Shown here: positions 1-64,000 of the stretch, piece after piece
Position numbering within the stretch: position 1 is the first letter of the stretch
How the letters are laid out: every line of letters begins with the position of its first letter
Virus record (IMG/VR): IMGVR_UViG_3300042154_002208
Strand: one strand, 5' to 3'
Length of the DNA stretch: 64,000 bases
Source: a virus
Taxonomy: Duplodnaviria; Caudoviricetes
Position numbers and translations under genes: made by a program
Notes under the pieces: model-generated
What the model was told of the DNA's origin: nothing
Database searches by the model: none
What the model saw: the letters and a program-made list of their open reading frames with translations, nothing else

Positions 1-40
1 ACGCAGAATGTCGGCGGTTCGAACCCGTCACCGCGTACCA
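1..40 (+). tRNA. 3' part of a tRNA cut by the window edge, probably tRNA-Val
   Basis: GTCGGCGG-TTCGAAC-CCGTC T-arm, A73 and CCA end at 40; resembles the bacterial tRNA-Val 3' half, but the anticodon is not visible. Confidence 0.65.
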
Positions 41-46
41 AATTAT

Positions 47-120
47 TTCTCCCTAGTGTAATGGCAGCACCACGGTCTCCAAAACCGTTAGTAAGAGTTC
101 GAGTCTCTTGGGGGATGCCA
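47..120 (+). tRNA. tRNA-Trp (CCA)
   Basis: Cloverleaf; anticodon loop ct-CCA-aa; T-arm AAGAG-TTCGAGT-CTCTT; G73-CCA; U1:U72 mismatch. Confidence 0.92.
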
Positions 121-128
121 AATAATGC

Positions 129-157
129 TTGACATATGATGTCGAGTATGTTATAAT
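129..157 (+). promoter_or_regulatory. sigma70-type early promoter
   Basis: TTGACA (129-134), 17-nt spacer, TG-extended TATAAT (152-157). Confidence 0.9.
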
Positions 158-164
158 AAATTTT

Positions 165-239
165 GCCGACTTAGCACAGTGGTAGTGCAATCGCCTTGTA
201 AGCGATAGGTCATCAGTTCGAATCCGATAGTCGGCACCA
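165..239 (+). tRNA. tRNA-Thr (TGT)
   Basis: GCCGACT/AGTCGGC acceptor stem, ct-TGT-aa loop, CCA end. Confidence 0.95.
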
Positions 240-245
240 AAACAT

Positions 246-320
246 CTGGCGGTAGTTCAATGGATAGAACAGTAGCCTTCTAAGCTATCAATCCAGGTTC
301 GATTCCTGGTCGCCGGACCA
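246..320 (+). tRNA. tRNA-Arg (TCT)
   Basis: gtagc-ct-TCT-aa-gctat anticodon arm, CCAGG-TTCGATT-CCTGG T-arm, CCA. Confidence 0.95.
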
Positions 321-342
321 CTTATTTTTTAGAAAGAAAATT

Positions 343-612
343 ATGAACTTTATTCCATTGCATGATCGTATTGTTATTCGCGAAGAAAAACTTCCTGAAG
401 AAACTGAAAGTGGTATTATCCTACAAGGTGCACTTGCATCTAATGATACTAGAATTAGTATTGTTGTTTCTGTAGGGCCAGATGTTCAAGAAGTAAAAGC
501 TGGCGATAAAATTTACTTGTCGTGGAGCAAAGTAAAACCATTCAAAAATGGCGAAGAATTCTTAGGCATTATTAATGAAGAAGATGTTCTTGCTGTTATT
601 GAAGAAGAATAA
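343..612 (+). CDS. groES: GroES-like co-chaperonin
   Basis: N-terminal FIPLHDRIVI and mobile-loop ETESGIIL, VVSVGP, KAGDKI; 89 aa. Confidence 0.9.
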   Translation: MNFIPLHDRIVIREEKLPEETESGIILQGALASNDTRISIVVSVGPDVQEVKAGDKIYLSWSKVKPFKNGEEFLGIINEEDVLAVIEEE

Positions 613-615
613 TGT

Positions 616-689
616 TGGGGGTTAGTTAAATGGTATAACATCGGATTTTGATTCCGAGATCACAAGTTCGATTCTTGTACCCTCTGCCA
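616..689 (+). tRNA. tRNA-Gln (TTG)
   Basis: tcgga-tt-TTG-at-tccga arm, G73-CCA; U1:U72 mismatch. Confidence 0.92.
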
Positions 690-691
690 AA

Positions 692-768
692 CGGTCCGTA
701 ACTCAATGGATTAGAGTGCTGGTCTTCGAAACCAGAGGTTGGGAGTTCGAGTCTCTCCGGGCCGGCCA
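692..768 (+). tRNA. tRNA-Arg (TCG)
   Basis: ctggt-ct-TCG-aa-accag arm, CGGTCCG/CGGGCCG acceptor stem, CCA. Confidence 0.93.
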
Positions 769-783
769 TTTAAAGGAGCAAAT

Positions 784-963
784 ATGAAAGTAGTTATATT
801 TGAAAATCAATTCAATAAGACTGAAAAGTTTTATTGTGATAATCTAAAGAATGTACAATTGATTGATGGAGTAGAGTATTTGCACGTTAGGCGAATCGAG
901 AATAGCAGAAAATTTCTAATCCGAAAAGATTCGTTACGACGAGTGGAAGAAAAAAGAATTTAG
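784..963 (+). CDS. hypothetical protein (59 aa)
   Basis: AAGGAG Shine-Dalgarno precedes ATG at 784; the ORF-track start (739) lies inside tRNA-Arg and was trimmed. Confidence 0.75.
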   Translation: MKVVIFENQFNKTEKFYCDNLKNVQLIDGVEYLHVRRIENSRKFLIRKDSLRRVEEKRI

Positions 964-1050
964 GAAATGTGGTCGAGTGGTCTATGGCTCTAGTCTTGAA
1001 AACTAGCGATTCGAAAGGATCCGTGAGTTCGAATCTCACCGTTTCCGCCA
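963..1050 (+). tRNA. tRNA-Ser (TGA)
   Basis: ctagt-ct-TGA-aa-actag arm, long variable arm, G73-CCA. Confidence 0.95.
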
Positions 1051-1054
1051 TATA

Positions 1055-1143
1055 GGAGAGTGGGCAGGATGGTAATGCAGCAGATTGCTAATCTGTCATC
1101 GGCTTATACCGGTGAGTGGGTTCGATTCCCACACTCTCCGCCA
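1055..1143 (+). tRNA. tRNA-Ser (GCT)
   Basis: gcaga-tt-GCT-aa-tctgt arm, long variable arm, GGAGAGT/ACTCTCC stem, CCA. Confidence 0.95.
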
Positions 1144-1710
1144 TTACATATCGGGCAAGCTAATTAGCCCATATTCGTAGTCTTTTAATATTTCGATAAC
1201 AACATCGCAGACTTCTAGTCTTCTTTTTAATTCTAGATTCTCCTGTTTGCGAATTTCCACATGCTTTTCTAGGAACTGCAATATGATATTCTCATCCGCA
1301 GTCTTAATAGAAAGACGTTCAATAACCCTACTGAGTTTTTGCAAATGATTATTGCAACTATCTATATTTTGCATCACCCCATTTTTGACAGCTATGACTT
1401 CGTTAGTCATTAGTACAATTAAATTATCATGTTCTGGATTAAAGTTTGGAACAATACTAAATAGCATTTGAGCAATACGTTCAAGCGCTTCACCTCTGGT
1501 GCCACGAGATTCTAAAATATTTCCTGTTTTATCATATTCTTTTCTACGAATAAAATCGCTTAGAATTTCATATGCAAGTTTTATGCGTTTGAATACTTCT
1601 TCATCTCCTCCTTTGTCAGGATGATGAAATTGCGCAAGTGTCCTATACCGTTGTCTTATGTCTTCGGTAGATGCATTTTTTGAAACGCCAAGTTCTTCGT
1701 ATGGATTCAT
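1144..1710 (-). CDS. DnaJ (J-domain) protein with coiled-coil C-terminus
   Basis: MNPYEELGV...YRTLAQFHHPDKGG..F..IKLAYEILSD J-domain with HPD motif; start set at ATG 1710 rather than 1743. Confidence 0.85.
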   Translation of the reverse strand: MNPYEELGVSKNASTEDIRQRYRTLAQFHHPDKGGDEEVFKRIKLAYEILSDFIRRKEYDKTGNILESRGTRGEALERIAQMLFSIVPNFNPEHDNLIVLMTNEVIAVKNGVMQNIDSCNNHLQKLSRVIERLSIKTADENIILQFLEKHVEIRKQENLELKRRLEVCDVVIEILKDYEYGLISLPDM

Positions 1711-1783
1711 AATAGATAAAATAGTTTTTATATTTATCGGCAAAAATAAAGTTTGAAAAATTTAAATAACCCCTTATGGCCTG

Positions 1784-1791
1784 TATAAATA
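1784..1791 (+). promoter_or_regulatory. T4-type late promoter
   Basis: TATAAATA 22 nt upstream of ORF 1814. Confidence 0.65.
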
Positions 1792-1813
1792 TAATTGACA
1801 ACGGGACTTAGTT

Positions 1814-2245
1814 ATGATATATAAACCACAAAATTTAGATGATCCGATTCTTCGAGTAATCGAAGACGACCCCGTCCGCCCTGAGATTCCCGTCGCTTTT
1901 CGAATCACCGAAAATAGGGAAGTTCTCATACTCCTCAAAGATGAAAAACCGCAAGCAGTAGTATGTGTTGCCTATATGGACAGCATCCCGACAACCTGCG
2001 AGGAACTTTTCTTCAAACCCGCTGAACCAGATACCGTCATATTCTACACAATATGGAGTTATACTCCAGGTGCAGGTCGCGAACTTATCTTTAAAGCCAG
2101 AGACCATATAACAAGTACTCGTCCAAGTATAAAAAGATTTGTTACACTAAGCCCACCTACTGAAATGGCAAAACGATTCCATTTGAAAAATGGTGCAACA
2201 GAGTTTAGAAAGAATTTGGATACCGTAAATTACGAATATGCTTGA
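1814..2245 (+). CDS. hypothetical protein, possible GNAT/malonyl-CoA-decarboxylase-like fold
   Basis: VIFYTIWS..PGAGRELI...RPSIKRFVTLSP resembles the MCD catalytic-domain pattern (IFYSIS..G...G..LI....P....F.TLSP). Confidence 0.55.
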   Translation: MIYKPQNLDDPILRVIEDDPVRPEIPVAFRITENREVLILLKDEKPQAVVCVAYMDSIPTTCEELFFKPAEPDTVIFYTIWSYTPGAGRELIFKARDHITSTRPSIKRFVTLSPPTEMAKRFHLKNGATEFRKNLDTVNYEYA

Positions 2246-2270
2246 CATATAACACGTATTCTGTTATAAT
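2242..2270 (+). promoter_or_regulatory. sigma70-type early promoter
   Basis: TTGACA (2242-2247), 17 nt, TG-extended TATAAT (2265-2270). Confidence 0.9.
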
Positions 2271-2289
2271 ATATTTTTAAGGTGACAAT

Positions 2290-2586
2290 ATGAATGAACT
2301 TAACAAAGATCAAGCCGCTATTCTTCAAATTTTACAAGAAGAATGCGCAGAAGTAATTCAAGCAACATCGAAAGTATTTCGATTCGGATTGTTTGATACA
2401 CATCCAAATACCCCAAGCAAAACAAATACAAACCATCTTGAAGAAGAATTGGGCGATGTTCTCGCAATGATTGAATTGCTAGATTCGCACAAAGTTATTT
2501 CTTATAGTAATGTAATTCAGTTTAAACAAAGAAAATTCGATAAGCTGCGTACTTGGTCGGAAATAGATGTAGACTACCGAGGATAA
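2290..2586 (+). CDS. mazG: MazG-like nucleotide pyrophosphohydrolase
   Basis: LQEECAEVIQA...LEEELGDVLA (EExxE...EExGD) all-alpha NTP-PPase motifs. Confidence 0.8.
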   Translation: MNELNKDQAAILQILQEECAEVIQATSKVFRFGLFDTHPNTPSKTNTNHLEEELGDVLAMIELLDSHKVISYSNVIQFKQRKFDKLRTWSEIDVDYRG

Positions 2587-2592
2587 CCAAAC

Positions 2593-2624
2593 GCCTGAGT
2601 GGTGAAATAGGTAGACACAAAGAC
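2593..2624 (+). pseudogene. orphan 5' half of a tRNA-Leu
   Basis: GCCTGAGTGGTGAAATAGGTAGACACAAAGAC matches the bacterial tRNA-Leu acceptor/D-arm/start of the anticodon stem, then breaks off; no 3' half nearby. Confidence 0.75.
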
Positions 2625-2645
2625 ACACCTTAACTTTCCGTTTAT

Positions 2646-2653
2646 TATAAATA
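2646..2653 (+). promoter_or_regulatory. T4-type late promoter for the HNH gene
   Basis: TATAAATA followed by an AAGGAG SD and ATG 2671. Confidence 0.75.
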
Positions 2654-2670
2654 ATAATAAAGGAGAGTAT

Positions 2671-3138
2671 ATGATAGATGTACAAGAGTTTATAAAAGAA
2701 TCTCGAGAAGTTCGCAGATCGCATTTAGATTTAACTGAAGAATGTTGTGAACGAGGTGGAAATTCTACAAATCATAAAGGTGTTCTTGCAGAATATTTAG
2801 ATACAACTATACCATCGGGAAGAATTCTTTTATGTCATGCGTGCAATAATGGTAAATGTAGTAATCCTAAACATTTATATTGGGGCACTGATTATGATAA
2901 TATCATAATTGATGGTAAAGAATTTGGTACTCACATTTCTCCCTGGGAAAGACGAGTTGAAAAATATGGGTATGAAAAAGCTTGTGCTATGAATAGTAAA
3001 GTTGGTAATACAAATGGATCTGGCAACAAAGGTAAACCTAAGTCAGACGAACATAAAAGAAATATTGCATTAAATCGAAAAGGTGGGAAACCTAAAGGTT
3101 GGAAAAAGAACAAGGCGCCTGTAACCGAATTGGTATAG
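2671..3138 (+). mobile_element. HNH homing endonuclease with C-terminal NUMOD3-like motif
   Basis: LCHACNNGKCSNPKHLYWGTDYDN (HNH_3-type core) and GKPKSDEHKRNIA; the last 24 nt overlap tRNA-Leu. Confidence 0.85.
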
Positions 3139-3191
3139 GTATCGGACTTAAAATCCGAGTTTTGTGGGTTCGAGTCCCACCTGGCGCACCA
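3115..3191 (+). tRNA. tRNA-Leu (TAA) with short variable loop
   Basis: tcgga-ct-TAA-aa-tccga arm, 5-nt variable region GTTTT, GTGGG-TTCGAGT-CCCAC T-arm, A73-CCA. Confidence 0.88.
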
Positions 3192-3211
3192 TTTTTATAT
3201 TAAAGAAAATT

Positions 3212-3691
3212 ATGTCAATTACATTAAAAAACTTAGAAAGTGCCTTAGCCGGCGAATCTATGGCTCATATTAAATATCGTTACTTTGCACGTATTGCTCG
3301 TGACGAAGGGTTTGAAGATATTGCACAACATTTTGAGCATACTGCAGATCAAGAAATTAAACACGCATGGGGTCATTTGGATTTGCTAGTAGGCACACCA
3401 ACTACCAAAGAGTGTTTGCAACTAGCGATTATGGGTGAAACATACGAGTTCACTAAAATGTATCCTACATTCAAAGCGCAAGCTGAGCAAGAAGGTAATG
3501 CATTTGCCGCAAAAGAGATTGACCATCAGATTTCAGAATCACAAGAGCACGCTGCTCAATTTATGGAAATTATGCAAAAAGCTGAGAAGAGATTTACAGC
3601 ATTGGCAAAGGTTGAAGAACGTCATGCAAAAGCATATGAAGATTTGTTAAATAGTCTTGAATTTAAACAAGCCCTATTGGGAGGCAAATAA
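3212..3691 (+). CDS. rubrerythrin
   Basis: NLESALAGES...YFARIARDEGFEDIA..FEHTADQEIKHA...GETYE...ESQEHA di-iron motifs; start at ATG 3212, downstream of the tRNA. Confidence 0.9.
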   Translation: MSITLKNLESALAGESMAHIKYRYFARIARDEGFEDIAQHFEHTADQEIKHAWGHLDLLVGTPTTKECLQLAIMGETYEFTKMYPTFKAQAEQEGNAFAAKEIDHQISESQEHAAQFMEIMQKAEKRFTALAKVEERHAKAYEDLLNSLEFKQALLGGK

Positions 3692-3692
3692 T

Positions 3693-3827
3693 ATGAGTGA
3701 AACACACGTATGCGTAGTTTGTGGTCACGAACACGATGAAACAATCGAAGGTAAATGGAATGATTTGCCTGCAGACTTTACCTGCCCAGAGTGTGGTGTA
3801 GGCAAAGAAGATTACGAAGTAATTTAA
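3693..3827 (+). CDS. rubredoxin (44 aa, absent from the ORF track)
   Basis: Manual translation MSETHVCVVCGHEHDETIEGKWNDLPADFTCPECGVGKEDYEVI: CxxCG...W..LP..F.CPxCG. Confidence 0.92.
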   Translation: MSETHVCVVCGHEHDETIEGKWNDLPADFTCPECGVGKEDYEVI

Positions 3828-3833
3828 AAAGTT

Positions 3834-3910
<77 letters not shown>

Positions 3911-3916
3911 TTTTAT

Positions 3917-4312
3917 ATGATTAATATTCTTGTCAACGGCACATTCGATATTGTTCACAGAGGACATATTGAATTACTTAATTATGCTAGAGGTTGTGGT
4001 CAACAACTTATAGTCTGTATTGATTCGGATAGACGAGTTAAAGAATTAAAAGGTGATAGTAGACCTATTAATAATCAAGATGATAGAAAACATCTGTTAC
4101 AAAATTTAAGAGCAGTTAATGCTGTTCATATATTTGATTCAGCTGAAGAATTAGAAATGCTTTGTAAACAGTATTCGCCTATAATGGTTAAGGGTAGTGA
4201 TTATAAAGATAAGCCTATTGTGGGAAGTCAATATTGTAAAGAGATTAGATTTGTGGATTTGGTAAATGGATATTCAACAACAAAAACAATTCAAAATATT
4301 ATTACTCGGTGA
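3917..4312 (+). CDS. rfaE2: heptose-1-phosphate adenylyltransferase (RfaE/HldE domain II)
   Basis: NGTFDIVHRGH, DSDRRVKELKGDSRPIN, VKGSDY, YSTTK motifs. Confidence 0.9.
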   Translation: MINILVNGTFDIVHRGHIELLNYARGCGQQLIVCIDSDRRVKELKGDSRPINNQDDRKHLLQNLRAVNAVHIFDSAEELEMLCKQYSPIMVKGSDYKDKPIVGSQYCKEIRFVDLVNGYSTTKTIQNIITR

Positions 4313-5018
4313 TAATTGTATTGATGTTTATCAGTATGGTGCAGTAGATCGTATCAGTCCTGAAGCACCTGTGCCTGTGTTCAAATTTTCTCACGAAGAA
4401 AAACGAGCAGGCATGGCGGGCAATGTTAAGAATAATCTAATTTCACTTGGTGCAGATGTTACATTCCTACACGGAGAAACTTCTACAAAAACTAGATTGG
4501 TTGACCTTAAAAGCAAACAACATATTGTTAGAATTGATAATGATGTTTTATCTGATGCATTTGTTTTTGATACAAGTATTCCAAAATTATATGACGCAAT
4601 AGTGATTTCCGATTATAATAAGGGAACAATTAGTTATGAGATGGTCGAAGAATTAATTGCAGACTTTAAAGGTCCAGTTTTTATTGATACAAAGAAAACG
4701 GATCTTAAAAGATTTGAAGGTGCAATCGTTAAAATTAATAGTTTAGAAAATAGTTTGGCCAAGACTTTACCTACAGAGTTAATTGTAACTATGGGTAGAT
4801 ATGGGGCACAATATAAAGATCAACAATATTCCGCACCGCACACCGAGGTGTTTGATGTTTGCGGTGCTGGAGATACATTTCTTTCAGCGTTGGTTCTTGA
4901 ATTCTTAAAGACAAACAATATGGAAAAGGCAATTGAGATTGCCAACATTGCAGCTAGTATTACAGTAAAGCATATCGGAGTATATGCACCGACATGGGAA
5001 GAAATAAATGAGGCTTGA
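4266..5018 (+). CDS. rfaE1: heptose-7-phosphate kinase (RfaE/HldE domain I, PfkB family)
   Basis: GDNCID.Y.YG.VDRISPEAPVPV, AGMAGNV, ISDYNKG, DVCGAGDTF. Confidence 0.9.
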   Translation: MDIQQQKQFKILLLGDNCIDVYQYGAVDRISPEAPVPVFKFSHEEKRAGMAGNVKNNLISLGADVTFLHGETSTKTRLVDLKSKQHIVRIDNDVLSDAFVFDTSIPKLYDAIVISDYNKGTISYEMVEELIADFKGPVFIDTKKTDLKRFEGAIVKINSLENSLAKTLPTELIVTMGRYGAQYKDQQYSAPHTEVFDVCGAGDTFLSALVLEFLKTNNMEKAIEIANIAASITVKHIGVYAPTWEEINEA

Positions 5019-5364
5019 GGGGTTTGTTAAAAAAGGTTGGGGTCACGAATTAATCTGGGCTACTAACGATAAGTATTGCGGCAAGTTGATGAAGTTCAAC
5101 AAAGGTGCAAAATTTAGTATGCACTTTCATTCTGAAAAAGATGAATCATGGTATGTACTTGACGGGTTATTCTTTGTTAAATGGATTGATACCAAAACAG
5201 CCAAAGAACAAATTAAGTATCTTAAGCAAGGCGATACTTGGCACAATCCCCCATGCTTACCTCATCAATTGGTTTGTCAGGAAGAAGGTACTATCATTGA
5301 AGTTAGTACACCGGATTCGGTAGAAGATAATTATAGAGTTGCACCTGGAGATAGTCAGGCATGA
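5008..5364 (+). CDS. cupin-fold protein (sugar isomerase-like)
   Basis: KGWGHE..., SMHFHSEKDESWYV...PHQL cupin metal motifs. Confidence 0.75.
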   Translation: MRLEGFVKKGWGHELIWATNDKYCGKLMKFNKGAKFSMHFHSEKDESWYVLDGLFFVKWIDTKTAKEQIKYLKQGDTWHNPPCLPHQLVCQEEGTIIEVSTPDSVEDNYRVAPGDSQA

Positions 5365-5669
5365 AGTACATTGTAGATATAGATGGAACAATCTGTTCGG
5401 TTGTTCTTAATGATGATAAGAGTGTGAATTATGATAAAACACAACCACATAAAGATAGAATTGAAAAAATTAATAAGTTATTTGATGAAGGACATGAAAT
5501 AACTTATTGGACAGCTAGAGGTTCTGCTTCTGGAGTTGATAGATCAGAATTAACTAAAAAACAGATGACAGAATGGGGAGCAAAATACCATAAGCTAGTA
5601 TTTTATAAACCCGTTTATGATATTTGGATTGATGATAAAGCTGTAAACAGCGAGGTATATTTCAAATGA
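5361..5669 (+). CDS. HAD-superfamily phosphatase
   Basis: DIDGTIC motif I, YWTARG motif II, KP..D.WIDDK motifs III/IV. Confidence 0.8.
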   Translation: MKYIVDIDGTICSVVLNDDKSVNYDKTQPHKDRIEKINKLFDEGHEITYWTARGSASGVDRSELTKKQMTEWGAKYHKLVFYKPVYDIWIDDKAVNSEVYFK

Positions 5670-6445
5670 AAATATTACTAACAGGTCATAGAGGATTTAT
5701 TGGTTCTAGACTATTGACGGCCTTGCGTGATCGAGGTGATGATGTTGAAACGTATGAATTTGACGATGGCGTAAGACCCGGCGTTATGGATTTTGAATGG
5801 GTTATTCATGCTGGTGCCATCAGTTCAACAACCGAAAAAGATATTGATAAAGTACTAAGACAAAATTACGAATTCTCCATGGACTTATACGACGAGTGTA
5901 AAACATTCGGAGTTAATTTACAGTATTCTAGTTCTGCTAGTGTGTATGGATTGAATAAAGAGTTTTGTGAAAATTCTCCGTTGGATCCAAGAACGCCTTA
6001 TGCTTGGTCAAAGTATTTGTTTGAAAGATATGTAAAACAACATCATCATGATAGTCCCATTGTGCAAGGATTTAGATATTTTAATGTATGGGCTTGGGAA
6101 GGTGAAGAACATAAAGGCAATCAGGCAAGCCCATTTGCTCAGTTTAAGAAACAAGCCATAGAAACAGGTAAGATTAAATTATTTGAGAATAGTGAAAATT
6201 ATCGTAGAGATTTTGTTCATGTGAAATCTATTGTGGATTATCATTTAAAGTTTTTAGAATCAAGTAGATCTGGAATCTTTAATATGGGCACAGGTAAAAC
6301 TATGAGTTTTTATGATGTTGCGGATATGGTTGCAGAAGAATATCATGCGGAGATTGAAATTATTCCGATGCCAGAAATTTTAAAGGCAAGTTATCAGGAG
6401 TATACTTGTGCAGATATGCGCAAGACAAATGAAGTAATATTGTAA
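5666..6445 (+). CDS. hldD: ADP-L-glycero-D-manno-heptose 6-epimerase-like SDR
   Basis: LTGHRGFIG, HAGAISSTTE, YSSSASVYG, YAWSK, FRYFNV, RDFVHV. Confidence 0.85.
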   Translation: MKILLTGHRGFIGSRLLTALRDRGDDVETYEFDDGVRPGVMDFEWVIHAGAISSTTEKDIDKVLRQNYEFSMDLYDECKTFGVNLQYSSSASVYGLNKEFCENSPLDPRTPYAWSKYLFERYVKQHHHDSPIVQGFRYFNVWAWEGEEHKGNQASPFAQFKKQAIETGKIKLFENSENYRRDFVHVKSIVDYHLKFLESSRSGIFNMGTGKTMSFYDVADMVAEEYHAEIEIIPMPEILKASYQEYTCADMRKTNEVIL

Positions 6446-6447
6446 AT

Positions 6448-6521
6448 GCGGGGTTCGTATAGTGGTAATACCTTAGCCTTCCAAGCTAAAGCGAGGAGTT
6501 CGATTCTCCTACCCCGCTCCA
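6448..6521 (+). tRNA. tRNA-Gly (TCC)
   Basis: ttagc-ct-TCC-aa-gctaa arm, GCGGGGT/ACCCCGC stem, U73-CCA. Confidence 0.95.
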
Positions 6522-6530
6522 GGAATAAAA

Positions 6531-7001
6531 ATGAAATTCGATTTCGTAAAAATTAAAGAGTATATTGATGCTCAAGGTCCAGATACAAAAATTTATATTG
6601 GTTGCGATTCAGAACGTTTCCGTAAAAATGATATGTGGTTTGCCGATTATACTTTGGCAATTGTAGTTCATATTGATGGTAAGCATGGTTGTAAAATTTT
6701 TGGAGAAGTTCAAACCGAAAAAGATTATGACCAGCGTAAAAACAAACCCCGTATGCGTTTGATGAATGAAGTAATCAAAATTGCAAATTTATATCTTGAA
6801 TTGGAAAAACTAATTGATGATAGACCAATTGAAGTTCATTTAGATATTAACCCAGATGAAATGTTTGGCTCTTCTTGCGTTGTAGGTGAAGCCATTGGGT
6901 ATATTAAGGGTATGTGTAATGTGGTTCCTTTTGTCAAACCAAAAGCATTCGCGGCAACATACTGTGCAGATCGTTTAAAAGAAATCGTAAAGGTAGCATA
7001 A
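6531..7001 (+). CDS. RNase H-like domain protein (DUF458-type)
   Basis: IYIGCDS...RLMNEV...EVHLDINP pattern of this family. Confidence 0.7.
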   Translation: MKFDFVKIKEYIDAQGPDTKIYIGCDSERFRKNDMWFADYTLAIVVHIDGKHGCKIFGEVQTEKDYDQRKNKPRMRLMNEVIKIANLYLELEKLIDDRPIEVHLDINPDEMFGSSCVVGEAIGYIKGMCNVVPFVKPKAFAATYCADRLKEIVKVA

Positions 7002-7222
7002 TGTCAAATCAAATCACATCAGAAGATGCAGTTAACATGGTAGGTAATCGATATGATCTGGTGCTAATTGCATCAGCTCGCGCCAGAGAATTGCGCAAAG
7101 GATATGCACCAAAAATTGATGCAAAACATCATAAGCCAATTGTAACTGCTTTGAATGAAATTGAGCGGGGTTTAATTGGTAGAGAATATTTGAATAAGGT
7201 CAGGAAGCCACAAAAAGGCTAA
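7001..7222 (+). CDS. rpoZ: RNA polymerase omega subunit homolog
   Basis: ITSEDAV..VGNRYDLVLIASARAREL..G..P......KP...ALNEIE.G omega consensus. Confidence 0.88.
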   Translation: MSNQITSEDAVNMVGNRYDLVLIASARARELRKGYAPKIDAKHHKPIVTALNEIERGLIGREYLNKVRKPQKG

Positions 7223-7230
7223 CTAAGTGC

Positions 7231-7259
7231 TTGACAGATACAGCTAAATGCTGTATAAT
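7231..7259 (+). promoter_or_regulatory. sigma70-type early promoter
   Basis: TTGACA (7231-7236), 17 nt, TATAAT (7254-7259). Confidence 0.9.
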
Positions 7260-7268
7260 AGTTATATA

Positions 7269-7311
7269 CAGTAATGAAAGGTCGCCGTTACTGATATATT
7301 TTGAAGCGACT
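7269..7311 (+). promoter_or_regulatory. candidate H-type pseudoknot in the 5' UTR of the wHTH gene
   Basis: Stem1 CAGTAAT/GTTACTG (7269-75/7287-93); Stem2 GGTCGC/GCGACT (7280-85/7306-11); loops of 4, 1 and 12 nt. Confidence 0.5.
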
Positions 7312-7334
7312 GTTTTATTTAATGGAGATATTAT

Positions 7335-7586
7335 ATGGTTAAAGACCGTGTATTAAAAGTTCTTTTGTCTGGTCGTCAATTCACACCCGCCCAATTAGCA
7401 GGTTTGACTGGCACTTCTGAGGGCAGCGTTCGTCCTCGTATCAGTGAGCTTCGTTCTGAAGGTCACGCAATCTATACCAATTCTACTAAGAATGGTAAAA
7501 CAGCATATCGCTTGGGTACCCCATCCCGCACAATGGTAGCAGCAGCTTATGCTACTATGGGTAGCGATGCTTTCACTAGTATTTAA
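7335..7586 (+). CDS. small winged-helix DNA-binding protein
   Basis: FTPAQLAGLTGTSEGSVRPRISELRSEG HTH followed by wing IYT..TKNGKTAYRLG; GGAG SD. Confidence 0.7.
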   Translation: MVKDRVLKVLLSGRQFTPAQLAGLTGTSEGSVRPRISELRSEGHAIYTNSTKNGKTAYRLGTPSRTMVAAAYATMGSDAFTSI

Positions 7587-7674
7587 TTAAACTAGTCGAA
7601 CACTTCTACCATTCGAGCCACATTCGATAAAGTGTTTCCGCATGGCGTAAGCGGAATAAATTTTAAAGTATATC

Positions 7675-7965
7675 ATGCCACTATTTATCGTTGAAACTAT
7701 TACTACATTTCGTCATTACTATGCCATTGAGTGTGAGTCAGCAGAACACGCTGAAGACACAGTAGTTATGCAAGAAGCTCAAGAACTAGACCAAAAATGT
7801 TTAGGCGAGACCATTGTATCAACACGAGAAATTACTACTAAAGAATTTTATCAAATTGCAAAAGACAGTATGAACGGACATCTTGCTGAGAAAATGATTC
7901 ATAAAGTAGATTACGGTAATCACACTCAACCTAATCACGCAAGTAATGTGGATGGATATGTATAA
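7675..7965 (+). CDS. hypothetical protein
   Basis: 96-aa ORF with phage-typical codon use; no recognisable motif. Confidence 0.7.
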   Translation: MPLFIVETITTFRHYYAIECESAEHAEDTVVMQEAQELDQKCLGETIVSTREITTKEFYQIAKDSMNGHLAEKMIHKVDYGNHTQPNHASNVDGYV

Positions 7966-8518
7966 TTTTGAAGATCCCAAAGTTCGCAAAGAAGCAAAAC
8001 GTCTACATCAGATCAGACGTTTAGATGCCAGACCACTTACTGCAGATGAGGATGCCATTGCTACAGCATTTGGTAAATGGGATTATCAAAAGAAAAAAGA
8101 AAGCTTGACTCCTGAGCAAAAAGCGGCAATTAGAGTCAAAACTCGTATTGCGAATAGAGCAAAGAAAGCATCGCCTGAAAAATTCGGTATTACCGAATAC
8201 GTTGCTCTAAAGAATCGAGTTGCCGCTCATGAGAAAAAAGGTCGTAAGATGACGTTTAATCTTACTCCCCAATATATTCAGAGCAAGTTCGACGCATGCG
8301 AAGGTAAATGTGCCGTCACTAAACTTCCTTTTAGTATGGAACTTGGCACAAAGGGCAATAGAAATCCATTCCGTCCTAGCGTAGATCGTATTAACTCTAA
8401 AAAAGGGTATGTCAAAGGCAATATTCAGATTATTCTGGCAATTGTTAACACCATGAAGATGGATTATACTGATGATATACTACATCCGGTAATTAAAGCA
8501 TGGCATAAAAACATCTAA
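7958..8518 (+). CDS. putative His-Me/HNH-like endonuclease
   Basis: C..KCAVT...PSVDRINSKKGYVKGNIQII; start set at ATG 7958, overlapping the upstream stop. Confidence 0.65.
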   Translation: MYNFEDPKVRKEAKRLHQIRRLDARPLTADEDAIATAFGKWDYQKKKESLTPEQKAAIRVKTRIANRAKKASPEKFGITEYVALKNRVAAHEKKGRKMTFNLTPQYIQSKFDACEGKCAVTKLPFSMELGTKGNRNPFRPSVDRINSKKGYVKGNIQIILAIVNTMKMDYTDDILHPVIKAWHKNI

Positions 8519-8526
8519 TTTACACT

Positions 8527-8550
8527 AAAGCCGGCGTTAATCGCCGGTTT
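8527..8550. terminator. intrinsic terminator hairpin
   Basis: AAAGCCGGCG-TTAAT-CGCCGGTTT stem-loop between the early block and the late block. Confidence 0.65.
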
Positions 8551-8576
8551 CCTACGAGTTCCGCAACTTTAATTTA

Positions 8577-8584
8577 TATAAATA
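8577..8584 (+). promoter_or_regulatory. T4-type late promoter
   Basis: TATAAATA upstream of ORF 8614. Confidence 0.75.
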
Positions 8585-8613
8585 TAAGTATAATTCGTTT
8601 CAATGGACTAAAA

Positions 8614-9963
8614 ATGCAGGCAAGACTTTCATTCAAAGCGTATAGGGCGCTTGTCGAATCTCACGATTTCTCAAATCTAACACCCTATCACCAATATAAA
8701 ACAGAAGATGGACACGATGTGCATGTGCATGTCTTTAGAGACGGTGATCATAAAACAGCAATTTTCCATAACAATACATTAGGTGCAATTACAAAGATTG
8801 TGTCTTTTCCTCACTCTTCTAATCTAAGCAAAGAAGAATTAGTCCATGCAGGAAAAGAAGTAAAGCATGATAATATTATGGAAGCGGCCGCGCCATCATT
8901 AGATGCGGATACCGCAGGCAAAGTAGCTGAAGTTGCTCTGGCAAAAGAGATGATCAACCATAAACACAAGCAAGCAGGCACATTTGGTGCTGCCGAACAT
9001 AAAAAAGAATTAAAGCCATACAACGATGAGATGATTCAATTGTCTAGCGGCAAAGATGCAGATCAAATTGCCATTAGAGAAGCTCACGGCAAAGCAATGG
9101 CAGCAGGAGTTATTAAACATATCGACGAACATCATCCTGGCGCAACAGTTACAGATGTGGGTAGAACTGCTAAACCTGGAGATATTGCTAGATTTACAAA
9201 AGGTGTTCATACTGACGGACAAGAGAATCCATCAGATGTTACTTTAAAATTAAATCACCCCGATGGAGCTGAAACATATATGGGAGTGTCCGCAAAGTCA
9301 ACGGGCAAATCTTCTGGCAATATTACTGCAAAAAATCCAGGTGTTGCGGGACAAGATGAATTTTTATCAAGTGGTCCGGCAACAAGAAAATCTAGAGCAA
9401 ATGAAATTGCTCAAGAAGGTAGAGCAGCAATTCTCAAAAAATATAAATTAGAAGGTCTGCCAGATAAGTCTACTAAAGGCGATTCAAGAAAAGCTAGAGT
9501 TACATCAGTTAATCCTGAAACAGGAAAACCCGAAATTAATGAACTCGGCAAAAAGATGAATGTAGAGTTTAAAAAGAATAATGAAGAAACTGCACGCGAA
9601 TTGCAAATACAATTAGGACACCTTGCATCATTGGGCCCTAAAGGTCACGCACATATTGGAAAATGGTTGCATAGCAATCTAGTATCTTCCGAAGGTATGC
9701 CATGGATCAAGGCAACAGGGCACGGTAAGGAAATGAATAAGGTTCATGCTGTTGTTAAGCCTGGTAGCGATTCTCCGTTAAATGCAGTATTAACAGATAA
9801 GAAGACCAGATATGCGGTTCATCGTTCCACATCTGCAGTAACAGTACACAAAGAAGAAAAAGATGGGACACATATTCCAATCGTTAGAATTGGGGCAAAA
9901 CCCAAATCACACGGGGCATATTCAAGCCAAGTATATAACTTCACACCATCGAGTAATTTCTAA
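8614..9963 (+). CDS. putative head-packaged protein with PD-(D/E)xK-like nuclease motif
   Basis: N-terminal LSFKAYRALVE; GKVAEVAL...NPSDVTLK...MGVSAKS. Confidence 0.5.
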   Translation: MQARLSFKAYRALVESHDFSNLTPYHQYKTEDGHDVHVHVFRDGDHKTAIFHNNTLGAITKIVSFPHSSNLSKEELVHAGKEVKHDNIMEAAAPSLDADTAGKVAEVALAKEMINHKHKQAGTFGAAEHKKELKPYNDEMIQLSSGKDADQIAIREAHGKAMAAGVIKHIDEHHPGATVTDVGRTAKPGDIARFTKGVHTDGQENPSDVTLKLNHPDGAETYMGVSAKSTGKSSGNITAKNPGVAGQDEFLSSGPATRKSRANEIAQEGRAAILKKYKLEGLPDKSTKGDSRKARVTSVNPETGKPEINELGKKMNVEFKKNNEETARELQIQLGHLASLGPKGHAHIGKWLHSNLVSSEGMPWIKATGHGKEMNKVHAVVKPGSDSPLNAVLTDKKTRYAVHRSTSAVTVHKEEKDGTHIPIVRIGAKPKSHGAYSSQVYNFTPSSNF

Positions 9964-11132
9964 TGTTATCATTTGGCACATACTTAGTTGAATCTGCGAA
10001 CGAGGAAAAGTTAACACACCTCGAACACGCAGAAGATCACCCTATTAATGCAGGGGAAGAAGGCTTTAAGCACGTATTCAATACTTTAAACGAAACACAC
10101 AATGCTTTGTTAGGCAAAAGATCAAAGGCATCTTTATCCACAAAGTATGATGGCTCGCCTAGTATTGTGTTTGGCACTCACCCGGAGTTTCCTAGATTCT
10201 TTGTTGCATCCAAATCTGCATTCAACAAGAATCCCAAATTAAATTTTACAGAATCTGATATTGAAAAGAATCATGGTCACGCACCCGGACTTGTTGCCAA
10301 ATTAAAAGCAGCTCTATACCACTTGCCTAAAGTAACTCCCAACGAAGGGGTGTTTCAAGGCGACGTAATGTATAATAAGTCGGATAAAGATGTGTCAGAC
10401 TCTGGCGGGTCATATCATTTTAAGCCTAACACAATTACATACTCTGCTAAAAAGGGCAGTGAAGAAGGGCAAAAGATCAAAGATGCTAAATTTGGTGTGG
10501 CAGTTCATACAGCATATCGTGGAGATACGCTTGAGAACATGAAGGCTGAGTATAACACCGACACTTCTAAATTTAATTCACATCCAGATGTGCACGTAGT
10601 TGATACTAAGTTTGATCCTAAGACTGCACATTATACCCCTGATGCTCAACAAGAATATCATTCTCATATGGCAAAGGCAGTTGAAGCTCACAATGATTTA
10701 CCCAATTACGATCATCTCGAAGGTCACGACGTATCATTAAAGACATATATTAATTCAACTGTGAGAGACACCTCAATACCATCGGTAGAGGGTTATAAAA
10801 AACATCTACAAGGTTCTCTGCAGAAAGACATTGACAAAGTTAAAACCGATAAAGCCAAACAAAACAAAGCTGCGGATATGAATGAAAAGTTAGATCATAT
10901 TGATACCAATAAAGATTCATTTAAAAAGACTTTGGATATTCATAAACATCTGCAAAATGCAAAAAATGTTTTGGTTAATACCATGTCAAATGCAGATTAT
11001 AAATTTCATCATAGTATTGATGGTAAAAAAGTTAAACCCGAAGGTCATGTTGCAGTATTAAACAACAGACCCACAAAACTAGTAGATAGAGCAGAATTTA
11101 GTGCAGCTAACTTTGCAGCGAGACCAAGATGA
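9963..11132 (+). CDS. conserved T4-like phage protein with ligase-type KxDG motif (probably DUF6267-like)
   Basis: HLEHAED, STKYDGSPSIVFG, FFVASKS, VFQGDVMY, FKPNTITY; N-terminal MLSFGTYLVE. Confidence 0.6.
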   Translation: MLSFGTYLVESANEEKLTHLEHAEDHPINAGEEGFKHVFNTLNETHNALLGKRSKASLSTKYDGSPSIVFGTHPEFPRFFVASKSAFNKNPKLNFTESDIEKNHGHAPGLVAKLKAALYHLPKVTPNEGVFQGDVMYNKSDKDVSDSGGSYHFKPNTITYSAKKGSEEGQKIKDAKFGVAVHTAYRGDTLENMKAEYNTDTSKFNSHPDVHVVDTKFDPKTAHYTPDAQQEYHSHMAKAVEAHNDLPNYDHLEGHDVSLKTYINSTVRDTSIPSVEGYKKHLQGSLQKDIDKVKTDKAKQNKAADMNEKLDHIDTNKDSFKKTLDIHKHLQNAKNVLVNTMSNADYKFHHSIDGKKVKPEGHVAVLNNRPTKLVDRAEFSAANFAARPR

Positions 11133-11563
11133 AAACATTTAAACAAGTACGAGAAGAATTGCTTTATGAAAATAAAGATGCTTGCTATTATAAAGTCAAA
11201 AGCCGCTATAGCGTTTGGCCTTCAGCATATGCTAGCGGAGCGTTAGTTAAATGCCGCAAAGTTGGTGCGGCAAATTGGGGAAATTCTAGTAAAAATGAAG
11301 ATACAATCGCAGATACTACTGTACAAGTAGATGAAAATTTAAACAAATGGTTTAAAGACAAATGGGTTCGTTTTGGACCTGATGGTAAAATACGAGGAGA
11401 TTGTGCGAGAGAAGATGATACTGAAGGTAAACCAAAATGTTTACCGCAAAGTCAAGCGCATAGTTTGGGAAAAGAAGGGCGAGCCAAAGCCGCCGCAAGA
11501 AAACGCAGAGAAGATCCTAATGCAGAACGCAGAGGCCCTGCAATTAATGTAGCTACAAAGTAA
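11129..11563 (+). CDS. putative internal head protein
   Basis: MKTFKQVREE start; basic modules (KVKSRYSVWPSAYASGALVKCRK; LNKWFKDKWV...KPKCLP). Confidence 0.65.
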   Translation: MKTFKQVREELLYENKDACYYKVKSRYSVWPSAYASGALVKCRKVGAANWGNSSKNEDTIADTTVQVDENLNKWFKDKWVRFGPDGKIRGDCAREDDTEGKPKCLPQSQAHSLGKEGRAKAAARKRREDPNAERRGPAINVATK

Positions 11564-11569
11564 ATTAAA

Positions 11570-12259
11570 ATGAAAACATTTAAACAACTAATAGAAGAAA
11601 TTCAATCCATTGACGAAGGCAATCGTCCCGGGTTATGGGATAACATTCACGCAAAACGCAAACGAATCAAATCTGGATCCGGAGAACGTATGCGTGCACC
11701 TGGAAGTGATGGCGCGCCATCCAAACAAGACTTTAAAAATGCGTCAGAAACCGTGGCAGAAGCCAAAAAAGACAAAGCCAAGGGTGCCGACGGTAAAGCA
11801 TGCTGGGATGGATATCGTTACAGTGGTACAACAAACGGCAAAGATGATTGTGTTAAGGTTGAAGAAGCGGAAGAACTGTTTGACTTAATCGAAGATGTGA
11901 TCGAAGATATTGCAAAAGAAAACAATGTTGATTCAGATGTGATTTGGGAAGACCTTAAAGATATCTCAGATGAGGATCTATTTGAAGTCGCAGCTTGGCA
12001 ACGCAAAGAGGGAAAGAATCCTGAAGGCGGATTAAACGCTAAGGGTGTTGCTTCATATCGTAGAGAAAATCCCGGTTCAAAACTACAAATGGCTGTAACT
12101 ACTAAACCATCTAAATTAAAGCCCGGAAGTAAAGCAGCTAATAGAAGAAAATCTTTTTGTGCTCGTATGGGCGGAATGAAGAAGCGATTAACATCTGCAG
12201 AGACTGCTAGAGATCCTGATTCAAGAATTAACAAAGCACTAAGAAAGTGGAATTGTTAA
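11570..12259 (+). CDS. putative internal head protein
   Basis: MKTFKQLIEE start; C-terminal AAWQRKEGKNPEGGLN...RRKSFCARM...KWNC module; several (I/L/V)xE sites. Confidence 0.65.
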   Translation: MKTFKQLIEEIQSIDEGNRPGLWDNIHAKRKRIKSGSGERMRAPGSDGAPSKQDFKNASETVAEAKKDKAKGADGKACWDGYRYSGTTNGKDDCVKVEEAEELFDLIEDVIEDIAKENNVDSDVIWEDLKDISDEDLFEVAAWQRKEGKNPEGGLNAKGVASYRRENPGSKLQMAVTTKPSKLKPGSKAANRRKSFCARMGGMKKRLTSAETARDPDSRINKALRKWNC

Positions 12260-12352
12260 TGCTTCTTATCACTGAGCCTCATAGCATATAATAACATCAT
12301 GTCAATAGTTTGTCTATAAATTTTGGTTAACTTTGGATAAAAAGGAGGCAAG

Positions 12353-12451
12353 ATGAGCTGGTTCAAACACAAACCTAAAAAAAATCCCCCTAAACCAAAA
12401 CACCCCTATCCTATACCTCCGATAAACCAAACATCCTTATTTTATAAATAA
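12353..12451 (+). CDS. 32-aa Pro/Lys-rich peptide (absent from the ORF track)
   Basis: AAGGAGG SD then ATG; translates MSWFKHKPKKNPPKPKHPYPIPPINQTSLFYK; TATAAATT late-like box at 12315. Confidence 0.5.
   Translation: MSWFKHKPKKNPPKPKHPYPIPPINQTSLFYK
12443..12450 (+). promoter_or_regulatory. T4-type late promoter
   Basis: TATAAATA upstream of the ORF starting at 12472/12481. Confidence 0.75.
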
Positions 12452-12480
12452 TAAGTATCAACTATATTCTAATGGACCAC

Positions 12481-14418
12481 ATGGACTTTAAACAATTCAT
12501 CACAGAAGCGCCTGAAAAAACAGCAGCTTTTGCCTTTGGGCGATTCAATCCGCCTACCGTTGGACACGAAAAACTCATTAATAAAGTCAAATCCGTTGCC
12601 GATGAGCACAATGCTACTGCACATATTGTAGCATCCCATTCTGAAGGTACATCAAAAGATCCTGTTCCTGCCAAGGCCAAGGTAGGATATCTAAAACACG
12701 TAGCACCTGAAGGCACTAAGGTATCAGGTGCTTCTAAAGACTCTCCAACTTTTTTACACGCTGCAGCAAAATTGCACGGCCAAGGCTATAAGCATTTGGT
12801 TATGGTGGCTGGTTCGGATCGTGTGGATGAGTATCACAAAACATTAAACAAGTATAACAATGTCGCCAGCAAGCACGGCCACTACAATTTTAAATCAATT
12901 AAAGTAGTTTCAGCTGGGCAAAGAGACCCTGATGCAGAAGGCGTAGAGGGAATGTCTGGAACTAAGATCCGTGCTCATGCCAGAGCAGGTGAAATGAAAC
13001 AATTTAAATCTGGTCTTCCTAAAGCATTACATCCTCATGCAGAGGAAATTGCCAACCATATCAAAGCGGTTAAAGAAGATTACGAAAATCCAAATAGATT
13101 TGATTGGGGAACACCTGCGGGCACAGATCATGCCATCGGTATGACTCCTGAAATGAAGATTGTTTGTCCTGTTGGTGAAGTATTCAGTAAGGATAAAGGA
13201 ATGTGCGTGCCAGTAAGAGAGTCTTACATAGCAGGCGAGATTTTTAAATTAAACGATTTAGTTGAATCAACTAACGGGACACGGGGCAAGATCGTATATA
13301 GAGGCTCATCATACGTTACCATACAACAAGAAAACGGCGATACATCTAAACATTGGCTAAAAGACATACAAGAAATATTTGGCGAAAAAGCAGGCACAGG
13401 ACTACACGTTGATCTACGCCCCAAATTATCTAAGACTTCAAAGTTACAAAACTTCAAGAAATTTTCTGACGGACCTCAGGAAAAAGAAAAAATCAAATAC
13501 AAAGGCGCATATAAGCCAGCATATGTTGAGGGAAAACAAATCCCTGCATTGTTCCTATCCAAAGAACAATTGTCTGAAATGAGCAACAGTAGAATGGAAG
13601 TTACATTCGATGGTTATACCTCATCATTTATTCATACGTGCCCTGGTGCATCGGCTCAATTAAAAGAATTAATTGCCAGAGTTGAACTTCCAAAGAAATA
13701 TGTTTTGCAGGCAATTATGGCAACAGATCAATATCTTGAAATTGAAAAAGAAGCAAAGGCAAAAGGCTTTGCGAATGATCAAATGATTCATGACTTTAAT
13801 ATGAAGTTTGCTATTGCACATGACACAATGAATATACTAGGTGTTGAAGATAAGGATTTACTGTATATGCAAACACATTTGAAAACCATGTCCGACCTTA
13901 ATATGCATAGAGATGGCACATATGCAAATGATCCAGGCTCAACAGTAACAGTTGTGGGCGCCGGCAGTGTAGAAGAAGATGTTGCGTCTGCAGATTTTGA
14001 ATATATTCCAAGCAAAGACCCAATAACCGGTAAAGTAACATACGTTAAGCATCGTGCTAGAATGATAGATACTTCTACCAAAGAACGACCAAAGACTTTA
14101 TCTTCAATTAGACAGAGTCAAAAAGATAAAGATGAGGAAAACAAAATGAAACTCAAAGAAGCAAGTGAGAGAGATGTCAACTTTACAGACAATAAAGATG
14201 TATTTCATGGCATAGATAAGCCCATTGCTGGTCAAGGTCACCCTGACAAACCAGTTGGTATGGTATCATTCAAATCGTTTATTCAAGATCCACAACATCA
14301 AGCATTTACAAAATATCATGATGCTGATAGACAAGAAGTTCATGCAGCACAGGCAAAGATTGCAGGGCAAAAGTCATCCGCATATAAAATGATGAAGAAA
14401 GCTAGCCAGGCAGAATAA
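12481..14418 (+). CDS. HIGH-family (cytidyltransferase/NMNAT-like) nucleotidyltransferase with long C-terminal extension
   Basis: FGRFNPPTVGHEKL, VAGSDRV, SAGQRDPD, MSGTKIR; SH3/KOW-like segment; MDFKQFITE start. Confidence 0.8.
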   Translation: MDFKQFITEAPEKTAAFAFGRFNPPTVGHEKLINKVKSVADEHNATAHIVASHSEGTSKDPVPAKAKVGYLKHVAPEGTKVSGASKDSPTFLHAAAKLHGQGYKHLVMVAGSDRVDEYHKTLNKYNNVASKHGHYNFKSIKVVSAGQRDPDAEGVEGMSGTKIRAHARAGEMKQFKSGLPKALHPHAEEIANHIKAVKEDYENPNRFDWGTPAGTDHAIGMTPEMKIVCPVGEVFSKDKGMCVPVRESYIAGEIFKLNDLVESTNGTRGKIVYRGSSYVTIQQENGDTSKHWLKDIQEIFGEKAGTGLHVDLRPKLSKTSKLQNFKKFSDGPQEKEKIKYKGAYKPAYVEGKQIPALFLSKEQLSEMSNSRMEVTFDGYTSSFIHTCPGASAQLKELIARVELPKKYVLQAIMATDQYLEIEKEAKAKGFANDQMIHDFNMKFAIAHDTMNILGVEDKDLLYMQTHLKTMSDLNMHRDGTYANDPGSTVTVVGAGSVEEDVASADFEYIPSKDPITGKVTYVKHRARMIDTSTKERPKTLSSIRQSQKDKDEENKMKLKEASERDVNFTDNKDVFHGIDKPIAGQGHPDKPVGMVSFKSFIQDPQHQAFTKYHDADRQEVHAAQAKIAGQKSSAYKMMKKASQAE

Positions 14419-14419
14419 T

Positions 14420-14854
14420 ATGGAATTGTTGCAATTATCTTTACAGAAGACATTGGCAGATGCGTTTACAATGTACTTCAAGGCTCATACATTTCATTGG
14501 AATGTAGAGGGTCCTGATTTTAAACAGTATCACGATTTGTTTGGTGGTATCTATGAAGAAGTATATGGATCTATAGATTTGCTTGCTGAGCATATTCGAC
14601 AAATTGACGCATATACACCTACATCATTAAAACAACTCTCAGGGCTTACAGTTGTAACTGAAGATGAAACTGTAATGCCAGCGTTACAAATGATTAAAAG
14701 TTTAATGGATGCAAACAGCATGGTACTTGCTTCATTAATGCTTTCTTATAGAGATGCGGACAATGCATCCGAATTAGGTTTGGCAAATTTCTTGCAAGAT
14801 AGAATTGCCGCTCATCAGAAACATGCTTGGATGCTAAAAGCAACACTAAAATGA
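14420..14854 (+). CDS. dps: Dps/ferritin-like DNA-protection protein
   Basis: KAHTFHWNVEGPDF..YHDLF..IYEE....D.LAEHIR...HQKHAWML. Confidence 0.92.
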   Translation: MELLQLSLQKTLADAFTMYFKAHTFHWNVEGPDFKQYHDLFGGIYEEVYGSIDLLAEHIRQIDAYTPTSLKQLSGLTVVTEDETVMPALQMIKSLMDANSMVLASLMLSYRDADNASELGLANFLQDRIAAHQKHAWMLKATLK

Positions 14855-15303
14855 TTACTTTTCAAGAATTTTTAAGTACCGATATAACGGAAGAAGAATT
14901 AGATTCTATTGTGGAAGAACTACAATGGGAAGACATTGAGCATTTATATGCAGACGACGAATTTGAAAATGAATTAGATGAAGCTCTTTCTGCAACAGCT
15001 AGAATGCAAAAATCGCAAAAATTTAAATCTAGAAAAACAGCAGTTGGACAAGCTCGCAGATTAAAATTAAGACGAGCATCATCTACAGATGTTATTAATC
15101 GTAGATCAAAAGTTGCTGCTAGACAAATGGTAATTAGAAAACTTTTAAAAGGCAGAGATAAAAAACAATTATCCGCTGCTGAAAAAGATAGAATTGAGAA
15201 ACAAGCATCTAATATTCTAGCAGGACAAAAAGGACTCGTTGTAAGAATGATTCCTAAAGTTAGAAGTTTAGAGCGATCAAGATTAGCTGGCAAAAAGAAA
15301 TGA
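14851..15303 (+). CDS. putative internal head protein (acidic N-terminus, basic C-terminus)
   Basis: ATGA overlap with the dps stop; MITFQEFL start; LDEALS cleavage-like site. Confidence 0.65.
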   Translation: MITFQEFLSTDITEEELDSIVEELQWEDIEHLYADDEFENELDEALSATARMQKSQKFKSRKTAVGQARRLKLRRASSTDVINRRSKVAARQMVIRKLLKGRDKKQLSAAEKDRIEKQASNILAGQKGLVVRMIPKVRSLERSRLAGKKK

Positions 15304-15350
15304 TTTCGGTTAGCCATAAATAATAAATAGAATTCATTAAAGGACCTAGA

Positions 15351-16409
15351 ATGACAAGAATTACAAATGAATTGTTTGAATCAATCAGACAAATTACAAA
15401 TCCAACTCCAGTTCAAGAAGTAAAAATGGATGCGGTTGGAAAAGAAGACGCGGACATTAACAACGATAAAATTGCCGCAACTGTCAAAGAAGGCAGAGTA
15501 GATGCTGCTCACTTCTGCGCAACACACGTTGAACACGATCTATATGGTGAAGGCGAGTGCATTTCAGAAGCACATGCTGATCCAGATGAGAATGGAAATA
15601 TTGCTTGGTATACAGTACAATTTGCTGACGGTGTTCGCAAAGTACAAACCGAAGCAGTTAAAGTTAAAAAAGGCAAGATGCATGAGCATGCTGAAGCAGA
15701 TGCAGAATCAATTGAAGAAAAGAAACTACATCCTAATCAACAAGTATTAGATGTGCATGAGCCAGAGAAAGATAAATTAACTGCTAAAGATTTTGAAATG
15801 CTACGTAAGGGCAAAAAACAAAAGGCAGTCAAAGAAGGAACTATGGGCAATGCTGGAACTGTTACCATGAAACAAGTTAACAAAAGCAGCGCATCGCCTA
15901 CAGTTAAGAAAGCAATTAAAAAAGCTGCACCTGATATTAAATCTTATGCTGACAGAGCAGCTGCTCTAACAGCTGCAGGTATTAAGAGAGAATCAGTTGA
16001 AGAAGGCATATCAGAAACTATTGTTAAGCATAATGACTTTACAATCGAAATTACTGATAATCCTACATATGGTGACTTCTTAAGAGCAGTTCAATCTATT
16101 GTTAGAACAGATGAAGAATCAATGCAACAAGAAATTGTTGCTATTGCTGAAGAAGCATATGCAGAAAATTATGAAGATGTGATTATTGAATCATTCACTA
16201 GAATGGAAATTGAAGATAAGTTAGCTGCTCACCGCAAGGCGGGCAACACAGTATCAAACGATAAGTTTAGTACTAAAAACGGAGAACCTTATGCTGAGTA
16301 TGTTGTGACTGATAAAGAAGGTGGACGTAAGAAATATATTCACCATGGATCGGTTCGTCGCATGGAATCAATGCCAGGTAAAACAGCTAAATCTTCCAAA
16401 GAAGAATAA
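15351..16409 (+). CDS. putative prohead core/internal protein
   Basis: Many VKE/VEE/IEE sites; HFCATHVEH..YGEGECI SH3-like module; ATAAATA boxes upstream (15315-15329). Confidence 0.55.
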   Translation: MTRITNELFESIRQITNPTPVQEVKMDAVGKEDADINNDKIAATVKEGRVDAAHFCATHVEHDLYGEGECISEAHADPDENGNIAWYTVQFADGVRKVQTEAVKVKKGKMHEHAEADAESIEEKKLHPNQQVLDVHEPEKDKLTAKDFEMLRKGKKQKAVKEGTMGNAGTVTMKQVNKSSASPTVKKAIKKAAPDIKSYADRAAALTAAGIKRESVEEGISETIVKHNDFTIEITDNPTYGDFLRAVQSIVRTDEESMQQEIVAIAEEAYAENYEDVIIESFTRMEIEDKLAAHRKAGNTVSNDKFSTKNGEPYAEYVVTDKEGGRKKYIHHGSVRRMESMPGKTAKSSKEE

Positions 16410-16451
16410 GCACCATAGTGTTTCAATAAATATAAAAACAGGGAGACAAAA

Positions 16452-16997
16452 ATGTCAGCATGGGGAAAATTAGATAGAAGAGAAGTTGGCGCAACAGCAC
16501 GCGCTAATTTAGGTAGCACAACAGTTGTTACAAGCACTGCTGCAGTTACTGCTGCGAATGGCTTTCAAGCCGGGTATTCATTGGTAATTGCAAACGTGGA
16601 CTATAGAATTGAAACTATTAGTACATCCAATACAATTATTCTTGATACCGCATATCGTGGCGCAAATGTAGCAGCTGCCAATATTGCTATTCAAGAAGAT
16701 CCAAAATGGATTACAACAAATGGGCGTGGCACTACAATGGCTTCTGGTCGTGGTCCTAACACAACCAATAAGGCCAACGTATACGGTGTTGACCGTACTG
16801 AAGTTGGTGTTGCTGGTAATAAAGCAAACGGGTTTAGCCAACCAGGTTGGGTTTCATATAAAACATATACTACCACTCAGGGCGCAACAAGAAACAAAGT
16901 TGAAGTATTAGTAGCAAGTTCAAAGAACTTTAATGCTAATGCCACAGGTGTATTGCAAGGTGATGCTAACGATAACACTATATTGCCAAATAGCTAA
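16452..16997 (+). CDS. virion structural protein
   Basis: MSAWGK.D start, QPGWV...RNKVEVLVA; Thr/Ala/Asn-rich; AATAAATA upstream. Confidence 0.55.
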   Translation: MSAWGKLDRREVGATARANLGSTTVVTSTAAVTAANGFQAGYSLVIANVDYRIETISTSNTIILDTAYRGANVAAANIAIQEDPKWITTNGRGTTMASGRGPNTTNKANVYGVDRTEVGVAGNKANGFSQPGWVSYKTYTTTQGATRNKVEVLVASSKNFNANATGVLQGDANDNTILPNS

Positions 16998-17040
16998 AAT
17001 CTAAATATATTATTTTAAGTTTTAACTAACAGGGACAGTA

Positions 17041-20000
17041 ATGGCAGATGTAAAAATATCGGATCTGGTATCGGCCAATGTAGTTAATAAGAACGACCTA
17101 TTCTTATTAGTACAAGATGATTCTAGCAAGAATGTTTCAGCAGGAACACTCTTTTCTTCAATCACAGATCCTACATTATCAGGTAATATCTTTTTTGGCG
17201 GACCTGTCCAATCCTTAACAGGGATTGGCACCGTCAGTATTACCACAACTAGAACCGATTTATTCGGCGGGGTATCTGCCGCTACTGCAGCCATTGCTAA
17301 TGGCTCGGTATTGCCTTCCACTATCTACTTGTATACTGAAGGTAAATCTGCCTCCGGTAGAGGTTTACAATTTGCAAATGGTACGCCATTCTTCAAGACC
17401 ATTTATGTCCAGCATGTAAATGGCAAGATCAATTTGTCACTTGGTGCAAATGCAACAGGGACATTAAATCATGCTCCAGAAAGTTGGGTTGGTACAACCG
17501 GCCTAAGACCGTTTAATGATGGATTGTATTTTGTCAAGGGCTCAGCATATACGTTTGACGTTAGCCACCCCACAAATGCTGGTAATATAATTGGATTTTC
17601 AACATCTATTGATGGAACAAATACACTTGGTCTAGAATATACTCCAGGTGTTGTTAGAACTGGAAATCCTGGTAATGCAGGTGCAACGGTTGAATTTACT
17701 CCAGCTAATGTCAGTATTGACCAAGGCGGTAGAAATTATTTAGATATACCCAAAGGTGTAGATGGTCAATTAAAAGTTATTAACTTAGTATCTACGGGTG
17801 GCGGACAGTTCGTAATATCTAGTAACATTCAAAATAACTTGGCAATTGAATTGAGAAAAGCAGGCGACTCTGCATTCTTAATGTATTCAGGTAATGCTTG
17901 GATTTTAGTTGGTTCTAATCCAGGATTACAGACTTCATTCTCTGGCACTTCTGACGATATTCCAGAAGGCGAAAAATTATATTTCACAAATGCTAGAGCA
18001 AGATCTGCCATTAGCGTTCCTGACAATACTTTAATTTACAATGCAACTACCGGTTCTATTAGAGCAAACGTATTAGCATTAAGTAATATTAACCTTGGCA
18101 ACATTATTCCCAATTCGGATAGTATTCCTGAAGGTGCAGTTAACTTATATTATTCAAATGCAAGAGTTCACGCTAATTTAAAATTGGCAAGTATTGATGC
18201 TCTTGTTGACGTTGATACAGTAACGATTGCCCCTCAAACCGGTTATGCATTAGTTTGGAATGGAGTAAAGTGGATACCTAATGTAATTTCTGCAACCTCT
18301 TTTTCCGGCACCCTTAATTTTGCTAATACATCGCAGACCGCAAATGTTGCCAATACAGTATTATCTTTAAGCAATTTTACCACTGCTAATTTAATAGAAA
18401 GCTCTTCTAATCTATACTACTCCAATGATAGAGTATTTGCCAATTTATCTTTGGCTAATATTAGCGTATTTGCGGATGTTGATACTGTAACAGTTGCCCC
18501 GTCATACGGTGACGCATTAGCTTGGAATGGTAATACTTGGGTTCCTAGTGTAATTAATGCCTTAACCGCATTATCATCGGTTGTATCAAATACTGCATTA
18601 ACTGCCAATACAGTATTATCTTTAAGCAATTTTACCACTGCTAATTTAACAGAAGGTTCTCGACTATATTATACCAATGCCAGAGCATATGCTAATTTAA
18701 CAGCTGCAAGCATTAATGCATTTGCGGATGTTAACGCGATTAACCCCGGAGTGGGACAAGTTCTTTACTGGAATGGTTCATCTTGGGAAGCAAATAGTGT
18801 AAATATTCCGGCAACCGAGTATGCTAATATTGCAAATACGGTTATTAGTGTTGTACAAAGTTCAATTAGTGCCAATGTTGCAAATACTGTTTTATCTTTA
18901 AGCAATTTTACTACTGCTAATTTAACAGAAGGTTCAAGTTTATACTATACGAATGCAAGAGTATATGCCAATTTAAGTTTAGCAAACCTTAACGTATTTG
19001 CAGATGTTAACGCAAATAATCCTGGAGTGGGACAAGTTCTTTACTGGAATGGTTCATTTTGGGAAGCAAACAGTGTCAATATTCCTGCAACAGAATATGC
19101 CAATATTGCAAACACCGTTATTAGTATTGTACAGAGTTCAATTAGTGCCAATGTTGCAAATACTGTTTTAACATTAAGTAATTTTACCACCGCTAATTTA
19201 ACAGAAGGCAATAATTTATATTATACGAACGCAAGAGTATATTCTGCTATTACCGGAAATTTAGCATTAAAAGCAAATGTTGTAGATTTAACAACATCAA
19301 ATGTTATAGAAACTGCAGGTAATTTATACTATACCAATGCCAGAGTTAATGCACAAGTAGAATCTAATTTAGCGTTAAAGGCTAATGTAGTAGATTTAAC
19401 CACTGCCAATGTTATAGAAAGTTTTGCTACTTTAACCAATAGAACATATGGTGTAACTAACTCTGGCGCTAGTGCCTATGCGTTTACCGGGTACAGTTCT
19501 GGAAATAATATAGCTATTACAGCTGAAGCTGGAACTGTTTTAACATTTACTGTTAATGCATCTGGTCACCCGTTTTGGATAAAGACTGCTGCAGTAACTG
19601 GCACAGGATCCGCAGTAACTACCGGTGTAACCAATAACGGTGCTGCAATCGGTACGGTAGTTTGGGATACTGCAGGTATTGCTCCTGGAACATATTATTA
19701 CATATGTCAAATCCATGGTTCAATGGTAGGTACAATAACTGTAGTTGAGAGACCTCAATATCTTTACTATACCAATGCCAGAGTATTTTCTAATTTAACA
19801 CTTGCTAGTATTAATGTCCTAGCGGATGTTGATACATTAACAACTCCCCCATCTTCAGGCCAGGCATTGGGTTGGAATGGGACAGCTTGGATTCCAACTA
19901 CTGTTTCAGCATCGAATGCTAATACGGCGACTGTGGCCAATACGGTATTATCAATTAGTAATTTTACAACAAGTAATCTTGCTGAAGGATCAAACTTATA

Positions 20001-23000
20001 TTATACCAATGCAAGAGTTTACGCCAATGTTATTGGTTTATTAAACGCAAAGGCAAATGTTGTAGATTTAACAACTGCGAATGTTGTAGAATTAAACAAT
20101 CTATACTATACAAATGCCAGAGTAAATGCTCAAGTTGAATCCAATTTGGCTTTAAAGGCAAACGTAGTTGACTTAACAACTTCCAATGTTCTAGAATTAA
20201 ACAATCTATACTATACCAATGCCAGAGTTAACGCACAAGTAGAATCTAATTTAAGACTAAAAGCAAATGTAATAGATTTAACAACTGCTAATGTTGTAGA
20301 ATTAAACAATTTATACTACACGAATGCAAGAGTTAATGCACAGGTTGAACCAAATTTAAGACTAAAAGCAAATGTAGTTGATTTAACAACTGCTAATGTC
20401 GAAGAGTTAAACAATCTATACTATACCAATGCAAGAGTTAATGCACAGGTTGAACCAAATTTAAGACTAAAAGCAAATGTAGTTGATTTAACAACTGCTA
20501 ATGTAATTGAATCTGCTTCAAATCTATATTATACTAATGATCGAGTTTATGCAAACGTTACTGACAGATTTGCATCTATTAATACAAATCTTGTTCCTGA
20601 TACAGATGAAGCGCATGATTTAGGCGCGCCAGATAAAAAATGGAAAGATCTATATTTATCTGGATTCTCAATAACACTTGGCGCTACAAAGATTACATCT
20701 GGTTCAGGTGGCGCACTATCAGTTCAAGCTCTTGCATCAAACTCAAATGTTACTACAAAATCGATTACGTCGAATATATGGAATAACCTCTATACCGCTA
20801 ATGTACTTGAGACTAATAGCAACCTATATTATACCAATGCCCGTGTAAGATCAACATTATCAAATGGTACAGGTGTTTATTACGATAATACAACCGGCGT
20901 TATAAGCATCGGCCAAAATGTAGATACAACATCTAACGTAACATTCAATAATATGACCTTGACCGGCAACTTAAATGTTGTTGGAAATGTAGTTGGATTC
21001 TATGCAAATACATTAATTATAACTGATCCATTAATTCAATTGGGTTACGGCAACCCCTCGGATTCTATTGATCTGGGATCAATTGGACATTATAACGATG
21101 GTACCCAAAAACTTGCGGGTATATTCAGAGATGCAACTGATAAGAAATTTAAGTTCTTTGATAACCTTTCAGGTGAACCTGGCGCAGCTACTGTTAATAC
21201 AACAGACGCTACATTCCGTTTAGCAAATGTTGTAGCTACAACGTATGAAGGTAACCTAATTGGTAATGTAACTGGATTTGTATCTACAATTAGTAATTTT
21301 AGTACTACTAATTTAGTAGAAGGAACGCAGTTATATTATACAAATGCAAGAGTTGACTCGCATGTTGATCCAAAGTTAACTACTGCTAATGTTGTTGAAC
21401 TAAACAATCTATACTATACCAATACAAGAGTTGAATCTTATGTTAACCCTAAGTTAACTACTGCTAATGTAGTAGAACTAAACAATTTATATTACACTAA
21501 TTCCAGAGTTAATGCTCAAGTTGAATCCAATTTAAGATTAAAAGCTAATGTAATAGATTTAACAACTGCCAATGTTGCAGAATTAAATAACTTATATTAT
21601 ACTAATGCGCGTGTTATATCTAATGTAGCGCAGATGAGTATTAATGTTTTTGCAGATGTTGATATTTCTGGCATTGGTAATAACGGCATATTAATTTGGA
21701 ATGGAACATCTTTTGTTGCTGGTTCACCATCAATTGCAACGGAAGCAAACTTTGCGAATGTTGCTGGTACAGCCAATGTAGCATTAGTTGCTAATTTTGC
21801 AAATGTTGCAGGAATCGCTAATGTATCATTAGTTACTAATTTTGCAAACACGGCAGGTACAGCCAATATAGCAACCGAAGCAAATTTTGCAAACACCGCA
21901 GGAACTGCTAATGTAGCAAATACTGTTTTAACAATAAGTAATTTTACAACTGCTAATTTAGCAGAAGGCAATAATTTATATTATACCAATGCTCGCGTAC
22001 TATCTAATGTAGCGCAAATGAGTATTAATGTATTTGCGGATGTAGATATAACAGGTATCGGCAACAACGGCATATTAATTTGGAATGGAACATCTTTTGT
22101 TGCAGGTTCCCCATCAATTGCAACCGAAGCTAATTTTGCAAATGTTGCCGGAACTGCCAATGTTGCTAATTTTGCAAATGTTGCCGGAACTGCCAATGTT
22201 GCTAATTTTGCAAATGTTGCCGGAACTGCCAATGTAGCAAATACTGTGTTATCAATTAGTAACTTCACTACAAGCAATTTAGCAGAAGGTACTAATCTAT
22301 ATTACACAAATGTAAGAGTTAATGCACAAGTTGAATCCAATTTAAGATTAAAAGCTAATGTTACAGATTTAACAACTGCTAATGTTATAGAGAGTCTTTC
22401 TACTGTAACAGACAGAACATATGGTGTGACTGCTTCGGGTTCCAGCGCCTATGTGTTTACAGGGTACAGTTCTGGAAATAATATAGCTATTACTGTTCAA
22501 GTAGGCACTGTTTTAGTATTTAATGTTAATGCGTCTGGGCATCCGTTTTGGATAAAGACTGCCCCAGTAACTGGCACAGGATCTGCAGTAACTACCGGTG
22601 TTAGCAATAACGGTGCCGCAATTGATACTGTAGTCTGGGACACTTCTAGTATTGCTCCTGGAACATATTATTACATATGTCAAATCCATGGTTCAATGGT
22701 AGGTACAATAACTGTAGTTGAACGACCTCATTATCTTTACTATACCAATGCAAGAGTTAATGCACAAGTTGAATCCAATTTAAGATTAAAAGCTAATGTT
22801 ACAGATTTAACAACTGCTAATATTATTGAATTAAATAATCTTTATTATACCAATGCTCGTGTACTATCCAATGTAACGCAAATGAGCATTAATGTGTTTG
22901 CAGACGTTGATATTTCAAATATACAACCAAATGACACATTGGTATGGGATGGAACTAAATTCATCAAATCTACTGCTGGGCAATCCAACGCAATAGTTGC

Positions 23001-23319
23001 AAATATTACAACAACTGGAAATGTAGAGATAACAAGATTTAGTACTTCTACATATTCAACTGCAAAATACGTATATACTGCAAAAGGTACAAGTGCGGGA
23101 TATACCGGTAAATATAATTCAGGTGAATTATTGGTAATGCATGATGATACTAATAGTTTTATAACTCAATATGCCATGATGTCAAATGATAATAATTTAG
23201 ATCTATTATCATTCCAGGTAGGCATAAATACTGGTAATGTTATAATTTATGGAAATGTTTCAGATCCAGCAATACAAGTTACGGTAAAATTGACAGGTGC
23301 TACATATACCGAAAAATAA
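17041..23319 (+). CDS. long fibre-like structural protein (2092 aa) with two cupredoxin inserts
   Basis: Dozens of EGxNLYYTNARV/TTANV repeats, LxWNGxxW repeats, two GHPF...YYYICQIHGSM domains. Confidence 0.8.
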   Translation: MADVKISDLVSANVVNKNDLFLLVQDDSSKNVSAGTLFSSITDPTLSGNIFFGGPVQSLTGIGTVSITTTRTDLFGGVSAATAAIANGSVLPSTIYLYTEGKSASGRGLQFANGTPFFKTIYVQHVNGKINLSLGANATGTLNHAPESWVGTTGLRPFNDGLYFVKGSAYTFDVSHPTNAGNIIGFSTSIDGTNTLGLEYTPGVVRTGNPGNAGATVEFTPANVSIDQGGRNYLDIPKGVDGQLKVINLVSTGGGQFVISSNIQNNLAIELRKAGDSAFLMYSGNAWILVGSNPGLQTSFSGTSDDIPEGEKLYFTNARARSAISVPDNTLIYNATTGSIRANVLALSNINLGNIIPNSDSIPEGAVNLYYSNARVHANLKLASIDALVDVDTVTIAPQTGYALVWNGVKWIPNVISATSFSGTLNFANTSQTANVANTVLSLSNFTTANLIESSSNLYYSNDRVFANLSLANISVFADVDTVTVAPSYGDALAWNGNTWVPSVINALTALSSVVSNTALTANTVLSLSNFTTANLTEGSRLYYTNARAYANLTAASINAFADVNAINPGVGQVLYWNGSSWEANSVNIPATEYANIANTVISVVQSSISANVANTVLSLSNFTTANLTEGSSLYYTNARVYANLSLANLNVFADVNANNPGVGQVLYWNGSFWEANSVNIPATEYANIANTVISIVQSSISANVANTVLTLSNFTTANLTEGNNLYYTNARVYSAITGNLALKANVVDLTTSNVIETAGNLYYTNARVNAQVESNLALKANVVDLTTANVIESFATLTNRTYGVTNSGASAYAFTGYSSGNNIAITAEAGTVLTFTVNASGHPFWIKTAAVTGTGSAVTTGVTNNGAAIGTVVWDTAGIAPGTYYYICQIHGSMVGTITVVERPQYLYYTNARVFSNLTLASINVLADVDTLTTPPSSGQALGWNGTAWIPTTVSASNANTATVANTVLSISNFTTSNLAEGSNLYYTNARVYANVIGLLNAKANVVDLTTANVVELNNLYYTNARVNAQVESNLALKANVVDLTTSNVLELNNLYYTNARVNAQVESNLRLKANVIDLTTANVVELNNLYYTNARVNAQVEPNLRLKANVVDLTTANVEELNNLYYTNARVNAQVEPNLRLKANVVDLTTANVIESASNLYYTNDRVYANVTDRFASINTNLVPDTDEAHDLGAPDKKWKDLYLSGFSITLGATKITSGSGGALSVQALASNSNVTTKSITSNIWNNLYTANVLETNSNLYYTNARVRSTLSNGTGVYYDNTTGVISIGQNVDTTSNVTFNNMTLTGNLNVVGNVVGFYANTLIITDPLIQLGYGNPSDSIDLGSIGHYNDGTQKLAGIFRDATDKKFKFFDNLSGEPGAATVNTTDATFRLANVVATTYEGNLIGNVTGFVSTISNFSTTNLVEGTQLYYTNARVDSHVDPKLTTANVVELNNLYYTNTRVESYVNPKLTTANVVELNNLYYTNSRVNAQVESNLRLKANVIDLTTANVAELNNLYYTNARVISNVAQMSINVFADVDISGIGNNGILIWNGTSFVAGSPSIATEANFANVAGTANVALVANFANVAGIANVSLVTNFANTAGTANIATEANFANTAGTANVANTVLTISNFTTANLAEGNNLYYTNARVLSNVAQMSINVFADVDITGIGNNGILIWNGTSFVAGSPSIATEANFANVAGTANVANFANVAGTANVANFANVAGTANVANTVLSISNFTTSNLAEGTNLYYTNVRVNAQVESNLRLKANVTDLTTANVIESLSTVTDRTYGVTASGSSAYVFTGYSSGNNIAITVQVGTVLVFNVNASGHPFWIKTAPVTGTGSAVTTGVSNNGAAIDTVVWDTSSIAPGTYYYICQIHGSMVGTITVVERPHYLYYTNARVNAQVESNLRLKANVTDLTTANIIELNNLYYTNARVLSNVTQMSINVFADVDISNIQPNDTLVWDGTKFIKSTAGQSNAIVANITTTGNVEITRFSTSTYSTAKYVYTAKGTSAGYTGKYNSGELLVMHDDTNSFITQYAMMSNDNNLDLLSFQVGINTGNVIIYGNVSDPAIQVTVKLTGATYTEK
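20050..20530 (+). repeat. 105-nt (35-aa) tandem coding repeat, about 4-5 copies; boundaries approximate
   Basis: LKANVVDLTTANVVELNNLYYTNARVNAQVESNLR units; AAGCAAATGT recurs at 20261 and 20366. Confidence 0.8.
22129..22236 (+). repeat. 3 x 36-nt near-perfect tandem repeat
   Basis: GCTAATTTTGCAAATGTTGCCGGAACTGCCAATGTT x3 (ANFANVAGTANV); only the last base of copy 3 differs. Confidence 0.9.
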
Positions 23320-23346
23320 AAATAATGGCATACAACAGGATTAGTA

Positions 23347-26076
23347 ATGCAAGATTTTAGAGTAAAATCAGGGTTAAGAGTTTCAGGTAACGTCTATGGC
23401 GTAGATTACCTGACCGCAAACAATATAAATGTAACCTACAATGGTATCTTTGGCAATTTAACTGTCAATGGGTCCCTTGTTGGTAATGTTACTGGTACTG
23501 TAAGCAGTTTATCAAATCAAACAACATCTAACCTTGCAGAAGGCACCAACCAATATTTTACAAATGCCAGAGCATATGCCAATTTAACAGCTGCAAGCAT
23601 TAACGCATTAGCGGATGTAGACACAGTCACAACTCCTCCAAGCGCAGGATATGGATTACTTTGGAACGGCACCGCTTGGGTACCTACTGCAATTACTGCA
23701 TCGTTTGCTGCAGCTGCAAATACTGCTAATACTGCATTAAGAGCCAATGTGGCAACTCAAGCAGATACGGCAAATACTGCATTAACTGCCAATGTTGCTA
23801 ATACTGTTTTATCATTAAGTAATTTTACAACTGCTAATGTAAACGAAGGTTCTAATTTATATTATACCAATGCAAGAGTTGAGGCTGCAATTCAACCAAC
23901 CGTTGCAGAATTAAGAGCACTTGTATCTAGATTTAATTCTAATGTTTTATACGTTGCACAAAATGGTAACGATGCAAATGACGGCAGAACAACGGGTAAC
24001 GCATTTGCTAACATACACGTGGCATTGGCTGCGGCCACAGAATGGACAACCGTATTCTTAAAGAGCGGAGATTACAGATTATACAATCAACCCGTAACAA
24101 TACCTAGACGTGTTGCATTAGTGGGAGATAATCTAAGAACAACTACAATTAGACCAACGCAACCAAGTGTTGATATGTTCTATGTTGAGAATGCGAGTTA
24201 TGTTACAGGTATTACATTCAGAGACCACGTATCGCCAGCGGCCGCATTCTCATATAATCCAAATGGATCTGCTGGTACTATTGTAACCAGTCCATATATA
24301 CAGAATTGTTCTTCTATTACAACTACCGGTACAGGTATGCGTGTAGATGGTAGGTATGTTACCGGATTGCGTTCTATGGTGTGTGATGCGTACACACAAA
24401 CGAATGAAGGCGGCATCGGCATTCATATGCTAAATAGAGGTTATACTCAATTAGTATCTGTGTTCACAATTTGTTGTAGCATTGCAATTAAATGTGAAAA
24501 TGGTGGATTTTGCTCAATTACAAATTCCAATGCGGCTTTTGGTACATATGGCTTGTGGGCAGACGGAGTAAGCGAACCATTATATTTTGGAAAAGTAGCA
24601 AATGCAACCGTAGAAGCAACTAATAGTGTAGTGATTTATAATTTACCAATTAAACCAAATTATGGTGATGCTGCAATATTTGCAAATTATAATCAAACAA
24701 AATGTGCAAGAGATACTAGATTAATTGTTGATTCTTTGGCAATTGATTTGGGATATAATAGTAATACTCAATCAACATTTGCAGGATTACAATATTGGTC
24801 ACAACCTACTTCCGCTATACCAAATCAAGGTGTAGAAACAATTGCGGCAATTAATTATGCCAAATCACTTGCAACAAATATTGTTGCAAATATAAGAATT
24901 ACTTCACCGTATCAAGTTGCAAACGTTCAACAATTTGCAACAAGCCCCACATTAATTGCAGATCCCGCAAGTAATGTTAAGATTGCTACAGAATTTGATT
25001 TAATAACTAGTATTATTAGTGATGGAACTGTAGGCGTATCAGATTTAATTGTTCCAAATGGTTATCCTGCAAATACAAATGCATTTGTAAATCATGCATC
25101 AAATTTATTGTATCTTAATAATGTGTTTATTGCATCTGAAGTTGTTACGTTTGTAAATACTACATATCCGGAATTTGTATATAATGCAAATACTTGTTTT
25201 AGAGATGTTGGATTTATTTTAGATAGTATTCGATTTGATCTATTACATGGTGGAAATAGACAAGCAGTTCAAGCAGGCACATATTATTATCAATATGACG
25301 CAACCGATACACAAATTAATGACCAAGTTGTTCAAACAGGAGCAGCATATTATTTTATTGGAAATCTTGTTGATAAAATTGTAAGAGGCAACGTAATTGC
25401 CAATGTTTATCAAACAGCTATAACTCAAAATACCACAGCAGCATCATACGCCACGTCGGCTGAAGCAAATCTATTATTAGCTGATGTGGCATTAATTGCA
25501 AATATTGTCACACTAGGACCCAATGTTGCGCCTGCAAAAACTTCAATAACATTTACTCCTAGTTCTAATACCAACATTATTAATGCTACAAAATTAGTTT
25601 TAGCTAATCGAGAATTTATTACTGCTGAAGTAATAGGATTTGTAAATCAAAATTGGGCAAATATTAGCAATGGTGCTGGCACATTCTATACCGTTAGCGG
25701 TGCAACTGAATTAATTAGCAACACTAGTACAGTTACATTTTTAGAAGTAGTTAATGAGTCTTTGTTGGCCAATTCTACAGTTTCTTTCCATCAAGGAAGT
25801 TATATTTCATCCAGCGGACACACATTTGAATATGTTGGTTCTGGTACTACTATTGCAACCGCTTTGCCCTATTTAGGTGGCGTACCAATACAGGAAAATG
25901 AAGTTACCGAATTGCGCGGAGGAAAAGTATACTTTACTAGTACCGACCAGCTTGGCGATTTTAGAATTGGTACAGGATTGGTTATAAATAGAGTTGACGG
26001 CACAATTACAGGTAGAACATTCAATAAGGCATTGTTTGCAGTTATGACACCGTATATACTAGCAATCGAAGGATAA
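23347..26076 (+). CDS. structural protein with parallel beta-helix (pectate-lyase-like) region
   Basis: VLYVAQNGNDANDG...F.NI..AL...GDY...VALVGDNLRTT; SPYIQNCS; C-terminal SSGHTFEYVGSG...STDQ.GDFRIG. Confidence 0.65.
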   Translation: MQDFRVKSGLRVSGNVYGVDYLTANNINVTYNGIFGNLTVNGSLVGNVTGTVSSLSNQTTSNLAEGTNQYFTNARAYANLTAASINALADVDTVTTPPSAGYGLLWNGTAWVPTAITASFAAAANTANTALRANVATQADTANTALTANVANTVLSLSNFTTANVNEGSNLYYTNARVEAAIQPTVAELRALVSRFNSNVLYVAQNGNDANDGRTTGNAFANIHVALAAATEWTTVFLKSGDYRLYNQPVTIPRRVALVGDNLRTTTIRPTQPSVDMFYVENASYVTGITFRDHVSPAAAFSYNPNGSAGTIVTSPYIQNCSSITTTGTGMRVDGRYVTGLRSMVCDAYTQTNEGGIGIHMLNRGYTQLVSVFTICCSIAIKCENGGFCSITNSNAAFGTYGLWADGVSEPLYFGKVANATVEATNSVVIYNLPIKPNYGDAAIFANYNQTKCARDTRLIVDSLAIDLGYNSNTQSTFAGLQYWSQPTSAIPNQGVETIAAINYAKSLATNIVANIRITSPYQVANVQQFATSPTLIADPASNVKIATEFDLITSIISDGTVGVSDLIVPNGYPANTNAFVNHASNLLYLNNVFIASEVVTFVNTTYPEFVYNANTCFRDVGFILDSIRFDLLHGGNRQAVQAGTYYYQYDATDTQINDQVVQTGAAYYFIGNLVDKIVRGNVIANVYQTAITQNTTAASYATSAEANLLLADVALIANIVTLGPNVAPAKTSITFTPSSNTNIINATKLVLANREFITAEVIGFVNQNWANISNGAGTFYTVSGATELISNTSTVTFLEVVNESLLANSTVSFHQGSYISSSGHTFEYVGSGTTIATALPYLGGVPIQENEVTELRGGKVYFTSTDQLGDFRIGTGLVINRVDGTITGRTFNKALFAVMTPYILAIEG

Positions 26077-26079
26077 TAA

Positions 26080-26415
26080 ATGGCAACAGCATTAAACGTA
26101 TTTAAAACAATAACATCAAATCTTACAACACAATCTAATGTAATTTATACCGCACCTGCGTTAAAAACATCTATTATTTTATCTTTGCAAGTAACTAATG
26201 TGAGTAATAATACGGTATCAACTACTCTATTACATAGTACAGCAACAAATCAACAGATTGAATTGGCCAAAGATTTTGAGATTCCCACAAAGGATTCTGC
26301 AAGTGTTCTAACAGGTAAGCTTGTATTAGAAACGGGACAAAAGGTGGTAGCTTTTGCCAGTGCAAACACCGCACTAAAATTAGTTATGAGTTTATTAGAA
26401 ACAGCAAATGACTAA
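26080..26415 (+). CDS. ~110-aa fibre-associated beta-sandwich protein (paralog 1)
   Basis: FK...IYTAP...IILSLQVTN...KLVLE.G pattern shared with 31185 and 34192. Confidence 0.7.
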   Translation: MATALNVFKTITSNLTTQSNVIYTAPALKTSIILSLQVTNVSNNTVSTTLLHSTATNQQIELAKDFEIPTKDSASVLTGKLVLETGQKVVAFASANTALKLVMSLLETAND

Positions 26416-29400
26416 ACTAATATCGGGTAGAGTAAAAAAGACACCTAGCGCCAATGTAAGCGCTAGTCGTTATGAATTTATACGTCTAGAGGAAACTGAA
26501 CCAGACTTAGGCTTGCCTGCTGCCAATGGGTATGTGTTATCAGCAAATGTAGATGGTAGACGAGCTTGGATTTTACCTACGGCAAATTTATCAGCAATAA
26601 GTATTAATGCGTTAGCGGATGTAGATACTGTAACACTTGCCCCTGGTCTTGGATATGGTTTAATATGGAACGGAACAAATTGGGTTCCCAATGTAATTAC
26701 TGTTTCATCCACCGAATTATCGAATGTAGCCAATACCATATTGGGAATAGTTCAAAGTTCGCTTGTTGCTAATACTGCATTTTTTGCTGCAAATGCTAAT
26801 TTTGCAAATATTGCATTAACTGCTAATGTTGCAAATACTGTTTTAACATTAAGTAATTTTACAACTGCTAATTTAGCAGAAGGTACAAATTTATACTTTA
26901 CCAATGCAAGAGTATTGGCGAATGTTACTCCGCTATTAAATCTTAAAGCAAATGTTACAGATTTAACAACTGCAAATATATCTGAAGTAACAAATCTATA
27001 CTATACAAATGCAAGAGTAGCATCTAATGTTATTGAGTTGTTACCTACATTAGCTGGTGATAACATTTCAATTGCAGCAAATGGTAGAATTTCTGCTAAT
27101 TTATTAAACGTATCTGTTAATAGCGTTACGGGTAATTTAAATGTTACCGGCAATGTAATAGCAAATGGATTTATTTCTGCAAGCGCATCCGCTGGATTAA
27201 TTACATCGAGCGGCAATATTACTATGATTGCCGCTGGCGCAGTCAATATTAATTCTACAAATGTTATTGCAACTGGCAACGTAATTGCTAACAATTTTAT
27301 AGCAACTGGATCAGGCGCAGCAATTCTTTCATCTACAAGTAACATAGTAATTTCCGCATCAGGCGTTGTTACATTGAGCGGTAGTAGCATTGTTGTTAAC
27401 GGTCCTTTAACAGCAAATATTACAACTGCCAATGTTACAGAATTAAACAATCTTTATTACACAAATTCTCGTGTAAGATCTGCATTATCTGGCGGAACAG
27501 GTGTTGCAGTTGATTCAGCATCAGGTATAATTTCAATTGGTCAAAATGTATCCACATCTTCAAATGTTACATTTGGTGGATTAAATGTTACCGGGCCTGT
27601 AAATTTTTACGGTAATGTAACAACTCACAGCTCAAATAATTTGTCCATATCGGACAATATGATTTATTTGAACAATGGTTCACCATCTGCAAATCCGGAT
27701 CTAGGTATTGCATTTAACTATAACGATGGCGTATATCATAATGCCGGTTTCTTTAGAGATGCAACCGACGGAACATTTAAAGTATTTGATAACTACGATC
27801 CTGCACCCGACGCAAACATCTTTATCAATACCGCGCATGCGTCATTTAGATTAGCAAATTTATCGGCTACTACGTTATTTGGTAATGTACAAGGTACAGT
27901 CTCTACATTAAGCAACTTTACTACAAGTAATTTAGCCGAAGGTACTAACAAGTATTTTAGTAATGCTCTTGCAAGAGGATCAATTAGTGCAGGTGATGGT
28001 ACAATTATCTATGATCCAGCAACAGGTACGATTCGTGCAACGGCAAACGTAACTGCAGTAATTGAAAACACGGTTAATAACTTATCAACTGCTGACGTAA
28101 CAGAAGTTGCAAGCAATTTATATCATACAAACGCAAGAGTGTATGCTAATGTTATTGCATTGTTACCTACATATACAGGTAACATTAGTGCTGGTAACGT
28201 AATTGCTAACACAATTATTACTGGTTCAGGAACAGGCGGTTCGTTTACAGGTGCTAATTTAATTAGCACAAATAACATCTCATCTGTAAATTGGCTTGGC
28301 CTATACACAGCAAATGTAATTGAAACCAGTGGTAATTTGTATTTTACAAATGCCAGAGTTGTTTCTGCATTGTCAGCTGGTTCCGGTATTGCAATTAGCG
28401 CAAATGGTCAGATTTCATCTACAACAACCTTAAACGCAAGTTCAGTTGTAGGTTTGAACACAGCTAACGTATCAGAATCAAATAGCAATTTATACTATAC
28501 AAATGCTCGTGTGTTATCAAATGTTACTGCATATCTTGCAGCAAATCCACAAGTTGGCACATTTGGCACAGCCAATGTGGGCGCTTTCCTAACAACGTAT
28601 ACCGGTAATATTAGTGCTGGTAATGTAATTGCAAATAGTTTTATATCTACTGCACCAGGTACAGGTACATTAAACGCCACTGGCGATTTTAATATTGTTT
28701 CCGGCGGCAACATTAGATTAACAGGTAATGTTTTTGCCAATACATTTATATCTACCGCAACAGGCTCTGGATCAATTGCATCAACATCCGACTTTAATAT
28801 TAATGCTGCCGGCAATGTTAATATAACAGCAAGTAACATTAATTTAAATTCTGCCAATATCGTAACAACTGGAAATGTTACTGCGGGAAGAATTTCATCA
28901 ACAACATGGCAAAATTTATATACTGCGAATGTAATTGAAACCAGTGGTAATTTGTATTTTACAAATGCCAGAGTTGTTTCTGCATTGTCCGCGGGTTCTG
29001 GTATATCAATCAGCGGCAACGGGCAAATTTCATCTACAGCAACAGTAAGCGCAAGTTCTGTTACAGGCTTAAATACCGCCAACGTAAATGAATTTGGTAG
29101 TAATTTATATTACACAAACGCAAGAGTATTGTCAAATGTTACCGCTTACCTTGCAGCAAATCCGGTAATTAGTACTTATGGTAATGCCAATGTTGGGGCT
29201 TTCCTAACAACATATACTGGTAACATTAGTGCAGGCAATGTAATTGCTAATGCGATTATTTCGGGAACTGGTTTAGGTGGTTCTATTACTGGTGCTAATT
29301 TAATTAGCGCAAATAATATTTCTGCAAGTGTTATTACTGCAAACACCATTATTGGTGGTGGCTCTGGAGGTTCTGTTACTGGTGCTAATTTGATCAGCAC

Positions 29401-31174
29401 AAATAACATTTCTTCAGTAAATTGGCTTGGCCTATACACAGCCAACGTAATTGAAACCAGTGGTAATTTGTATTTTACAAATGCAAGAGTTCAATCAAAT
29501 GTTATAGGATTCCTACCATCCTTGGCCGGCGACAATATTACAATTGCTGCAAATGGTAGAATTTCTGCTACAGCTAGTGCAACAGTAAATGTTTTAACCA
29601 TTGTTGGGCTGACAACTGCTAACGTAACAGAATCTGCAAGCAATTTATACTATACAAATGCTCGAGTATTATCAAATGTTACGGCATATCTTGCAGCAAA
29701 TCCACAGGGCGGAACATTTGGTAATGCCAATGTAGGTGCATTCCTAACAACGTATACCGGCAATGTTAATGCGGGCAATATTAATGCTAATGCGATTGTT
29801 GCAGGTCAAGGCTTAGGTGGCTCAATTACTGGTGCTAATTTAATTAGTGCAAATAATATTTCTGCTAGTGTTATTTTTGCAAACACTATTGTAGGTGGCG
29901 GAACAGGTGGCTCTATTACAGACGCCAACCTAATTAGCACAAATACCATTACAGCTGTAAACTGGGTTGGTTTATACACATCCAACGTAATTGAAACAAG
30001 TGGTAATTTATATTTTACAAATGCCCGAGTTGTTTCTGCATTGTCCGCAGGTTCAGGCATTTCAATCAGCGGAAATGGTCAGATTTCATCTACAACGACA
30101 TTGAACGCAAGTTCGGTTACAGGCTTAAACACAGCCAACGTAAATGAATTTGGTGGCAATTTATATTACTCAAATGCTCGCGTGGTATCTAATGTTATTG
30201 CGTATCTTGCGGCAAATCCAGTAATTAGCACATATGGTAACGCAAATGTAGGTGCATTCCTAACAACATATACCGGTAACATTAATGCAGGTAACGTAAT
30301 TGCCAATAGTTTTGTTGCCGCAGCAACCGGTACAGGTACATTAACTGCTACAGGTGATTTCAATATTGTTTCTGGCGGAAATATTAGATTAACAGGCAAT
30401 ATTTTTGCAAATACGTTTATATCAACTGCTACTGGTACAGGTTCAATTACCTCTACTTCAGACTTTAACATTAATGCTGCAAGCAATGTTAACATAACTG
30501 CGGCTAATATTAATTTAAATTCTAATAATATTAGAACAACCGGCAATATTACTGCAACAAAATTCTTTGGTGATGGTTCTTCTCTAACGGGAGTGGGTGC
30601 ATCATCATTTACAGGTAATACAAATGGTATTACTGAAGGCACAAATAATCTTTACTACACTAACACCAGAGTTTACTCTAATGTTATTGCATTGTTACCA
30701 ACATTGGCTGGAAACAATATTACAATTGAAGCGAACGGTAGAATTTCAGCCAACGTAAGTGCAACAGTATTCGCAACAGCTATTATCGGCCTAACAACTG
30801 CCAATGTTGCAGAAGTTGGTAGTAACTTATATTTCACAAATGCCCGTGTGGTATCTGCATTGACCGCCGGCGAAGGTATAACTCTTGCAGCAAATGGATT
30901 AATCAGCGGTGGCGTACACGCTATTACAGATAGTCAAACATTTGCAGGTGGTAATGCAAATATAACATTGGGTACTTCTGTATCGTTGGCAAGACGTATC
31001 ATTGTTACCATAGACGGATTGGTTCAGATTCCTACTACGGATTACACAGTATCGGGAACAATATTAACATTGATTCCAACTCCATCACCAAACTCTACAA
31101 TTGAAGTTAAATTCTTTGGTAATGAGGCGATAACAACACAGACGTTTAATCCGTTCTTATTAGCAGGATTGTGA
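26408..31174 (+). CDS. long fibre-like structural protein (1588 aa)
   Basis: NLYYTNARV and TYTGNISAGNVIAN repeats; C-terminal VTIDGLVQIP.TDYTVSG..L module and NPFLLAGL end. Confidence 0.8.
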   Translation: MTKLISGRVKKTPSANVSASRYEFIRLEETEPDLGLPAANGYVLSANVDGRRAWILPTANLSAISINALADVDTVTLAPGLGYGLIWNGTNWVPNVITVSSTELSNVANTILGIVQSSLVANTAFFAANANFANIALTANVANTVLTLSNFTTANLAEGTNLYFTNARVLANVTPLLNLKANVTDLTTANISEVTNLYYTNARVASNVIELLPTLAGDNISIAANGRISANLLNVSVNSVTGNLNVTGNVIANGFISASASAGLITSSGNITMIAAGAVNINSTNVIATGNVIANNFIATGSGAAILSSTSNIVISASGVVTLSGSSIVVNGPLTANITTANVTELNNLYYTNSRVRSALSGGTGVAVDSASGIISIGQNVSTSSNVTFGGLNVTGPVNFYGNVTTHSSNNLSISDNMIYLNNGSPSANPDLGIAFNYNDGVYHNAGFFRDATDGTFKVFDNYDPAPDANIFINTAHASFRLANLSATTLFGNVQGTVSTLSNFTTSNLAEGTNKYFSNALARGSISAGDGTIIYDPATGTIRATANVTAVIENTVNNLSTADVTEVASNLYHTNARVYANVIALLPTYTGNISAGNVIANTIITGSGTGGSFTGANLISTNNISSVNWLGLYTANVIETSGNLYFTNARVVSALSAGSGIAISANGQISSTTTLNASSVVGLNTANVSESNSNLYYTNARVLSNVTAYLAANPQVGTFGTANVGAFLTTYTGNISAGNVIANSFISTAPGTGTLNATGDFNIVSGGNIRLTGNVFANTFISTATGSGSIASTSDFNINAAGNVNITASNINLNSANIVTTGNVTAGRISSTTWQNLYTANVIETSGNLYFTNARVVSALSAGSGISISGNGQISSTATVSASSVTGLNTANVNEFGSNLYYTNARVLSNVTAYLAANPVISTYGNANVGAFLTTYTGNISAGNVIANAIISGTGLGGSITGANLISANNISASVITANTIIGGGSGGSVTGANLISTNNISSVNWLGLYTANVIETSGNLYFTNARVQSNVIGFLPSLAGDNITIAANGRISATASATVNVLTIVGLTTANVTESASNLYYTNARVLSNVTAYLAANPQGGTFGNANVGAFLTTYTGNVNAGNINANAIVAGQGLGGSITGANLISANNISASVIFANTIVGGGTGGSITDANLISTNTITAVNWVGLYTSNVIETSGNLYFTNARVVSALSAGSGISISGNGQISSTTTLNASSVTGLNTANVNEFGGNLYYSNARVVSNVIAYLAANPVISTYGNANVGAFLTTYTGNINAGNVIANSFVAAATGTGTLTATGDFNIVSGGNIRLTGNIFANTFISTATGTGSITSTSDFNINAASNVNITAANINLNSNNIRTTGNITATKFFGDGSSLTGVGASSFTGNTNGITEGTNNLYYTNTRVYSNVIALLPTLAGNNITIEANGRISANVSATVFATAIIGLTTANVAEVGSNLYFTNARVVSALTAGEGITLAANGLISGGVHAITDSQTFAGGNANITLGTSVSLARRIIVTIDGLVQIPTTDYTVSGTILTLIPTPSPNSTIEVKFFGNEAITTQTFNPFLLAGL

Positions 31175-31184
31175 GAATAAAAAT

Positions 31185-31514
31185 ATGGCTTTACAATTTA
31201 AAGTTCTTGGTCAATCAAATCCAGCAGGGAATACAAATACCACATTGTATTCGGTTCCCTCTGATACCAGTGCAGTAATATCCACTCTAAATGTTTGTAA
31301 CTATTCAACATCGTCTGCAACGTTTAGTATTGCCATAAGACCATCGGGCGAGGCATTAGCTTCCAAACATTATTTCTCATTTAATACTTCACTTGCCGGA
31401 AATGAATCATTGGGCATTACTGCTGGTATAACTTTAGCTGAAACGGATGTGGTAACAGTTTCTGCAAATACATCCAATGTTAGTTTCAGCGTATTTGGAT
31501 CAGAGAATAAGTAA
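31185..31514 (+). CDS. ~110-aa fibre-associated protein (paralog 2)
   Basis: FKVLGQSNP...LYSVP...VISTLNVCN...GITLAETDVVTV. Confidence 0.75.
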   Translation: MALQFKVLGQSNPAGNTNTTLYSVPSDTSAVISTLNVCNYSTSSATFSIAIRPSGEALASKHYFSFNTSLAGNESLGITAGITLAETDVVTVSANTSNVSFSVFGSENK

Positions 31515-31523
31515 TATAAAAAC

Positions 31524-32663
31524 ATGATCACATTTCAAAATCTAACATTTGGTGGAACATTTTCATACGAGACACCTGATTTGCCCCCGCCTAGCTCTTA
31601 TCTTTGGGCTTGGGGGGCTACATCGGGCGCCGCAATTGGAGTTGGTGATACTATAACTAGATCTAGTCCAGTACAGGTTGGATCATTGGGCACATGGTCA
31701 AAAATACGCGCAAGTGGCGTAAGCCAGTCCTTTGCAATTAAAACAGATGGCACAATGTGGGCGTGGGGATCGAATTCGTACGGTAGTTTGGGATTAGGCG
31801 ATGCTACGGTTAGATCTAGTCCAGTACAAATTGGTGCATTAACAACATGGGCAACTGTTGATGGTGCCAGCGGGTTTGCATTTGCCGGCGCTATTAAAAC
31901 CGATGGCACTTTATGGACCTGGGGATATAACGCATATAGCGCAGGCCAATTGGGATTGGGCAATACTACAAATTATTCTAGCCCAAAACAAGTTGGCGCT
32001 TTAACCAACTGGTTAAACATATCTGCTTCTTCTTACGGATGTATGGCAATTAAAACAGATGGTACATTATGGGGATGGGGCCATAATTCTTATGGTAGAT
32101 TGGGGCTAGGTGATACTACAGCTAGAAATAGTCCGGTACAAGTAGGTGCGGGAACTACTTGGGCAACCGTAACTGCAAAGGCTGCGACGGCGGCGGCAAT
32201 TAAAACTGATGGTACTCTATGGACCTGGGGATACGGAAATAATGGGCAATTGGGTTTAGGTACTACTACAGCTAGATCTAGTCCAGTACAAGTCGGTTCT
32301 TTAACCAATTGGTCAGTGATTCACATTTTAACAAATGGCACTATGCTTGCGGTTAAAACAGATGGAACTTTGTGGGGTTGGGGCAATAGCGGCAATGGTC
32401 AACTGGGTTTAGGTGCCGCCCCTGTGTATTATTCAAGTCCGAAGCAAATAGGTGCGCTAACAACATGGAGAAACGTTAGTGGCGCGGCCGCTAATAGTTC
32501 TGCAATTAAAACCGATGGTACTGTATGGACCTGGGGAAATAATGCTCAAGGACAACTTGGCCTAAATAATAAGACAAGTTATTCAAGTCCAAAACAAGTT
32601 GGCGCATTAACTACTTGGACAGCCATTAGTAGTGCGAGTCACACATTATTAATTTCAAGTTAA
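31524..32663 (+). CDS. RCC1/BLIP-II-like 7-bladed beta-propeller, copy 1
   Basis: 7 x (AIKTDGTLWxWGxNxxGxLGLG...SSPxQVG) after a short N-terminal peptide and PPP. Confidence 0.9.
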   Translation: MITFQNLTFGGTFSYETPDLPPPSSYLWAWGATSGAAIGVGDTITRSSPVQVGSLGTWSKIRASGVSQSFAIKTDGTMWAWGSNSYGSLGLGDATVRSSPVQIGALTTWATVDGASGFAFAGAIKTDGTLWTWGYNAYSAGQLGLGNTTNYSSPKQVGALTNWLNISASSYGCMAIKTDGTLWGWGHNSYGRLGLGDTTARNSPVQVGAGTTWATVTAKAATAAAIKTDGTLWTWGYGNNGQLGLGTTTARSSPVQVGSLTNWSVIHILTNGTMLAVKTDGTLWGWGNSGNGQLGLGAAPVYYSSPKQIGALTTWRNVSGAAANSSAIKTDGTVWTWGNNAQGQLGLNNKTSYSSPKQVGALTTWTAISSASHTLLISS

Positions 32664-32670
32664 AACAAAA

Positions 32671-33786
32671 ATGGCAATTACATTCAATGGTATCTCAATC
32701 GGATCAGGGGTAGCCCTAACAATTACTCCGCCTCCTCCCCCTCCTCCTCCGCAATACTTGTGGGCATGGGGAAGTGGTGCAGATGGCAGGTTAGGCCTTG
32801 GCAGCACTACAAACAGATCTAGTCCGGTACAGGTTGGTGATCTAACCACTTGGTCAAGTGTTGCTGCTCACGAAAAGCACAGCCTGGCAATCAAAACAGA
32901 TGGCACGCTATGGGCATGGGGCCGCAATGGCACTGGCGAATTAGGCGATAATACTGGTGTAAATAAATCTAGTCCAGTACAGATTGGCGCATTAACCACC
33001 TGGTTAAATATTGCTGCGGGCAGATACACCAGCTTTGCAATTAAAACCGATGGTACATTGTGGGCCTGGGGCTACAATGCTTATGGCCGATTGGGCCTGG
33101 GCAACCTCACCTATAGATACAGTCCAGTACAAGTAGGAGGCGATTCCAATTGGTCAAGTGTTGCTAGTGGCGTCAATCACACTCATGCAATTAAAACTAC
33201 TGGTACATTATGGGCCTGGGGATACAATGGATATGGCACACTGGGTAATAATAGCAACACTTCGCTAAGCAATCCAGTACAAATTGGCGCATTAACCAAT
33301 TGGTCAAAGATTTCCGTTGCCTTTGTTCACACCCTAGCCGTCAAAACAGATGGCACGCTATGGGCATGGGGCCGCAATACAATTTATGGCACTGACTATG
33401 GCATATTAGGGTTAGGTGACACCAGCGCACCAAACAGTCCAGTACAAGTTGGTGCATTGACAACTTGGTCAAGTGTCAGTGCTGGTTTCTACCACAGCCT
33501 AGCCGTCAAAACAGATGGTACATTATGGTCTTGGGGCGGTAATAGTGGTCTATTGGGGCTCGGTGATACCTCACATAGATCTAGTCCAACTCAAGTTAGC
33601 GCAGGAACTACTTGGTCAAAAATTGATGCAGCTGACAATGCTAGTCTGGCTATAAAAACTGATGGCACATTGTGGGGTACTCTTGGAGCAGTTACACCTA
33701 CTTCAAACAGTCTAGTACAAATTGGGTCGTCAACCAATTGGTCAAATATTGCTGGCGGCAGTTCACACTACCTGGCAATTGGTTAA
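32671..33786 (+). CDS. RCC1/BLIP-II-like propeller, copy 2
   Basis: Same repeat; long poly-Pro linker. Confidence 0.9.
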   Translation: MAITFNGISIGSGVALTITPPPPPPPPQYLWAWGSGADGRLGLGSTTNRSSPVQVGDLTTWSSVAAHEKHSLAIKTDGTLWAWGRNGTGELGDNTGVNKSSPVQIGALTTWLNIAAGRYTSFAIKTDGTLWAWGYNAYGRLGLGNLTYRYSPVQVGGDSNWSSVASGVNHTHAIKTTGTLWAWGYNGYGTLGNNSNTSLSNPVQIGALTNWSKISVAFVHTLAVKTDGTLWAWGRNTIYGTDYGILGLGDTSAPNSPVQVGALTTWSSVSAGFYHSLAVKTDGTLWSWGGNSGLLGLGDTSHRSSPTQVSAGTTWSKIDAADNASLAIKTDGTLWGTLGAVTPTSNSLVQIGSSTNWSNIAGGSSHYLAIG

Positions 33787-33825
33787 ATTATCTGATAAAT
33801 AACAGTTTAAATAGGAGTTTTTAAA

Positions 33826-34179
33826 ATGAGTCATTTCGCAAAAGTAGAAGACGGCATCGTAACACAAGTTATCGTTGTGGAACAAGATGTAATTGATACT
33901 GGTTTGTTTGGTGATCCCGCAAGCTGGGTACAAACAAGCTATAACACGCATGCAGGTGTTCACATCAATGGTGGTACTCCATTACGCAAAAATTATGCAG
34001 GTATTGGATACACATATGACGCCACACGAGATGCTTTTATTCCACCTAAGTTTTTTCAATCATGGGTATTGGATGAAGCCACTTGCAATTGGAAACCACC
34101 TGTGGAAAGACCAACTGATGGCAAAGATTATGACTGGCACGAAGAAGTTCAAAATTGGGTAGAAGTTTCATTAACGTAA
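33826..34179 (+). CDS. conserved tail-fibre-associated protein
   Basis: MSHFAKV..GIVTQVIV...WVQTSYN...LRKNYAGIGYTYD..RDAFIPP..F.SW.LDE; GATAAATA box upstream. Confidence 0.7.
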   Translation: MSHFAKVEDGIVTQVIVVEQDVIDTGLFGDPASWVQTSYNTHAGVHINGGTPLRKNYAGIGYTYDATRDAFIPPKFFQSWVLDEATCNWKPPVERPTDGKDYDWHEEVQNWVEVSLT

Positions 34180-34191
34180 AACGAGACAAAA

Positions 34192-34521
34192 ATGGCGATA
34201 ACATATAAAGTATTGGGACAGATCAGTCCTTCAGCAGGTACAGCAAATACACTGTATACTGTTCCGTCGGGCACAAGCGCAGTCACTTCTACAATATCAG
34301 TTTGTAATCAAAATGCCAGTGCAGCAGCATATCGCATTGCAGTAAGACCTGCAGGTGAAACGCTGGCAAACAAACATTATATTGCCTTTGATGCAACCGT
34401 TCCTGCTTTGGATTCAATATCGCTAACAATCGGTGTAACATTGGCTGCCACAGACGTGGTAACAGTATATGCAAATACCACAAATATTAGTTTTAATCTG
34501 TTCGGCACTGAGGTTACCTAA
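34192..34521 (+). CDS. ~110-aa fibre-associated protein (paralog 3)
   Basis: YKVLGQISP...LYTVP...VTSTISVCN...GVTLAATDVVTV; clearly similar to 31185. Confidence 0.75.
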   Translation: MAITYKVLGQISPSAGTANTLYTVPSGTSAVTSTISVCNQNASAAAYRIAVRPAGETLANKHYIAFDATVPALDSISLTIGVTLAATDVVTVYANTTNISFNLFGTEVT

Positions 34522-35552
34522 TGACCTTACGGAAGTATAGTGCTGCAAAAGTTAGTACTACACAAAAGTTTTCTGCATCTGCGAACAATTTTCGTGCCGT
34601 TGCAAGAAAAAAAGTCAGTGTTAATATATTAGTTGCTGGGGAAGTTCCTCGCGCACCGTCTACTGTAGAATACTTAGTTGTTGCTGGGGGCGGTGGCGGG
34701 GGTTATAACGGAGCGGGCGGTGCGGGTGGATATAGAACTGCTACGGGATTTTCAGTTACGCCTGGAGCAAATATCGCAGTTACTGTTGGCGCAGGCGGTA
34801 GTGGAAGCTCTGCGGCTAGCGCGTCGAATGGGGGTTCTGGTTCTAATTCTGTATTTGGAAGCATTACTTCAACCGGCGGTGGCCGCGGTAATGGTGGTGG
34901 CGATTTAGGCCCAGGGGGCTCAGGTGGTTCGGGTGGCGGTAACAGCTATGGTGCATCAAGAAATGTTGCCTCTACCGGAGGTAGTGGAAATACTCCTTCA
35001 ACCTCACCTTCGCAAGGAAATAACGGGGGAGGTGGATTAAATGGTGCTACCAATGGTGCCGGTGGAGGCGGTGGCGGATCTAGTGCTGTTGGTGGAACCG
35101 CAGGTCCAGTTTCTAATTCGCCATCCGCCGGAGCAGGAGGAGTAGGAACTTCTAGTTCTATCTCAGGTACCGCCATTTTTTATGCTGGCGGTGGAGGTGG
35201 TGGCGCATATGTTGCCTCTAATGCCGCAAATGGTGGTGCCGGCGGTGGAGGTGGCGGCGGATCTCAGTCTGGAACCCAAGGCACAGGTGGCTCAAATGGC
35301 GGCGCTAATGGCACGAGTGGAGAAGGTGGAGCCGGCGGTATTAATTCAGGAGGAGGTGGAGGAGGTGGCCCGTATAACAGTTCCATCTCCGGGGGGTATA
35401 GACCTGGCGGCGCTGGAGGCTCAGGTATCGTAATCATTCGGTATGCCGATACATCAACAGCCGCAACAGCAACAACAGGTTCACCTAACGTAATAGTATC
35501 CGGTGGCTATAGAATATATAAATGGACCAGCTCAGGGTCCATTACGTTTTAA
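34521..35552 (+). CDS. glycine-rich putative adhesin
   Basis: VEYLVVAGGGGGG...GAGGAGGYR...VTVGAGG...YAGGGGGG...GGSGIVIIRY polyglycine pattern. Confidence 0.75.
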   Translation: MTLRKYSAAKVSTTQKFSASANNFRAVARKKVSVNILVAGEVPRAPSTVEYLVVAGGGGGGYNGAGGAGGYRTATGFSVTPGANIAVTVGAGGSGSSAASASNGGSGSNSVFGSITSTGGGRGNGGGDLGPGGSGGSGGGNSYGASRNVASTGGSGNTPSTSPSQGNNGGGGLNGATNGAGGGGGGSSAVGGTAGPVSNSPSAGAGGVGTSSSISGTAIFYAGGGGGGAYVASNAANGGAGGGGGGGSQSGTQGTGGSNGGANGTSGEGGAGGINSGGGGGGGPYNSSISGGYRPGGAGGSGIVIIRYADTSTAATATTGSPNVIVSGGYRIYKWTSSGSITF

Positions 35553-35605
35553 GTAGAATAATCGTTGGCAATAAATATAGTAGATAACAATAAAAAGGTC
35601 AAGAG

Positions 35606-38600
35606 ATGGCTCGCAAAATAGATGTAAGTTTAATCAGTGGAAATGGAGGAAGTAACGGCCAATTGCTGGGTGCCAACACCGGCAATGTTTCCTTCCAAAG
35701 TATATTTACCGGCAATGTTATTGAATCGGGAAACACCAGTTCTGGCAATGTATATTTCAGTAATGCCAGAGCAATCGGCGCTCTTGTTGCTGGCGATAAT
35801 ATCTCTATTGCAGCAAATGGTCTTATTTCAGCAAACCTGTCTGCGGTAAGCGTTTCATCTGTTACTGGTAACTTGAATGTTAGCGGCAATGTAATTGCCA
35901 ATGGTTTCGTTTCCACAAGTGCTTCTGCTGGCTTAATTTCATCCTCTGGCAACATCACCATGACTGCTGCGGGTGCAGTCAATATTAACTCTACAAATGT
36001 TATCGCAAGCGGCAATGTAATTGCCAACACTTTCATATCAACCGGCCCAGGATCGGGATTATTATCATCTACAGGCAACGTATCAATATCCGCAACCGGC
36101 GTCGTTACTTTAACTGGATCAAGTATTGTTGTTAACGGACCTTTAACAGCAAATAGTTATTCGGGAATTTTTACTGCAAACGTAACAGAATCTGCAAGTA
36201 ATCTTTACTTTACCAATGCCAGAGTTTTTGCCAATGTGGTATCATTATTGGCTGCCAAGGCCAATGTTGTAGACTTAACAACTGCCAATGTTGCGGAATT
36301 AAACAATCTATACTATACAAATGCCAGAGTAGCATCCAATGTTATTGCATTGATGCCGTCATTACAGGGCAATAACATTATTATCGCTGCTAATGGTCAA
36401 ATCTCTGCTAATTTGACAGGGGTTTCCGTCAATGTTAATAATATCACAGGCAATCTAAATGTTACTGGCAATGTAATTGCAAATGGATTTATATCGGCAA
36501 GCGCATCTGCTGGGTTGATTACATCTACTGGAAACATTACAATGACTGCCGCAGGTGCAGTCAATATCAATTCTACTAATGTTATTGCATCAGGTAATTT
36601 AATTGCAAATACATTTATATCAGTAGGTACAGGCTCTGCTACATTATCTTCTACGGGCAATGTTGGTATTACGGGTGCGGGTAATATTACATTAAATTCA
36701 GGCAATGTTATTGCATCTGGTAATGTAATCGCAACAAAATTCTTTGGTGATGGTTCTTCTCTAACGGGAGTAGGTGCATCATCATTCTCAGGCAATACAA
36801 ATGGTATTACTGAAGGTACAAACAATCTATTCTATACAAATGCCAGAGTTAATGCTCAAGTTGAATCTAATTTAGCTTTAAAAGCCAATGTAGTTGATTT
36901 AACAACTGCTAATATTAGTGAATTAAACAATTTATATTATACAAATGCCAGAGTAGTATCAAATGTTATTGCATATTTGGCAGCAAATCCTGCAATTAGC
37001 ACATACGGTAACGCCAATGTTGGTGCGTTTCTAACAACATACACCGGTAATATTACTGCAGGCAATGTTATTGCCAATACAATTATTTCACCTACAGCAA
37101 TAGCTGCAACAATAACATCAACAGGTAATTTGAATATTACTGCGTTAGGTGCAATTAATTTGACATCTCCGAATGTTATTGCATCGGGCAATATTGTTGC
37201 TAATAACATTATAACAGGCAGTGGTTCCGGTGGTTCGTTTACAGGCGCCAATTTAATTAGTGCGGGTAATATTTCTGCAACAACTTGGTTGAATCTATAC
37301 ACGGCCAACGTAATTGAATCCGACAATAGCATTTTCTATACCAATGCCAGAGTTTTATCGAATATTACTGCTTACCTTGCGGCAAATCCGGTAAGTGGTA
37401 GTTTTAGTAACGCCAATGTTGCATCATTCCTATCAACATACACCGGCAATCTTGCTGCAGGTAATTTAATATTGACAGGTGGAATAATAGATAATGTTGG
37501 TGTATTGACAATTGCAACCACTTCAAATTCCAACATAGAATTATCTGCGGCAGGTAATGGCAGAATTTTATTAGATGGGCAGGCTTGGCCACATACCGAT
37601 GGCATTAATGGTTATGTACTACAAACAAATGGTACAGGCAACTTATTTTGGGGAGCACCAGCATCATCATTTGCCAATGCCAATGTTGGTGCATTTTTAG
37701 CAACATATACTGGCAATATCAGTGCAGGTAATGTAATTGCAAATACAATTCTATCGCCCACTGCAATAGCGGCAACAATAACATCTACTGGCAATTTGAA
37801 TATTACTGCGGCAGGTGCAATTAATTTAACAACAACCAATGTGTTGGTGTCAGGCAATATTGTAGCAAATACATTTATTGCAACCGGCTCAGGCTCTGCA
37901 GAACTTACATCCACAAGCAATATATTATTAAGCGCAGCTGGTAATTTAAACTTAACATCTTCAAATGTATTTGTTAATGGCAATTTGGTATTACAAGGTG
38001 CTCTGTCAGGTTTAACTTTAACAACATCAAGCATTGCTGAAGGTTCAAACTTATATTATACCAATGCAAGAGTAGTATCCAATGTTATTGCATATTTAGC
38101 AGCAAATCCTGCGACTGTTAGTTTTGGCAATGCCAATGTGAGTTCTTTCTTAACAACTTATACTGGCAATCTAAGTGCCGGCAATGTTATTGCCAATAGC
38201 TTTGTTTCTCCAACAGCAACATCTGCCACATTAACATCAACAGGTAATTTGAATATTACTGCGGCCGGAACAATTAATTTAACAACACCAAACGTATTGG
38301 TGTCAGGTAATGTTGTAGCAAATAATTTTATATCGACCGGTGCAGGCTCAGGCGAAGTTGCATCCACAAGTAACTTGTTATTAAGTGCAGCCGGTAATCT
38401 TAACTTAACATCATCGAATGTTTTTGTTAACGGCAATTTAGTACTAAGAGGCGGAATAACTGGATTAACACTAACAACATCAAGCATTGCCGAAGGTTCA
38501 AACTTATATTATACCAATGCTCGAGTATTATCAAATATTGAAGCGGCATTGCCAACATACACTGGTAACATTGCTGCAGGTAACTTAATTTTAACCGGCG

Positions 38601-41236
38601 GCATAATAGACAACGTGGGTGTTCTATCTATATCAACTACCGGAAATTCCAACATAGAATTGGTTGCAAACGGCACAGGTAGGATCTTGCTAGATGGACA
38701 GTCATGGCCGCATACTGATGGAGAGACCGGGTATGTGTTACAGACAAATGGCACAGGCAATTTATTCTGGGCTGCTCCCACAGCATCTTCATCATTTAGT
38801 AACGCCAATGTAAGCTCATTCCTAACAACATACACCGGCAACATTAGTGCCGGCAATGTTATTGCTAATAGTTTCGTGTCGCCAACGGCAACATCTGCTA
38901 CATTGACATCTACAGGTAATTTGAATATTACTGCGGCTGGTACAATCAATTTAACCACGCCTAACGTATTGGTATCAGGCAATATTGTTGCAAATACATT
39001 TATATCCGCTGGTGCAGGCTCAGGAGAAATAGTATCCACAAGTAATTTATTATTAAGTGCAGCCGGTAATTTGAACTTAACTGCTCCAAATATTTTTGTT
39101 AATGGTAATCTGGTATTAACAGGTGGAATAACAGGGTTAACTCTAACGACCTCTAGTATTGCTGAAGGCTCAAACTTATATTACACCAATGCAAGAGTTC
39201 ACTCTAATGTTATTGGAATACTATCATCTTATGCATTAACCGCTAATTTAAATACTGCAAATGTAAATGAAAATGCCGCAAGTGGCAATTTGTACTATAC
39301 CAATGCCAGAGTAGTATCAAATGTTATCGCTTATCTTGCGGCAAATCCTGCAAGTGGTAGTTATGGTAACGCAAATGTTGGTGCATTCCTAACAACATAT
39401 ACTGGCAATATTAATGCAGGCAATGTTATTGCTAACACGGTCATTTCACCGTTTGCAACATCTGGAACATTAAATTCCACAGGTAATTTAAACATTGTTT
39501 CCGGTGACACAATTAATTTAACCGCAAATACTGTTCTTGCATCTGGCAATATTGTTGCCAACACATTCATTGCTACTGGAACCGGTTCCGCAGAACTTTC
39601 AACTTCAAGCAATTTATTATTAAGCGCGACCGGCAATTTGAACCTAGCTGGCGGTAATATCTTTGTCAATAGCCCTATAACATTCAGAGGAACGGTTACC
39701 GGTATTGCAAGTGCATCGGTTACACAGGCCAATTTAACTACTGCAAATGTAAATGAAATTGCTTCAAGCGGCAATTTATACTATACAAATGCAAGAGTTT
39801 ACTCTAATGTTATTAGCATTTTAGGTACTGCTGGATATGCACTAACCGCTAATTTAACAACGGCAAATGTAACAGAACTTGCTGCAACCGGTGGGTTGTA
39901 TTACACGAATGCAAGAGTATTATCAAATGTTACTGCGTACCTTGCAGCAAACCCACAAGGCGGTACATATGGTAATGCCAATGTTGCAGCATATCTATTA
40001 ACAAATCCTACAAGCGGAAGTTATAGTAATGCAAATGTGAGTGCATTCCTAACAACATACACTGGTAACATTAGTGCCGGTAATGTTATTGCAAATACAA
40101 TTCTTTCGCCTACTGCGACATCTGGAACATTAAATTCCACAGGTAATTTGAACATTATTGCTCAAAATAATACCATTAATTTAACAGCTTCAAATGTTCT
40201 AGCTTCCGGCAATGTTATTGCAAATACATTTATTGCAACTGGATCAGGTTCAGCAGAATTATCGACATCTAGTAACTTATTGTTGAGTGCCACAGGTAAT
40301 TTGAACTTAGCTGGTGGCAACATTTATGTCAATAGCCCAATAACATTCAGAGGAACTGTTACTGGTATATCAGCCGGCGGGTCAGTTACACAGGCTAATT
40401 TAACAACGGCCAATGTTGCAGAACTTGCTTCAAGTGGTAACTTATATTATACAAACGCAAGAGTTTACTCTAATGTTATTGGTTTATTAAGTACATATTT
40501 GTCCGCTGCTAGTTTAGCAACTTATACTGGCAACATTGGCGCCGGCAACGTAATCGCAAACGCATTCTATGCCAATGGTACAGGTGTAGCTGGCGGAACA
40601 ATTTTCTCCGCAGGTAATGTTAATATTACATCTGGTGGAAATATTATTCTGGCAACAGGTGCCAATTCATCTATTGTGGCATTGAGTTCTGGCACTACTG
40701 CAGGAATTATTAATGGATTTGGTAATTTAACAATATCAACATCCGGTAATATTTTCTTATCTCCAGAATCAGGCGGCAAAATTTATGCTTCGACTCCTGT
40801 AAGATTTGCAAATTATTCTAATGTAATTAGCGGTGTTTCAGGGCCGTTAACAGGTGATACTGCATATAATATATTATCTAATACTCTTTCATATTACAAT
40901 AGTACAGGATGGAATAAAGTAGGTTATCTAAATGTTCCGCAATCTGGCGCAGATAAAACTAGTGCATATACATTGGTAGCATCTGATGTTGGTAAGTTTA
41001 TTAGTATTGGCACAAGCGGAAGCATTGTTATTCCAGACGCAGTATTTGCTGCAGGGGATGCGATATCAATCTTTAATAACACAGGTACTGCAGCTACATT
41101 AACTTGTTCTATCACTACTGCGTATATAAGCGGCACAGATACAGACAAAGCAACTGTAACATTGGCAACCAGAGGAGTTGCAAGTATATTGTTTATTAGC
41201 GGAACAGTTTGTGTTATAACTGGTAGCGTATCATGA
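35606..41236 (+). CDS. long fibre-like structural protein (1876 aa)
   Basis: NLYYTNARV, YLAANP, TGNLNITAAG repeats; duplicated LDGQxWPHTDG blocks; C-terminal YTLVASDVGK domain. Confidence 0.8.
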   Translation: MARKIDVSLISGNGGSNGQLLGANTGNVSFQSIFTGNVIESGNTSSGNVYFSNARAIGALVAGDNISIAANGLISANLSAVSVSSVTGNLNVSGNVIANGFVSTSASAGLISSSGNITMTAAGAVNINSTNVIASGNVIANTFISTGPGSGLLSSTGNVSISATGVVTLTGSSIVVNGPLTANSYSGIFTANVTESASNLYFTNARVFANVVSLLAAKANVVDLTTANVAELNNLYYTNARVASNVIALMPSLQGNNIIIAANGQISANLTGVSVNVNNITGNLNVTGNVIANGFISASASAGLITSTGNITMTAAGAVNINSTNVIASGNLIANTFISVGTGSATLSSTGNVGITGAGNITLNSGNVIASGNVIATKFFGDGSSLTGVGASSFSGNTNGITEGTNNLFYTNARVNAQVESNLALKANVVDLTTANISELNNLYYTNARVVSNVIAYLAANPAISTYGNANVGAFLTTYTGNITAGNVIANTIISPTAIAATITSTGNLNITALGAINLTSPNVIASGNIVANNIITGSGSGGSFTGANLISAGNISATTWLNLYTANVIESDNSIFYTNARVLSNITAYLAANPVSGSFSNANVASFLSTYTGNLAAGNLILTGGIIDNVGVLTIATTSNSNIELSAAGNGRILLDGQAWPHTDGINGYVLQTNGTGNLFWGAPASSFANANVGAFLATYTGNISAGNVIANTILSPTAIAATITSTGNLNITAAGAINLTTTNVLVSGNIVANTFIATGSGSAELTSTSNILLSAAGNLNLTSSNVFVNGNLVLQGALSGLTLTTSSIAEGSNLYYTNARVVSNVIAYLAANPATVSFGNANVSSFLTTYTGNLSAGNVIANSFVSPTATSATLTSTGNLNITAAGTINLTTPNVLVSGNVVANNFISTGAGSGEVASTSNLLLSAAGNLNLTSSNVFVNGNLVLRGGITGLTLTTSSIAEGSNLYYTNARVLSNIEAALPTYTGNIAAGNLILTGGIIDNVGVLSISTTGNSNIELVANGTGRILLDGQSWPHTDGETGYVLQTNGTGNLFWAAPTASSSFSNANVSSFLTTYTGNISAGNVIANSFVSPTATSATLTSTGNLNITAAGTINLTTPNVLVSGNIVANTFISAGAGSGEIVSTSNLLLSAAGNLNLTAPNIFVNGNLVLTGGITGLTLTTSSIAEGSNLYYTNARVHSNVIGILSSYALTANLNTANVNENAASGNLYYTNARVVSNVIAYLAANPASGSYGNANVGAFLTTYTGNINAGNVIANTVISPFATSGTLNSTGNLNIVSGDTINLTANTVLASGNIVANTFIATGTGSAELSTSSNLLLSATGNLNLAGGNIFVNSPITFRGTVTGIASASVTQANLTTANVNEIASSGNLYYTNARVYSNVISILGTAGYALTANLTTANVTELAATGGLYYTNARVLSNVTAYLAANPQGGTYGNANVAAYLLTNPTSGSYSNANVSAFLTTYTGNISAGNVIANTILSPTATSGTLNSTGNLNIIAQNNTINLTASNVLASGNVIANTFIATGSGSAELSTSSNLLLSATGNLNLAGGNIYVNSPITFRGTVTGISAGGSVTQANLTTANVAELASSGNLYYTNARVYSNVIGLLSTYLSAASLATYTGNIGAGNVIANAFYANGTGVAGGTIFSAGNVNITSGGNIILATGANSSIVALSSGTTAGIINGFGNLTISTSGNIFLSPESGGKIYASTPVRFANYSNVISGVSGPLTGDTAYNILSNTLSYYNSTGWNKVGYLNVPQSGADKTSAYTLVASDVGKFISIGTSGSIVIPDAVFAAGDAISIFNNTGTAATLTCSITTAYISGTDTDKATVTLATRGVASILFISGTVCVITGSVS

Positions 41237-42354
41237 GTGGTATAATGAACATGGTAGTGGGCTCTTCATTTGGCCCACCAATTCCAGTATATGCTTTGTA
41301 TGGAACTGGTCGAAACACTGATGGTCAGCTTGGTTTCGGCAATACTTCATCTCCGTATGTAAATTTTACGCAAAGTGGTTCGAGTACTGATTGGTCGGAA
41401 ATCGAGGCCACCTTTTATAGTGCAAATGCAATTAAAACCGATGGTACCATGTGGGCATGGGGATATAATGGTTATTATCAATTAGGCTTAGGCGATAGTA
41501 CAAACAGATCTAGCCCTGTTCAAATTGGATCTAGTACAAATTGGGCAAAAATTAAAGGTGGGGGAGAATTTAGACTTGCCCTCACAACCAACGGTTCTCT
41601 GTGGTCTTGGGGAAAAAATTCATATGGACAGGGCGGCAGGGGAATTACCTATATTGAGGCCGTCCCAGGTCAAGTTGGAGCGTTAACTAATTGGTCAAAA
41701 ATAGCAACCGGCGCATTCACTTCAACATCAATTAAAACAGATGGCACATTGTGGGCATGGGGAAGAAATGCATACGGTGAAATAGGTAATGGTAATACTT
41801 CAAATTATTCTAGCCCAATACAAATAGGTACATTAAATAATTGGTCCAATGTTACTGCCGGATTTTCATTTGTTGCATCGATTAAAACTGATGGTACACT
41901 TTGGGTATGGGGCAGAAATTACAAAGGGGGATTGGGGTTAGGTGATACTACAAATAGATCTAGTCCAGTACAGGTTGGCGCAGGAAACAATTGGTATTCA
42001 ATTGGTGCAGCCAGAGACTCAACCTATGGAATTAAAACCGATGGTACATTATGGGCGTGGGGTCAAAATTATGCGGGCGCACTGGGGCTCGGGGATACTA
42101 CAAATAGATCTAGTCCAGTACAGGTTGGCGCATTAACTAATTGGTCAAAAATTGATGGCAGTACTGGGGGATATCATGTTGCAGCTATTAAAACTGATGG
42201 CACCCTGTGGACATGGGGATACAATCTTTATGGACAATTAGGCCTAGGGTCGTCGGGCAATTATGCTAAAAGATCCAGTCCTGTGCAAGTTGGCTCTTTG
42301 ACCAATTGGTTAGCTGTTAGTGCAGGATATAATCATACCTTGGCATTAGGATAA
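41233..42354 (+). CDS. RCC1/BLIP-II-like propeller, copy 3
   Basis: 7 blades; ATGA overlap with the fibre stop; different N-terminus MSGIMNMVVG. Confidence 0.9.
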   Translation: MSGIMNMVVGSSFGPPIPVYALYGTGRNTDGQLGFGNTSSPYVNFTQSGSSTDWSEIEATFYSANAIKTDGTMWAWGYNGYYQLGLGDSTNRSSPVQIGSSTNWAKIKGGGEFRLALTTNGSLWSWGKNSYGQGGRGITYIEAVPGQVGALTNWSKIATGAFTSTSIKTDGTLWAWGRNAYGEIGNGNTSNYSSPIQIGTLNNWSNVTAGFSFVASIKTDGTLWVWGRNYKGGLGLGDTTNRSSPVQVGAGNNWYSIGAARDSTYGIKTDGTLWAWGQNYAGALGLGDTTNRSSPVQVGALTNWSKIDGSTGGYHVAAIKTDGTLWTWGYNLYGQLGLGSSGNYAKRSSPVQVGSLTNWLAVSAGYNHTLALG

Positions 42355-42371
42355 TATACATTTTTAAGGTA

Positions 42372-42400
42372 TTGTACTGAGGTGATAAATAATATATAAT
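42372..42400 (+). promoter_or_regulatory. sigma70-like promoter overlapping a late-like box
   Basis: TTGTAC-17nt-TATAAT with GATAAATA (42384-42391) inside the spacer. Confidence 0.6.
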
Positions 42401-42425
42401 TAAATTATAATGGGAAGATGTTAGT

Positions 42426-42917
42426 ATGGCATTAATTAAAACGATGACGGTTGATGAATTTTATAATAACGAAAGTGCAACCAATTTATACAATGTAGTT
42501 AGAGGTTTACCATTTCAACCAACTGAGTTTGGTAAAGAAATATTAAATTTCAATCACATTCCTGCAGACGCAGATAACCTATTCTCAGCTGTACTCGGTA
42601 AAGATGTTACAGTAGATAGAGAAAAATCAGGTGTTTTTAGATTTCCTGAACTACTTATACACTTTGAAGGATTTGATTCTTTAAAGGAATGGTTATTTGT
42701 AGTTGCAATAGATCAATCTACATTTAACATCTTTGAACACAAATCCGGCGCATTAACTGCATTAGACGGATACCAACACAATTATAGAAATTTATTCGAA
42801 TGGGATCTGATGGTTAACTATCAGTTAAAACCCGGGCAAGCTGTATTTTTCAGACCTTGGTTATTTCATTCATTTGATAGTGGCATTGTGCAAATTTTTA
42901 GATTAATAGAAAAGTAA
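42426..42917 (+). CDS. 2OG-Fe(II) oxygenase-like protein (DUF6445-type)
   Basis: VDEFY, IHFE, GQAVFFRPWLFHS; paralogous to 46832. Confidence 0.6.
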   Translation: MALIKTMTVDEFYNNESATNLYNVVRGLPFQPTEFGKEILNFNHIPADADNLFSAVLGKDVTVDREKSGVFRFPELLIHFEGFDSLKEWLFVVAIDQSTFNIFEHKSGALTALDGYQHNYRNLFEWDLMVNYQLKPGQAVFFRPWLFHSFDSGIVQIFRLIEK

Positions 42918-42929
42918 ATTGGAAATATT

Positions 42930-43475
42930 ATGAAATTAAATATTGGAGCAGGTGATAAACATTATGATGGATTTTTAAATTGTGATTACGACGATAATTG
43001 TAATCCCGATTATAAATTTGATCTTGAAAACGACACATGGCCGTTTGAAGATAACTCCGTAGAAGAAGTAATTGCACATCATGTGTTAGAACACATGGGC
43101 GAGGGGTATTTTCACGCAATCAAAGAACTATACCGTGTTTGTAAGCATGATGCCATAATTGATATTGTAGTACCACATCATAGACATGAATATTTTGCAA
43201 ATGATCCAACACATCGTAGACCAATTACTGCCGAAGGATTGGGACTCTTTAGTAAAAAATACAATGATCTATGCAAACAACGAGGAGAATCTGCTTCTAG
43301 ATTGGCGCATCATTTCAATGTAGACTTTGATCTTTACACGGTAGAAAATATTCCCGATCAAAGATATTATAAAATATTCAATGGCAGACCCGAAGAAGAA
43401 GTTGAAAGATACGTACAAGAACATAATAACATTATCATGGAAGTCCACATTAAATTGAAGGTAATTAAAGAATGA
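42930..43475 (+). CDS. class I SAM-dependent methyltransferase
   Basis: KLNIGAG, DLE...WPFEDNSVEEV.A.HVLEH, ELYRVCK, DPTH. Confidence 0.85.
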   Translation: MKLNIGAGDKHYDGFLNCDYDDNCNPDYKFDLENDTWPFEDNSVEEVIAHHVLEHMGEGYFHAIKELYRVCKHDAIIDIVVPHHRHEYFANDPTHRRPITAEGLGLFSKKYNDLCKQRGESASRLAHHFNVDFDLYTVENIPDQRYYKIFNGRPEEEVERYVQEHNNIIMEVHIKLKVIKE

Positions 43476-44248
43476 ATAAATTGAATCTATTAGTAGTATT
43501 GCAGACACATTCCGTAAAAAGCAGAGATACTACAAAACAAAGATACTGCGGTGCAAGCAAAGCTGAAATAATGCGCAGATGTGTTACAAGTCTTGTTGAC
43601 TCAATTAACTATGCATCCGATCTATTACCACACGTTGATATTTCTTTGCAGGTATTTGACGATCATTCGGATGATGAATCATTCAATAAACTAACAAGTA
43701 TTGCATCTAAATGCAATGTACCTTATAACATTACGCAATTGGAAACAAGAGGCATTATGCCTTCTATTCTTAGATGCTATGAACACGGCAAACAATTTGG
43801 CAAAGACCTAGTATATTTTGTCCAAGATGATTACCTATATGAAATAAACGCCATTAGAGATATGGTCAACACCTGGGTAGATGCCAGCACCAGATTAAAT
43901 AAACCTGTTAGTATTTTCCCATTCAATGATCCCTATCATTACATTCCAGTAAATACACAAATTCCCTCATACGTAGTACAATCTTCAGGTAGACATTGGA
44001 GAACAAACATTTTGACTTCAAGTTGTTTTATGACGCACATTAGCATTATAAAAGACGAATGGGATTTGTTTTATAAAATGGGAACAAGTAAAGTATCCCC
44101 AACAATGGAAGATGATTCAATCAATCAGTTGTTTAAAACACGCGGATATTTTTTGCTTATACCGATTCCAAGTCTTGCACTACATATGCAATTCGATACC
44201 GAAAAGGATCCATTTATAAATTGGAGAGAATGGTGGGATAAGTATTGA
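43472..44248 (+). CDS. GT-A fold glycosyltransferase (GT2-like)
   Basis: VFDDHSDD, YFVQDDYL DxD-like motif, late H (LALHMQ). Confidence 0.7.
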   Translation: MNKLNLLVVLQTHSVKSRDTTKQRYCGASKAEIMRRCVTSLVDSINYASDLLPHVDISLQVFDDHSDDESFNKLTSIASKCNVPYNITQLETRGIMPSILRCYEHGKQFGKDLVYFVQDDYLYEINAIRDMVNTWVDASTRLNKPVSIFPFNDPYHYIPVNTQIPSYVVQSSGRHWRTNILTSSCFMTHISIIKDEWDLFYKMGTSKVSPTMEDDSINQLFKTRGYFLLIPIPSLALHMQFDTEKDPFINWREWWDKY

Positions 44249-44273
44249 CAAAATATCTTAAATCCGATAAAAT
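44245..44273 (+). promoter_or_regulatory. sigma70-type promoter
   Basis: TTGACA (44245-50), 17 nt, TAAAAT (44268-73). Confidence 0.7.
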
Positions 44274-44305
44274 ATTAATATATACCACAATAATTAGGTG
44301 ATTTT

Positions 44306-46063
44306 ATGAATAAACAACTACATTTTCTTGCAGGCATTCCCCGTTCTGGTTCTACAGTTCTCGCGGCCATTTTAAATCAAAATCCAATGACCCATGTTAG
44401 TACAACATCCGGGTTGGTTCATGCCTTAGATGGCTTGGCAAATACTTGGCATAGTGCTGGGTTATTAAATGAAAACGATGCGGATCGTTCTAAGCTGGCG
44501 GCAACAATGCGAGGGACTATTGATGCGTTCTACTCTGATGTAGACAAGCCCGTTGTTATAGATAAATCTCGCGGATGGCCTATTCCACAAATTATGGCAG
44601 CCATGTCTGCGGTTCTCGAAAGAAGACCTAAAGTTATTGCAACGGTTCGTTCCGTGCCTGATTGTGCTGCATCTTTTGTTCGTGTGGCAAAACCCACAGA
44701 CTTAGATCAACTTATCTATTCAGGTCAGTTAATGGATCACCTCAAAGCTGCTTATATTTCATTGCAAGAGGGTTATAAATTTGCCCCAGAAAATTTCCTG
44801 TTTGTTGAGTATGAAGATTTAGTTAAAGATCCCAAGAAAGAATTAAAACGTATTCATGCGTTCTTGGGCCTACCAGATTTTGATTATGACTTTGGTAACA
44901 TCGATGGTTCTACAGTATCAGAAGATGATGAGAACATTCACGGTTATGCAGGTATGCATGATATTAAGCCCGTGTTACAGCGTCAGCATAATCAAGACCC
45001 AAGAGAATTATTAAAGCATCATTATCCCTCATTCTGTCAGGGTGAGTTCTGGTTAAAGACTCCTAGAACAGTACAAGAAAAACACGATCTTGATTTTCAG
45101 CTTGAAGCAAGTACCCGTGGAGATTTTGAAGAAGGTTGGAGACTATCTCAAAAGATAGAATTAGCAGAACCATTTAACCACAGAGCAGCTTACAACAGAG
45201 GTTGGTATTACTTGAGTCAAGGCCACATCCAAAAGGGATATAGCCTAATGGATCGTGGTCGCATTGTAGGTGTGTTTGGAAACAGTAGACCAGATACCCC
45301 TATGCCTATGTGGGATGGAAAAACAAAAGGTATCGTAATGTTATACCTTGAAGGCGGACTGGGAGATCAAATACACCAAGTTCGTTATGCAAAAGTTATT
45401 GCAGATCGAGGATGTAAAGTCATGGTATGTTGTACCGGTATGCTGGCATCTTTGTTTATAGATGTTGAAGGTGTATCTGCAGTAGTACAGCACGAATCAA
45501 TTTACGGTGTGTATCATGATTTCTGGGTAGCAGGTATGTCTGCAGCAGTTCCATTGGGATTAGAACTTGAGGACTTATCGGGTGCACCTTATCTCAGAAA
45601 ACCATTCTCAATCAAAGGCAAAAAGATGCGTATCGGTTTGAGATGGCAAGGCAACCCACAATTCGAGCATGAGCATCATAAGAAGTTTCCTTCTGAGTTA
45701 ATGTTTGAAGCATTACGTGGTATTAATGCAGAGTTTATTAGCTTGCAAAGAGATGAGGGCGAAGATGAATGTCCATTCTGGGTTAGAAAAGTTCCATTAA
45801 ATACATGGGAAGATACTCGCAAAGCAGTTGCAGAATGTGATCTGGTGATTAGTTCATGCACATCTGTCAGCCACCTTGCTGGTGCTATGGGTGTAGATAC
45901 ATGGGTCGTTACTCCAATTATGCCATACTTCCTATATGCTCTTCCTGGAGACAAGACACCATACTATGATTGTTTCACCATGATGCGTCAGGAAAAATAT
46001 GGAGATTGGGAAGCACCGTTTGTGAAAATTAGAGAAAAACTTTTGGGAATGAATATACAATGA
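44306..46063 (+). CDS. sulfotransferase + TPR + GT9-like (GT-B) glycosyltransferase fusion
   Basis: GIPRSGSTVL (PAPS 5'-PSB), IDKSRGW, VEYEDLV; TPR-like AAYNRGWYYL; EGGLGDQI...DLVISSCTSVSHLAGAMG. Confidence 0.85.
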   Translation: MNKQLHFLAGIPRSGSTVLAAILNQNPMTHVSTTSGLVHALDGLANTWHSAGLLNENDADRSKLAATMRGTIDAFYSDVDKPVVIDKSRGWPIPQIMAAMSAVLERRPKVIATVRSVPDCAASFVRVAKPTDLDQLIYSGQLMDHLKAAYISLQEGYKFAPENFLFVEYEDLVKDPKKELKRIHAFLGLPDFDYDFGNIDGSTVSEDDENIHGYAGMHDIKPVLQRQHNQDPRELLKHHYPSFCQGEFWLKTPRTVQEKHDLDFQLEASTRGDFEEGWRLSQKIELAEPFNHRAAYNRGWYYLSQGHIQKGYSLMDRGRIVGVFGNSRPDTPMPMWDGKTKGIVMLYLEGGLGDQIHQVRYAKVIADRGCKVMVCCTGMLASLFIDVEGVSAVVQHESIYGVYHDFWVAGMSAAVPLGLELEDLSGAPYLRKPFSIKGKKMRIGLRWQGNPQFEHEHHKKFPSELMFEALRGINAEFISLQRDEGEDECPFWVRKVPLNTWEDTRKAVAECDLVISSCTSVSHLAGAMGVDTWVVTPIMPYFLYALPGDKTPYYDCFTMMRQEKYGDWEAPFVKIREKLLGMNIQ

Positions 46064-46842
46064 TATACTTTTTAAGCGGCCTGCCAAGATCAGGCTCAAC
46101 ATTGCTTGGATCAATTTTAAATCAAAATACAGAGGTATATGTTTCTCCCACAAGTCCCTTGTTAGATTTGTTATGCCTGCAAAATGAGGCATTGAACAGA
46201 GTTACTCAGCAATATACCTTTGATGTTGAAAATCAATCCGCATCCATATACACTGCGTTACCCAAAGCATATTATGAGAGCATAAAGAAACCACACATCA
46301 TTGACAAGCACCGAGCATGGGCACGCAATGTTATGCCTGCAAAGCTACACATTTCTGAAAACCCCCGGGTCATTTGTACCAATAGACCGGTTGCAGAAGT
46401 TGTCACAAGTTTTATCAAGTTACTGAATAAAGATCCAAACAATTTTATTGATGCAGCATTAAAACAAAAACGCAAGCCGATAAATACAAACACACGAGCA
46501 ATGGAACTATGGGAATCTTATATCAGAGATCCATGGGAAAGTTTACAGATTGGCTTGAAGAATTACAAAGACAATCTATATTTTGTACAGTATGATGATC
46601 TGGTACAAACTCCTCAAAGCACAATAAATAACATATATGATTTCTTGGAAATAAATAGATATGACCACAAGTTCGATAGTATCACAAATACTTGCGGTGA
46701 AGCCAAAGATACTGCATGGGGATTGAAAGATCTGCATACAATCAGAGGTAAATTAGAAAAGACCAGTGATTCTGCACAAGAAGTACTTGGCGAGAGTTTA
46801 TGTAAATATTTTTCACAATTTGATATTAAAAATGGAATTTGA
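46060..46842 (+). CDS. sulfotransferase family protein
   Basis: SGLPRSGSTLL, IDKHRAW, VQYDDLV; paralog of the N-terminal domain of 44306. Confidence 0.85.
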   Translation: MIYFLSGLPRSGSTLLGSILNQNTEVYVSPTSPLLDLLCLQNEALNRVTQQYTFDVENQSASIYTALPKAYYESIKKPHIIDKHRAWARNVMPAKLHISENPRVICTNRPVAEVVTSFIKLLNKDPNNFIDAALKQKRKPINTNTRAMELWESYIRDPWESLQIGLKNYKDNLYFVQYDDLVQTPQSTINNIYDFLEINRYDHKFDSITNTCGEAKDTAWGLKDLHTIRGKLEKTSDSAQEVLGESLCKYFSQFDIKNGI

Positions 46843-47458
46843 TAAAAAAGTAATAGTTATAGATGATTTTTATCCCGATCCTTATATGATGCGGGATATG
46901 GCATTGAATGCGGAATACGAACCTGAAGGCCTGACACCTAACTATCCAGGGCTAAACACCACGAGATCGTATTGGGATACAACCATTACAAAAATGTTCT
47001 GTAAGGCCACGGGAGAAGATGTAAAACCTGCAAAACCCTCGGCCAATGGATTTTTTAGACATACTCGAGCAAAAGACATTGCAAAACAAATTGTGCATTT
47101 TGATCCAACACCGGGACAAACATGGGCAGGAGTAGTTTATTTAAGTCTACCCGAGCATTATGAAGGTAGAGATGCCGGAACAAAAATTGTTTCTCATAAA
47201 CGAACCGGCATGACCATTGCCCCCAAAGATTACACCGAAAGTGACGCAATTGGAGTAAAAACATTCGAAGATATGCGAAATTTCTTTGAAACTGAGGGTA
47301 TAAATACTAATTTATGGAAAACCGAATTGAATGTAGACATTAAGTTTAATCGGGCCGTGCTGTTCAGGCCCTGGTTATGGCACCATATGGGCCAACATTT
47401 TGGAACAGACGTTAACAACAGTAGATTGACACACCTTATATTCCTACAACCGGCTTAA
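46832..47458 (+). CDS. 2OG-Fe(II) oxygenase-like protein (DUF6445-type)
   Basis: IVIDDFY.DP, VHFD...WAGVVYL, FNRAVLFRPWLWHH, RLTH; start at ATG 46832. Confidence 0.75.
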   Translation: MEFDKKVIVIDDFYPDPYMMRDMALNAEYEPEGLTPNYPGLNTTRSYWDTTITKMFCKATGEDVKPAKPSANGFFRHTRAKDIAKQIVHFDPTPGQTWAGVVYLSLPEHYEGRDAGTKIVSHKRTGMTIAPKDYTESDAIGVKTFEDMRNFFETEGINTNLWKTELNVDIKFNRAVLFRPWLWHHMGQHFGTDVNNSRLTHLIFLQPA

Positions 47459-47483
47459 ACCGAAAATTTGGAATATCTTATAT

Positions 47484-47491
47484 TATAAATA
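47484..47491 (+). promoter_or_regulatory. T4-type late promoter heading the 9-gene propeller array
   Basis: TATAAATA, then AGGAG SD and ATG 47526. Confidence 0.8.
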
Positions 47492-47525
47492 TAACAGACA
47501 CCCATTTAACATTAGGAGATTAAAA

Positions 47526-47912
47526 ATGGCATTATTTGTACAAGTATTAGACGGCGAAGTTAAACAAGTTTGGGACTCTGCACCACCCGAAGGCCAAGAA
47601 GGCTGGAGAAATGCAGTAGAAGTTCGTGCTGAACTAGTTGCACATCGTCAACAGTTTGCGGCTCACCGCTATGATCTAAATGTAGATCCAGTTCAAATCA
47701 TCTGGGACGCAGTAGATATCACAGTTGAAGATCGTAAAAACAGCATGATTTCTAATGCTAATTTTGCGGTTGCTCGCATGAATATGCAAAATCAGATGAC
47801 ACCCGGAACTCATACCGCAGAAGCAATTGCCGCAGCACAAGCTACAGCAGACGCTAAAGTTGCAGCAGTTAATGCCGCAACAACACACGACGAATTAGAC
47901 GCGTTAGTTTAA
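47526..47912 (+). CDS. hypothetical protein, possible fibre assembly chaperone
   Basis: 128 aa; helical Ala-rich C-terminus ending ATTHDELDAL, as in tail chaperones. Confidence 0.55.
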   Translation: MALFVQVLDGEVKQVWDSAPPEGQEGWRNAVEVRAELVAHRQQFAAHRYDLNVDPVQIIWDAVDITVEDRKNSMISNANFAVARMNMQNQMTPGTHTAEAIAAAQATADAKVAAVNAATTHDELDALV

Positions 47913-47932
47913 TCTAAAAGAAGAGGTGTAAT

Positions 47933-49063
47933 ATGGCCCTGACCATTTCCGGTTTTACTATGACCGGTAATCTTACCGCGGTACATATTCCACCCCCTCC
48001 TCCATCCTATTACCTTTGGTCATGGGGTCGCAACAATTATGGTTTATTGGGGGTAGGAGATACTATAGATAGATCTAGTCCAGTACAGGTTGGTGCTCTT
48101 GGTAATTGGTCAACTGTTTCTGGCGGAGTTTATCATAATCTATCCATTAAAACAGATGGTACCTTATGGTCATGGGGTAGAAATTATTTAGGCTTTTTAG
48201 GTCTTGGCGAGACCACCGCTAGATCTAGTCCAGTGCAAGTAGGTGCATTAACTAATTGGTCAAAAATTGCTACAGGTGGAGGCCTACACAGTTTAGCTAT
48301 AACAACCGATGGGTATTTATGGACTTGGGGTTACAATTATTATGGACAATTAGGATTAGGTAATACTACAGGATATTCAAGTCCAAAACAGATTGGCGCA
48401 TTAACTAATTGGTCAAGTATTTCTGCAGGCGGTAATCACAGTTTAGCTATCAAAACAGATGGTACATTATGGGTATGGGGGTATAACCAGTCAGGTCGAT
48501 TGGGCCTTGGCGATACTAATAATAGATCTAGCCCAGTACAAATTGGGGCTCTAACCACTTGGTCAAGTATTTCTGCAAGCAACGGCGGCTGTGCCGCTAT
48601 CAAAACAGATGGTACTTTGTGGGTTTGGGGCGGTAATTATTTTGGGCAGTTAGGATTAGGCAATACCACATATTATTCAAGTCCCAAACAAGTTGGCGCA
48701 TTAACTACTTGGTCAAGTATTTCTGCAAGCGGCGGCGGCTGTGCCGCTATCAAAACAGATGGTACTTTGTGGGTTTGGGGTAGAAATTTTGGGGCAGGTT
48801 CTTTAGGGTTAGGTGATACTATATCTAGATCTAGTCCAGTACAAATGGGGGCATTAACCAATTGGGCAAGTATTTCTGCAGGAGAACTTTTTTGTGTGTC
48901 CATTAAAACAGATGGTACACTATGGTCATGGGGACACAATGCGTATGGCCGGGTTGGAGATGGTACAACTGTTCTTAAATCTAGCCCAGTACAAATTGGA
49001 TCATCAACTACCTGGTCAAGTATTTCTGCAGGTAGCGCTACTCCATTAGCTATTAAATCTTAA
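47933..49063 (+). CDS. RCC1/BLIP-II-like propeller, copy 4
   Basis: MALTISG...PPPPP + 7 blades. Confidence 0.9.
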   Translation: MALTISGFTMTGNLTAVHIPPPPPSYYLWSWGRNNYGLLGVGDTIDRSSPVQVGALGNWSTVSGGVYHNLSIKTDGTLWSWGRNYLGFLGLGETTARSSPVQVGALTNWSKIATGGGLHSLAITTDGYLWTWGYNYYGQLGLGNTTGYSSPKQIGALTNWSSISAGGNHSLAIKTDGTLWVWGYNQSGRLGLGDTNNRSSPVQIGALTTWSSISASNGGCAAIKTDGTLWVWGGNYFGQLGLGNTTYYSSPKQVGALTTWSSISASGGGCAAIKTDGTLWVWGRNFGAGSLGLGDTISRSSPVQMGALTNWASISAGELFCVSIKTDGTLWSWGHNAYGRVGDGTTVLKSSPVQIGSSTTWSSISAGSATPLAIKS

Positions 49064-49082
49064 TAAAAATTAAAAGAACAAA

Positions 49083-50213
49083 ATGGCACTAACAATTTCA
49101 GGCGTAAGAATAAACGGAGCATTGTCTGCGGTGCATATTCCACCTCCTCCGCCACCTGCGTATTACCTTTGGGCTTGGGGTGCTAATGATTACGGTGAGT
49201 TAGGCCAAGGCGATTATAATATTAATAGATCTAGTCCAGTACAGATTGGTTCATTGACCAATTGGTTAAGTATTTCAGCCGGTGGTTATCACAGCGCGGC
49301 CACCTTCCCAAACGGGACTATATGGACATGGGGCAGTAATTATGTCGGCCAATTAGGGTTAGGAAATACTACAAATAGATCTAGTCCGGTACAAGTTGGT
49401 GCCTTAACCACATGGTCAAGTATTTCTACTGGCCAATACCACAACCTGGCCGTTAAAACAGATGGTACCATGTGGACATGGGGTGGAAATAGTTATGGCA
49501 AATTGGGGTTAGGCGATACCGCAAATAGATCTAGTCCAGTACAAATTGGCGCTTTAACTACTTGGTCATCTGTGAGTGCAGGAGGAAATATCAGTGCGGC
49601 AATTAAAACAGATGGTACATTGTGGGCGTGGGGTAGAAATTATCACGGGTCATTGGGCCAAGGTAATACTACAGATAGATCTAGTCCAGTACAAGTTGGT
49701 TCTCTAACTAATTGGTTGTCTGTTGCTGCTGCATATGTTTGTTGTCACGCAATTAAAACAGATGGTACCTTATGGTCATGGGGTAGAAATTATGCTGGCG
49801 TCTTGGGTTTAGGAGGTACTACAAATATTTCCAGTCCAGCACAAGTTGGTGCATTAACAAATTGGTCAACTGTATCTAACAGAGAACACTATTGTGCAGC
49901 AATTAAAACAGATGGTACATTATGGTCATGGGGCAGGGGTTCTCAAGGCAAATTAGGGTTAGGCGACATTACCAATAGATCCAGCCCGACTCAGGTTGGT
50001 GCATTAACTACTTGGTTAAGTGTTTCTGCAGGATATTCTCACAGCGCTGCTATTAAAACTGATGGTACTCTGTGGTCGTGGGGTAGCGGCGGCCAAGGTA
50101 GATTGGGCCTAGGTGATACTACATCTAGATCTAGTCCAACTCAAGTTGGAGGATTAACTACTTGGTTATATATTGCTGCAGGAAGTACTTTCACCGCCGC
50201 TATTAGTAACTAA
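49083..50213 (+). CDS. RCC1/BLIP-II-like propeller, copy 5
   Basis: MALTISG...PPPPPP + 7 blades. Confidence 0.9.
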   Translation: MALTISGVRINGALSAVHIPPPPPPAYYLWAWGANDYGELGQGDYNINRSSPVQIGSLTNWLSISAGGYHSAATFPNGTIWTWGSNYVGQLGLGNTTNRSSPVQVGALTTWSSISTGQYHNLAVKTDGTMWTWGGNSYGKLGLGDTANRSSPVQIGALTTWSSVSAGGNISAAIKTDGTLWAWGRNYHGSLGQGNTTDRSSPVQVGSLTNWLSVAAAYVCCHAIKTDGTLWSWGRNYAGVLGLGGTTNISSPAQVGALTNWSTVSNREHYCAAIKTDGTLWSWGRGSQGKLGLGDITNRSSPTQVGALTTWLSVSAGYSHSAAIKTDGTLWSWGSGGQGRLGLGDTTSRSSPTQVGGLTTWLYIAAGSTFTAAISN

Positions 50214-50229
50214 TTAAAAGAAGAACAAA

Positions 50230-51351
50230 ATGGATCTAATCGGAATAACTATATTTGGCGGAGTCAACATTCAGCCTCCGCCTCCGCCACCTCCTGTGCC
50301 CACATACTATCTATGGTCTTGGGGCAGAAATTATAAAGGTGTAATGGGTCTAGGTGATACTACCAATAGATCCAGTCCCAATCAAGTAGGCTCAATGAGT
50401 GATTGGTTATCTTTGGCTGCAGGAAGATACCATATGACAGCAATTAAAATCGATAACACCTTATGGTCTTTTGGTCAAAATTCAAGCGGTCAATTGGGGC
50501 TAGGCGATACCACCGACAGATCAAGTCCAACTCAAATCGGAGCATTGGCAACCTGGGCGTCATTAAGTTGCGGGGATCAGCACGCCATAGCAATTAAAAC
50601 AGATGGTACCTTGTGGGCATGGGGATACAATGGTATCGGCGGCTTGGGGCTAGGAAATTCTACAAGTTATTCAAGCCCAATGCAAGTTGGCGCGCTAACA
50701 ACTTGGTCAAGTATTGGTACCGGCGGATACAATTCGTTTGCTGTTAAAACCGATGGTACATTATGGACATGGGGATATAATGCACAAGGACAACTGGGTC
50801 TAGGCAATACCGCAGCTAGATCTAGTCCAGTACAGATTGGTGCATTAACTACTTGGTCAAAAGTTGATGGTGGAGATAAGCACACCATGGCAATTAAAAC
50901 AGATGGTACCTTGTGGGCATGGGGTGCTAGCAATCAGGGCCAAACGGGAACGGGAAGTTCTTCGTCTAGCCCAGTACAAGTTGGCGCATTGACAACCTGG
51001 GCAACATTAGGTATAACATATTTGTCATCCTCGGCAATTAAAACCGATGGTACATTATGGATGTGGGGTTCCAACGAGTCGGGACATTTAGGCCTAGGCA
51101 ATACTACCAATCAAGGTAGTCCGGTACAAGTGGGCGCGCTGACTACTTGGTCAAAAGTTAGTTTAGGACAATTCCATACTATGGCAGTTAGAACCGACGG
51201 CACATTATGGACATGGGGATTCAATGTTCAGGGTCAACTTGGTATTGGTAACACCACATATTTTTCCAGTCCAAAACAAGTTGGTGCATTAACTACCTGG
51301 TTGAATGTTACTGCAGGATATAGACATTCAACTGCAATTACATCGCAATAA
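50230..51351 (+). CDS. RCC1/BLIP-II-like propeller, copy 6
   Basis: MDLIGITIFGG...PPPPPPP + 7 blades. Confidence 0.9.
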   Translation: MDLIGITIFGGVNIQPPPPPPPVPTYYLWSWGRNYKGVMGLGDTTNRSSPNQVGSMSDWLSLAAGRYHMTAIKIDNTLWSFGQNSSGQLGLGDTTDRSSPTQIGALATWASLSCGDQHAIAIKTDGTLWAWGYNGIGGLGLGNSTSYSSPMQVGALTTWSSIGTGGYNSFAVKTDGTLWTWGYNAQGQLGLGNTAARSSPVQIGALTTWSKVDGGDKHTMAIKTDGTLWAWGASNQGQTGTGSSSSSPVQVGALTTWATLGITYLSSSAIKTDGTLWMWGSNESGHLGLGNTTNQGSPVQVGALTTWSKVSLGQFHTMAVRTDGTLWTWGFNVQGQLGIGNTTYFSSPKQVGALTTWLNVTAGYRHSTAITSQ

Positions 51352-51380
51352 CCCGTTATACTAATTAAAAGAACAAAAAA

Positions 51381-52514
51381 ATGCCATTAATTTTTTCAGG
51401 TATAACCACAAAAGGTAGTTTCGAGATGGTGTATACTCCACCACCGCCTCCCGAACCAACATCTTATCTATGGTCGTGGGGTAGTGGAAGCGACGGTCGA
51501 CTAGGTTTAGGTAATACTACAAGTTACTCAAGTCCAAAACAAATTGGTTCGTTAGGCTCTTGGTTGAATATTGCTGCCGGGTATAATCACGGCATGGCCC
51601 TCAAAACAGATGGTACACTTTGGTCATGGGGTTACAATGATACGGGTCAGTTAGGTTTGGGGGATCTTACAGATAGATCTAGTCCAGTACAGATTGGCGC
51701 AGGAACCACTTGGTCAACAATTGAAGGAAGTTTCTTCTACAACATAGCCATTAAAACAGATGGTACCATGTGGTCATGGGGTTATAATAATAGCGGTCGA
51801 TTGGGGTTAGGCAATACTACAAGTATATCTAGTCCAGTACAAATTGGTGCATTAACTACTTGGTCAAAGATTAATGCAGGTGGTCAGCATACCATGGCCA
51901 TTAAAACAGATGGTACCATGTGGGCATGGGGAGTTAATCAACACGGTGCACTGGGGCTAGGCGATACCACAAATAGATCTAGTCCAGTACAAATTGGTTC
52001 ATTAACTACTTGGTTAAATATTGCTGGAGGGTACAGGGCCAGTATGGCCGTCAAAACAGATGGTACGTTATGGTCATGGGGGATGAATGCTTTTGGTCAG
52101 TTAGGATTAAATAATTATACATATTATTCTAGCCCAAAACAGGTAGGGGGTCTAACCAATTGGTTAAGTGTTGCTGGGGGTAAATATGCTCACAGCGTGG
52201 CCCTGAAAAATAATGGCACCTTGTGGGGATGGGGTCGCAATTATATAGGAATGTTAGGTTTAGGTGGTACCACTCAATATATAAGCCCAGTTCAAGTTGG
52301 TGCTTTAACCAATTGGTCAAGTATTGATGCCGGTAGAAGTCACAGCGTGGCCATTAAAACAGATGGTACCATGTGGGCTTGGGGTGGAAATGGATCCGGT
52401 CGATTGGGGTTAGGTGATACCACAAATAGATCAAGCCCAACACAGATTGGTTCATCAACTAATTGGTCAAAGATTGATGCAGTTGGTACGTTCACCTTGG
52501 CTATTAGCTATTAA
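51381..52514 (+). CDS. RCC1/BLIP-II-like propeller, copy 7
   Basis: MPLIFSG...PPPPP + 7 blades. Confidence 0.9.
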   Translation: MPLIFSGITTKGSFEMVYTPPPPPEPTSYLWSWGSGSDGRLGLGNTTSYSSPKQIGSLGSWLNIAAGYNHGMALKTDGTLWSWGYNDTGQLGLGDLTDRSSPVQIGAGTTWSTIEGSFFYNIAIKTDGTMWSWGYNNSGRLGLGNTTSISSPVQIGALTTWSKINAGGQHTMAIKTDGTMWAWGVNQHGALGLGDTTNRSSPVQIGSLTTWLNIAGGYRASMAVKTDGTLWSWGMNAFGQLGLNNYTYYSSPKQVGGLTNWLSVAGGKYAHSVALKNNGTLWGWGRNYIGMLGLGGTTQYISPVQVGALTNWSSIDAGRSHSVAIKTDGTMWAWGGNGSGRLGLGDTTNRSSPTQIGSSTNWSKIDAVGTFTLAISY

Positions 52515-52530
52515 TAAAAAGAAAAACAAA

Positions 52531-53652
52531 ATGGCATTTACTTTTTCAGGCTTTGCAACCAACGGCAGTTTTAATCTGGTATGTCCTATACCTCCTCCAC
52601 CTCCCGCATATTATTTATGGGGATGGGGCAAAAATACCGATGGTACCGTAGGTGATAACACAACTACTGGTAGATCTAGTCCTGTGCAAGCCGGCACATT
52701 AACCACTTGGTTGAATGTTTCTGCAGGTGAATATCATGGTTTAGCACTTAACTCCGATGGCACCATGTGGTCTTGGGGAAGAAATAGTCAAGGTCAATTA
52801 GGGTTAGGTAATACTACACGTGTATCTAGTCCGGTGCAGGTTGGTGCTTTAACCACTTGGTCAACTATCGTAGGCGGGTCACAACACAGCTTAGCAGTTA
52901 AAACAGATGGCACATTGTGGTCATGGGGATATAATGCTTATGGTAAACTTGGACAGGGAGATACTATATCTAAATCTAGTCCAGTACAAATTGGTGGATT
53001 AACTAATTGGTTAAATGTTGCTGCTGGATATAGTTCCTCAGCTGTTAAAACAAATGGTACATTATGGACTTGGGGTTTTGGTATCTATGGTTTATTAGGG
53101 CTAGGTAATACTACACATAGATCTAGTCCAGTTCAAGTTGGTGCATTGACCAATTGGTCTAGCTCGACATTTGGATATCTACATTGTATGGCAATTAAAA
53201 CAGATGGCACGATCTGGGCATGGGGATATAATCCTAACGGACAACTTGGGTTAGGCAATACTACAAATATATCTAGTCCAGTTCAAGTTGGATCCGATAC
53301 AAATTGGGCAAGTATTGAAGCAGGTGAATATCAGACTTTAGCAATTAAAACCAATGGTACATTATGGTCATGGGGATGGAATAATTTGGGCAGACTGGGA
53401 CTCGGTAATACTACAGCATATTCAAGTCCAAAACAAATTGGTGCATTAACTACTTGGTCAAAAGTTTCTACGGGCTATCATGTCGCTGCAATTAAAACGG
53501 ATGGCACTCTTTGGGCTTGGGGAAGAAATACCGATGGTGAATTGGGTCTAGGTGATACTACAGATAGATCTAGTCCAGTTCAAATTGGCGCATCAACTGC
53601 TTGGTTAAATGTTTCGCTGGCTAATTATCATAGTATAGCAATCTCAAATTAA
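52531..53652 (+). CDS. RCC1/BLIP-II-like propeller, copy 8
   Basis: True start ATG 52531 (MAFTFSG), not 52414; PPPPP + 7 blades. Confidence 0.9.
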   Translation: MAFTFSGFATNGSFNLVCPIPPPPPAYYLWGWGKNTDGTVGDNTTTGRSSPVQAGTLTTWLNVSAGEYHGLALNSDGTMWSWGRNSQGQLGLGNTTRVSSPVQVGALTTWSTIVGGSQHSLAVKTDGTLWSWGYNAYGKLGQGDTISKSSPVQIGGLTNWLNVAAGYSSSAVKTNGTLWTWGFGIYGLLGLGNTTHRSSPVQVGALTNWSSSTFGYLHCMAIKTDGTIWAWGYNPNGQLGLGNTTNISSPVQVGSDTNWASIEAGEYQTLAIKTNGTLWSWGWNNLGRLGLGNTTAYSSPKQIGALTTWSKVSTGYHVAAIKTDGTLWAWGRNTDGELGLGDTTDRSSPVQIGASTAWLNVSLANYHSIAISN

Positions 53653-53666
53653 AAGAAGAACAAAAA

Positions 53667-54803
53667 ATGGCAGTCACATTTTCAGGCGGCGGATACGCAG
53701 GGGTAACAATTAACATAATTCAACCCACTCCTCCTCCTCCTACATACTATTTATGGGCATGGGGAGATGGCGGTAGCGGGCGATTGGGGTTAGGCGATAC
53801 CGCAAATAGATCTAGTCCAGTTCAAATTGGCGCATTAAGTAATTGGTTAAGTATTTCTATAGGCGATTACCATGGAGTTGGGCTTGACGTTGATAAAAAA
53901 CTTTGGACGTGGGGTAATAATTCCATAGGTGCTTTAGGTTTAGGTAATACTACAAATTATTCTAGCCCAGTACAAGTTGGCGCTTTAACTAACTGGGCAA
54001 TTCTGCGTGGGGGCGGAGAAGGTACAGCAGCTATTAAAACAGATGGTACCATGTGGGTATGGGGAGACGGCCGGTTTGGCAGGCTTGGGCTCGGCGATAC
54101 CGCAAATAGATCTAGTCCTACTCAGGTTGGAGCATTGACTAATTGGGCATCTATAAGTAACAGCTCTTGGAATATTTATGGAATTAAAACCGATGGCACA
54201 TTATGGGCATGGGGATATGGCTCAAGTGGCCAACTAGGCGATGGTACTACTATAAATAAATCTAGCCCAATACAAATTGGAGCATCTACAGATTGGAGCA
54301 AATGTGAAGGTGGAAACGGAATTGCGGGAGCGATTAAAACTAACGGCACACTATGGATGTGGGGATATAATTACAGAGGCAATTTAGGATTAGGCGATAT
54401 TACATATAGATCTAGTCCAGTGCAGGTTGGCGCTTTAACTAATTGGTTGCATATATCTGCTTCTAGATATAGTACAGCATCTATTAAAACAGATGGTACC
54501 TTGTGGATATGGGGTAGCAATTATGCTGGAACATTGGGCTTAGGTGATACTATACATAGATCTAGTCCAGTACAAGTTGGCGCACTAACTACTTGGTCAA
54601 AACTTGCTATTCCACAAGCAACATATTCGCGTGCAGCAATTAAAACAGATGGTACCTTGTGGACGTGGGGTAGCAATGGTAGTGGCCAGTTGGGGGTGGG
54701 AGATACTGCGAATAGAGGTAGTCCAGTACAAGTTGGGACCAATACAAACTGGGTAGAAGTAGTTCAAGGTAACGCCTCAAAGTTTGCATTAACCCCACAA
54801 TAA
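53667..54803 (+). CDS. RCC1/BLIP-II-like propeller, copy 9
   Basis: MAVTFSG...PTPPPP + 7 blades. Confidence 0.9.
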   Translation: MAVTFSGGGYAGVTINIIQPTPPPPTYYLWAWGDGGSGRLGLGDTANRSSPVQIGALSNWLSISIGDYHGVGLDVDKKLWTWGNNSIGALGLGNTTNYSSPVQVGALTNWAILRGGGEGTAAIKTDGTMWVWGDGRFGRLGLGDTANRSSPTQVGALTNWASISNSSWNIYGIKTDGTLWAWGYGSSGQLGDGTTINKSSPIQIGASTDWSKCEGGNGIAGAIKTNGTLWMWGYNYRGNLGLGDITYRSSPVQVGALTNWLHISASRYSTASIKTDGTLWIWGSNYAGTLGLGDTIHRSSPVQVGALTTWSKLAIPQATYSRAAIKTDGTLWTWGSNGSGQLGVGDTANRGSPVQVGTNTNWVEVVQGNASKFALTPQ

Positions 54804-54820
54804 TTAAAAAGAAAAACAAA

Positions 54821-55951
54821 ATGGCATTTACTATTTCAGGAATCGGTGGATACTCGGGTATATCATTTACCACTACTCAACCACCACCACCTCCGATATA
54901 TTATCTTTGGTCATGGGGTCAAGGTATTAGTGGTCGATTGGGGTTAGGTAATACTACAGATTATTCTTCTCCAAAACAGATTGGTGCATTGACCACTTGG
55001 TCAAGTATTGCTGCAGCAGAAGGTTGGGCAATGGCTCTAAAAACAGATGGCACAATGTGGTCTTGGGGCAGAAATTATGCAGGTCAATTAGGCTTAGGTA
55101 ATACTATATATTATTCTTCTCCAAAACAGATTGGAGCTTTAACTACTTGGGCAAATATTAGTACAGGGAAAGCGTCTAATATGTTTGCTATAAAAACCAA
55201 TGGTACCTTATGGGCGTGGGGTGGTAATTATGGTTACAAGTTAGGATTGGGCAATACTACATCATATTCTAGTCCAGTACAAGTAGGTTCCTTAACTGAT
55301 TGGGCAATTATAATTTCACTTGCTGGAAACGGTGCTGCAGCAATTAAAACCAATGGTACTATGTGGTCATGGGGACAAGGATCTAACGGGCAATTGGGAT
55401 TGGGTAATACTACAAATACATCTAGCCCACAACAAATTGGCGCTTTAACCACTTGGTCAAATATTACTAATATTAGATTTGGTGCCCTTGCAACTAAAAC
55501 AGATGGAACTTTATGGACATGGGGCGCTAATGGTTACGGCGAACTTGGATTGGGCGATACTACAAATAGATCTAGTCCTGTACAGATTGGCGCATTAACT
55601 ACTTGGCAAAGTGTTTCCGCTGGGTATTATCACGGCCTGGCTGTAAAAACAGATGGTACTTTATGGTCTTGGGGAAGAAATGCAGTAGGCTCATTGGGGT
55701 TAGGAGATACTACAAATAGATCTAGTCCAGTACAAGTTGGTGCATTAACTACTTGGTTAAATATTTCAGGAGGTGTTGAACACAATCTGGCCATTAAAAC
55801 AGATGGTACCATGTGGTCATGGGGCGATAATCAATCTGGTCGATTGGGTATAGGCGATACCACAAATAGATCTAGTCCAGTGCAGATTGGATCATTAACA
55901 AATTGGGCAAATGTTTCTGCAGGTGGTTCTTTCAGCCTGGCTATCGGTTAA
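54821..55951 (+). CDS. RCC1/BLIP-II-like propeller, copy 10
   Basis: MAFTISG...PPPPP + 7 blades. Confidence 0.9.
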   Translation: MAFTISGIGGYSGISFTTTQPPPPPIYYLWSWGQGISGRLGLGNTTDYSSPKQIGALTTWSSIAAAEGWAMALKTDGTMWSWGRNYAGQLGLGNTIYYSSPKQIGALTTWANISTGKASNMFAIKTNGTLWAWGGNYGYKLGLGNTTSYSSPVQVGSLTDWAIIISLAGNGAAAIKTNGTMWSWGQGSNGQLGLGNTTNTSSPQQIGALTTWSNITNIRFGALATKTDGTLWTWGANGYGELGLGDTTNRSSPVQIGALTTWQSVSAGYYHGLAVKTDGTLWSWGRNAVGSLGLGDTTNRSSPVQVGALTTWLNISGGVEHNLAIKTDGTMWSWGDNQSGRLGIGDTTNRSSPVQIGSLTNWANVSAGGSFSLAIG

Positions 55952-55977
55952 AAAAAAAATAAAAAAGAAGAACAAAA

Positions 55978-57105
55978 ATGGCATTTACTTTATCTGGCAT
56001 AAGCGACATAACCGGTCTTAACCTCACAACTACTCAACCTGTGCCTCCAGAATTTTACTTATGGTCATGGGGTTACCATGGTGGATATGGGCAACTCGGT
56101 TTAGGTGATGCTACTATAAGTAGATCTAGTCCAACACAGGTTGGCTCATTAACTAATTGGAGCAGTACTGCAGGAAAATACCTTCTGTCAATTGCCGCAA
56201 AAACCGACGGCACCATGTGGTCATGGGGTTACAATTCACAAGGTCGATTGGGGTTAGGCGATACCATACATAGATCTAGTCCTGTACAAATTGGAGCATT
56301 AACCACTTGGGCAAAAATAACCGCAATAAATACTGGCGGAGTTGCTATTAAAACAGACGGCACCTTATGGACATGGGGCGGTAATTATTACGGGGCATTG
56401 GGCGTAGGTGATACCATACATAGATCTAGTCCGGTACAAGTTGGTGCATTAACTACTTGGTTAAATATTTCAGGTGGTACATATCACACCATGGCAACTA
56501 AAACAGATGGCACCCTATGGATGTGGGGTAGAAACTATCATGGTCGATTGGGGTTAGGTGATACTAATAATAGATCTAGTCCAGTACAAGTTGGCGCATT
56601 AACTAATTGGTTAAAAGTTTCTGCGGCATATAACAATGCGGCCATCAAAACAGATGGTACAATGTGGGTATGGGGTCGCAATAACACCGGGCAATTGGGT
56701 TTGGGAGATACCACAAGCAGATCTAGTCCAACACAAGTTGGTGCTTTAACTACTTGGTTAAATGTTGCTGCAGGCACTTATACTAACATGGCCATTAAAA
56801 CAGACGGCACCATGTGGTCTTGGGGCAGGAATGCATACGGTCAATTGGGTTTAGGTAATACCACAGATAGATCTAGTCCAGTACAAGTTGGCGCATTAAC
56901 TAATTGGTCAAGTGTTAGTAGTCTAGGCCTCACCACGCATGCAATTAAAACAGATGGTACCATGTGGGCATGGGGCTCTAATGCAGATGGTAAATTAGGA
57001 TTAGGCAATACTACAAACTATTCAAGCCCTAAACAAATTGGCGCACGCACTACGTGGATTAGTGTTACGAACACAGACTACGTGATCCTGGCAATCTCAA
57101 ATTAA
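55978..57105 (+). CDS. RCC1/BLIP-II-like propeller, copy 11
   Basis: MAFTLSG...PVPP + 7 blades. Confidence 0.9.
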   Translation: MAFTLSGISDITGLNLTTTQPVPPEFYLWSWGYHGGYGQLGLGDATISRSSPTQVGSLTNWSSTAGKYLLSIAAKTDGTMWSWGYNSQGRLGLGDTIHRSSPVQIGALTTWAKITAINTGGVAIKTDGTLWTWGGNYYGALGVGDTIHRSSPVQVGALTTWLNISGGTYHTMATKTDGTLWMWGRNYHGRLGLGDTNNRSSPVQVGALTNWLKVSAAYNNAAIKTDGTMWVWGRNNTGQLGLGDTTSRSSPTQVGALTTWLNVAAGTYTNMAIKTDGTMWSWGRNAYGQLGLGNTTDRSSPVQVGALTNWSSVSSLGLTTHAIKTDGTMWAWGSNADGKLGLGNTTNYSSPKQIGARTTWISVTNTDYVILAISN

Positions 57106-57120
57106 AAAGAAAAACAAAAA

Positions 57121-58242
57121 ATGGCATTTACTTTTTCAGGCTTAAATTTCGTCGGCGACGTTAGCGCGCAAGCAGTCTTTCCCACTCCCGAACCTTATTT
57201 GTGGGGGTTTGGGCACAATGCTTATGGTCAGTTGGGAGATGGTACCACTACAAATAGATCTAGTCCAGTACAGGTTGGCGCAGGAACCACTTGGTCAAAG
57301 ATTGAGGCAGGTCAAAGTCAAAGCGTAGCCCTCAAAACAGATGGTACCATGTGGTCATGGGGTAACAACAGCGCGGGTCGATTAGGGTTAGGCGATACTA
57401 CCAATAGATCTAGTCCAGTACAAATAGGTTCTCTAACTACTTGGTCAAAAATAATCAGTAAAGTTCATTCGTTAGCTATAAAAACGGATGGATCTTTGTG
57501 GGGCTGGGGTAGAAATGGTTTCGCGGGCTTAGGTCTAGGCAATACCACATATTATTCAAGTCCAAAACAAATAGGCGCATTAACCAATTGGTCGAATATT
57601 TCTGCACGTGGCCATAGTCTGGCAATTAAAACAGATGGTACCTTGTGGTCTTGGGGCGGCAATAGTTCTGGCAATCTAGGCCTAGGTAATACTACAGGTA
57701 TATCTAGTCCACAACAAGTTGGTTCATTGACAAATTGGCTAAGTGTAGCTGCCGGCGGATATTTTAGTTCAGCTGTCAAAACAGGTGGTACATTATGGGC
57801 ATGGGGAAGTAATCAATTTGGGCAATTGGGTTTAGGTGATACCGCAAATAGATCTAGTCCAGTACAGATTGGATCATTGACAAATTGGTTAAGTGTTGCC
57901 GGAGGCCAATATCATATTTCAGCAATTAAAACCGACGGCACTCTATGGACATGTGGCCGCGGCAGCAGTGGCGCGCTTGGCGTAGGCGATACCGAAAATA
58001 GATCTAGCCCAACTCAGGTTGGCGCATTAACTACTTGGTACATCAGCTCAAGCAGCAACGGTTTTAATTATTCAATTAAAACAGATGGGACATTGTGGAC
58101 ATGGGGCAGAAATGATTTCTATGGACAACTTGGTTTAGGTGATACTGCAAATAGATCTAGCCCAGTTCAGGTCGGAGCATTAACTAATTGGACAAATATT
58201 GCCACTGGAGAAATTCATGGCTTAGCAATTTCAACTGGATAA
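57121..58242 (+). CDS. RCC1/BLIP-II-like propeller, copy 12
   Basis: MAFTFSG...PTPEP + 7 blades. Confidence 0.9.
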   Translation: MAFTFSGLNFVGDVSAQAVFPTPEPYLWGFGHNAYGQLGDGTTTNRSSPVQVGAGTTWSKIEAGQSQSVALKTDGTMWSWGNNSAGRLGLGDTTNRSSPVQIGSLTTWSKIISKVHSLAIKTDGSLWGWGRNGFAGLGLGNTTYYSSPKQIGALTNWSNISARGHSLAIKTDGTLWSWGGNSSGNLGLGNTTGISSPQQVGSLTNWLSVAAGGYFSSAVKTGGTLWAWGSNQFGQLGLGDTANRSSPVQIGSLTNWLSVAGGQYHISAIKTDGTLWTCGRGSSGALGVGDTENRSSPTQVGALTTWYISSSSNGFNYSIKTDGTLWTWGRNDFYGQLGLGDTANRSSPVQVGALTNWTNIATGEIHGLAISTG

Positions 58243-58305
58243 CACAGTATTTGTGTTTTAACAGGCAATAAATAATAAACAATTTTAACATGGAGTGATT
58301 AAATT

Positions 58306-59097
58306 ATGACACAGAGAATTTTAGTAATGGGTTTACCAGGCTCAGGCAAGACATATCTTTCCCAGTATATTTTAGAATACCTGCAAAGAGAAAAGAAAAC
58401 AGTTTCTTGGCTCAATGCTGATGATGTTCGTAAAAAATACAATGATTGGGATTTCAGTAAAGAGGGTCGCATTCGTCAAAGTTTACGTATGCGAGAACTT
58501 GCTGATGGCATGACAACTGATTATGTTATTTGCGATTTTGTTGCACCTTTACCCGAGATGCGAAACAATTTCAAAGCAGACTGGACTGTATGGGTTGATA
58601 CAATTGAAAAAGGCCGCTTTGAAGATACCAACAAGGCATTTGTGCCGCCAGATGTATATGACTTTAGAATAACAGAACAAAATGCAGAGAAGTGGGCAGA
58701 GTTTATTGTGGCTCACATTTATGATAACAGACGCAGACCAACATTTGACTGGCAAAAAGAAAGCGCGTTGCTATTAGGCAGATATCAACCGTGGCACCCT
58801 GGGCATAGAGCATTGTTCGAAAGAGCAATTGCCAAGACAGGACAAGTTATTATACAAGTACGCGATTGTCAAGGTTGGAATGGTTCTAATCCTTTCGAAT
58901 TTAGGAAAGTTAAAGAATTTATTGAGAGAGATCTCGATACTTTATTTCAAGGGCAATATCAAATTATGTTAGTTCCTAACATAACCGAAATTGTTTATGG
59001 AAGAGATGTTGGCTACAGAATAACGCAGGAAACATTTTCTGACGAGATACATTCTATTTCTGCTACGAAAATTCGTAAAGAAATGGGATTGCAATAA
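58306..59097 (+). CDS. cysC: adenylylsulfate-kinase-like domain fused to a HIGH-type nucleotidyltransferase domain
   Basis: GLPGSGKT P-loop, LNADDVR, DFSKEGRIRQ, DFVAP (APS kinase pattern); C-terminal LGRYQPWHPGH...ISATKIR. Confidence 0.75.
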   Translation: MTQRILVMGLPGSGKTYLSQYILEYLQREKKTVSWLNADDVRKKYNDWDFSKEGRIRQSLRMRELADGMTTDYVICDFVAPLPEMRNNFKADWTVWVDTIEKGRFEDTNKAFVPPDVYDFRITEQNAEKWAEFIVAHIYDNRRRPTFDWQKESALLLGRYQPWHPGHRALFERAIAKTGQVIIQVRDCQGWNGSNPFEFRKVKEFIERDLDTLFQGQYQIMLVPNITEIVYGRDVGYRITQETFSDEIHSISATKIRKEMGLQ

Positions 59098-59116
59098 ATA
59101 TATTTAGGCAAAATTT

Positions 59117-59761
59117 ATGGATTCTTTTGTATATCAATGGACTAATTTAACATTAGGTAAAATTTATATAGGTTTCCATAAAGGAACAGAAGACGATGGA
59201 TATGTTTGTTCATCTTCTTCTGAAACCTTTTGGCGAGAATTTAAAGATCCTAACAATGTTTGGGAAAGAAAAATTATATCAAAAGGCACAATGAAGGAAT
59301 GTCAATTATTAGAATCTGCATTATTAGATTCAATTGATATTACATCCGACTCGGTGTATAATAATCGAAATTCATTAATGTTTAATTTTAATGAAGAGGT
59401 TCGCGCTAAATTAAGAGCTGCTGCCCTGGAAAGAGGAAAAGACCCTGAATATAGAAAAACACAATCGGAAAGAACAAAGGCAAATTGGGCTGCAAATCCT
59501 GAACGTAGGATTTTGCAAAGTCAAAAAGCAAAGCAACAAATAAGAACTGATATAACTAAAGAAAAAATAAAAATAGCAAGATCTAAACAAGTTATAACCC
59601 CTGAGTCAAGAAATAAAGCGGCCGCAACTATTAAAAACACCCCCAACGTAATGTGTCCGCATTGTAATAAAGTTGGAAGATATTTGGGCAGTATGAAAAA
59701 GAGACATTTTGAAAAATGTACATATAATAAAATAATGGAAAAATCCATTATAAATAACTAA
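59117..59761 (+). mobile_element. GIY-YIG (Seg-like) homing endonuclease
   Basis: FVYQWTNLTLGKIYIGFHKG...GY..SS and NUMOD-like basic repeats (TKEKIKIARSKQ); C-terminal CPHC. Confidence 0.8.
59749..59756 (+). promoter_or_regulatory. T4-type late promoter inside the 3' end of the GIY-YIG gene
   Basis: TATAAATA 25 nt upstream of ATG 59782. Confidence 0.7.
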
Positions 59762-59781
59762 CAGACGCAATTGGTACCAGA

Positions 59782-60222
59782 ATGGCAAAATCAAAATTAT
59801 CAGAATTAACCGCAGCAACACAAGTTAATAAACCCGATGCAATGTATCTGGTTCAAAGCGGTGTAAGCAAACAAGTCAACACATCTATTTTATTTGCCGG
59901 GATTACTGATCCCACAATAAAAGGTAATATTGTACTTGGCGGAACTCCTCAGGATATGACTTCTGCCAGCGTTGTTAACATAACCACTCCCATAACATAC
60001 TTGGGAGTGGGTTCTTCTCAAAGTACAATTTCTATTCCCAACGGTGCCAATGGTCAAGTTAAAGTATTGTTAACAACATCCACTGCCAATGGATCGTTTA
60101 TACTGAACACCAATGTGGCCAACAGTGCAAACATTATTTTTAGCAATGTGGGCGACAGTGCAACATTGTTGTATACCAATAACAAATGGTTTATGATAGG
60201 TGGAACTGCTCGGGTAGCATAA
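59782..60222 (+). CDS. structural protein paralogous to the N-terminal domain of ORF 17041
   Basis: KLSEL..A..VNK.D...LVQ...SK.V....LF..ITDPT..GNI..GG and IP.G..GQ.KV...GDSA.L.Y....W. Confidence 0.75.
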   Translation: MAKSKLSELTAATQVNKPDAMYLVQSGVSKQVNTSILFAGITDPTIKGNIVLGGTPQDMTSASVVNITTPITYLGVGSSQSTISIPNGANGQVKVLLTTSTANGSFILNTNVANSANIIFSNVGDSATLLYTNNKWFMIGGTARVA

Positions 60223-60223
60223 C

Positions 60224-61120
60224 ATGGCAAGATTTACTTTAAATAATGTTAGTTTTTCCGGAAGCATAAACACCGCTGAAGCACCAGTTGCGGCCGCAGG
60301 CGGAGGCGGGTTGTATACCTATACCAGTCCCATAACAATATCCTCTAATAGATCATTATCCGGACCAAATGATTCTACACCTACTACAGGACAATCTGCC
60401 GCAGAAATTTATGGGTATTTTAATTCATCGTCACAAACCGATGCGTATAATGCCATGGTTGCCGCCACATATATCAAAATACCTTCCGCGGCAGGCTACA
60501 TTTATTTTACAATTCCAGAAACAGGTACCTGGCGAATAAAAGCTCAAGGTGGATCTGGAGGATACACAAATAAAAGTTCAATGATGGGTGCTGCAGTACA
60601 GGGTGATTTTTCACTAACGTCTGGCGATGTGCTTTGGATAACTATAGGCGGAGCCGGTGCATATGGAAATGCAGGTAGTTCTGATCTGGCTGGCGGTGCA
60701 GGTGGAGGATTTAGCGTGGTTGCAAAATCATCTTCAGGAAGCTCGACATTCTCAGGTGGCGATATGACGGCATTGCTAGTTGCAGCCGGTGGTCTGGGTC
60801 AAACTGAAGGAAGGCACGGATCTTATGCTTCTGCCTCAAGCTCAGCTAATGGAACAGGCGGAACAGGATTCAATACCAATTGGAAAAATCAGAATATACC
60901 TGGCGGGGGATCTGGGTACGGCGGGCAGACAACATATGGTGGCTTTGGCGGTGGAACCGGTACGGATGATGGGTTTGGCGGTGCAGGATCGTACGATGAT
61001 TTATATGCTGGCGCGCCAAACTCATTTGTAAACGCATCTGCAGCTAATATAGTAAGAGAAAATACCGGCACATTGGTATCATCATGGAATCACGGTGCAG
61101 TGCGATTAACTAAACTATGA
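60224..61120 (+). CDS. glycine-rich adhesin-like protein (ALK/LTK-type glycine-rich domain)
   Basis: GTWRIKAQGGSGG...GAAVQGDFSL.SGD.L.I.IGGAG...GGGFSVV...LLVAAGG. Confidence 0.65.
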   Translation: MARFTLNNVSFSGSINTAEAPVAAAGGGGLYTYTSPITISSNRSLSGPNDSTPTTGQSAAEIYGYFNSSSQTDAYNAMVAATYIKIPSAAGYIYFTIPETGTWRIKAQGGSGGYTNKSSMMGAAVQGDFSLTSGDVLWITIGGAGAYGNAGSSDLAGGAGGGFSVVAKSSSGSSTFSGGDMTALLVAAGGLGQTEGRHGSYASASSSANGTGGTGFNTNWKNQNIPGGGSGYGGQTTYGGFGGGTGTDDGFGGAGSYDDLYAGAPNSFVNASAANIVRENTGTLVSSWNHGAVRLTKL

Positions 61121-61671
61121 TAAAAGTAATTGATAATTTTTTACCCAATGTTCTTTTTAGACGAGTTAAGGATACTTTAAATTCGTCTCAGTTCAAATGG
61201 AGCAGGTATGAAAATATTGTAGGCAATGCTGCAAAGGTCGATCCATATAAAACAGTTGATGGATTTTCATCTATAGTTGATATTAGAAATACAAAAGAAA
61301 CTGGAATTTTTATTCCGTTGTTAGATTATGTTGCAGAAGAATTAAATGTTAGTCCCCATGCTGTTATGAGAATGTATATCAATCTGACAACTCCTCAATA
61401 TGGGTGGAATGTTGGAGATATATCATATCCTCACATTGATGATAATGAACCGCATACTGTTGCACTATTTTATATAGATGATGCAGATGGCGATACATAC
61501 TTATTTGATAACTATGGGCCATCTATGAAACAAGAATTTAAGGTTAAGGAAATTATAAAACCTGAACCTAATAAATTATTATTATTTGACGGAATGCAAT
61601 TCCATGCAGGAAATCCGCCATTGACAAGCAAAAAAAGAATTGTTGTTAACATGAATTTTAGAAAACAATAA
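61117..61671 (+). CDS. 2OG-Fe(II) oxygenase
   Basis: VIDNFL, PHID, FYIDDADGDT, PNKLLLFDG..FHAG, RIVVNMNF (HxD...H...R). Confidence 0.85.
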   Translation: MIKVIDNFLPNVLFRRVKDTLNSSQFKWSRYENIVGNAAKVDPYKTVDGFSSIVDIRNTKETGIFIPLLDYVAEELNVSPHAVMRMYINLTTPQYGWNVGDISYPHIDDNEPHTVALFYIDDADGDTYLFDNYGPSMKQEFKVKEIIKPEPNKLLLFDGMQFHAGNPPLTSKKRIVVNMNFRKQ

Positions 61672-61681
61672 AGATAGAATA

Positions 61682-63109
61682 ATGTCGTTACAAATTACGT
61701 CATCGAATATAAGTATAACAGGTCGAACTCAGTTAATGGGCGATCCAAATGAGGTTGGTTTGCCTGGTATAACTGGTACTATTACTGCAAGTTCGCCCGA
61801 CGTATCCAATGCAGTTTTAAATTATAGTGTTACCAACACCGACGGATATACCGTATCTGAAGGGTTTGAAATAGCGGCAACATCCAATCTTGGGTCAAAT
61901 ATAAGTATTGTAACAACAACTGCAAGCGCAACAATTACTATGGAGAATTTATCTCCATCGGCAACTTATACCTTTACAGTTTATTCATATAATAAATTGG
62001 GTAGATCAAGAACAGGTGTTGTAAGTAATCAAATTTCAACATTAAATCCTGTTATACCTGCAGGCGCAATTATATTGTATAACGGAACTGATCCTAGCAA
62101 TGCATCTTGGCCCAGATATTCCGCAGCTGATAATTTATATCTGCAAGGCACAACGACACAGGGTGAAATAGCAACAAGTACTTCTCCGTCGACAAATGTA
62201 TCTTATACATATTCATTAGGTACTACTGGTGCGCATACATCAACATCCGGATACAGCTTTAATTCAAGTATAACCGCAGGATCGATCTCTGCTATACCGT
62301 TTAATCCTGCAGGAGATCATAGTCATGATTTAACGATTGCCCCCGCAACTGTTACCAATGCCAGACCACATACCGGCAATGTTACATTGTTAAGAGCATC
62401 CAGTAATCAAACAACATTCCCATCCAATACAATACATATTAATTCTTCAAATAAAAATGGTTGGACCCAGAAACTTGGAACAACATATAACCGATATGTT
62501 CGCGGAGTTTCTACAGGGGTGGCAGAGGTGGCCGCAGTTCCTGCGAGCGTATCCGGGACAACGTCAACAAACGGTCAACACGATCACGTACAGGGCGGAG
62601 TAAGAAGTTCTTCAAGCTCAGGCTCGGGAGTAGTTAACACCGCATCCGGCACGGGACAAAATCATGATCATAGTGTAACGGTAGAAGTTACCCCAGATTC
62701 AATAAAGGGCAAACTTTTTAAAATGTGGATTGCTGCATCTGCAGATTATGGATATGGAACTACTATGGTGATGTATGACGGCACACTGTCTGCATTGCCC
62801 TCATATTGGAAGGTATGCGACGGCACAAATGGCACTGTTGACATGCGAGGATACTTTTTAGGATATTCCACATCAGCTTCGGCGCATGCAGTTGAAACTG
62901 CAAATACATTAACAGTTTATTCAAGCGGTGCATATGGTGACTGGACACACCAACACGCCACTGCACAAACATCCGGCAATTCTTTTCGCGTGGATCAAAC
63001 AGGCCACCAAAGCCAAGGCTTCTCCCACACGCATACTGTTACCCCAGCCAGCGGTTCAGCAACGCACGATCCTGGAACATATCGGGTTGCATTTATTCAA
63101 TTATTATAA
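61682..63109 (+). CDS. tail-fibre/baseplate-type protein with FN3-like and tail-collar-like domains
   Basis: NLSPSATYTFTVYSYN (FN3); IPAGAIILYNG and LPSYWKVCDGTNGTVDMRGYF (collar-like); His-rich H.H repeats. Confidence 0.7.
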   Translation: MSLQITSSNISITGRTQLMGDPNEVGLPGITGTITASSPDVSNAVLNYSVTNTDGYTVSEGFEIAATSNLGSNISIVTTTASATITMENLSPSATYTFTVYSYNKLGRSRTGVVSNQISTLNPVIPAGAIILYNGTDPSNASWPRYSAADNLYLQGTTTQGEIATSTSPSTNVSYTYSLGTTGAHTSTSGYSFNSSITAGSISAIPFNPAGDHSHDLTIAPATVTNARPHTGNVTLLRASSNQTTFPSNTIHINSSNKNGWTQKLGTTYNRYVRGVSTGVAEVAAVPASVSGTTSTNGQHDHVQGGVRSSSSSGSGVVNTASGTGQNHDHSVTVEVTPDSIKGKLFKMWIAASADYGYGTTMVMYDGTLSALPSYWKVCDGTNGTVDMRGYFLGYSTSASAHAVETANTLTVYSSGAYGDWTHQHATAQTSGNSFRVDQTGHQSQGFSHTHTVTPASGSATHDPGTYRVAFIQLL

Positions 63110-63121
63110 CAAGGAAACATA

Positions 63122-63649
63122 ATGTTACATAACTATGTCTCAATAGATTTTTATAATGGAACAGTATCTTGTAGATTCAATGGTACGGGTTATTTATTTT
63201 CTGCCTCGTCTGTGTTTATAGAACACACAAATTTTCCATATACAGAAACTGTCCGTAGAGTTTCATACGAACCAGACAGAAACATTTATGTTGTTGAAGA
63301 ACTAAATGGTAAAATTTCTTCTGGACCAAGTTTGCCGGCAATTGTTTGGATCGCAGAACATTTGACAAATATCGAACAAGCAGCAATAGCAGACGTGGCA
63401 ATGAATACTGCAAGAGTTCCTGCATCTGCTCAACGAGAAATGTTGATATATAATACTGATTACATTTTACAAAGACATCAAGAAGAGACTTTGTTAAATA
63501 TTTCCCATAAACTAACAGATCAACAATTTGCAAATGTACTGTCATACAGACAAGCACTTAGAGATCTAGATGTGAATGGTTATGTTGAGGGCACTACTAA
63601 AATTAAAACAATAAGTGATGTTACTTGGCCGACAAATCCACTAGAATAA
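63122..63649 (+). CDS. tail fibre assembly chaperone-like protein
   Basis: C-terminal YRQALRDL...VTWPTNP. Confidence 0.7.
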   Translation: MLHNYVSIDFYNGTVSCRFNGTGYLFSASSVFIEHTNFPYTETVRRVSYEPDRNIYVVEELNGKISSGPSLPAIVWIAEHLTNIEQAAIADVAMNTARVPASAQREMLIYNTDYILQRHQEETLLNISHKLTDQQFANVLSYRQALRDLDVNGYVEGTTKIKTISDVTWPTNPLE

Positions 63650-63655
63650 CACAGA

Positions 63656-64000
63656 ATGGTTTTTGATTTGACTGAAGAAAATTTCGTAATGTATGCAATG
63701 AAACACTATGATAACCCACACTGTAAAGGTATGGCAGAATTCTTAGATGATATAAAACGATTTAAATATATTAAACGTCTATTGGGCAAGTATCATAGCG
63801 ATAAAGGCTTAAAAGAAAGATTGATAATTAATCATATCATTGTGTTAAACAATTTGTTTGGAGTTGAGGCGGCAACAAAGATGTTGTTCTTTAAGACAGA
63901 AGAAAGATTCTGGCCTCAGTTAAAAACATTTTTGGTATTTTTAAATTATATGCCGGAAAAGGTTGTTATATCAAGCAGTCAAATTATTTTGGATGCTGAC
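63656..64000 (+). CDS. conserved T4-like phage protein, truncated by the window end (absent from the ORF track)
   Basis: Manual translation MVFDLTEENFVMYAMKHYDNPHC...EFLDDIKRFKYIKRL...ERLIINHIIVLNNLFG. Confidence 0.8.
   Translation, partial: MVFDLTEENFVMYAMKHYDNPHCKGMAEFLDDIKRFKYIKRLLGKYHSDKGLKERLIINHIIVLNNLFGVEAATKMLFFKTEERFWPQLKTFLVFLNYMPEKVVISSSQIILDAD

What the first reader, a model, noticed from the sequence alone, without database searches (positions are those of the whole stretch)
2593..3191. HNH endonuclease that disrupted a tRNA-Leu and carries its own overlapping replacement tRNA
Seen: a 32-nt tRNA-Leu 5' half stops just before the anticodon loop and is followed by a late promoter, an SD and an HNH-NUMOD3 ORF. 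The last 8 codons of that ORF (stop TAG in the D-loop) are the first 24 nt of a different, complete tRNA-Leu(UAA). The new 3' acceptor strand pairs with the new 5' end, not the orphan, so the whole tRNA was replaced. Known: T4 SegB homes in the tRNA region. Inference: intron-less homing into a tRNA anticodon, with the immune allele physically fused to the nuclease gene.
Basis: partly seen in the sequence, partly recalled or inferred. Interest (0 to 1): 0.75.

Follow-up and report, generated by a model that had tools for sequence, protein, structure and literature searches.

The report
Nuclease cassette with spare tRNA-Leu gene
A selfish DNA-cutting-enzyme gene has landed inside this phage's leucine tRNA gene, leaving its first 28 bases stranded. 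It brought a complete substitute tRNA fused to its own end, and the same layout recurs in many uncultured phages, yet I found no paper describing it.

Summary

- **In the window:** bases 2593-2620 are the first 28 nt of a class II tRNA-Leu(UAA). Eleven related viral contigs without the nuclease gene carry that tRNA intact (85 nt) at the same locus.
- **What follows the stub:** a TATAAATA/SD leader, a 155-aa His-Me ("HNH") nuclease ORF (2671-3138), and a complete but unrelated 77-nt short-arm tRNA-Leu(UAA) (3115-3191). Its first 24 nt are the ORF's last 8 codons.
- **Not an intron:** there is no ribozyme, no 3' exon, and no intact target in the window.
- **General pattern:** in 20 of 21 distinct loci the ORF ends within -38 to +11 nt of a tRNA-Leu(UAA) start. 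Eleven have a clear 5' stub broken at the D-arm/anticodon-stem boundary. A sister clade does the same at tRNA-Gln.
- **A mobile unit:** the same nuclease plus 77-nt tRNA, with the same 24-nt overlap, sits in an unrelated context behind a different stub.
- **Recent transfer:** a second metagenome contig has 36 differences to the left of the cassette and none across it.

Cleavage, immunity of the carried tRNA and homing itself are inferred, not shown. This scan has noted the same architecture before on other DNA. The closest published analogue I found is T4 SegB.

The parts
2290..2586 (+). MazG-like pyrophosphohydrolase gene. This is the conserved left flank shared with HEG-less relatives and the likely left homology arm.
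   Evidence: Pfam MazG E=1.5e-6; PHROG 4856 E=1.3e-23. It is 98-99% identical to L004/L007/L009/L014 up to the stub.
2593..2620 (+). 28-nt 5' stub of the resident class II tRNA-Leu(UAA): acceptor 5' strand, D-arm and positions 26-27.
   Evidence: Identical to nt 1-28 of the intact 85-nt tRNA-Leu(taa) in 11 related IMG/VR contigs at the same locus. No 3' partner exists in the window.
2621..2670 (+). Cassette leader: spacer, T4-late-promoter-like TATAAATA (2646-2653) and Shine-Dalgarno AAGGAGAG (2660-2667).
   Evidence: Sequence read. It is 97% identical to the leader of cassette L026. TATAAATA lies 12-32 nt upstream of the ATG in 15 of 21 homologous loci. All 9 window copies are on the coding strand.
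2671..3138 (+). Free-standing His-Me finger (HNH-type, I-PpoI-like His-Cys box) endonuclease gene, 155 aa, with a NUMOD3-like basic C-terminal tail.
   Evidence: Invariant C55 H56 C58 N60 C63 P66 H68 W71 G72 T73 N77 in 21 homologues. These align to I-PpoI H98/C100/C105/H110/N119. PHROG endonuclease families match at 9e-8 and 4e-6. VIA top hit is I-PpoI at Z 4.0, with I-HmuI at Z 3.5. dN/dS is 0.04-0.16.
3115..3191 (+). Complete 77-nt tRNA-Leu(UAA) with a 5-nt variable loop (class I shape), A73 and an encoded CCA. Its first 24 nt are the last 8 codons plus stop of the nuclease ORF.
   Evidence: ARAGORN; Rfam RF00005 64.9 bits. It matches the tRNA following the homologous nuclease in L087/L088 at 76 of 77 positions. 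Overall identity to the T5-like tRNA-Leu is 91%.
3212..3691 (+). Rubrerythrin gene. It is cargo linked to the cassette and absent from the nearest HEG-less relatives.
   Evidence: Pfam Rubrerythrin E=8.9e-17. It is absent from G001/L004/L006/L007/L009 and only 86% identical to the nearest B-type contigs. There are no differences from L082.
3657..3827 (+). Rubredoxin-like gene, the second cargo gene of the inserted block.
   Evidence: ORF with two CxxC pairs. The equivalent gene beside the 95%-identical nuclease P0001 carries Pfam Rubredoxin. It is absent from A-type relatives.
3834..3910 (+). tRNA-Met(CAT). This is the right-hand boundary where similarity to the nearest HEG-less relatives resumes, and the likely right homology arm.
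   Evidence: ARAGORN. The G001 match resumes at 3834. Identity is 99% to L006/L007.

Best explanation
This is a free-standing homing-endonuclease cassette specialised on phage tRNA-Leu(UAA) genes. The unit consists of a late-type promoter, a 155-aa His-Me finger nuclease gene and a complete tRNA-Leu(UAA) gene that abuts or overlaps the ORF's 3' end.

Proposed mechanism:
1. In a mixed infection, the nuclease cuts the intact class II tRNA-Leu allele of a cassette-free phage near the D-arm/anticodon-stem boundary.
2. The break is repaired from the cassette-bearing genome.
3. The recipient keeps only tRNA positions 1-27/28 as a stub and gains the nuclease gene.
4. It also gains the donor's tRNA-Leu(UAA), whose D-arm and anticodon stem differ from the cut allele. 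That tRNA is presumably uncuttable and keeps UUA/UUG decoding intact.
5. Flanking DNA is co-converted. In this window that includes rubrerythrin and rubredoxin.

Shown here: the insertion polymorphism, the identity of the stub, the replacement of the whole tRNA, the recurrence of the architecture, the mobility of the unit, and purifying selection on the nuclease.

Inferred: nuclease activity, its target, the resistance of the carried tRNA, and homing as the transfer route.
For: (a) Empty site. Eleven related IMG/VR contigs carry the intact 85-nt tRNA-Leu at the same locus. Five of them (L004, L006, L007, L009, L014; L014 is the G001 record) have flanks 95-99% identical to the window. In these the 1.2 kb block is replaced by the tRNA's 3' 57 nt plus a 16-nt spacer.

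(b) Second empty/filled pair in another lineage. L070 is intact while L068/L081 have a stub plus nuclease in homologous flanks.

(c) Recurrence. In 20 of 21 distinct homologous loci a tRNA-Leu(taa) starts -38 to +11 nt from the ORF stop, in many different tRNA-cluster contexts. Nine loci have the stub core with at most 1 mismatch, two more have variant stubs and four have decayed ones. The stubs show 7 different acceptor strands, rising to 8 with L087/L088, and all break within 2-3 nt of the same position.

(d) Target versus partner. All stubs share the ATAGGTAGAC-type D-arm. The linked complete tRNAs differ from the 19-nt stub core at 3-10 positions, and the window's differs at 10.

(e) The unit moves. 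L087/L088 carry an 83%-identical nuclease with the same C-terminus, the same 24-nt overlap and a 76/77-identical 77-nt tRNA. They sit in an unrelated context behind a different stub.

(f) Recent transfer. L082 differs from the window at 36 sites, all left of 2561, with none in 2561-3927. At the 1.2% rate of the adjacent genes about 17 differences would be expected.

(g) Stubs are younger than the nuclease lineages. L027, L029 and L045 share a 26/26-identical stub, yet 39-55% of their amino-acid-identical codons differ.

(h) The nuclease is maintained. dN/dS is 0.04-0.16 and the catalytic and zinc residues are invariant.

(i) A tRNA-Leu(UAA) matters to this phage. TTA plus TTG make up 69% of Leu codons.

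(j) A sister clade with a different C-terminal domain shows stub, nuclease and complete tRNA at tRNA-Gln(UUG).
Against: - No biochemical evidence exists that the protein cuts DNA, or that its site is the tRNA-Leu gene.
- The nuclease assignment for the window protein alone is weak: Pfam 14.9 bits against a cut-off of 27, no significant Foldseek hit, and VIA Z of only 4.0.
- Some family members have no stub (L019 group, L034, L043, L046). L036 has no downstream tRNA-Leu.
- Cultured Straboviridae homologues have neither a stub nor a partner tRNA.
- The contrast between partner and target D-arms has no unbiased control for general tRNA-Leu diversity.
- The partner of the distant homologue L046 retains the ATAGGTAGAC motif.
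- The right junction has at most 4-6 nt of shared sequence (ACCA/GCACCA), so the first entry into a lineage needs something other than ordinary homologous repair.
Confidence: 0.8

Rival explanations
1. Passive mosaicism. tRNA clusters are recombination hot spots, and the nuclease gene is a passenger, or it cuts elsewhere or with relaxed specificity as SegB does. On this view the stub and the replacement tRNA are by-products of illegitimate recombination, not of cleavage of this tRNA gene.
For: The region is highly mosaic. The partner tRNA and the ORF's C-terminal end have been swapped between cassettes. Some homologues lack a stub or partner. SegB itself has relaxed specificity for many tRNA genes (PMC2330249).
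Against: The association holds in 20 of 21 loci with one anticodon class. At least 8 different stubs break within 2-3 nt of the same tRNA position. A sister clade with another C-terminal domain pairs with another tRNA. Random recombination would not give this precision.
Confidence: 0.1
2. The nuclease mainly benefits the phage. It could exclude co-infecting relatives by cutting their tRNA-Leu gene, or promote amplification or exchange of tRNA genes that counter host tRNA-targeting defences. In that case the short-arm tRNA would be the selected payload. This overlaps with, and does not exclude, the best explanation.
For: SegB drives amplification of a tRNA-Tyr/segB unit that defeats Septu, which cuts the variable loop of a class II tRNA (PMC13096335). 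Here a class II tRNA-Leu is replaced by one without the long arm. The nuclease is under strong purifying selection.
Against: No tandem amplification is seen in the window. Most cassettes carry ordinary class II partners, so arm loss is not the rule. No defence context was examined.
Confidence: 0.08
3. A spliced intron or split tRNA. The stub is a 5' exon that is joined at the RNA level to a 3' exon.
For: The same tRNA-Leu(UAA) allele does carry a group I intron after U34 in other phage contigs (L074, L079, L080).
Against: There is no intron model hit in 2400-3400 even at E up to 10. Only about 50 nt lie between the stub and the ORF. No sequence able to pair with the stub's acceptor strand exists in 64 kb. 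The break is at position 27/28, not 34/35. A complete tRNA with its own matched acceptor stem follows.
Confidence: 0.01
4. Assembly chimera.
For: The window comes from an uncultured source, and its own assembly is not held.
Against: An independent metagenome contig (L082) is collinear over 2837 nt including all junctions. A 95%-identical nuclease in another sample has the same gene order.
Confidence: 0.01

Closest known systems
Phage T4 SegB, a free-standing homing endonuclease in the tRNA gene cluster (PMC2330249; PMC13096335)
   Same: It is a free-standing nuclease gene inside a phage tRNA cluster that recognises tRNA-gene sequence. It spreads itself together with neighbouring tRNA genes by intronless homing with co-conversion, and it lies adjacent to a tRNA gene it can mobilise.
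   Different: SegB is GIY-YIG, while this protein is a His-Me finger. SegB recognises the T-arm motif and cuts at the 3' ends of many tRNA genes with relaxed specificity, and it sits between genes. Here one tRNA species is involved, the break is at the D-arm/anticodon-stem boundary, a 5' stub is left, and a full isoacceptor gene is fused to the ORF.
Group I intron with homing endonuclease in tRNA-Leu(UAA), as in cyanobacteria and plastids, and seen here in phage contigs L074/L079/L080
   Same: It is a mobile element invading the same gene. The cost of disruption is neutralised so that the host keeps a working tRNA-Leu(UAA).
   Different: The intron neutralises the cost by RNA splicing and inserts after U34. 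The cassette has no ribozyme, inserts at 27/28, destroys the resident gene and supplies a second complete gene instead.
Mobile ORFs and free-standing HEGs that carry a replacement for the displaced part of the host gene (fungal mitochondrial mORFs). Recalled from memory and from an earlier scan note, not read here.
   Same: The invader brings its own copy of what it displaces, leaving the old piece as a pseudogene.
   Different: Those replace the 3' end of a protein gene in frame. Here a whole RNA gene is supplied and the leftover is the 5' part.
Integrase-mediated elements that target tRNA genes and restore them through attP-borne tRNA sequence
   Same: A tRNA gene is the landing site, and function is restored by element-borne tRNA sequence.
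   Different: Those use site-specific recombination at the 3' end with an identical duplicated segment. Here there is no integrase, the leftover is a 5' stub, and the replacement is a divergent whole tRNA.
I-PpoI (His-Cys box homing endonuclease)
   Same: The catalytic and zinc motif aligns residue for residue: H98, C100, C105, H110 and N119 correspond to H56, C58, C63, H68 and N77.
   Different: Similarity covers only about 30 residues. I-PpoI is encoded in a nuclear rDNA intron, and the rest of the fold does not match significantly.

Membership tests
His-Me finger / HNH nucleases | Catalytic His, metal-binding Asn and zinc-binding Cys/His residues in a beta-beta-alpha motif | tested here: met
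   H56, N77, C58, C63 and H68 are invariant in 21 homologues and align to I-PpoI H98, N119, C100, C105 and H110. The model has strands 53-56 and 69-72 followed by helix 74-85.
His-Me finger / HNH nucleases | Curated profile match above threshold | tested here: inconclusive
   The window protein scores 14.9 bits on PF05551 against a cut-off of 27. Across the family, PF05551 hits 21/21 (best E 8.4e-5) and HNH_3 hits 10/21. PHROG endonuclease families match at 9e-8.
His-Me finger / HNH nucleases | Fold similarity to solved members | tested here: inconclusive
   Foldseek found nothing at E<=0.001. The VIA top hit is I-PpoI at Z 4.0 (rmsd 2.8, 61 aligned). I-HmuI scores Z 3.5, and several other HNH domains score Z 2-2.4. 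All are weak.
NUMOD3 DNA-binding motif | PF07460 match in the C-terminal part | tested here: inconclusive
   The window protein has no hit. Four of 21 homologues hit, with best E 1.2e-5. The motif GNKGKPKS-EHK is conserved.
Free-standing homing endonuclease gene (intronless homing) | Presence/absence polymorphism at one locus among close relatives | tested here: met
   The window and L082 carry the cassette. L004/6/7/9/14 (flanks 95-99% identical to the window) and L003/5/8/10/11/12 (B-type; left flank 79-89%) lack it. A second pair is L070 versus L068.
Free-standing homing endonuclease gene (intronless homing) | The empty allele is cleaved by the encoded enzyme | not testable with these tools
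   This needs a cleavage assay.
Free-standing homing endonuclease gene (intronless homing) | The occupied allele lacks the target | tested here: inconclusive
   The resident allele is destroyed and no intact copy is in the window. The partner differs at 10 of 19 core positions. Resistance itself is untested.
Free-standing homing endonuclease gene (intronless homing) | Co-conversion of flanking markers | tested here: inconclusive
   A zero-difference tract of 1367 nt spans the cassette and its right flank, against 36 differences to the left. Rbr-Rd was imported with the cassette into an A-type backbone. This is consistent with co-conversion, but other kinds of recombination would look the same.
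Group I intron in tRNA-Leu(UAA) | Ribozyme core, insertion after U34, and a 3' exon completing the tRNA | tested here: not met
   No RF00028 hit at E up to 10, whereas L074 and L079 score 52.7 and 61.1 bits. The junction is at 27/28. There is no 3' exon.
SegB / GIY-YIG Seg family | GIY-YIG catalytic domain | tested here: not met
   No GIY-YIG match appears in Pfam or PHROGs. The protein is a His-Me finger.
Bacterial-type tRNA-Leu | Cloverleaf, UAA anticodon and A73 | tested here: met
   ARAGORN; Rfam 64.9 bits with full-length alignment; A73 and CCA read from the sequence.
Bacterial-type tRNA-Leu | Long variable arm (class II) | tested here: not met
   The variable loop is 5 nt and the tRNA 77 nt long. 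The displaced resident tRNA is class II at 85 nt.
Bacterial-type tRNA-Leu | Charged with leucine | not testable with these tools
   This needs an aminoacylation assay. From memory, E. coli LeuRS does not require the long arm.

The most novel reading that the evidence does not exclude
The cassette may be an autonomous tRNA-swapping homing element whose only entry requirement is a susceptible tRNA-Leu(UAA) gene. On this reading the conserved D-arm kept in the stub and the tRNA 3' end serve as portable homology arms. That would let the element jump between otherwise unrelated phages and repeatedly replace their tRNA-Leu genes. It would drive an arms race in which D-arm and anticodon-stem sequences, and even the tRNA class (long arm to short arm), diversify to escape cleavage. 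The stub, a half-site placed about 25 nt upstream of the late promoter, might also act as an operator for autorepression, as described for I-TevI.
Probability: 0.3. Interest if true: 0.8.

Novelty: new variant of a known kind. Interest (0 to 1): 0.66.

Why it matters
Homing endonucleases are thought to survive inside essential genes by hiding in self-splicing introns or inteins, or else by sitting between genes. This family shows a third solution for an RNA gene: destroy the resident copy and deliver a complete, divergent substitute fused to the nuclease gene.

If confirmed, it would matter in three ways:
- It explains orphan tRNA fragments in phage tRNA clusters.
- It identifies a force that turns over and diversifies phage tRNA genes and drags cargo genes along. 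Here the cargo is rubrerythrin and rubredoxin.
- It offers about 900 natural nuclease variants, paired with their presumed target (stub) and non-target (partner) sequences, for studying how His-Me nucleases retarget.

It also shows the same phage tRNA-Leu allele invaded by both a group I intron and this cassette, which allows a direct comparison of the two strategies.

Tried and rejected
- **Own assembly:** it is not held, so I could not check for a second tRNA-Leu(UAA) elsewhere in the genome.
- **Cultured phages:** the phage collection has no close relative of the locus. Only 9 records hold a nuclease homologue, and none has the stub/partner layout.
- **Source of the 77-nt tRNA:** an exact 43-nt pattern from it found nothing in IMG/VR. 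The source lineage appeared only through the protein route.
- **Structure search:** Foldseek against PDB gave no significant match. The wide VIA search gave only weak HNH-type matches.
- **Intron reading:** rejected.
- **Intact target elsewhere in the window:** none found.
- **TATAAATA count:** it is not above chance in the window as a whole (9 observed, 10.4 expected), although all 9 copies are on the coding strand. "Late promoter" therefore remains a resemblance.
- **MFE folding:** folding the 77-nt tRNA alone does not return a cloverleaf. I rely on the covariance-model score instead.
- **Co-conversion tract:** I tried to delimit its right end against G001, but the downstream sugar-nucleotide genes are too mosaic.
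- **Literature:** four full-text searches found no description of this architecture. Absence from that library is not proof of absence.
Full report
**1. What is in the window**

Reading 2300-3500 with ARAGORN and the ORF list gives this order on the + strand:
- a MazG-like gene (2290-2586; Pfam and PHROG);
- a 28-nt fragment that looks like the start of a class II tRNA-Leu (2593-2620);
- a 50-nt leader with TATAAATA (2646-2653) and AAGGAGAG (2660-2667);
- a 155-aa ORF (2671-3138);
- a complete 77-nt tRNA-Leu(taa) at 3115-3191 (Rfam tRNA 64.9 bits);
- rubrerythrin (3212-3691), a rubredoxin-like ORF (3657-3827) and tRNA-Met (3834-3910).

The ORF and the tRNA overlap by exactly 24 nt, and the TAG stop lies in the D-loop. 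The tRNA has a 5-nt variable loop, A73 and an encoded CCA. Its acceptor strands pair with each other in 6 of 7 positions (U6.U67 mismatch), not with the upstream fragment.

**2. The empty site exists**

The window's own assembly is not held. The nearest viral record, G001, matches window 1802-2624 at 98% and 3834-4369 at 95%, with only about 69 nt between the two matches. That gap is the rest of an intact 85-nt class II tRNA-Leu(taa) plus a 16-nt spacer before tRNA-Met.

A 26-nt pattern from the fragment finds 11 related IMG/VR contigs, and all carry the intact tRNA directly after MazG. They fall into two arrangements:
- **A-type:** tRNA-Leu, 16 nt, tRNA-Met.
- **B-type:** tRNA-Leu, then rubrerythrin-rubredoxin and tRNA-Met. 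The sequence just after the CCA is the same as in the window.

The window is identical to the intact allele through nt 28 and then diverges. The stub therefore ends at standard position 27/28, the first base of the anticodon stem.

**3. It is not an intron or an artefact**

- No intron family matches 2400-3400, even at E up to 10.
- Only 50 nt separate the stub from the ORF.
- Nothing in 64 kb resembles the missing 3' part of the old tRNA, allowing up to 3 mismatches.
- No intact copy of the old D-arm/anticodon region remains.
- An independent metagenome contig (L082) is collinear with window 1091-3927 and includes every junction.
- A 95%-identical nuclease in another sample has the same gene order.

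**4. The protein**

The window protein alone gives only a sub-threshold Pfam hit to the zinc-binding loop of His-Me homing endonucleases, plus PHROG endonuclease hits. An alignment of 21 homologues from viral contigs has these invariant positions: C55, H56, C58, N60, C63, P66, H68, W71, G72, T73 and N77. A profile of that alignment aligns these to the I-PpoI His-Cys box residues H98, C100, C105, H110 and N119.

Scanning all 21 members individually gives PF05551 in 21, HNH_3 in 10 and NUMOD3 in 4. The AlphaFold model (pLDDT 74.8) has a beta-beta-alpha element at the motif. Foldseek finds nothing significant. The wide structural search ranks I-PpoI first (Z 4.0) and lists I-HmuI and several other HNH domains at Z 2-3.5, which is weak support.

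The gene is clearly maintained. dN/dS against seven homologues is 0.04-0.16, with synonymous sites saturated in most pairs. About 898 clusters at 90% identity match at E<=1e-5. Almost all are unnamed, and some lie on contigs up to 361 kb.

**5. The architecture is general**

The survey used the close homologues (52-90% amino-acid identity) among the 49 viral loci that encode a homologue. With the window added and identical copies removed, 21 loci remain.

- In 20 of them a tRNA-Leu(taa) starts between 38 nt before and 11 nt after the end of the ORF, in many different tRNA-cluster contexts.
- Nine have the 19-nt D-arm core of the stub with at most 1 mismatch, ending 39-53 nt before the ATG. Two more have variant stubs and four have decayed ones.
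- None of 6000 shuffled upstream windows reaches 4 mismatches or fewer.
- The stubs in these loci carry seven different acceptor strands, and an eighth appears in L087/L088. All break within 2-3 nt of the same position.
- In every case the complete downstream tRNA is a different allele with its own matched acceptor stem.

A second empty/filled pair was found in another lineage. L070 has the intact GCTCCGA-type tRNA, while L068/L081 have that stub plus the nuclease in homologous flanks. There, a 6-nt remnant of the old 3' end remains 13 nt after the new tRNA.

More distant homologues have a different C-terminal domain and are followed by tRNA-Gln(ttg). In L048/L049 they are preceded by the first 22 nt of a tRNA-Gln that is intact in other contigs.

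Not all members fit. The L019 group and L046 sit between two complete tRNA-Leu genes without a stub. L036 lacks the downstream tRNA-Leu. The homologues in cultured Straboviridae have neither feature.

**6. The unit moves**

Through the protein search I reached ENA contigs L087/L088. They carry:
- a nuclease 83% identical to the window's, also 155 aa, ending in the same residues;
- the same 24-nt overlap;
- a 77-nt tRNA-Leu identical at 76 of 77 positions, including the U6.U67 mismatch.

Yet the surrounding genes are unrelated and the stub is a different allele. Promoter, nuclease and short-arm tRNA have therefore entered at least two different resident tRNA-Leu genes as one unit.

The window's cassette is itself a mosaic. 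Its leader and the first ~130 codons are L026-like (92-100% at the 5' end). Its right flank is also L026-like; L026 likewise has rubrerythrin-rubredoxin-tRNA-Met downstream. The last ~22 codons and the tRNA are L087-like, with 97% identity over the tRNA. One simple route would be nested invasion of an L026-like cassette's partner tRNA, followed by recombination between the two nuclease genes. That route is inference.

**7. Signs of recent transfer**

- L082 differs from the window at 36 positions, all left of 2561, with none in the 1367 nt from 2561 to 3927. At the 1.2-1.4% divergence of the two adjacent genes, about 17 differences would be expected.
- The window's flanks are 95-99% identical to A-type cassette-free contigs (98-99% for L007), but its rubrerythrin-rubredoxin segment is only 86% identical to the nearest B-type contig. 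The 1.2 kb block looks imported into an A-type backbone, bounded by tRNA-Leu position 28 and the start of tRNA-Met.
- Cassettes L027, L029 and L045 share a 26/26-identical stub, while 39-55% of their amino-acid-identical codons differ. The stubs are much younger than the nuclease lineages, as expected if cassettes keep invading naive copies of a widespread resident allele. That allele was found intact in eight further contigs.

**8. Mechanism**

The best-supported model is intronless homing.
1. The nuclease cuts the intact class II allele near the D-arm/anticodon-stem boundary.
2. Repair from a cassette-bearing genome copies the nuclease gene and its linked tRNA.
3. The resident 5' part survives only as the stub, and flanking genes are co-converted.

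The linked tRNAs differ from the 19-nt stub core at 3-10 positions, and the window's differs at 10. This fits the idea that the carried allele is not a substrate, but there is no unbiased control for this contrast. Keeping a tRNA-Leu(UAA) should matter to the phage, because TTA and TTG make up 69% of Leu codons in the window's long ORFs.

The overlap implies that RNase P cleavage at 3115 would remove the ORF's stop codon from that transcript. This could limit nuclease expression, but it is inference, and the overlap occurs in only about half of the loci.

How the cassette first enters a lineage with unrelated flanks is unclear. The stub's conserved D-arm and the tRNA 3' end may serve as short homology arms.

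**9. Comparison with what is known**

- **T4 SegB** is the closest published analogue I found. It is a free-standing homing endonuclease in the tRNA cluster that recognises a tRNA-gene motif and spreads neighbouring tRNA genes (PMC2330249). It can also amplify a tRNA-Tyr/segB unit (PMC13096335). SegB is GIY-YIG, recognises the T-arm, cuts many tRNA genes at their 3' ends and leaves no stub.
- **Group I introns in tRNA-Leu(UAA)** solve the same problem by splicing. The very allele that is invaded here carries such an intron after U34 in L074/L079/L080.
- **Integrase-type elements** restore tRNA 3' ends with identical duplicated sequence.

Four full-text searches found no description of a nuclease gene that breaks a tRNA gene and carries a whole substitute.

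This scan's earlier notes report the same architecture on other DNA, in other phages and in CPR bacteria. I treat those as leads only. The generality stated here rests.

**10. Verdict**

I class it as a new variant of a known kind, free-standing homing endonucleases. The comparative evidence is strong, but there is no biochemical evidence.

Noticed in passing
L074:5528-5751; L079:3787-4005 (- strand); L080: The same sensitive-type tRNA-Leu(UAA) allele (GCTCCGA acceptor) is interrupted after U34 by a ~190-nt group I intron in other phage contigs. This is the canonical cyanobacterial/plastid position. Rfam RF00028 scores 52.7 and 61.1 bits.
   Followed up: partly
L074:7777-8239: A GOLLD RNA (Rfam RF02032, 201.8 bits) lies inside a large phage tRNA cluster, with a tRNA model hit nested within it.
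   Followed up: no
window 3115-3191; L017:1996-2072: Short-arm (77-79 nt) tRNAs with Leu anticodons are common in these phage tRNA clusters. The window's tRNA is 91% identical overall to the tRNA-Leu of T5-like phages, with compensated acceptor-stem changes. Whether they are charged with leucine is unknown.
   Followed up: partly
L048/L049 (=L084/L085), L052, L053, L057: A sister clade of the nuclease with a different C-terminal domain is followed by tRNA-Gln(ttg). In L048 it is preceded by the first 22 nt of a tRNA-Gln that is intact in L083 and L086.
   Followed up: partly
Leaders of L018, L027, L029, L030, L031, L032, L035, L038, L042, L045, L087: Most cassette leaders carry a conserved TTTGTGTTTAG directly before TATAAATA. 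It is the inverted complement of the stub's end (TAGACACAAA), so a 10-bp hairpin could form across the junction. The window and L026 lack it.
   Followed up: no
window 47933-58242 (also 31524-33786): A tandem array of about ten paralogous ~375-aa genes. The two members tested (31524-32660, 47933-49060) match RCC1-repeat (regulator of chromosome condensation-like) PHROG families. Giant ORFs of 2092, 1588 and 1876 aa lie nearby.
   Followed up: no
window 4369-5650 and 8650-9990 versus L014: The sugar-nucleotide (heptose-type) biosynthesis genes downstream of tRNA-Met are strongly mosaic against the nearest relative. Identity is 53-96% within otherwise 97-100% identical DNA.
   Followed up: no
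L074 and L080, about 1150 nt upstream of the tRNA-Leu: ARAGORN reports a 75-nt tRNA with a four-base anticodon (ttac) and no assigned amino acid.
   Followed up: no
window 1144-1743 (- strand): A DnaJ-like gene on the opposite strand is the most divergent segment between the window and L082 (3.7%, against 1.2-1.4% in its neighbours).
   Followed up: no

Follow-up and report, generated by a model that had tools for sequence, protein, structure and literature searches.

RCC1 propeller genes linked to a sulfotransferase-TPR-glycosyltransferase fusion in a lake-water phage: a candidate virion modification system

Described systems and their relation to the phage locus

The BAHT systems (TibC/TibA and Aah/AIDA-I) include TibC, which, according to the title of PDB entry 4rap and the reference list, heptosylates its neighboring adhesin. 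The flagellin O-glycosyltransferase FlmG of Caulobacter, in which a TPR substrate-binding part is followed by a GT-B catalytic domain, selects its protein substrates through TPR domains and acts in the cytoplasm on several paralogous structural proteins before their export or assembly (PMC7591256). Phage-encoded glycosyltransferases that modify the phage's own virion proteins have been described in mycobacteriophages (Freeman et al., 2023, PMC10527164, as cited in PMC12619734). Furthermore, bacterial operons combining a hydroxylase, a methyltransferase, a sulfotransferase and a PAPS synthase have been predicted to act on tail-collar and collagen-like proteins (Iyer et al., 2010, PMC2938197).

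The locus considered here belongs to a lake-water phage, of which a stretch of 64,000 nt was analyzed (hereafter, the window). Six intact, co-directional enzyme genes (g1-g6; 42426-47458, + strand) are embedded within a run of fibre genes, and the cluster is surrounded by structural genes. The relevant features are:

3917..6445, + strand: ADP-heptose supply genes (HldE domain II adenylyltransferase, HldE domain I kinase, cupin, small HAD phosphatase, HldD epimerase)
41233..42354, + strand: RCC1 seven-blade propeller gene (RCC1 and WD40_RLD in Pfam), candidate substrate
42426..42917, + strand: g1, divergent DUF6445-like 2OG/Fe(II) oxygenase, 163 aa
42930..43475, + strand: g2, small class-I SAM methyltransferase, 181 aa (Methyltransf_11, 2.2e-5; phrog_6636, 3e-16)
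43472..44248, + strand: g3, GT2-like GT-A glycosyltransferase, 258 aa, with a DDY (DxD-type) motif
44306..46063, + strand: g4, 585 aa, sulfotransferase (1-258), two TPR repeats (259-324) and compact GT9-type GT-B domain (342-585)
46060..46842, + strand: g5, stand-alone PAPS-type sulfotransferase, 260 aa (Sulfotransfer_3, 1.1e-15)
46832..47458, + strand: g6, DUF6445 2OG/Fe(II) oxygenase, 208 aa (Pfam, 2.8e-11)
47526..47912, + strand: g7, conserved 128-aa protein, separating the cassette from the nine-gene array
47933..58242, + strand: nine tandem RCC1 propeller paralogues (ORFs, Pfam and alignment), candidate substrates
58306..59097, + strand: APS-kinase-like P-loop domain (APS_kinase in Pfam, 4.3e-10) fused to a HIGH-motif nucleotidyltransferase
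61117..61671, + strand: third 2OG/Fe(II) oxygenase, weakly recognized (2OG-FeII_Oxy_3, 2.5e-4, below cut-off; NCBIfam FlmC-family, 1.6e-4)

Like the BAHT, g4 contains a GT9-type GT-B fold (Z 15.1-15.2 over 240 residues with TibC), is a soluble cytoplasmic enzyme encoded beside a presumed adhesin target and presumably uses ADP-heptose. However, the conserved four-Cys iron finger of the BAHT is missing from the alignment of the g4 family, the g4 domain is compact (~245 residues) and joined to TPR and sulfotransferase domains, a beta-propeller replaces the autotransporter as candidate substrate, and the system is phage-borne, with its own donor-supply genes. The similarity to FlmG lies in the TPR-GT-B architecture and in the proposed cytoplasmic action on paralogous structural proteins, whereas g4 has only two TPR repeats, an additional sulfotransferase domain and a donor that is probably heptose rather than pseudaminic acid. 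Structurally, residues 342-585 match WaaC and WaaF (CAZy GT9) best and share their GD motif at the domain N-terminus but, unlike these enzymes, g4 is not recognized by Pfam Glyco_transf_9 (no match of the C-terminal domain even at E=10), is fused to TPR and sulfotransferase domains, and is found in a fibre/propeller context instead of among LPS genes. With TPST1 and TPST2, g4 shares the PRSG(S/T)T 5'-phosphosulfate loop; those enzymes reside in the Golgi, whereas g4 is cytoplasmic and may sulfate a hydroxyl of a sugar in place of tyrosine.

At the level of the entire module, the mycobacteriophage system, as far as its citation in PMC12619734 describes it, differs in employing other glycosyltransferase families on capsid and tail-tube targets, without sulfation or a dedicated donor supply. 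The operons of Iyer et al. (2010) likewise place 2OG oxygenases, a methyltransferase, a sulfotransferase and PAPS supply beside a fibre-like proposed substrate; they are, however, bacterial, lack the GT9/heptose branch and propellers, and are themselves predictions only. The original prediction considered sulfated phage virion proteins to be uncharacterized, and the heptose and sulfate decoration of a virus particle that we infer here is of a kind not known to have an earlier description, but the general idea has a precedent in the 2010 operon predictions (PMC2938197).

The enzyme cassette and the propellers

In the 5' to 3' direction, the cassette encodes the divergent DUF6445-like oxygenase, the SAM methyltransferase, the GT2-like GT-A, the sulfotransferase-TPR-GT9 fusion, the second sulfotransferase and the DUF6445 oxygenase. 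The six consecutive genes exist with the bounds and strand originally predicted, and the enzyme assignments hold, but the order does not, the two oxygenases having been listed together ahead of the other genes. Within this context, the propellers on both sides, the APS-kinase fusion and the weak third oxygenase had been correctly placed, but g7 had been omitted. Packing is tight, g2/g3 and g4/g5 even overlapping by an ATGA, and each of the six genes has a dN/dS of 0.05-0.12 relative to a single reference, a relative 94% identical in DNA, which is indicative of strong purifying selection (0.085 for g1 and 0.049 for g4); thus, all are real, functional genes. A late-type TATAAATA box at 47484 lies directly 3' of the cassette, ahead of g7. 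Neither the enzymes nor the propellers have a predicted signal peptide or membrane segment.

The conserved core enzyme of the module is g4, which has 1516 homologues in a 90%-identity collection and 27439 matches in a 50%-identity representative library. Its domains were assigned by Pfam, a PDB profile search, an AlphaFold2 model (pLDDT 93.2), Foldseek and VIA. The sulfotransferase domain (Sulfotransfer_3/1 of Pfam at residues 7-192) retains the PAPS motifs (PRSGST at 12-17 and R115-x7-S123) and is structurally closest to tyrosylprotein sulfotransferases (Z 18.3-19.1 over ~240 residues; next family, 16.4), TPST1 and TPST2 being also the nearest solved relatives in the PDB profile search (2e-10 to 6e-9). 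The Glu regarded as the TPST catalytic base aligns, in our residue numbering, with Thr34 of g4. The C-terminal domain matches the GT9 heptosyltransferases WaaC (Z 16.0-16.5) and WaaF (15.8) as well as TibC; a shared fold does not define the acceptor, the LPS enzyme WaaC scoring slightly above the adhesin enzyme TibC. In the alignment of the g4 family, D354 of the motif GLGDQI is nearly invariant and presumably corresponds to the Asp of the GD motif that GT9 enzymes carry at their N-terminus, a reading that comes from the literature and not from superposition.

Among the other enzymes, g1 has no match in Pfam but is similar to g6 (BLASTP E=2e-6), with HFE opposite HFD and the distal His aligned, and its Atlas neighbors include DUF6445 clusters (score 0.93); H-x-E is retained in g1, as is the distal His, but the Arg conserved in DUF6445 beyond this His is missing. 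In g6, the aligned residues are H89-x-D91, H184 and R198, and the AF2 model (pLDDT 92.2) is closest to the prolyl hydroxylases OGFOD1, P4H, PHD and PBCV-1 vCPH (Z 12-13). A listed GTG start of g6 at 46766, with a 77-nt overlap with g5, was rejected in favor of the ATG at 46832 because the homologues are 208 aa long. The third oxygenase shows no similarity to g6 and is unrelated to DUF6445 in sequence. Among the accessories, g2 is probably a sugar O-methyltransferase; it weakly matches the MftM oligosaccharide methyltransferase, and in cyanophage BUCT-ZZ01 its homologue is fused to TPR-GT9. The Glycos_transf_2 match of g3 is only at E=0.029 (phrog_841, 1e-4), with a score of 0.98 against viral GT2 clusters, and its homologue in a distant locus (L097) adjoins a g2-like methyltransferase. 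The second sulfotransferase, g5, shares about 32% identity with its paralogue, the g4 N-domain, and 45.5% with an annotated sulfotransferase of cyanophage S-SRM01.

The propeller gene at 41233 is translationally coupled, through a 4-nt ATGA overlap, to a gene for a 1876-aa fibre (35606-41236). Each of the nine propellers of the array carries a ~20-aa S/T/G-rich leader and a proline-rich linker, in most cases with a run of at least 4 Pro. We presume that the propellers are fibre-tip adhesins and parts of the virion.

Donor supply and gene linkage in relatives

Besides having Pfam support, the heptose genes match rfaE_dom_II (2.5e-34), rfaE_dom_I (8.4e-46) and heptose_epim (1.9e-65), these three matches all being below the curated cut-offs. 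The fusion at 58306-59097, a probable source of PAPS, matches the NCBIfam adenylyl-sulfate kinase (8.6e-10, below cut-off) and PDB 2yvu (2.8e-6), in which both P-loop and FxxP line up with it. In relatives, the heptose set is located directly 3' of the APS-kinase gene, both in one gene string with the g4-type fusion. The module thus looks like the self-contained pathway that had been proposed: the phage ADP-heptose genes could feed the GT9 domain, and the APS-kinase fusion the sulfotransferases.

Linkage with adhesin arrays in relatives, whose absence would by its own account have counted against the original prediction, is found among close and distant loci alike. In 78 of the 80 IMG/VR loci, which share common descent and are not 80 independent observations, the immediate neighbors of the fusion are RCC1 genes; the remaining two end at contig borders. 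The fusion loci continue with g7, the APS kinase (after g7 in 38/80) and, often, the heptose genes. The propeller link is retained in five of the seven distant loci, some of which have the fusion in reverse order, while another case is a contig binned as Saccharibacteria, where a cellular copy of the module occurs together with housekeeping genes. S-SRM01, BUCT-ZZ01, the marine virus AG-345-E08, L097 and L099 (26-40% identity) show the link as well. In the other two of the seven, L098 with a fusion relative and the podovirus L094 with a stand-alone TPR-GT9, no propeller lies beside the enzyme relative.

Given that propellers, fusion, g7, APS kinase and heptose genes travel together in relatives, these constitute the conserved core, and the methyltransferase (12/80 loci), the GT-A, the second sulfotransferase and the oxygenases (2-3/80 for the g1, g3 and g6 types) are accessories. 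Conservation thus does not extend to the six-gene set as a whole, and the original prediction is partly supported overall. The fusion occurs in both orders, ST-TPR-GT9 and TPR-GT9-ST (in L097, the latter adjoins an APS kinase), and TPR-GT9-methyltransferase fusions exist as well; these independent fusions tie the sulfotransferase, GT9 and methyltransferase activities to one product. The folds, cofactor motifs, donor-supply genes, purifying selection and conserved gene linkage are established observations.

Proposed acceptor and alternative readings

On the strength of synteny, the TPR domain and the cytoplasmic nature of the enzymes, which come without export machinery, we hypothesize, with about an even chance of being right, that the cluster modifies proteins in the cytoplasm late in infection, its targets being the predicted RCC1 propellers that the phage itself encodes; which protein and residue serve as acceptor, what the glycan is, in what order the steps proceed and how charge, receptor binding or grazing resistance would change are all inferred. 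The short TPR of g4 would hold the propeller or its leader, the GT9 domain would transfer heptose from ADP-heptose made by the HldE/HldD-type genes, and the fused sulfotransferase domain together with g5 would add sulfate from PAPS provided by the APS-kinase fusion. Lineage-specific elaboration might include a second sugar (g3), a methyl group (g2) and hydroxylation (g1 and g6). For two of the enzymes, the g4 sulfotransferase (TPST) and g6 (protein prolyl hydroxylases), the nearest relatives modify proteins, and the cellular copy of the module likewise speaks for the proposal. Thr34 at the position of the TPST Glu, the missing Glyco_transf_9 match, the slight lead of WaaC over TibC and the two distant loci without a propeller weigh against it. 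When g4 residues 250-585 and a propeller were modeled as a complex, the score was 0.00, which we read neither for nor against this proposal.

Alternatively, these enzymes might act on different components of the virion, be it the capsid, glycine-rich proteins or giant fibres like the 1876-aa protein, with the propellers as mere fibre-module neighbors. This is unlikely, although the cassette lies amid fibre genes, the TPR-GT9 relative in the propeller-free podovirus adjoins the major capsid gene, L098 has a fibre-like neighbor without a propeller, and the known phage virion glycosylation, as PMC12619734 cites it (Freeman et al., 2023), concerns capsid and tail tube: the only steady core companions of the fusion are the propellers and g7, not long fibres, and the cellular island contains propellers and enzymes without a long fibre gene.

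A role in the host envelope has long been proposed for the 'LPS genes' of cyanophages, and transfer of heptose, sulfate and methyl groups onto the LPS core or another surface glycan, for example in superinfection exclusion, would agree with WaaC and WaaF being the top GT9 structural matches, with the weak match of g3 to the GtrB-like O-antigen conversion family and with the ADP-heptose pathway classically serving LPS. We nevertheless give this reading only a slim chance: no flippase, polymerase or lipid-carrier transferase is seen within the window, a membrane segment is absent, too, and the TPR fusion and the near-invariant propeller adjacency are left unaccounted for. The late-type box and the position of the cluster among structural genes also speak against it, as does the presence of the module on the contig binned as Saccharibacteria, a group that, to our knowledge, is generally held to lack LPS.

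The rarity of the accessories would fit independent 'morons' in a hypervariable island, with only the fusion, APS kinase and heptose genes cooperating, but the tight packing with overlapping stops and starts, the uniformly strong purifying selection across g1-g6 and the reappearance in L093, L095 and L097, all distant lineages, of g2-like, g3-like and DUF6445 genes as neighbors of propellers and TPR-GT9 make this improbable. Least probable is a sulfated, methylated glycoside or other small secondary metabolite, as proposed for dioxygenase-rich cyanophage clusters (Iyer et al., 2010, PMC2938197), because, despite the structural closeness of the CurM and olefin-synthase sulfotransferases to the g4 domain (Z 16.4) and of small-molecule 2OG oxygenases to g6 (just 1-2 Z units under prolyl hydroxylases), the window contains no scaffold-building NRPS, PKS or terpene genes, and the TPR fusion and propeller linkage would go unexplained.

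Along with the proposed propeller modification, g7 deserves mention as a lead only: it is present in 68/80 loci, always 3' of the last propeller and 5' of the APS kinase, as well as in the distant locus L099, and, with an Atlas Caudo_TAP score of 0.87, which is below the trusted level, may be a fibre-assembly-chaperone-like factor.

The six-gene cassette and its phage setting

The window is part of the genome of a large T4-like phage of lake water, the proteins of which are about 33% identical to their counterparts in cyanomyoviruses and pelagimyoviruses, and the same DNA was found again across many lake metagenomes. All genes of the window are carried by the + strand, and a long stretch of fibre, glycine-rich and RCC1-propeller genes extends from 17 to 64 kb. 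The six genes originally predicted at 42426-47458 (here g1 to g6) fill this interval exactly, with junctions that are overlapping or short. The features considered here are as follows.

3917-6445, + strand, ADP-heptose genes
31524-33786 and 41233-42354, + strand, RCC1 propellers upstream of the cassette
42426-47458, + strand, six-gene cassette:
g1, + strand, divergent DUF6445-like oxygenase, 163 aa
g2, + strand, small SAM methyltransferase
g3, + strand, GT2-like GT-A
g4, + strand, sulfotransferase-TPR-GT9 fusion enzyme, 585 aa
g5, + strand, second sulfotransferase
g6, + strand, DUF6445 oxygenase, start at 46832
47526-47912, + strand, g7, conserved gene of 128 aa
47933-58242, + strand, nine-copy propeller array
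58306-59097, + strand, APS-kinase-like domain joined to a nucleotidyltransferase

The start of g6 was placed at 46832, not 46766, because its homologues are 208 aa long. A blastn search of GenBank phages with the 5-kb cassette stretch gave no match, and neither did tblastn with g3. The nearest relative, an IMG/VR record 94% identical in DNA, served as the reference for the selection comparison: each of the six genes has a dN/dS of 0.05-0.12, and the flanking propellers have diverged so far that their alignment needs gaps, which indicates that the enzymes are conserved while their neighbours diversify.

In the metatranscriptome of one lake, short near-identical contigs cover 42671-42970, 44577-44748 and 47368-47723 (parts of g1, g4 and g6/g7), but these are not taken as evidence of expression, given that DNA carry-over is possible. 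Nine TATAAATA boxes, all on the + strand (among them those at 1784, 2646, 8577, 12443, 47484 and 59749), occur in the window, most of them 25-40 nt upstream of start codons, resembling T4-type late promoters. Their total count is at chance level, and a late-promoter reading was set aside; neither g1 nor g4 is directly preceded by a box, and the closest ones are at 47299 and 47484.

Domains of the fusion enzyme and the oxygenases

The AlphaFold2 model of the fusion enzyme g4 has a mean pLDDT of 93.2, and the fusion family was represented by an alignment of 48 sequences. Residues 1-258 form a PAPS-type sulfotransferase with the 5'-PSB loop PRSGST and the 3'-PB motif R115-x7-S123, and both g4 (2.3e-17) and g5 (1.1e-15) match Sulfotransfer_3 above the cut-off. 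The nearest solved proteins in the profile search are TPST1 and TPST2 (2e-10 to 6e-9), then CurM; by structure, the TPSTs (Z 18.3-19.1) are followed by CurM and the olefin-synthase sulfotransferase (16.4), heparan-sulfate enzymes (about 14) and cytosolic SULTs (11-12). The catalytic Glu of the TPSTs, which follows the 5'-PSB loop and which we take to be Glu99 of TPST2, is aligned by HMMER with Thr34 of g4, and the consensus of the family alignment has no acidic residue at this position. The domain is therefore not called a tyrosine sulfotransferase, and a firm assignment of tyrosine sulfation was set aside despite the TPSTs being the nearest solved relatives.

Residues 259-324 of g4 comprise two TPR repeats (profile E=3e-18 to the consensus TPR; helices 261-316 in the model), which are structurally close to the TPR of AspH (Z 11.5, rmsd 1.6). 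A complex prediction for residues 250-585 with the propeller encoded at 47933-49063 scored 0.00, which is uninformative for or against binding. Residues 342-585 form a compact GT-B domain, the best structural matches of which are all GT9 enzymes, namely WaaC (Z 16.0-16.5), WaaF (15.8), 3tov (15.5) and TibC (15.1-15.2), with 229-241 residues aligned; the Foldseek E-values against GT9 structures are 8e-5 to 6e-4. Neither Pfam Glyco_transf_9 (PF01075) nor any other family matches residues 251-585 at E up to 10, so that by sequence this domain is a distant member of the GT9 fold group; a stand-alone relative in the distant locus L097 matches PF01075 only weakly. The GD motif formed by G353 and D354 is nearly invariant in the family alignment and is found in the model where the first Rossmann half begins. 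Read by eye, D354 would correspond to Asp13 of WaaC, the conserved N-terminal Asp of the GT9 GD motif.

The oxygenase g6 matches DUF6445 (PF20043) at 44.2 bits, the cut-off being 24, and its model (pLDDT 92.2) has the double-stranded beta-helix fold; H89-x-D91, H184 and the 2OG-binding R198 are conserved family-wide. The nearest structures are protein prolyl hydroxylases, i.e., OGFOD1 (Z 13.1), Pseudomonas P4H (12.3) and PHD (12.2), along with the chlorovirus collagen prolyl hydroxylase (12.1), with small-molecule oxygenases just 1-2 Z units lower. The g1 protein has no Pfam match. Its alignment to g6 (E=2e-6) pairs H-F-E with H-F-D, and in the Atlas it is placed among the DUF6445 clusters; it is a divergent relative that has HxE in place of HxD, retains the distal His and lacks the equivalent Arg. 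Elsewhere in the window, rubrerythrin-like and ferritin-like genes are found at 3164-3691 and 14420-14854, with cytidylyltransferase-like and DUF6267 genes nearby. Iron handling could be relevant to the several Fe(II) oxygenases encoded in the window.

Gene neighbourhoods and donor supply

The fusion family is abundant, with 1516 homologues in the 90%-identity protein collection and 27439 matches in the 50%-identity representative library, where the TPR-GT module also occurs alone or is repeated 3-6 times in giant proteins. A search of IMG/VR with the single fusion protein yielded 182 contigs, and 80 loci of these were mapped by tblastn. The constant gene string in the mapped loci consists of propeller(s), the fusion, propeller(s), g7 and the APS kinase. 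In agreement with the predicted linkage to adhesin arrays in relatives, the fusion has RCC1 genes as direct neighbours in 78 of the 80 loci, and the other two end at a contig edge. The g7 gene (68 loci) is as faithfully tied to the module as the APS kinase, which was found in 38 loci; the heptose genes are directly next in about ten. The methyltransferase is present in 12 loci, and g1, g3 and g6 in just 2-3. These accessory enzymes are thus lineage-specific, and the conserved unit comprises less than the whole cassette; it also reaches beyond the cassette, in that it takes in g7, the APS kinase and the heptose genes. The g7 protein has an Ala/Thr-rich tail and no family match, with a weak lead to tail-fibre assembly chaperones.

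The best NCBIfam matches of the heptose genes are HldE domain II (2.5e-34), HldE domain I (8.4e-46) and ADP-glyceromanno-heptose 6-epimerase (1.9e-65), but none of the scores reaches its curated cut-off, which marks the genes as divergent members. Between them sit a small HAD protein and a 118-aa cupin, which shows weak mannose-6-phosphate-isomerase similarity and accompanies the operon in relatives. This gene set contains no SIS-type GmhA isomerase, and the cupin may supply the isomerase step of the ADP-heptose route. The heptose genes lie 38 kb upstream in the window and belong to the same gene string as the fusion in relatives.

At 58306-59097, a single gene encodes an APS-kinase-like P-loop domain followed by a HIGH-motif nucleotidyltransferase (GRYQPWHPGH ... 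ISATKIR). The best matches of the N-terminal domain are APS kinases (4.3e-10; 2yvu, 2.8e-6), below the NCBIfam cut-offs and with only the first 90 residues aligned; the motifs GLPGSGKT, NADD and FVAP occupy the places of the APS-kinase P-loop, DGD and FISP. This fusion is conserved as far as the distant L097 (9968-10747), beside the GT9-sulfotransferase enzyme of reverse order. A role as a minimal two-step PAPS synthase is conceivable, but the C-terminal domain is NMNAT-like by sequence. Given the heptose genes and the APS-kinase fusion, each half of g4 has a plausible phage-encoded donor pathway.

Because the 80 close loci share descent, distant cases were examined as well. Cyanophage S-SRM01 has three propellers, with the TPR-GT and the sulfotransferase as separate genes. 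Synechococcus phage BUCT-ZZ01, the host of which is Synechococcus elongatus PCC 7942, encodes a tail fibre, a propeller-like gene and a TPR-GT9 fused to a g2-like methyltransferase (L093, 5707-9572); its annotated 'BNR repeat domain protein' matches RCC1 propellers with 42% identity (tblastn), and the TPR-GT9-methyltransferase, annotated 'hypothetical protein', comes next. Marine virus AG-345-E08 carries a TPR-GT, a propeller, a sulfotransferase and a DUF6445 gene; locus L099, a propeller, the fusion (38% identical) and a g7-like gene; and L097, a reverse-order TPR-GT-sulfotransferase fusion beside propellers, methyltransferases, the APS-kinase-nucleotidyltransferase fusion and g2-like and g3-like genes. 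Among the seven distant loci, a propeller is absent from two, L098 and a podovirus in which a TPR-GT adjoins a capsid gene.

The module also has a cellular copy, located on a cellular-looking 108-kb contig from a genome that was binned as Saccharibacteria, and again in an independent 120-kb assembly. This island (L006; L009, 4046-13975) lies between tatAC and dnaB/cysS, has an even GC of 0.30-0.40 and no virion genes, and encodes three propellers, the fusion, a methyltransferase, a GT25 and the APS kinase. The island fusion is about 75% identical to the phage fusion, a level which suggests that phages and ultra-small bacteria have exchanged DNA recently. Two of the island propellers carry a 135-aa N-terminal domain, which also stands alone as a 133-aa gene.

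Predicted modification of the propellers

No membrane segment or signal peptide was detected in the enzymes and propellers, and no flippase, polymerase or lipid-carrier transferase within the window. Independent fusion events have combined glycosyltransferase, sulfotransferase and methyltransferase in several different arrangements, and propellers and g7 are the sole constant non-enzymatic neighbours of the fusion. Together with the TPR in the core enzyme, these observations point to a cytoplasmic system that would modify propeller proteins ahead of assembly, a prediction that we consider evenly balanced. In the proposed sequence of steps, heptose would be put on the propeller proteins first, sulfate would be added after it, and lineage-specific additions would complete the decoration.

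The strongest alternative is that other virion proteins are the targets: fibre genes surround the cassette and the podovirus TPR-GT adjoins a capsid gene, with the constancy of the propeller neighbours weighing on the opposite side. Host-envelope remodelling, which can be set beside the likeness of the GT-B domain to WaaC and WaaF, appears less probable in view of the missing export components. That the cassette is a set of unrelated morons is consistent with the patchy occurrence of the accessory enzymes and conflicts with the tight packing of the six genes and the purifying selection on them. A small-molecule product, suggested by the CurM and small-molecule oxygenase similarities, is the weakest proposal, as it leaves the TPR fusion and the propeller linkage unexplained.

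By analogy, TibC and Aah with their adhesins, and FlmG with flagellins, would be the closest working models for cytoplasmic modification of the propellers. As in the BAHT systems (TibC, Aah), the enzyme is encoded beside adhesin-like genes, in the 78 close and also in five of the seven distant loci, which makes the propellers the candidate substrate; however, BAHT enzymes form dodecamers and possess an iron-binding four-Cys finger, whereas the family alignment has no invariant or nearly invariant Cys column. As in FlmG, the TPR module is N-terminal to the GT-B catalytic domain.

Of the originally proposed pathway for a methylated/sulfated glycan, the enzymes, the APS-kinase fusion and the propeller linkage are retained, but the six genes are not the conserved unit. 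More broadly, and only tentatively, we propose that phages and some ultra-small bacteria possess a self-sufficient system that produces ADP-heptose as well as PAPS and in which a fused sulfotransferase-TPR-heptosyltransferase sulfo-heptosylates hypervariable RCC1 propeller adhesins. E. coli produces both of these donors. If the proposal is true, the propellers would be the first sulfated glycoproteins known from phage virions; in common phages of fresh and marine waters, the receptor-binding proteins would bear a charged glycan that is ignored by sequence-based host-range prediction, and the same kit may decorate attachment proteins of episymbiotic bacteria too. BUCT-ZZ01, cultured on a model cyanobacterium, could be a test system; S-SRM01, with its version of the module, is also cultured.

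The role of phage sulfotransferases has been described as unclear (PMC10580990, 2023), and phage virion glycosylation is established for mycobacteriophages (as cited in PMC12619734). Iyer et al. (PMC2938197) predicted bacterial operons in which genes for hydroxylases, methyltransferases, sulfotransferases and PAPS synthetases accompany those for tail-collar or collagen-like proteins, the latter being the predicted targets of hydroxylation followed by sulfation. These operons are a conceptual precedent, but one without GT9, heptose or propeller parts. In the literature searched, we found no description of a phage heptosyltransferase acting on phage proteins or of a sulfotransferase-TPR-GT9/propeller module; 'RCC1' in a prasinovirus paper is a culture-collection code, not the protein.

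The window differs from the constant gene string in an expanded propeller array that separates g7 from the APS kinase. In all twelve propellers of the window, the first blade is preceded by an S/T/G-rich leader of some 20 residues and by a linker rich in proline, which in most copies contains four to eight Pro in a row. In related loci, 15 of 199 propellers have such polyproline linkers, which hardly occur outside the lineage of the window. At least three consecutive Pro within the first 60 residues occur in 10 of 22 propellers in DUF6445 loci vs 5 of 177 elsewhere; this association is too weak to claim, since the lineage of the window supplies all ten and the DUF6445-bearing lineages L015 and L095 have no polyproline. 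As an extra layer in this lineage, the prolyl-hydroxylase-like DUF6445 enzymes may act on the propeller polyproline linkers, in an extensin-like manner. The Tyr-Tyr that follows the polyproline probably sits in the first propeller strand, judging from the TLWxWG blade motif. Within the array, the 412-aa ORF 52414-53652 has a GTG start that overlaps the preceding propeller by 100 nt; the propeller itself starts at ATG 52531, with the usual MAFTFSG leader.

Follow-up and report, generated by a model that had tools for sequence, protein, structure and literature searches.

The gene discussed here, which we call P0001, belongs to a lake phage and lies near the 3' end of the window (the whole stretch of 64,000 nucleotides that was analysed). 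It and the genes and signals that bear on it are as follows, all on the plus strand.

42930..43475, +, methyltransferase-like protein upstream of the sulfotransferases (PF08241, E 2.2e-5)
44306..46063, +, sulfotransferase 1, 585 aa with an N-terminal sulfotransferase domain (PF13469, E 2.3e-17; PF00685, E 1.7e-13)
46060..46842, +, sulfotransferase 2, 260 aa (PF13469, E 1.1e-15; PF00685, E 1e-13)
46766..47458, +, DUF6445 protein after the sulfotransferases (PF20043, E 2.8e-11)
47933..58242, +, nine tandem RCC1-like beta-propeller paralogues between the sulfotransferase block and the fusion gene (from the ORF list)
58267..58274, +, AATAAATA, a T4-late-promoter-like motif (speculative), 32 nt 5' of the ATG
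58292..58295, +, GGAG, Shine-Dalgarno-like, read from the sequence, 10 nt 5' of the ATG
58306..59097, +, P0001, candidate two-domain PAPS synthase, 263 aa plus stop (PHROG 10255; AF2 model)
58306..58740, +, lid-less APS-kinase-like P-loop domain, residues 1-145 (PF01583, PDB 2yvu, Foldseek and CysC alignment)
58741..59094, +, mini HIGH nucleotidyltransferase (mini-NT), proposed ATP sulfurylase, residues 146-263 (motifs, domain model and fold search)

An earlier note had described P0001 as a single compact ORF of 263 aa with two domains, and this is confirmed. The ORF list and translation give one uninterrupted frame, with abundant stops on the opposite strand, and PHROG 10255 (annotated as 'kinase') matches the protein end to end with an E value of 3.5e-50. 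As that family spans the full length, the two-domain form is a recurrent one and neither a chance fusion nor an assembly artefact. Metagenomes yield upwards of 8000 close relatives, and relatives also occur on more than 600 viral contigs. The AF2 model has a mean pLDDT of 94.7. The layout of G001, the closest virus record, matches that of the window, and a 4-kb stretch searched as DNA against a phage collection gave no match.

With regard to expression, AATAAATA is not enriched in the window overall (9 copies, with 11.7 expected), 8 of the 9 copies being on the plus strand and 5 of them sitting 24-39 nt before a start codon. A scan for promoters and terminators gave no signal exceeding shuffled expectation. 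Two lake metatranscriptomes contain contigs that match parts of the P0001 gene at 97-98% identity, with the 3' part uncovered, and transcription is not proven by these RNA-library contigs.

The presence of two sulfotransferases in the window had also been noted, and indeed both ORFs match PF13469 and PF00685. They share a 4-nt overlap and lie 11.5 kb upstream of the fusion gene, on the same strand and not adjacent to it. Sulfotransferase 1 is presumed to be a PAPS consumer, and the DUF6445 protein is a possible tailoring enzyme. It is probable that the sulfotransferases, the methyltransferase-like protein and the DUF6445 protein together modify some target. Of the RCC1-like paralogues the first and last were checked by Pfam, and match RCC1 and WD40_RLD with E values of about 1e-70.

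The N-terminal half is related to APS kinases, as was claimed for it from its motifs. It scores above the cut-off for the Pfam APS_kinase family PF01583 (E 4.3e-10, 40.3 bits, cut-off 21.1), the match covering residues 5-91 and only positions 5-94 of the 152 in the profile, while P0001 falls far short of the NCBIfam TIGR00455 cut-off (29 bits against 138.7). APS kinases are its best sequence matches in the PDB (2yvu, E 2.8e-6), and in a Foldseek search of the PDB with the domain the top 30 or so matches are all APS kinases, with E values of 1e-6 to 2e-5 and target TM-scores of 0.6-0.76. The conserved residues are the P-loop G9-T16, D39, R42, F50-S51, R55, R61, F78, P81, R86 and P115. GLPGSGKT and all of the others up to P81 have counterparts in canonical CysC and are kept throughout the family: D39 and R42 correspond to the DGDxxR motif, F50-S51 to GFS, R55 and R61 to the arginines of DRxENIRR, and F78 to P81 to SFISP. 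The first Asp of DGD is replaced by Asn37. A motif-by-motif alignment indicates that about 19 residues of the lid of canonical CysC (RDPKGLYKKAR...FTGI) are gone through two deletions, leaving only a KG and the F...ExP segment. With these lid residues gone and Asn in place of the first DGD Asp, kinase activity is not guaranteed.

The C-terminal half, of about 115 aa, has the two motifs attributed to it in the earlier note, GRYQPWHPGH at residues 158-167 and ISATKIR at 251-257, together with NPF, PNIT and YGRDVGY (231-237). HxGH, GRD, ISxTxxR, R159, Q161 and R186 vary little or not at all across the mini-NT family, in which identity is about 35%. The match to CTP_transf_like, PF01467, is just below the 21-bit cut-off (20.7 bits, E 4.9e-4), and NCBIfam NMNAT models match with E values of 4.5e-6 to 2.5e-5, at scores well under their cut-offs (26.4 bits for NF002243, cut-off 127, and 23.9 bits for TIGR01527, cut-off 181.2). 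By sequence the domain matches the NMNAT MJ0541 with an E value of 1.9e-12, and the GRFQPxHxGH and ISxTxxR motifs of NadM-type NMNAT are present as GRYQPWHPGH and ISATKIR. The domain model has a pLDDT of 94.5, with only three clear strands by DSSP.

The note had linked this domain to ATP sulfurylase of the Sat type, and had proposed a structural comparison with Sat and NMNAT, which was run. Sat does align, the Thermus ATP sulfurylase 1v47 giving a Z score of 8.8 over 112 of the 118 residues at an rmsd of 3.0 A, but NMNAT, NadM and PPAT are closer (Z 10.2, 10.1 and 10.0 respectively), and the other Sat structures give Z scores of only 5.5-6.3. There is no Sat in the Foldseek top 50 for the domain, nor was one found when the family profile was searched against the PDB at E values up to 1, and P0001 has no match to PF01747 at E values up to 1. 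A relative of the mini-NT (L035) matches PF01747 with an E value of 8e-4 and 19.3 bits, under the cut-off of 24.3. The signature motifs of Sat are QxRNPxHxxH and GRDHAG; HxxH and GRD are common to both proteins, but QxRN(P) is absent from the mini-NT. The domain models and alignments place the mini-NT in the NMNAT/PPAT branch and outside the Sat family, and any sulfurylase activity would then be an independent recruitment. The mini-NT is also shorter than MJ0541, lacking about 25 aa after beta-3 and about 35 aa of C-terminal helices. In HIGH nucleotidyltransferases of the NMNAT type these segments shape the pocket for the second substrate, NMN, and a very small second substrate would be consistent with their loss.

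The mini-NT always has a partner of APS-kinase type, be it fused as in P0001, in a reverse-order fusion with canonical CysC, or encoded by a separate overlapping gene. In abundant marine bacteria a mini-NT (48% identity over 113 aa) is N-terminal to a full-length canonical CysC, which matches PF01583 with an E value of 5.7e-63 and TIGR00455 with 233.6 bits against the cut-off of 138.7. Where the NT stands alone there is an upstream, overlapping short kinase gene in 8 of 9 loci. The enzyme is not specific to phages. In Ralstonia phage RsoM2USA the ORF following a kinase-only gene was considered as a split-off NT and rejected; the sole HIGH nucleotidyltransferase of that phage is a separate 348-aa NadM-like frame.

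Of 80 phage loci, 40 have a sulfotransferase gene no more than 6 kb away, and in 14 it abuts or overlaps the start of the fusion gene, mostly by 4 nt. Among cellular loci 12 of 80 have a sulfotransferase near the pair, the counts being from a domain-only HMM, as a second-round HMM also caught proteins with TPR repeats only. In two genomes (G017 and G018) the sole Sulfotransfer_3 gene adjoins the mini-NT/kinase locus, and in B. acaciae two TPR-sulfotransferases are directly upstream of the pair, in a locus that also holds a HlyD-type secretion gene. The fusion occurs without any recognisable sulfotransferase in DLP_6 and the Sano-type siphophages; in the latter the fusion gene follows and overlaps a gene for a NADAR domain, a family linked to NAD/ADP-ribose. 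Pfam-blank genes beside the fusion in two jumbo-phage contigs (L005 and L006) have sub-threshold matches to Sulfotransfer_3 (E 0.006-0.009) and were left out as evidence. One cluster of neighbours in the cellular loci (component 1) was discarded as an artefact of antisense ORFs in GC-rich genomes.

In one cellular contig there is an operon in the order CbiX, siroheme methylase, CysI, CysH, DUF2061, kinase and, last, mini-NT, and the reductase of the cysH operon has Fe-S Cys motifs of the kind found in enzymes that can use APS. In the alphaproteobacterial order with this operon (that of G024), surveyed in genomes at least 60% complete as a threshold of at least 90% gave a single genome, the NT is present in 9 of 9 genomes, with cysH about 1.3 kb upstream in 8 of them, while one of the nine has Sat and none has CysD. 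In 10 genomes of the OCS116 order the sole APS kinase is the one fused to the NT, and there is no Sat, no CysD or CysH above cut-off, and no AprA. Most SAR11 bacteria lack ATP sulfurylase according to the literature (PMC10356861), and in the 101 SAR11 genomes that we examined Sat is found in 3. NT and AprB are each present in 82 of the 101 (both in 80, NT alone in 2, AprB alone in 2 and neither in 17), giving a Fisher p of 3.5e-15 that is not corrected for phylogeny. The NT is 1.5-2.7 kb from aprB in 14 of the genomes; at a second SAR11 locus (L049) aprBA is not adjacent to the pair. Part of the evidence for the absence of Sat and CysD comes from incomplete assemblies (MAGs and single-cell genomes). 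The data support the view that the mini-NT stands in the ATP-sulfurylase slot of lineages without Sat or CysD. With a reductase of apparently APS-capable type in the cysH operon, and with AprBA acting on APS, an APS kinase is not obviously needed in these settings, and the kinase-like partner could have a structural or regulatory role there.

We suggest that the mini-NT makes APS from sulfate and that the kinase half then makes PAPS from APS, to serve phage sulfation, and on comparison of sequences and gene neighbourhoods we consider this likely. The mini-NT would move AMP from ATP onto sulfate to give APS and pyrophosphate, which is the chemistry of ATP sulfurylase, by means of the HxGH, GRD and ISxTxxR motifs. 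The lid-less kinase, to judge from its homologues, would phosphorylate the 3'-OH of APS to give PAPS, pulling the thermodynamically unfavourable first step forward, and the PAPS would supply the phage sulfotransferases at 44306-46842. The synthesis of PAPS from sulfate was the reading first put forward for this gene, and comparative genomics argues for it through the relationship to APS kinase, the obligatory pairing, the linkage to sulfotransferases and the occupation of the sulfurylase slot. Judged by the genes around it in bacteria and phages, the mini-NT is probably a third, unrecognised kind of ATP sulfurylase, to our knowledge Sat and CysDN being the only known classes of sulfate-activating enzyme, and it is possibly the ATP sulfurylase that SAR11 bacteria were thought to lack. 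If so it would complete AprBA-dependent sulfite oxidation in most SAR11. We lean, on balance, towards the whole of this picture being correct: a third ATP sulfurylase class from the NMNAT/PPAT branch, which would also give the smallest PAPS synthase, the sole sulfate/APS enzyme of several streamlined marine Alphaproteobacteria, the missing Sat of SAR11 and a means of sulfation for freshwater phages.

Three other explanations have to be considered. It may be that only the kinase half is involved in sulfur metabolism, converting host APS to PAPS, with the mini-NT a non-catalytic module for nucleotide binding, oligomerisation or allosteric control. Many hosts produce their own APS, the mini-NT is extremely small with its three clear strands in the model, and the sulfate-activation pathway has known cases of degenerate partner domains: fungal ATP sulfurylase has a regulatory APS-kinase-like domain, and 3cr8, which we take to be a Thiobacillus APS kinase with an inactive ATP-sulfurylase-like domain, is among the fold matches of the mini-NT. 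However a degenerate domain is not expected to keep its catalytic-type motifs near-invariant at about 35% identity, and no other sulfurylase that forms or consumes APS is present in most SAR11, in the G024 order or in the OCS116 order, so that with a non-catalytic mini-NT the APS kinase, CysH and AprBA would have no partner there. We think this explanation unlikely.

The pair could also make a different activated donor, the mini-NT adenylylating selenate, phosphate, phosphonate or a sugar phosphate, the kinase phosphorylating the product and the neighbours of sulfotransferase fold using the analogue. The lid deletion could indeed change the specificity of the kinase, and in one relative the short kinase is fused to a sugar-phosphate nucleotidyltransferase (PF00483) beside a CTP_transf_3 gene. 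Against this, mini-NT is also fused to a high-scoring canonical CysC, its co-occurrence with CysH, CysI and AprBA, all specific for APS or sulfite, indicates sulfate and APS, and the PF13469 and PF00685 enzymes are, as far as we know, PAPS-dependent; such a donor is distinctly improbable. A further proposal takes its lead from NMNAT, NadM, NadR and PPAT, to which the C-terminal domain is most similar in sequence and fold: an enzyme like NadR or CoA synthase, in which the mini-NT adenylylates NMN or phosphopantetheine and the kinase phosphorylates nicotinamide riboside or the ribose of the product, and which in a phage could regenerate NAD+ against NAD-depleting defences. Some relatives are annotated as 'nicotinamide riboside kinase' or 'phosphopantetheine adenylyltransferase', and the overlap with the NADAR-domain gene in Sano-type phages is in keeping with such a role. 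But the scores are far under every curated NMNAT or PPAT cut-off (26 bits against 127), the mini-NT has lost the C-terminal helices and the region that follows beta-3 in NMNAT, and the kinase resembles APS kinase and not Nrk or DPCK. Nor are NAD or CoA genes recurrent nearby, where sulfotransferases, cysH/cysI, aprBA and canonical CysC are, and we regard a role in NAD or CoA synthesis as highly improbable.

If PAPS synthesis from sulfate by P0001 and its relatives is correct, then an ATP sulfurylase may be present in genomes that are scored as lacking one, among them the OCS116 order, most SAR11 and a further streamlined order of Alphaproteobacteria, and gene-based inference of the sulfur cycle would change. 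It would bear on how SAR11 dispose of sulfite from the catabolism of taurine and other organosulfur compounds, and on the ATP yield of that step. Enzymatic sulfation in biotechnology might make use of a single-chain PAPS generator of 263 aa.

There are also implications for phage genes that are already in the literature. The available portions of two bioRxiv papers (10.1101/655167; 10.1101/2023.05.30.542503) describe 'cysC' auxiliary metabolic genes in large freshwater lake phages, report their transcripts from lake metatranscriptomes, interpret them in terms of assimilatory sulfate reduction and make no mention of a second domain. From these descriptions, and not from sequences, the genes are probably of the same family as P0001. 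The words 'sulfotransferase' and 'PAPS' do not appear in the COBRA text. In the literature on new or alternative ATP sulfurylases, on DUF2061 and sulfate activation, and on phage PAPS/sulfotransferase modules we found no description of the mini-NT domain. On our proposal the widespread phage 'cysC' would encode one of the two halves of an autonomous PAPS supply for phage sulfotransferases, and the outcome would be phage-directed sulfation of some target instead of boosted cysteine synthesis in the host.

With regard to known systems, the PAPS synthases (metazoan PAPSS1/2, 1x6v, and the Aquifex Sat-CysC, 2gks) have both activities on one chain, as proposed for P0001, and PAPSS has the same domain order, with the kinase N-terminal and the nucleotidyltransferase C-terminal. 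Their kinase domains are homologous to that of P0001, which differs in being without the 19 or so lid residues. They are proteins of about 520-625 aa, so that P0001 at 263 aa is far smaller, as was claimed for it, and their nucleotidyltransferase is of the Sat family, whereas that of P0001 is without PF01747 membership, a PUA-like domain or QxRNP. Sat-type homo-oligomeric ATP sulfurylase (PF01747; 1v47 and yeast 1j70) has the HIGH-superfamily Rossmann-like core in common with the mini-NT, and both have H-x-x-H, a G-R-D loop and an IS-x-T-x-x-R-like motif. However the catalytic domain of Sat is about twice the size, and the mini-NT has neither the N-terminal PUA-like domain nor the C-terminal domains of Sat, the N-terminal 145 residues of P0001 being occupied by the kinase. 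The nearest relatives of the mini-NT by both sequence and fold are the NadM-type NMNATs (MJ0541, 1f9a; 1ej2; 2qjt), but unlike these it goes with CysC, sulfotransferases, cysH/cysI and aprBA, and has a NADAR neighbour only in Sano-type phages.

The closest parallel in logic is with NodPQ and RaxPQ, in which a dedicated ATP sulfurylase and APS kinase provide PAPS for a specific sulfotransferase, a private supply beside the sulfotransferases like that of the phage pair, and the HlyD-type secretion gene of B. acaciae is paralleled in the rax cluster. NodP and RaxP are PP-loop enzymes of the CysD type that come with a CysN GTPase, whereas here a single small HIGH domain without a GTPase would suffice.

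The feature under study is the following.

58306-59097, + strand: P0001, a two-domain ORF of 263 aa in a single open frame

The opposite strand is closed over this interval, with no open frame, and GGAG lies 10 nt ahead of the ATG. Residues 5-91 match Pfam APS_kinase at 40.3 bits, above the gathering score of 21.1, over just the first 94 of the 152 profile positions, and PHROG 10255 ("kinase") covers the entire protein (E 3.5e-50). These matches bear out the 263-aa ORF with an APS-kinase-like half described in the earlier note, and the GRYQPWHPGH and ISATKIR motifs that it gave for the C-terminal half are both found. The AlphaFold2 model, made from 51 family members, is confident (mean pLDDT 94.7), and APS kinases occupy the first 30 or so ranks of a Foldseek search of the PDB with target TM-scores of 0.6-0.76. 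As read from alignment to canonical CysC domains and from family conservation, the kinase half keeps the P-loop, D39 and R42 of the DGDxxR motif, F50 and S51 of GFS, R55 and R61 of DRxENIRR, F78 to P81 of SFISP, and R86 and P115; about 19 lid residues are missing and the first Asp of the canonical DGD is Asn. This short kinase appears to be an APS-kinase family member that has diverged and lost its full lid.

In two lake metatranscriptomes, contigs match parts of the fusion gene at 97-98% identity, one of them spanning the domain junction, which is a weak hint of expression. The motif AATAAATA is on the + strand in 8 of its 9 copies in the window, and five of these (15322, 16425, 35570, 58267 and 59093) precede a start codon by 24-39 nt; it looks like a late promoter of the T4 type, with a count in the window that is not above shuffled expectation.

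From about residue 152 on, P0001 matches HIGH-type nucleotidyltransferases. The best models for this C-domain of about 115 aa (the mini-NT) are archaeal/NadM NMNAT, at E of about 1e-5 to 1e-6 and far short of the curated cut-offs, PDB 2qjt gives E 2.3e-5, and no ATP-sulfurylase model was matched by P0001 in the Pfam search. Modelled alone (pLDDT 94.5) the domain is a minimal HIGH core, for which Foldseek ranks archaeal NMNAT, NadM and PPAT first, with Sat absent from the top 50. In an exhaustive structural comparison NMNAT (Z 10.2), NadM (10.1) and PPAT (10.0) were followed by the Thermus ATP sulfurylase (1v47; Z 8.8, 112 of 118 residues aligned) and the remaining Sat structures (Z 5.5-6.3). 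The comparison with Sat and NMNAT proposed in the earlier note upholds the HIGH core, but finds the domain nearer to NMNAT, NadM and PPAT than to Sat. The C-domain profile matches the MJ0541 NMNAT at E 1.9e-12, and relative to that protein it lacks about 25 residues after beta-3 and about 35 at the C-terminus, segments that we take to shape the second-substrate pocket in HIGH nucleotidyltransferases. Invariant or nearly so are G158, R159, Q161, P162, H164, G166, H167, R186, N195-P196, P224-N225, Y231-G232-R233, G236-Y237, I251-S252 and R257. By fold and sequence the domain sits in the NMNAT/PPAT branch, a placement that neither makes it a member of those families nor fixes its substrate.

The fusion is very common, with more than 8000 metagenome relatives at 75-89% identity and more than 600 viral contigs carrying it, some of 340-380 kb; the window DNA itself is present in many lake-water metagenomes. 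Cultured-phage homologues (36-42% identity) are in Sanovirus siphophages of Xylella, Stenotrophomonas and Xanthomonas, and in DLP_6. An exhaustive HMMER search and a scan of species genomes, classified by script, gave three architectures: short kinase plus NT, in phages and many Alphaproteobacteria including Bradyrhizobium, Rhizobium and Inquilinus; NT plus a canonical full-length CysC, in reversed order; and NT alone. The second is represented by P0238, a marine protein abundant in Tara Oceans data, which has 48% identity to the query C-domain over 113 aa and a kinase half well over cut-off (PF01583 E 5.7e-63; TIGR00455 233.6 bits). For NT alone, a short kinase gene lies directly upstream and overlaps the NT gene in 8 of 9 loci, the ninth being cut by a contig end. 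As the first two architectures and these eight loci all carry such a partner, the mini-NT is always paired with an APS-kinase-type protein. Ralstonia jumbo phages have the short kinase and no mini-NT. A different kinase and nucleotidyltransferase combination is seen in P0290 (L017:2133-3302), a short-kinase relative fused to a sugar-phosphate nucleotidyltransferase (PF00483) and adjoined by a CTP_transf_3 gene.

Three independent bacterial contexts require an ATP sulfurylase and supply only the mini-NT. On L035, a cellular contig flanked by RNase E/G, PBP1A and release factor genes, the genes for CbiX, siroheme methylase, CysI, CysH, DUF2061, short kinase and mini-NT follow one another in an operon on one strand; its CysH has CCxxRKxxPL and SxGCxxCT, motifs of Fe-S, APS-capable reductases. 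All 9 species genomes of that order have the NT, which in 8 of them is preceded by cysH, about 1.3 kb away on the contig and in the same orientation; Sat is present in one and a CysD-sized match in none. Among 10 genomes of the order OCS116 there is no Sat, no CysD or CysH above cut-off and no AprA, and the sole APS kinase is the NT-fused one. In SAR11, L038 carries the split pair ahead of aprB-aprA, at a distance of 1.7 kb. Across 101 Pelagibacterales genomes (G021, G033-G132; requested completeness at least 85%) NT and AprB are each found in 82: 80 genomes have the two together, 2 have just the NT, 2 have just AprB and 17 lack both (Fisher p 3.5e-15, uncorrected for phylogeny); the NT is 1.5-2.7 kb from aprB in 14, and 3 have Sat. 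The stand-alone mini-NT is thus near-core in SAR11 and its presence mirrors AprB almost exactly. One paper (PMC10356861) makes the passing remark that "most SAR11 lack ATP sulfurylase" though AprAB is present and expressed, and for 135 complete Pelagibacter genomes a 2026 preprint mentions AprA-AprB alone.

A DUF2061 membrane protein of about 90 aa recurs beside the kinase/mini-NT pair (L035:5199-5486, L005:11436-11639, L055, and phage loci L103, L120, L122, L123, L144 and L156). In the bacterial cys operon it separates cysH from the kinase, and in several phages it comes straight after the fusion; it may be an additional component of the system, possibly acting in anion uptake.

The two sulfotransferases reported for the window are confirmed by their Pfam matches.

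44306-46063: sulfotransferase, one of two genes matching PF13469 and PF00685
46060-46842: sulfotransferase, the other of the two

A clear sulfotransferase domain is within 6 kb of the fusion in 40 of 80 phage loci, where 14 of the genes abut or overlap the fusion start, mostly by 4 nt, and one more is 28 bp downstream. For cellular loci the figure is 12 of 80 within about 6 kb. Bradyrhizobium acaciae has two TPR-sulfotransferases immediately upstream on the same strand (2 of its 4 Sulfotransfer_3 genes are adjacent), the adjacent gene is the genome's only one in G017 and G018, and both are adjacent in G019. TPR-sulfotransferases and a giant RTX-like protein form a conserved cluster with the marine NT-CysC fusion. 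G001, the nearest virus record, shares the window's layout, in that about 11.4 kb separate its fusion from two sulfotransferases; in the window the gap between them is filled by nine tandem RCC1-like genes. None of the Sano-type phage or DLP_6 genomes has a recognisable sulfotransferase; like the short kinase without mini-NT in Ralstonia jumbo phages, this counts against the PAPS-synthase reading or is not explained by it.

At least 10 paralogous RCC1-like beta-propeller genes of about 375 aa (41233-42354 and 47933-58242, +; nine in one tandem array), each with MAFTxSG conserved at the N-terminus and with a proline-rich linker, lie within a structural/tail region that also encodes proteins of 909 to 2092 aa. 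Given their position between the sulfotransferases and the PAPS-synthase candidate, it is conceivable that they are sulfation targets, or else diversified receptor-binding proteins. A DUF6445 protein (46766-47458, +) and a 2OG-Fe(II) oxygenase-like protein (61117-61671, +; a weak match under cut-off, E 2.5e-4) are both near the sulfation genes; with a methyltransferase-like gene (42930-43475) they suggest a hydroxylate/sulfate/methylate tailoring set. At 3917-6445 (+) small ORFs lie between a PfkB-family kinase (4266-5018, +; the match covers just the profile's C-terminal part) and an NAD-dependent epimerase/dehydratase (5666-6445, +), and these genes may be for a sugar-nucleotide (heptose-like) pathway.

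TPR-sulfotransferases also accompany NT-CysC or kinase-NT genes in marine Alphaproteobacteria (L018-L022, L039-L041) and B. acaciae (L054), with a protein of about 660 aa without Pfam match, giant HemolysinCabind (RTX) proteins and 2OG-oxygenase fusions, and in L054 an HlyD secretion gene. These clusters suggest sulfation of type-1-secreted proteins and bring RaxST/RaxAB to mind. In Sanovirus phages (L001:6565-7738, Xylella phage Sano; L002:6565-7741, Stenotrophomonas phage Bhz60) the fusion overlaps an upstream NADAR-domain gene, with a "cysteine dioxygenase" and a MazG gene a few kb upstream. In jumbo-phage contigs of 50-340 kb (L005, L006-L009) close relatives of the fusion have a TctC-family solute-binding protein, PhoH, DnaJ and a ClpB-like chaperone in their vicinity, and genes 2-3 positions upstream give just sub-threshold sulfotransferase signals.

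The best-supported reading is that the mini-NT would convert ATP and sulfate reversibly to APS and PPi, and the kinase half APS to PAPS, which in the phage would feed the two sulfotransferases; both activities are predicted, and we think the full mechanism probable. Since ATP sulfurylase has a very unfavourable equilibrium, which APS kinase normally pulls forward, a fusion or tight pairing is thermodynamically sensible, and a small domain stripped of second-substrate elements would suit a substrate as tiny as sulfate. The compact candidate PAPS synthase of the earlier note is supported by sulfotransferase linkage and by the ATP-sulfurylase slot in bacteria. In the cys-operon and SAR11 bacteria the partner is not obviously needed as a kinase, since the CysH motifs are of the APS-capable type and AprBA also uses APS, and there it might be structural or regulatory. 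For both genes being carried all the same there is a precedent in the cysH-cysP-sat-cysC operon of B. subtilis.

It is unlikely that the mini-NT is non-catalytic with APS supplied by the host, as its catalytic-type motifs are invariant and it is found in lineages without any other sulfurylase. That the pair handles a different small anion or donor we regard as highly improbable, and we rate no higher an NMNAT or PPAT plus kinase, like NadR or CoA synthase, the whole case for which is the nearest-neighbour similarity of the C-domain, some automatic names of relatives and the NADAR neighbour in Sano-type phages.

With regard to known systems, large freshwater phages are already reported to carry "cysC" as an auxiliary metabolic gene, which was interpreted as assimilatory sulfate reduction (10.1101/655167; 10.1101/2023.05.30.542503, both as to the passages on this gene, which do not mention a second domain); "sulfotransferase" and "PAPS" have zero occurrences in the COBRA text. 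The mini-NT falls outside the Sat family, lacking the profile match, the PUA domain and QxRNP, and is not an NMNAT at curated thresholds. The consequences of a PAPS synthase of this kind would reach well beyond the window's phage. As proposed it would work like the metazoan PAPSS, with which it shares its domain order, and as a private PAPS supply it would be similar to NodPQ and RaxPQ.
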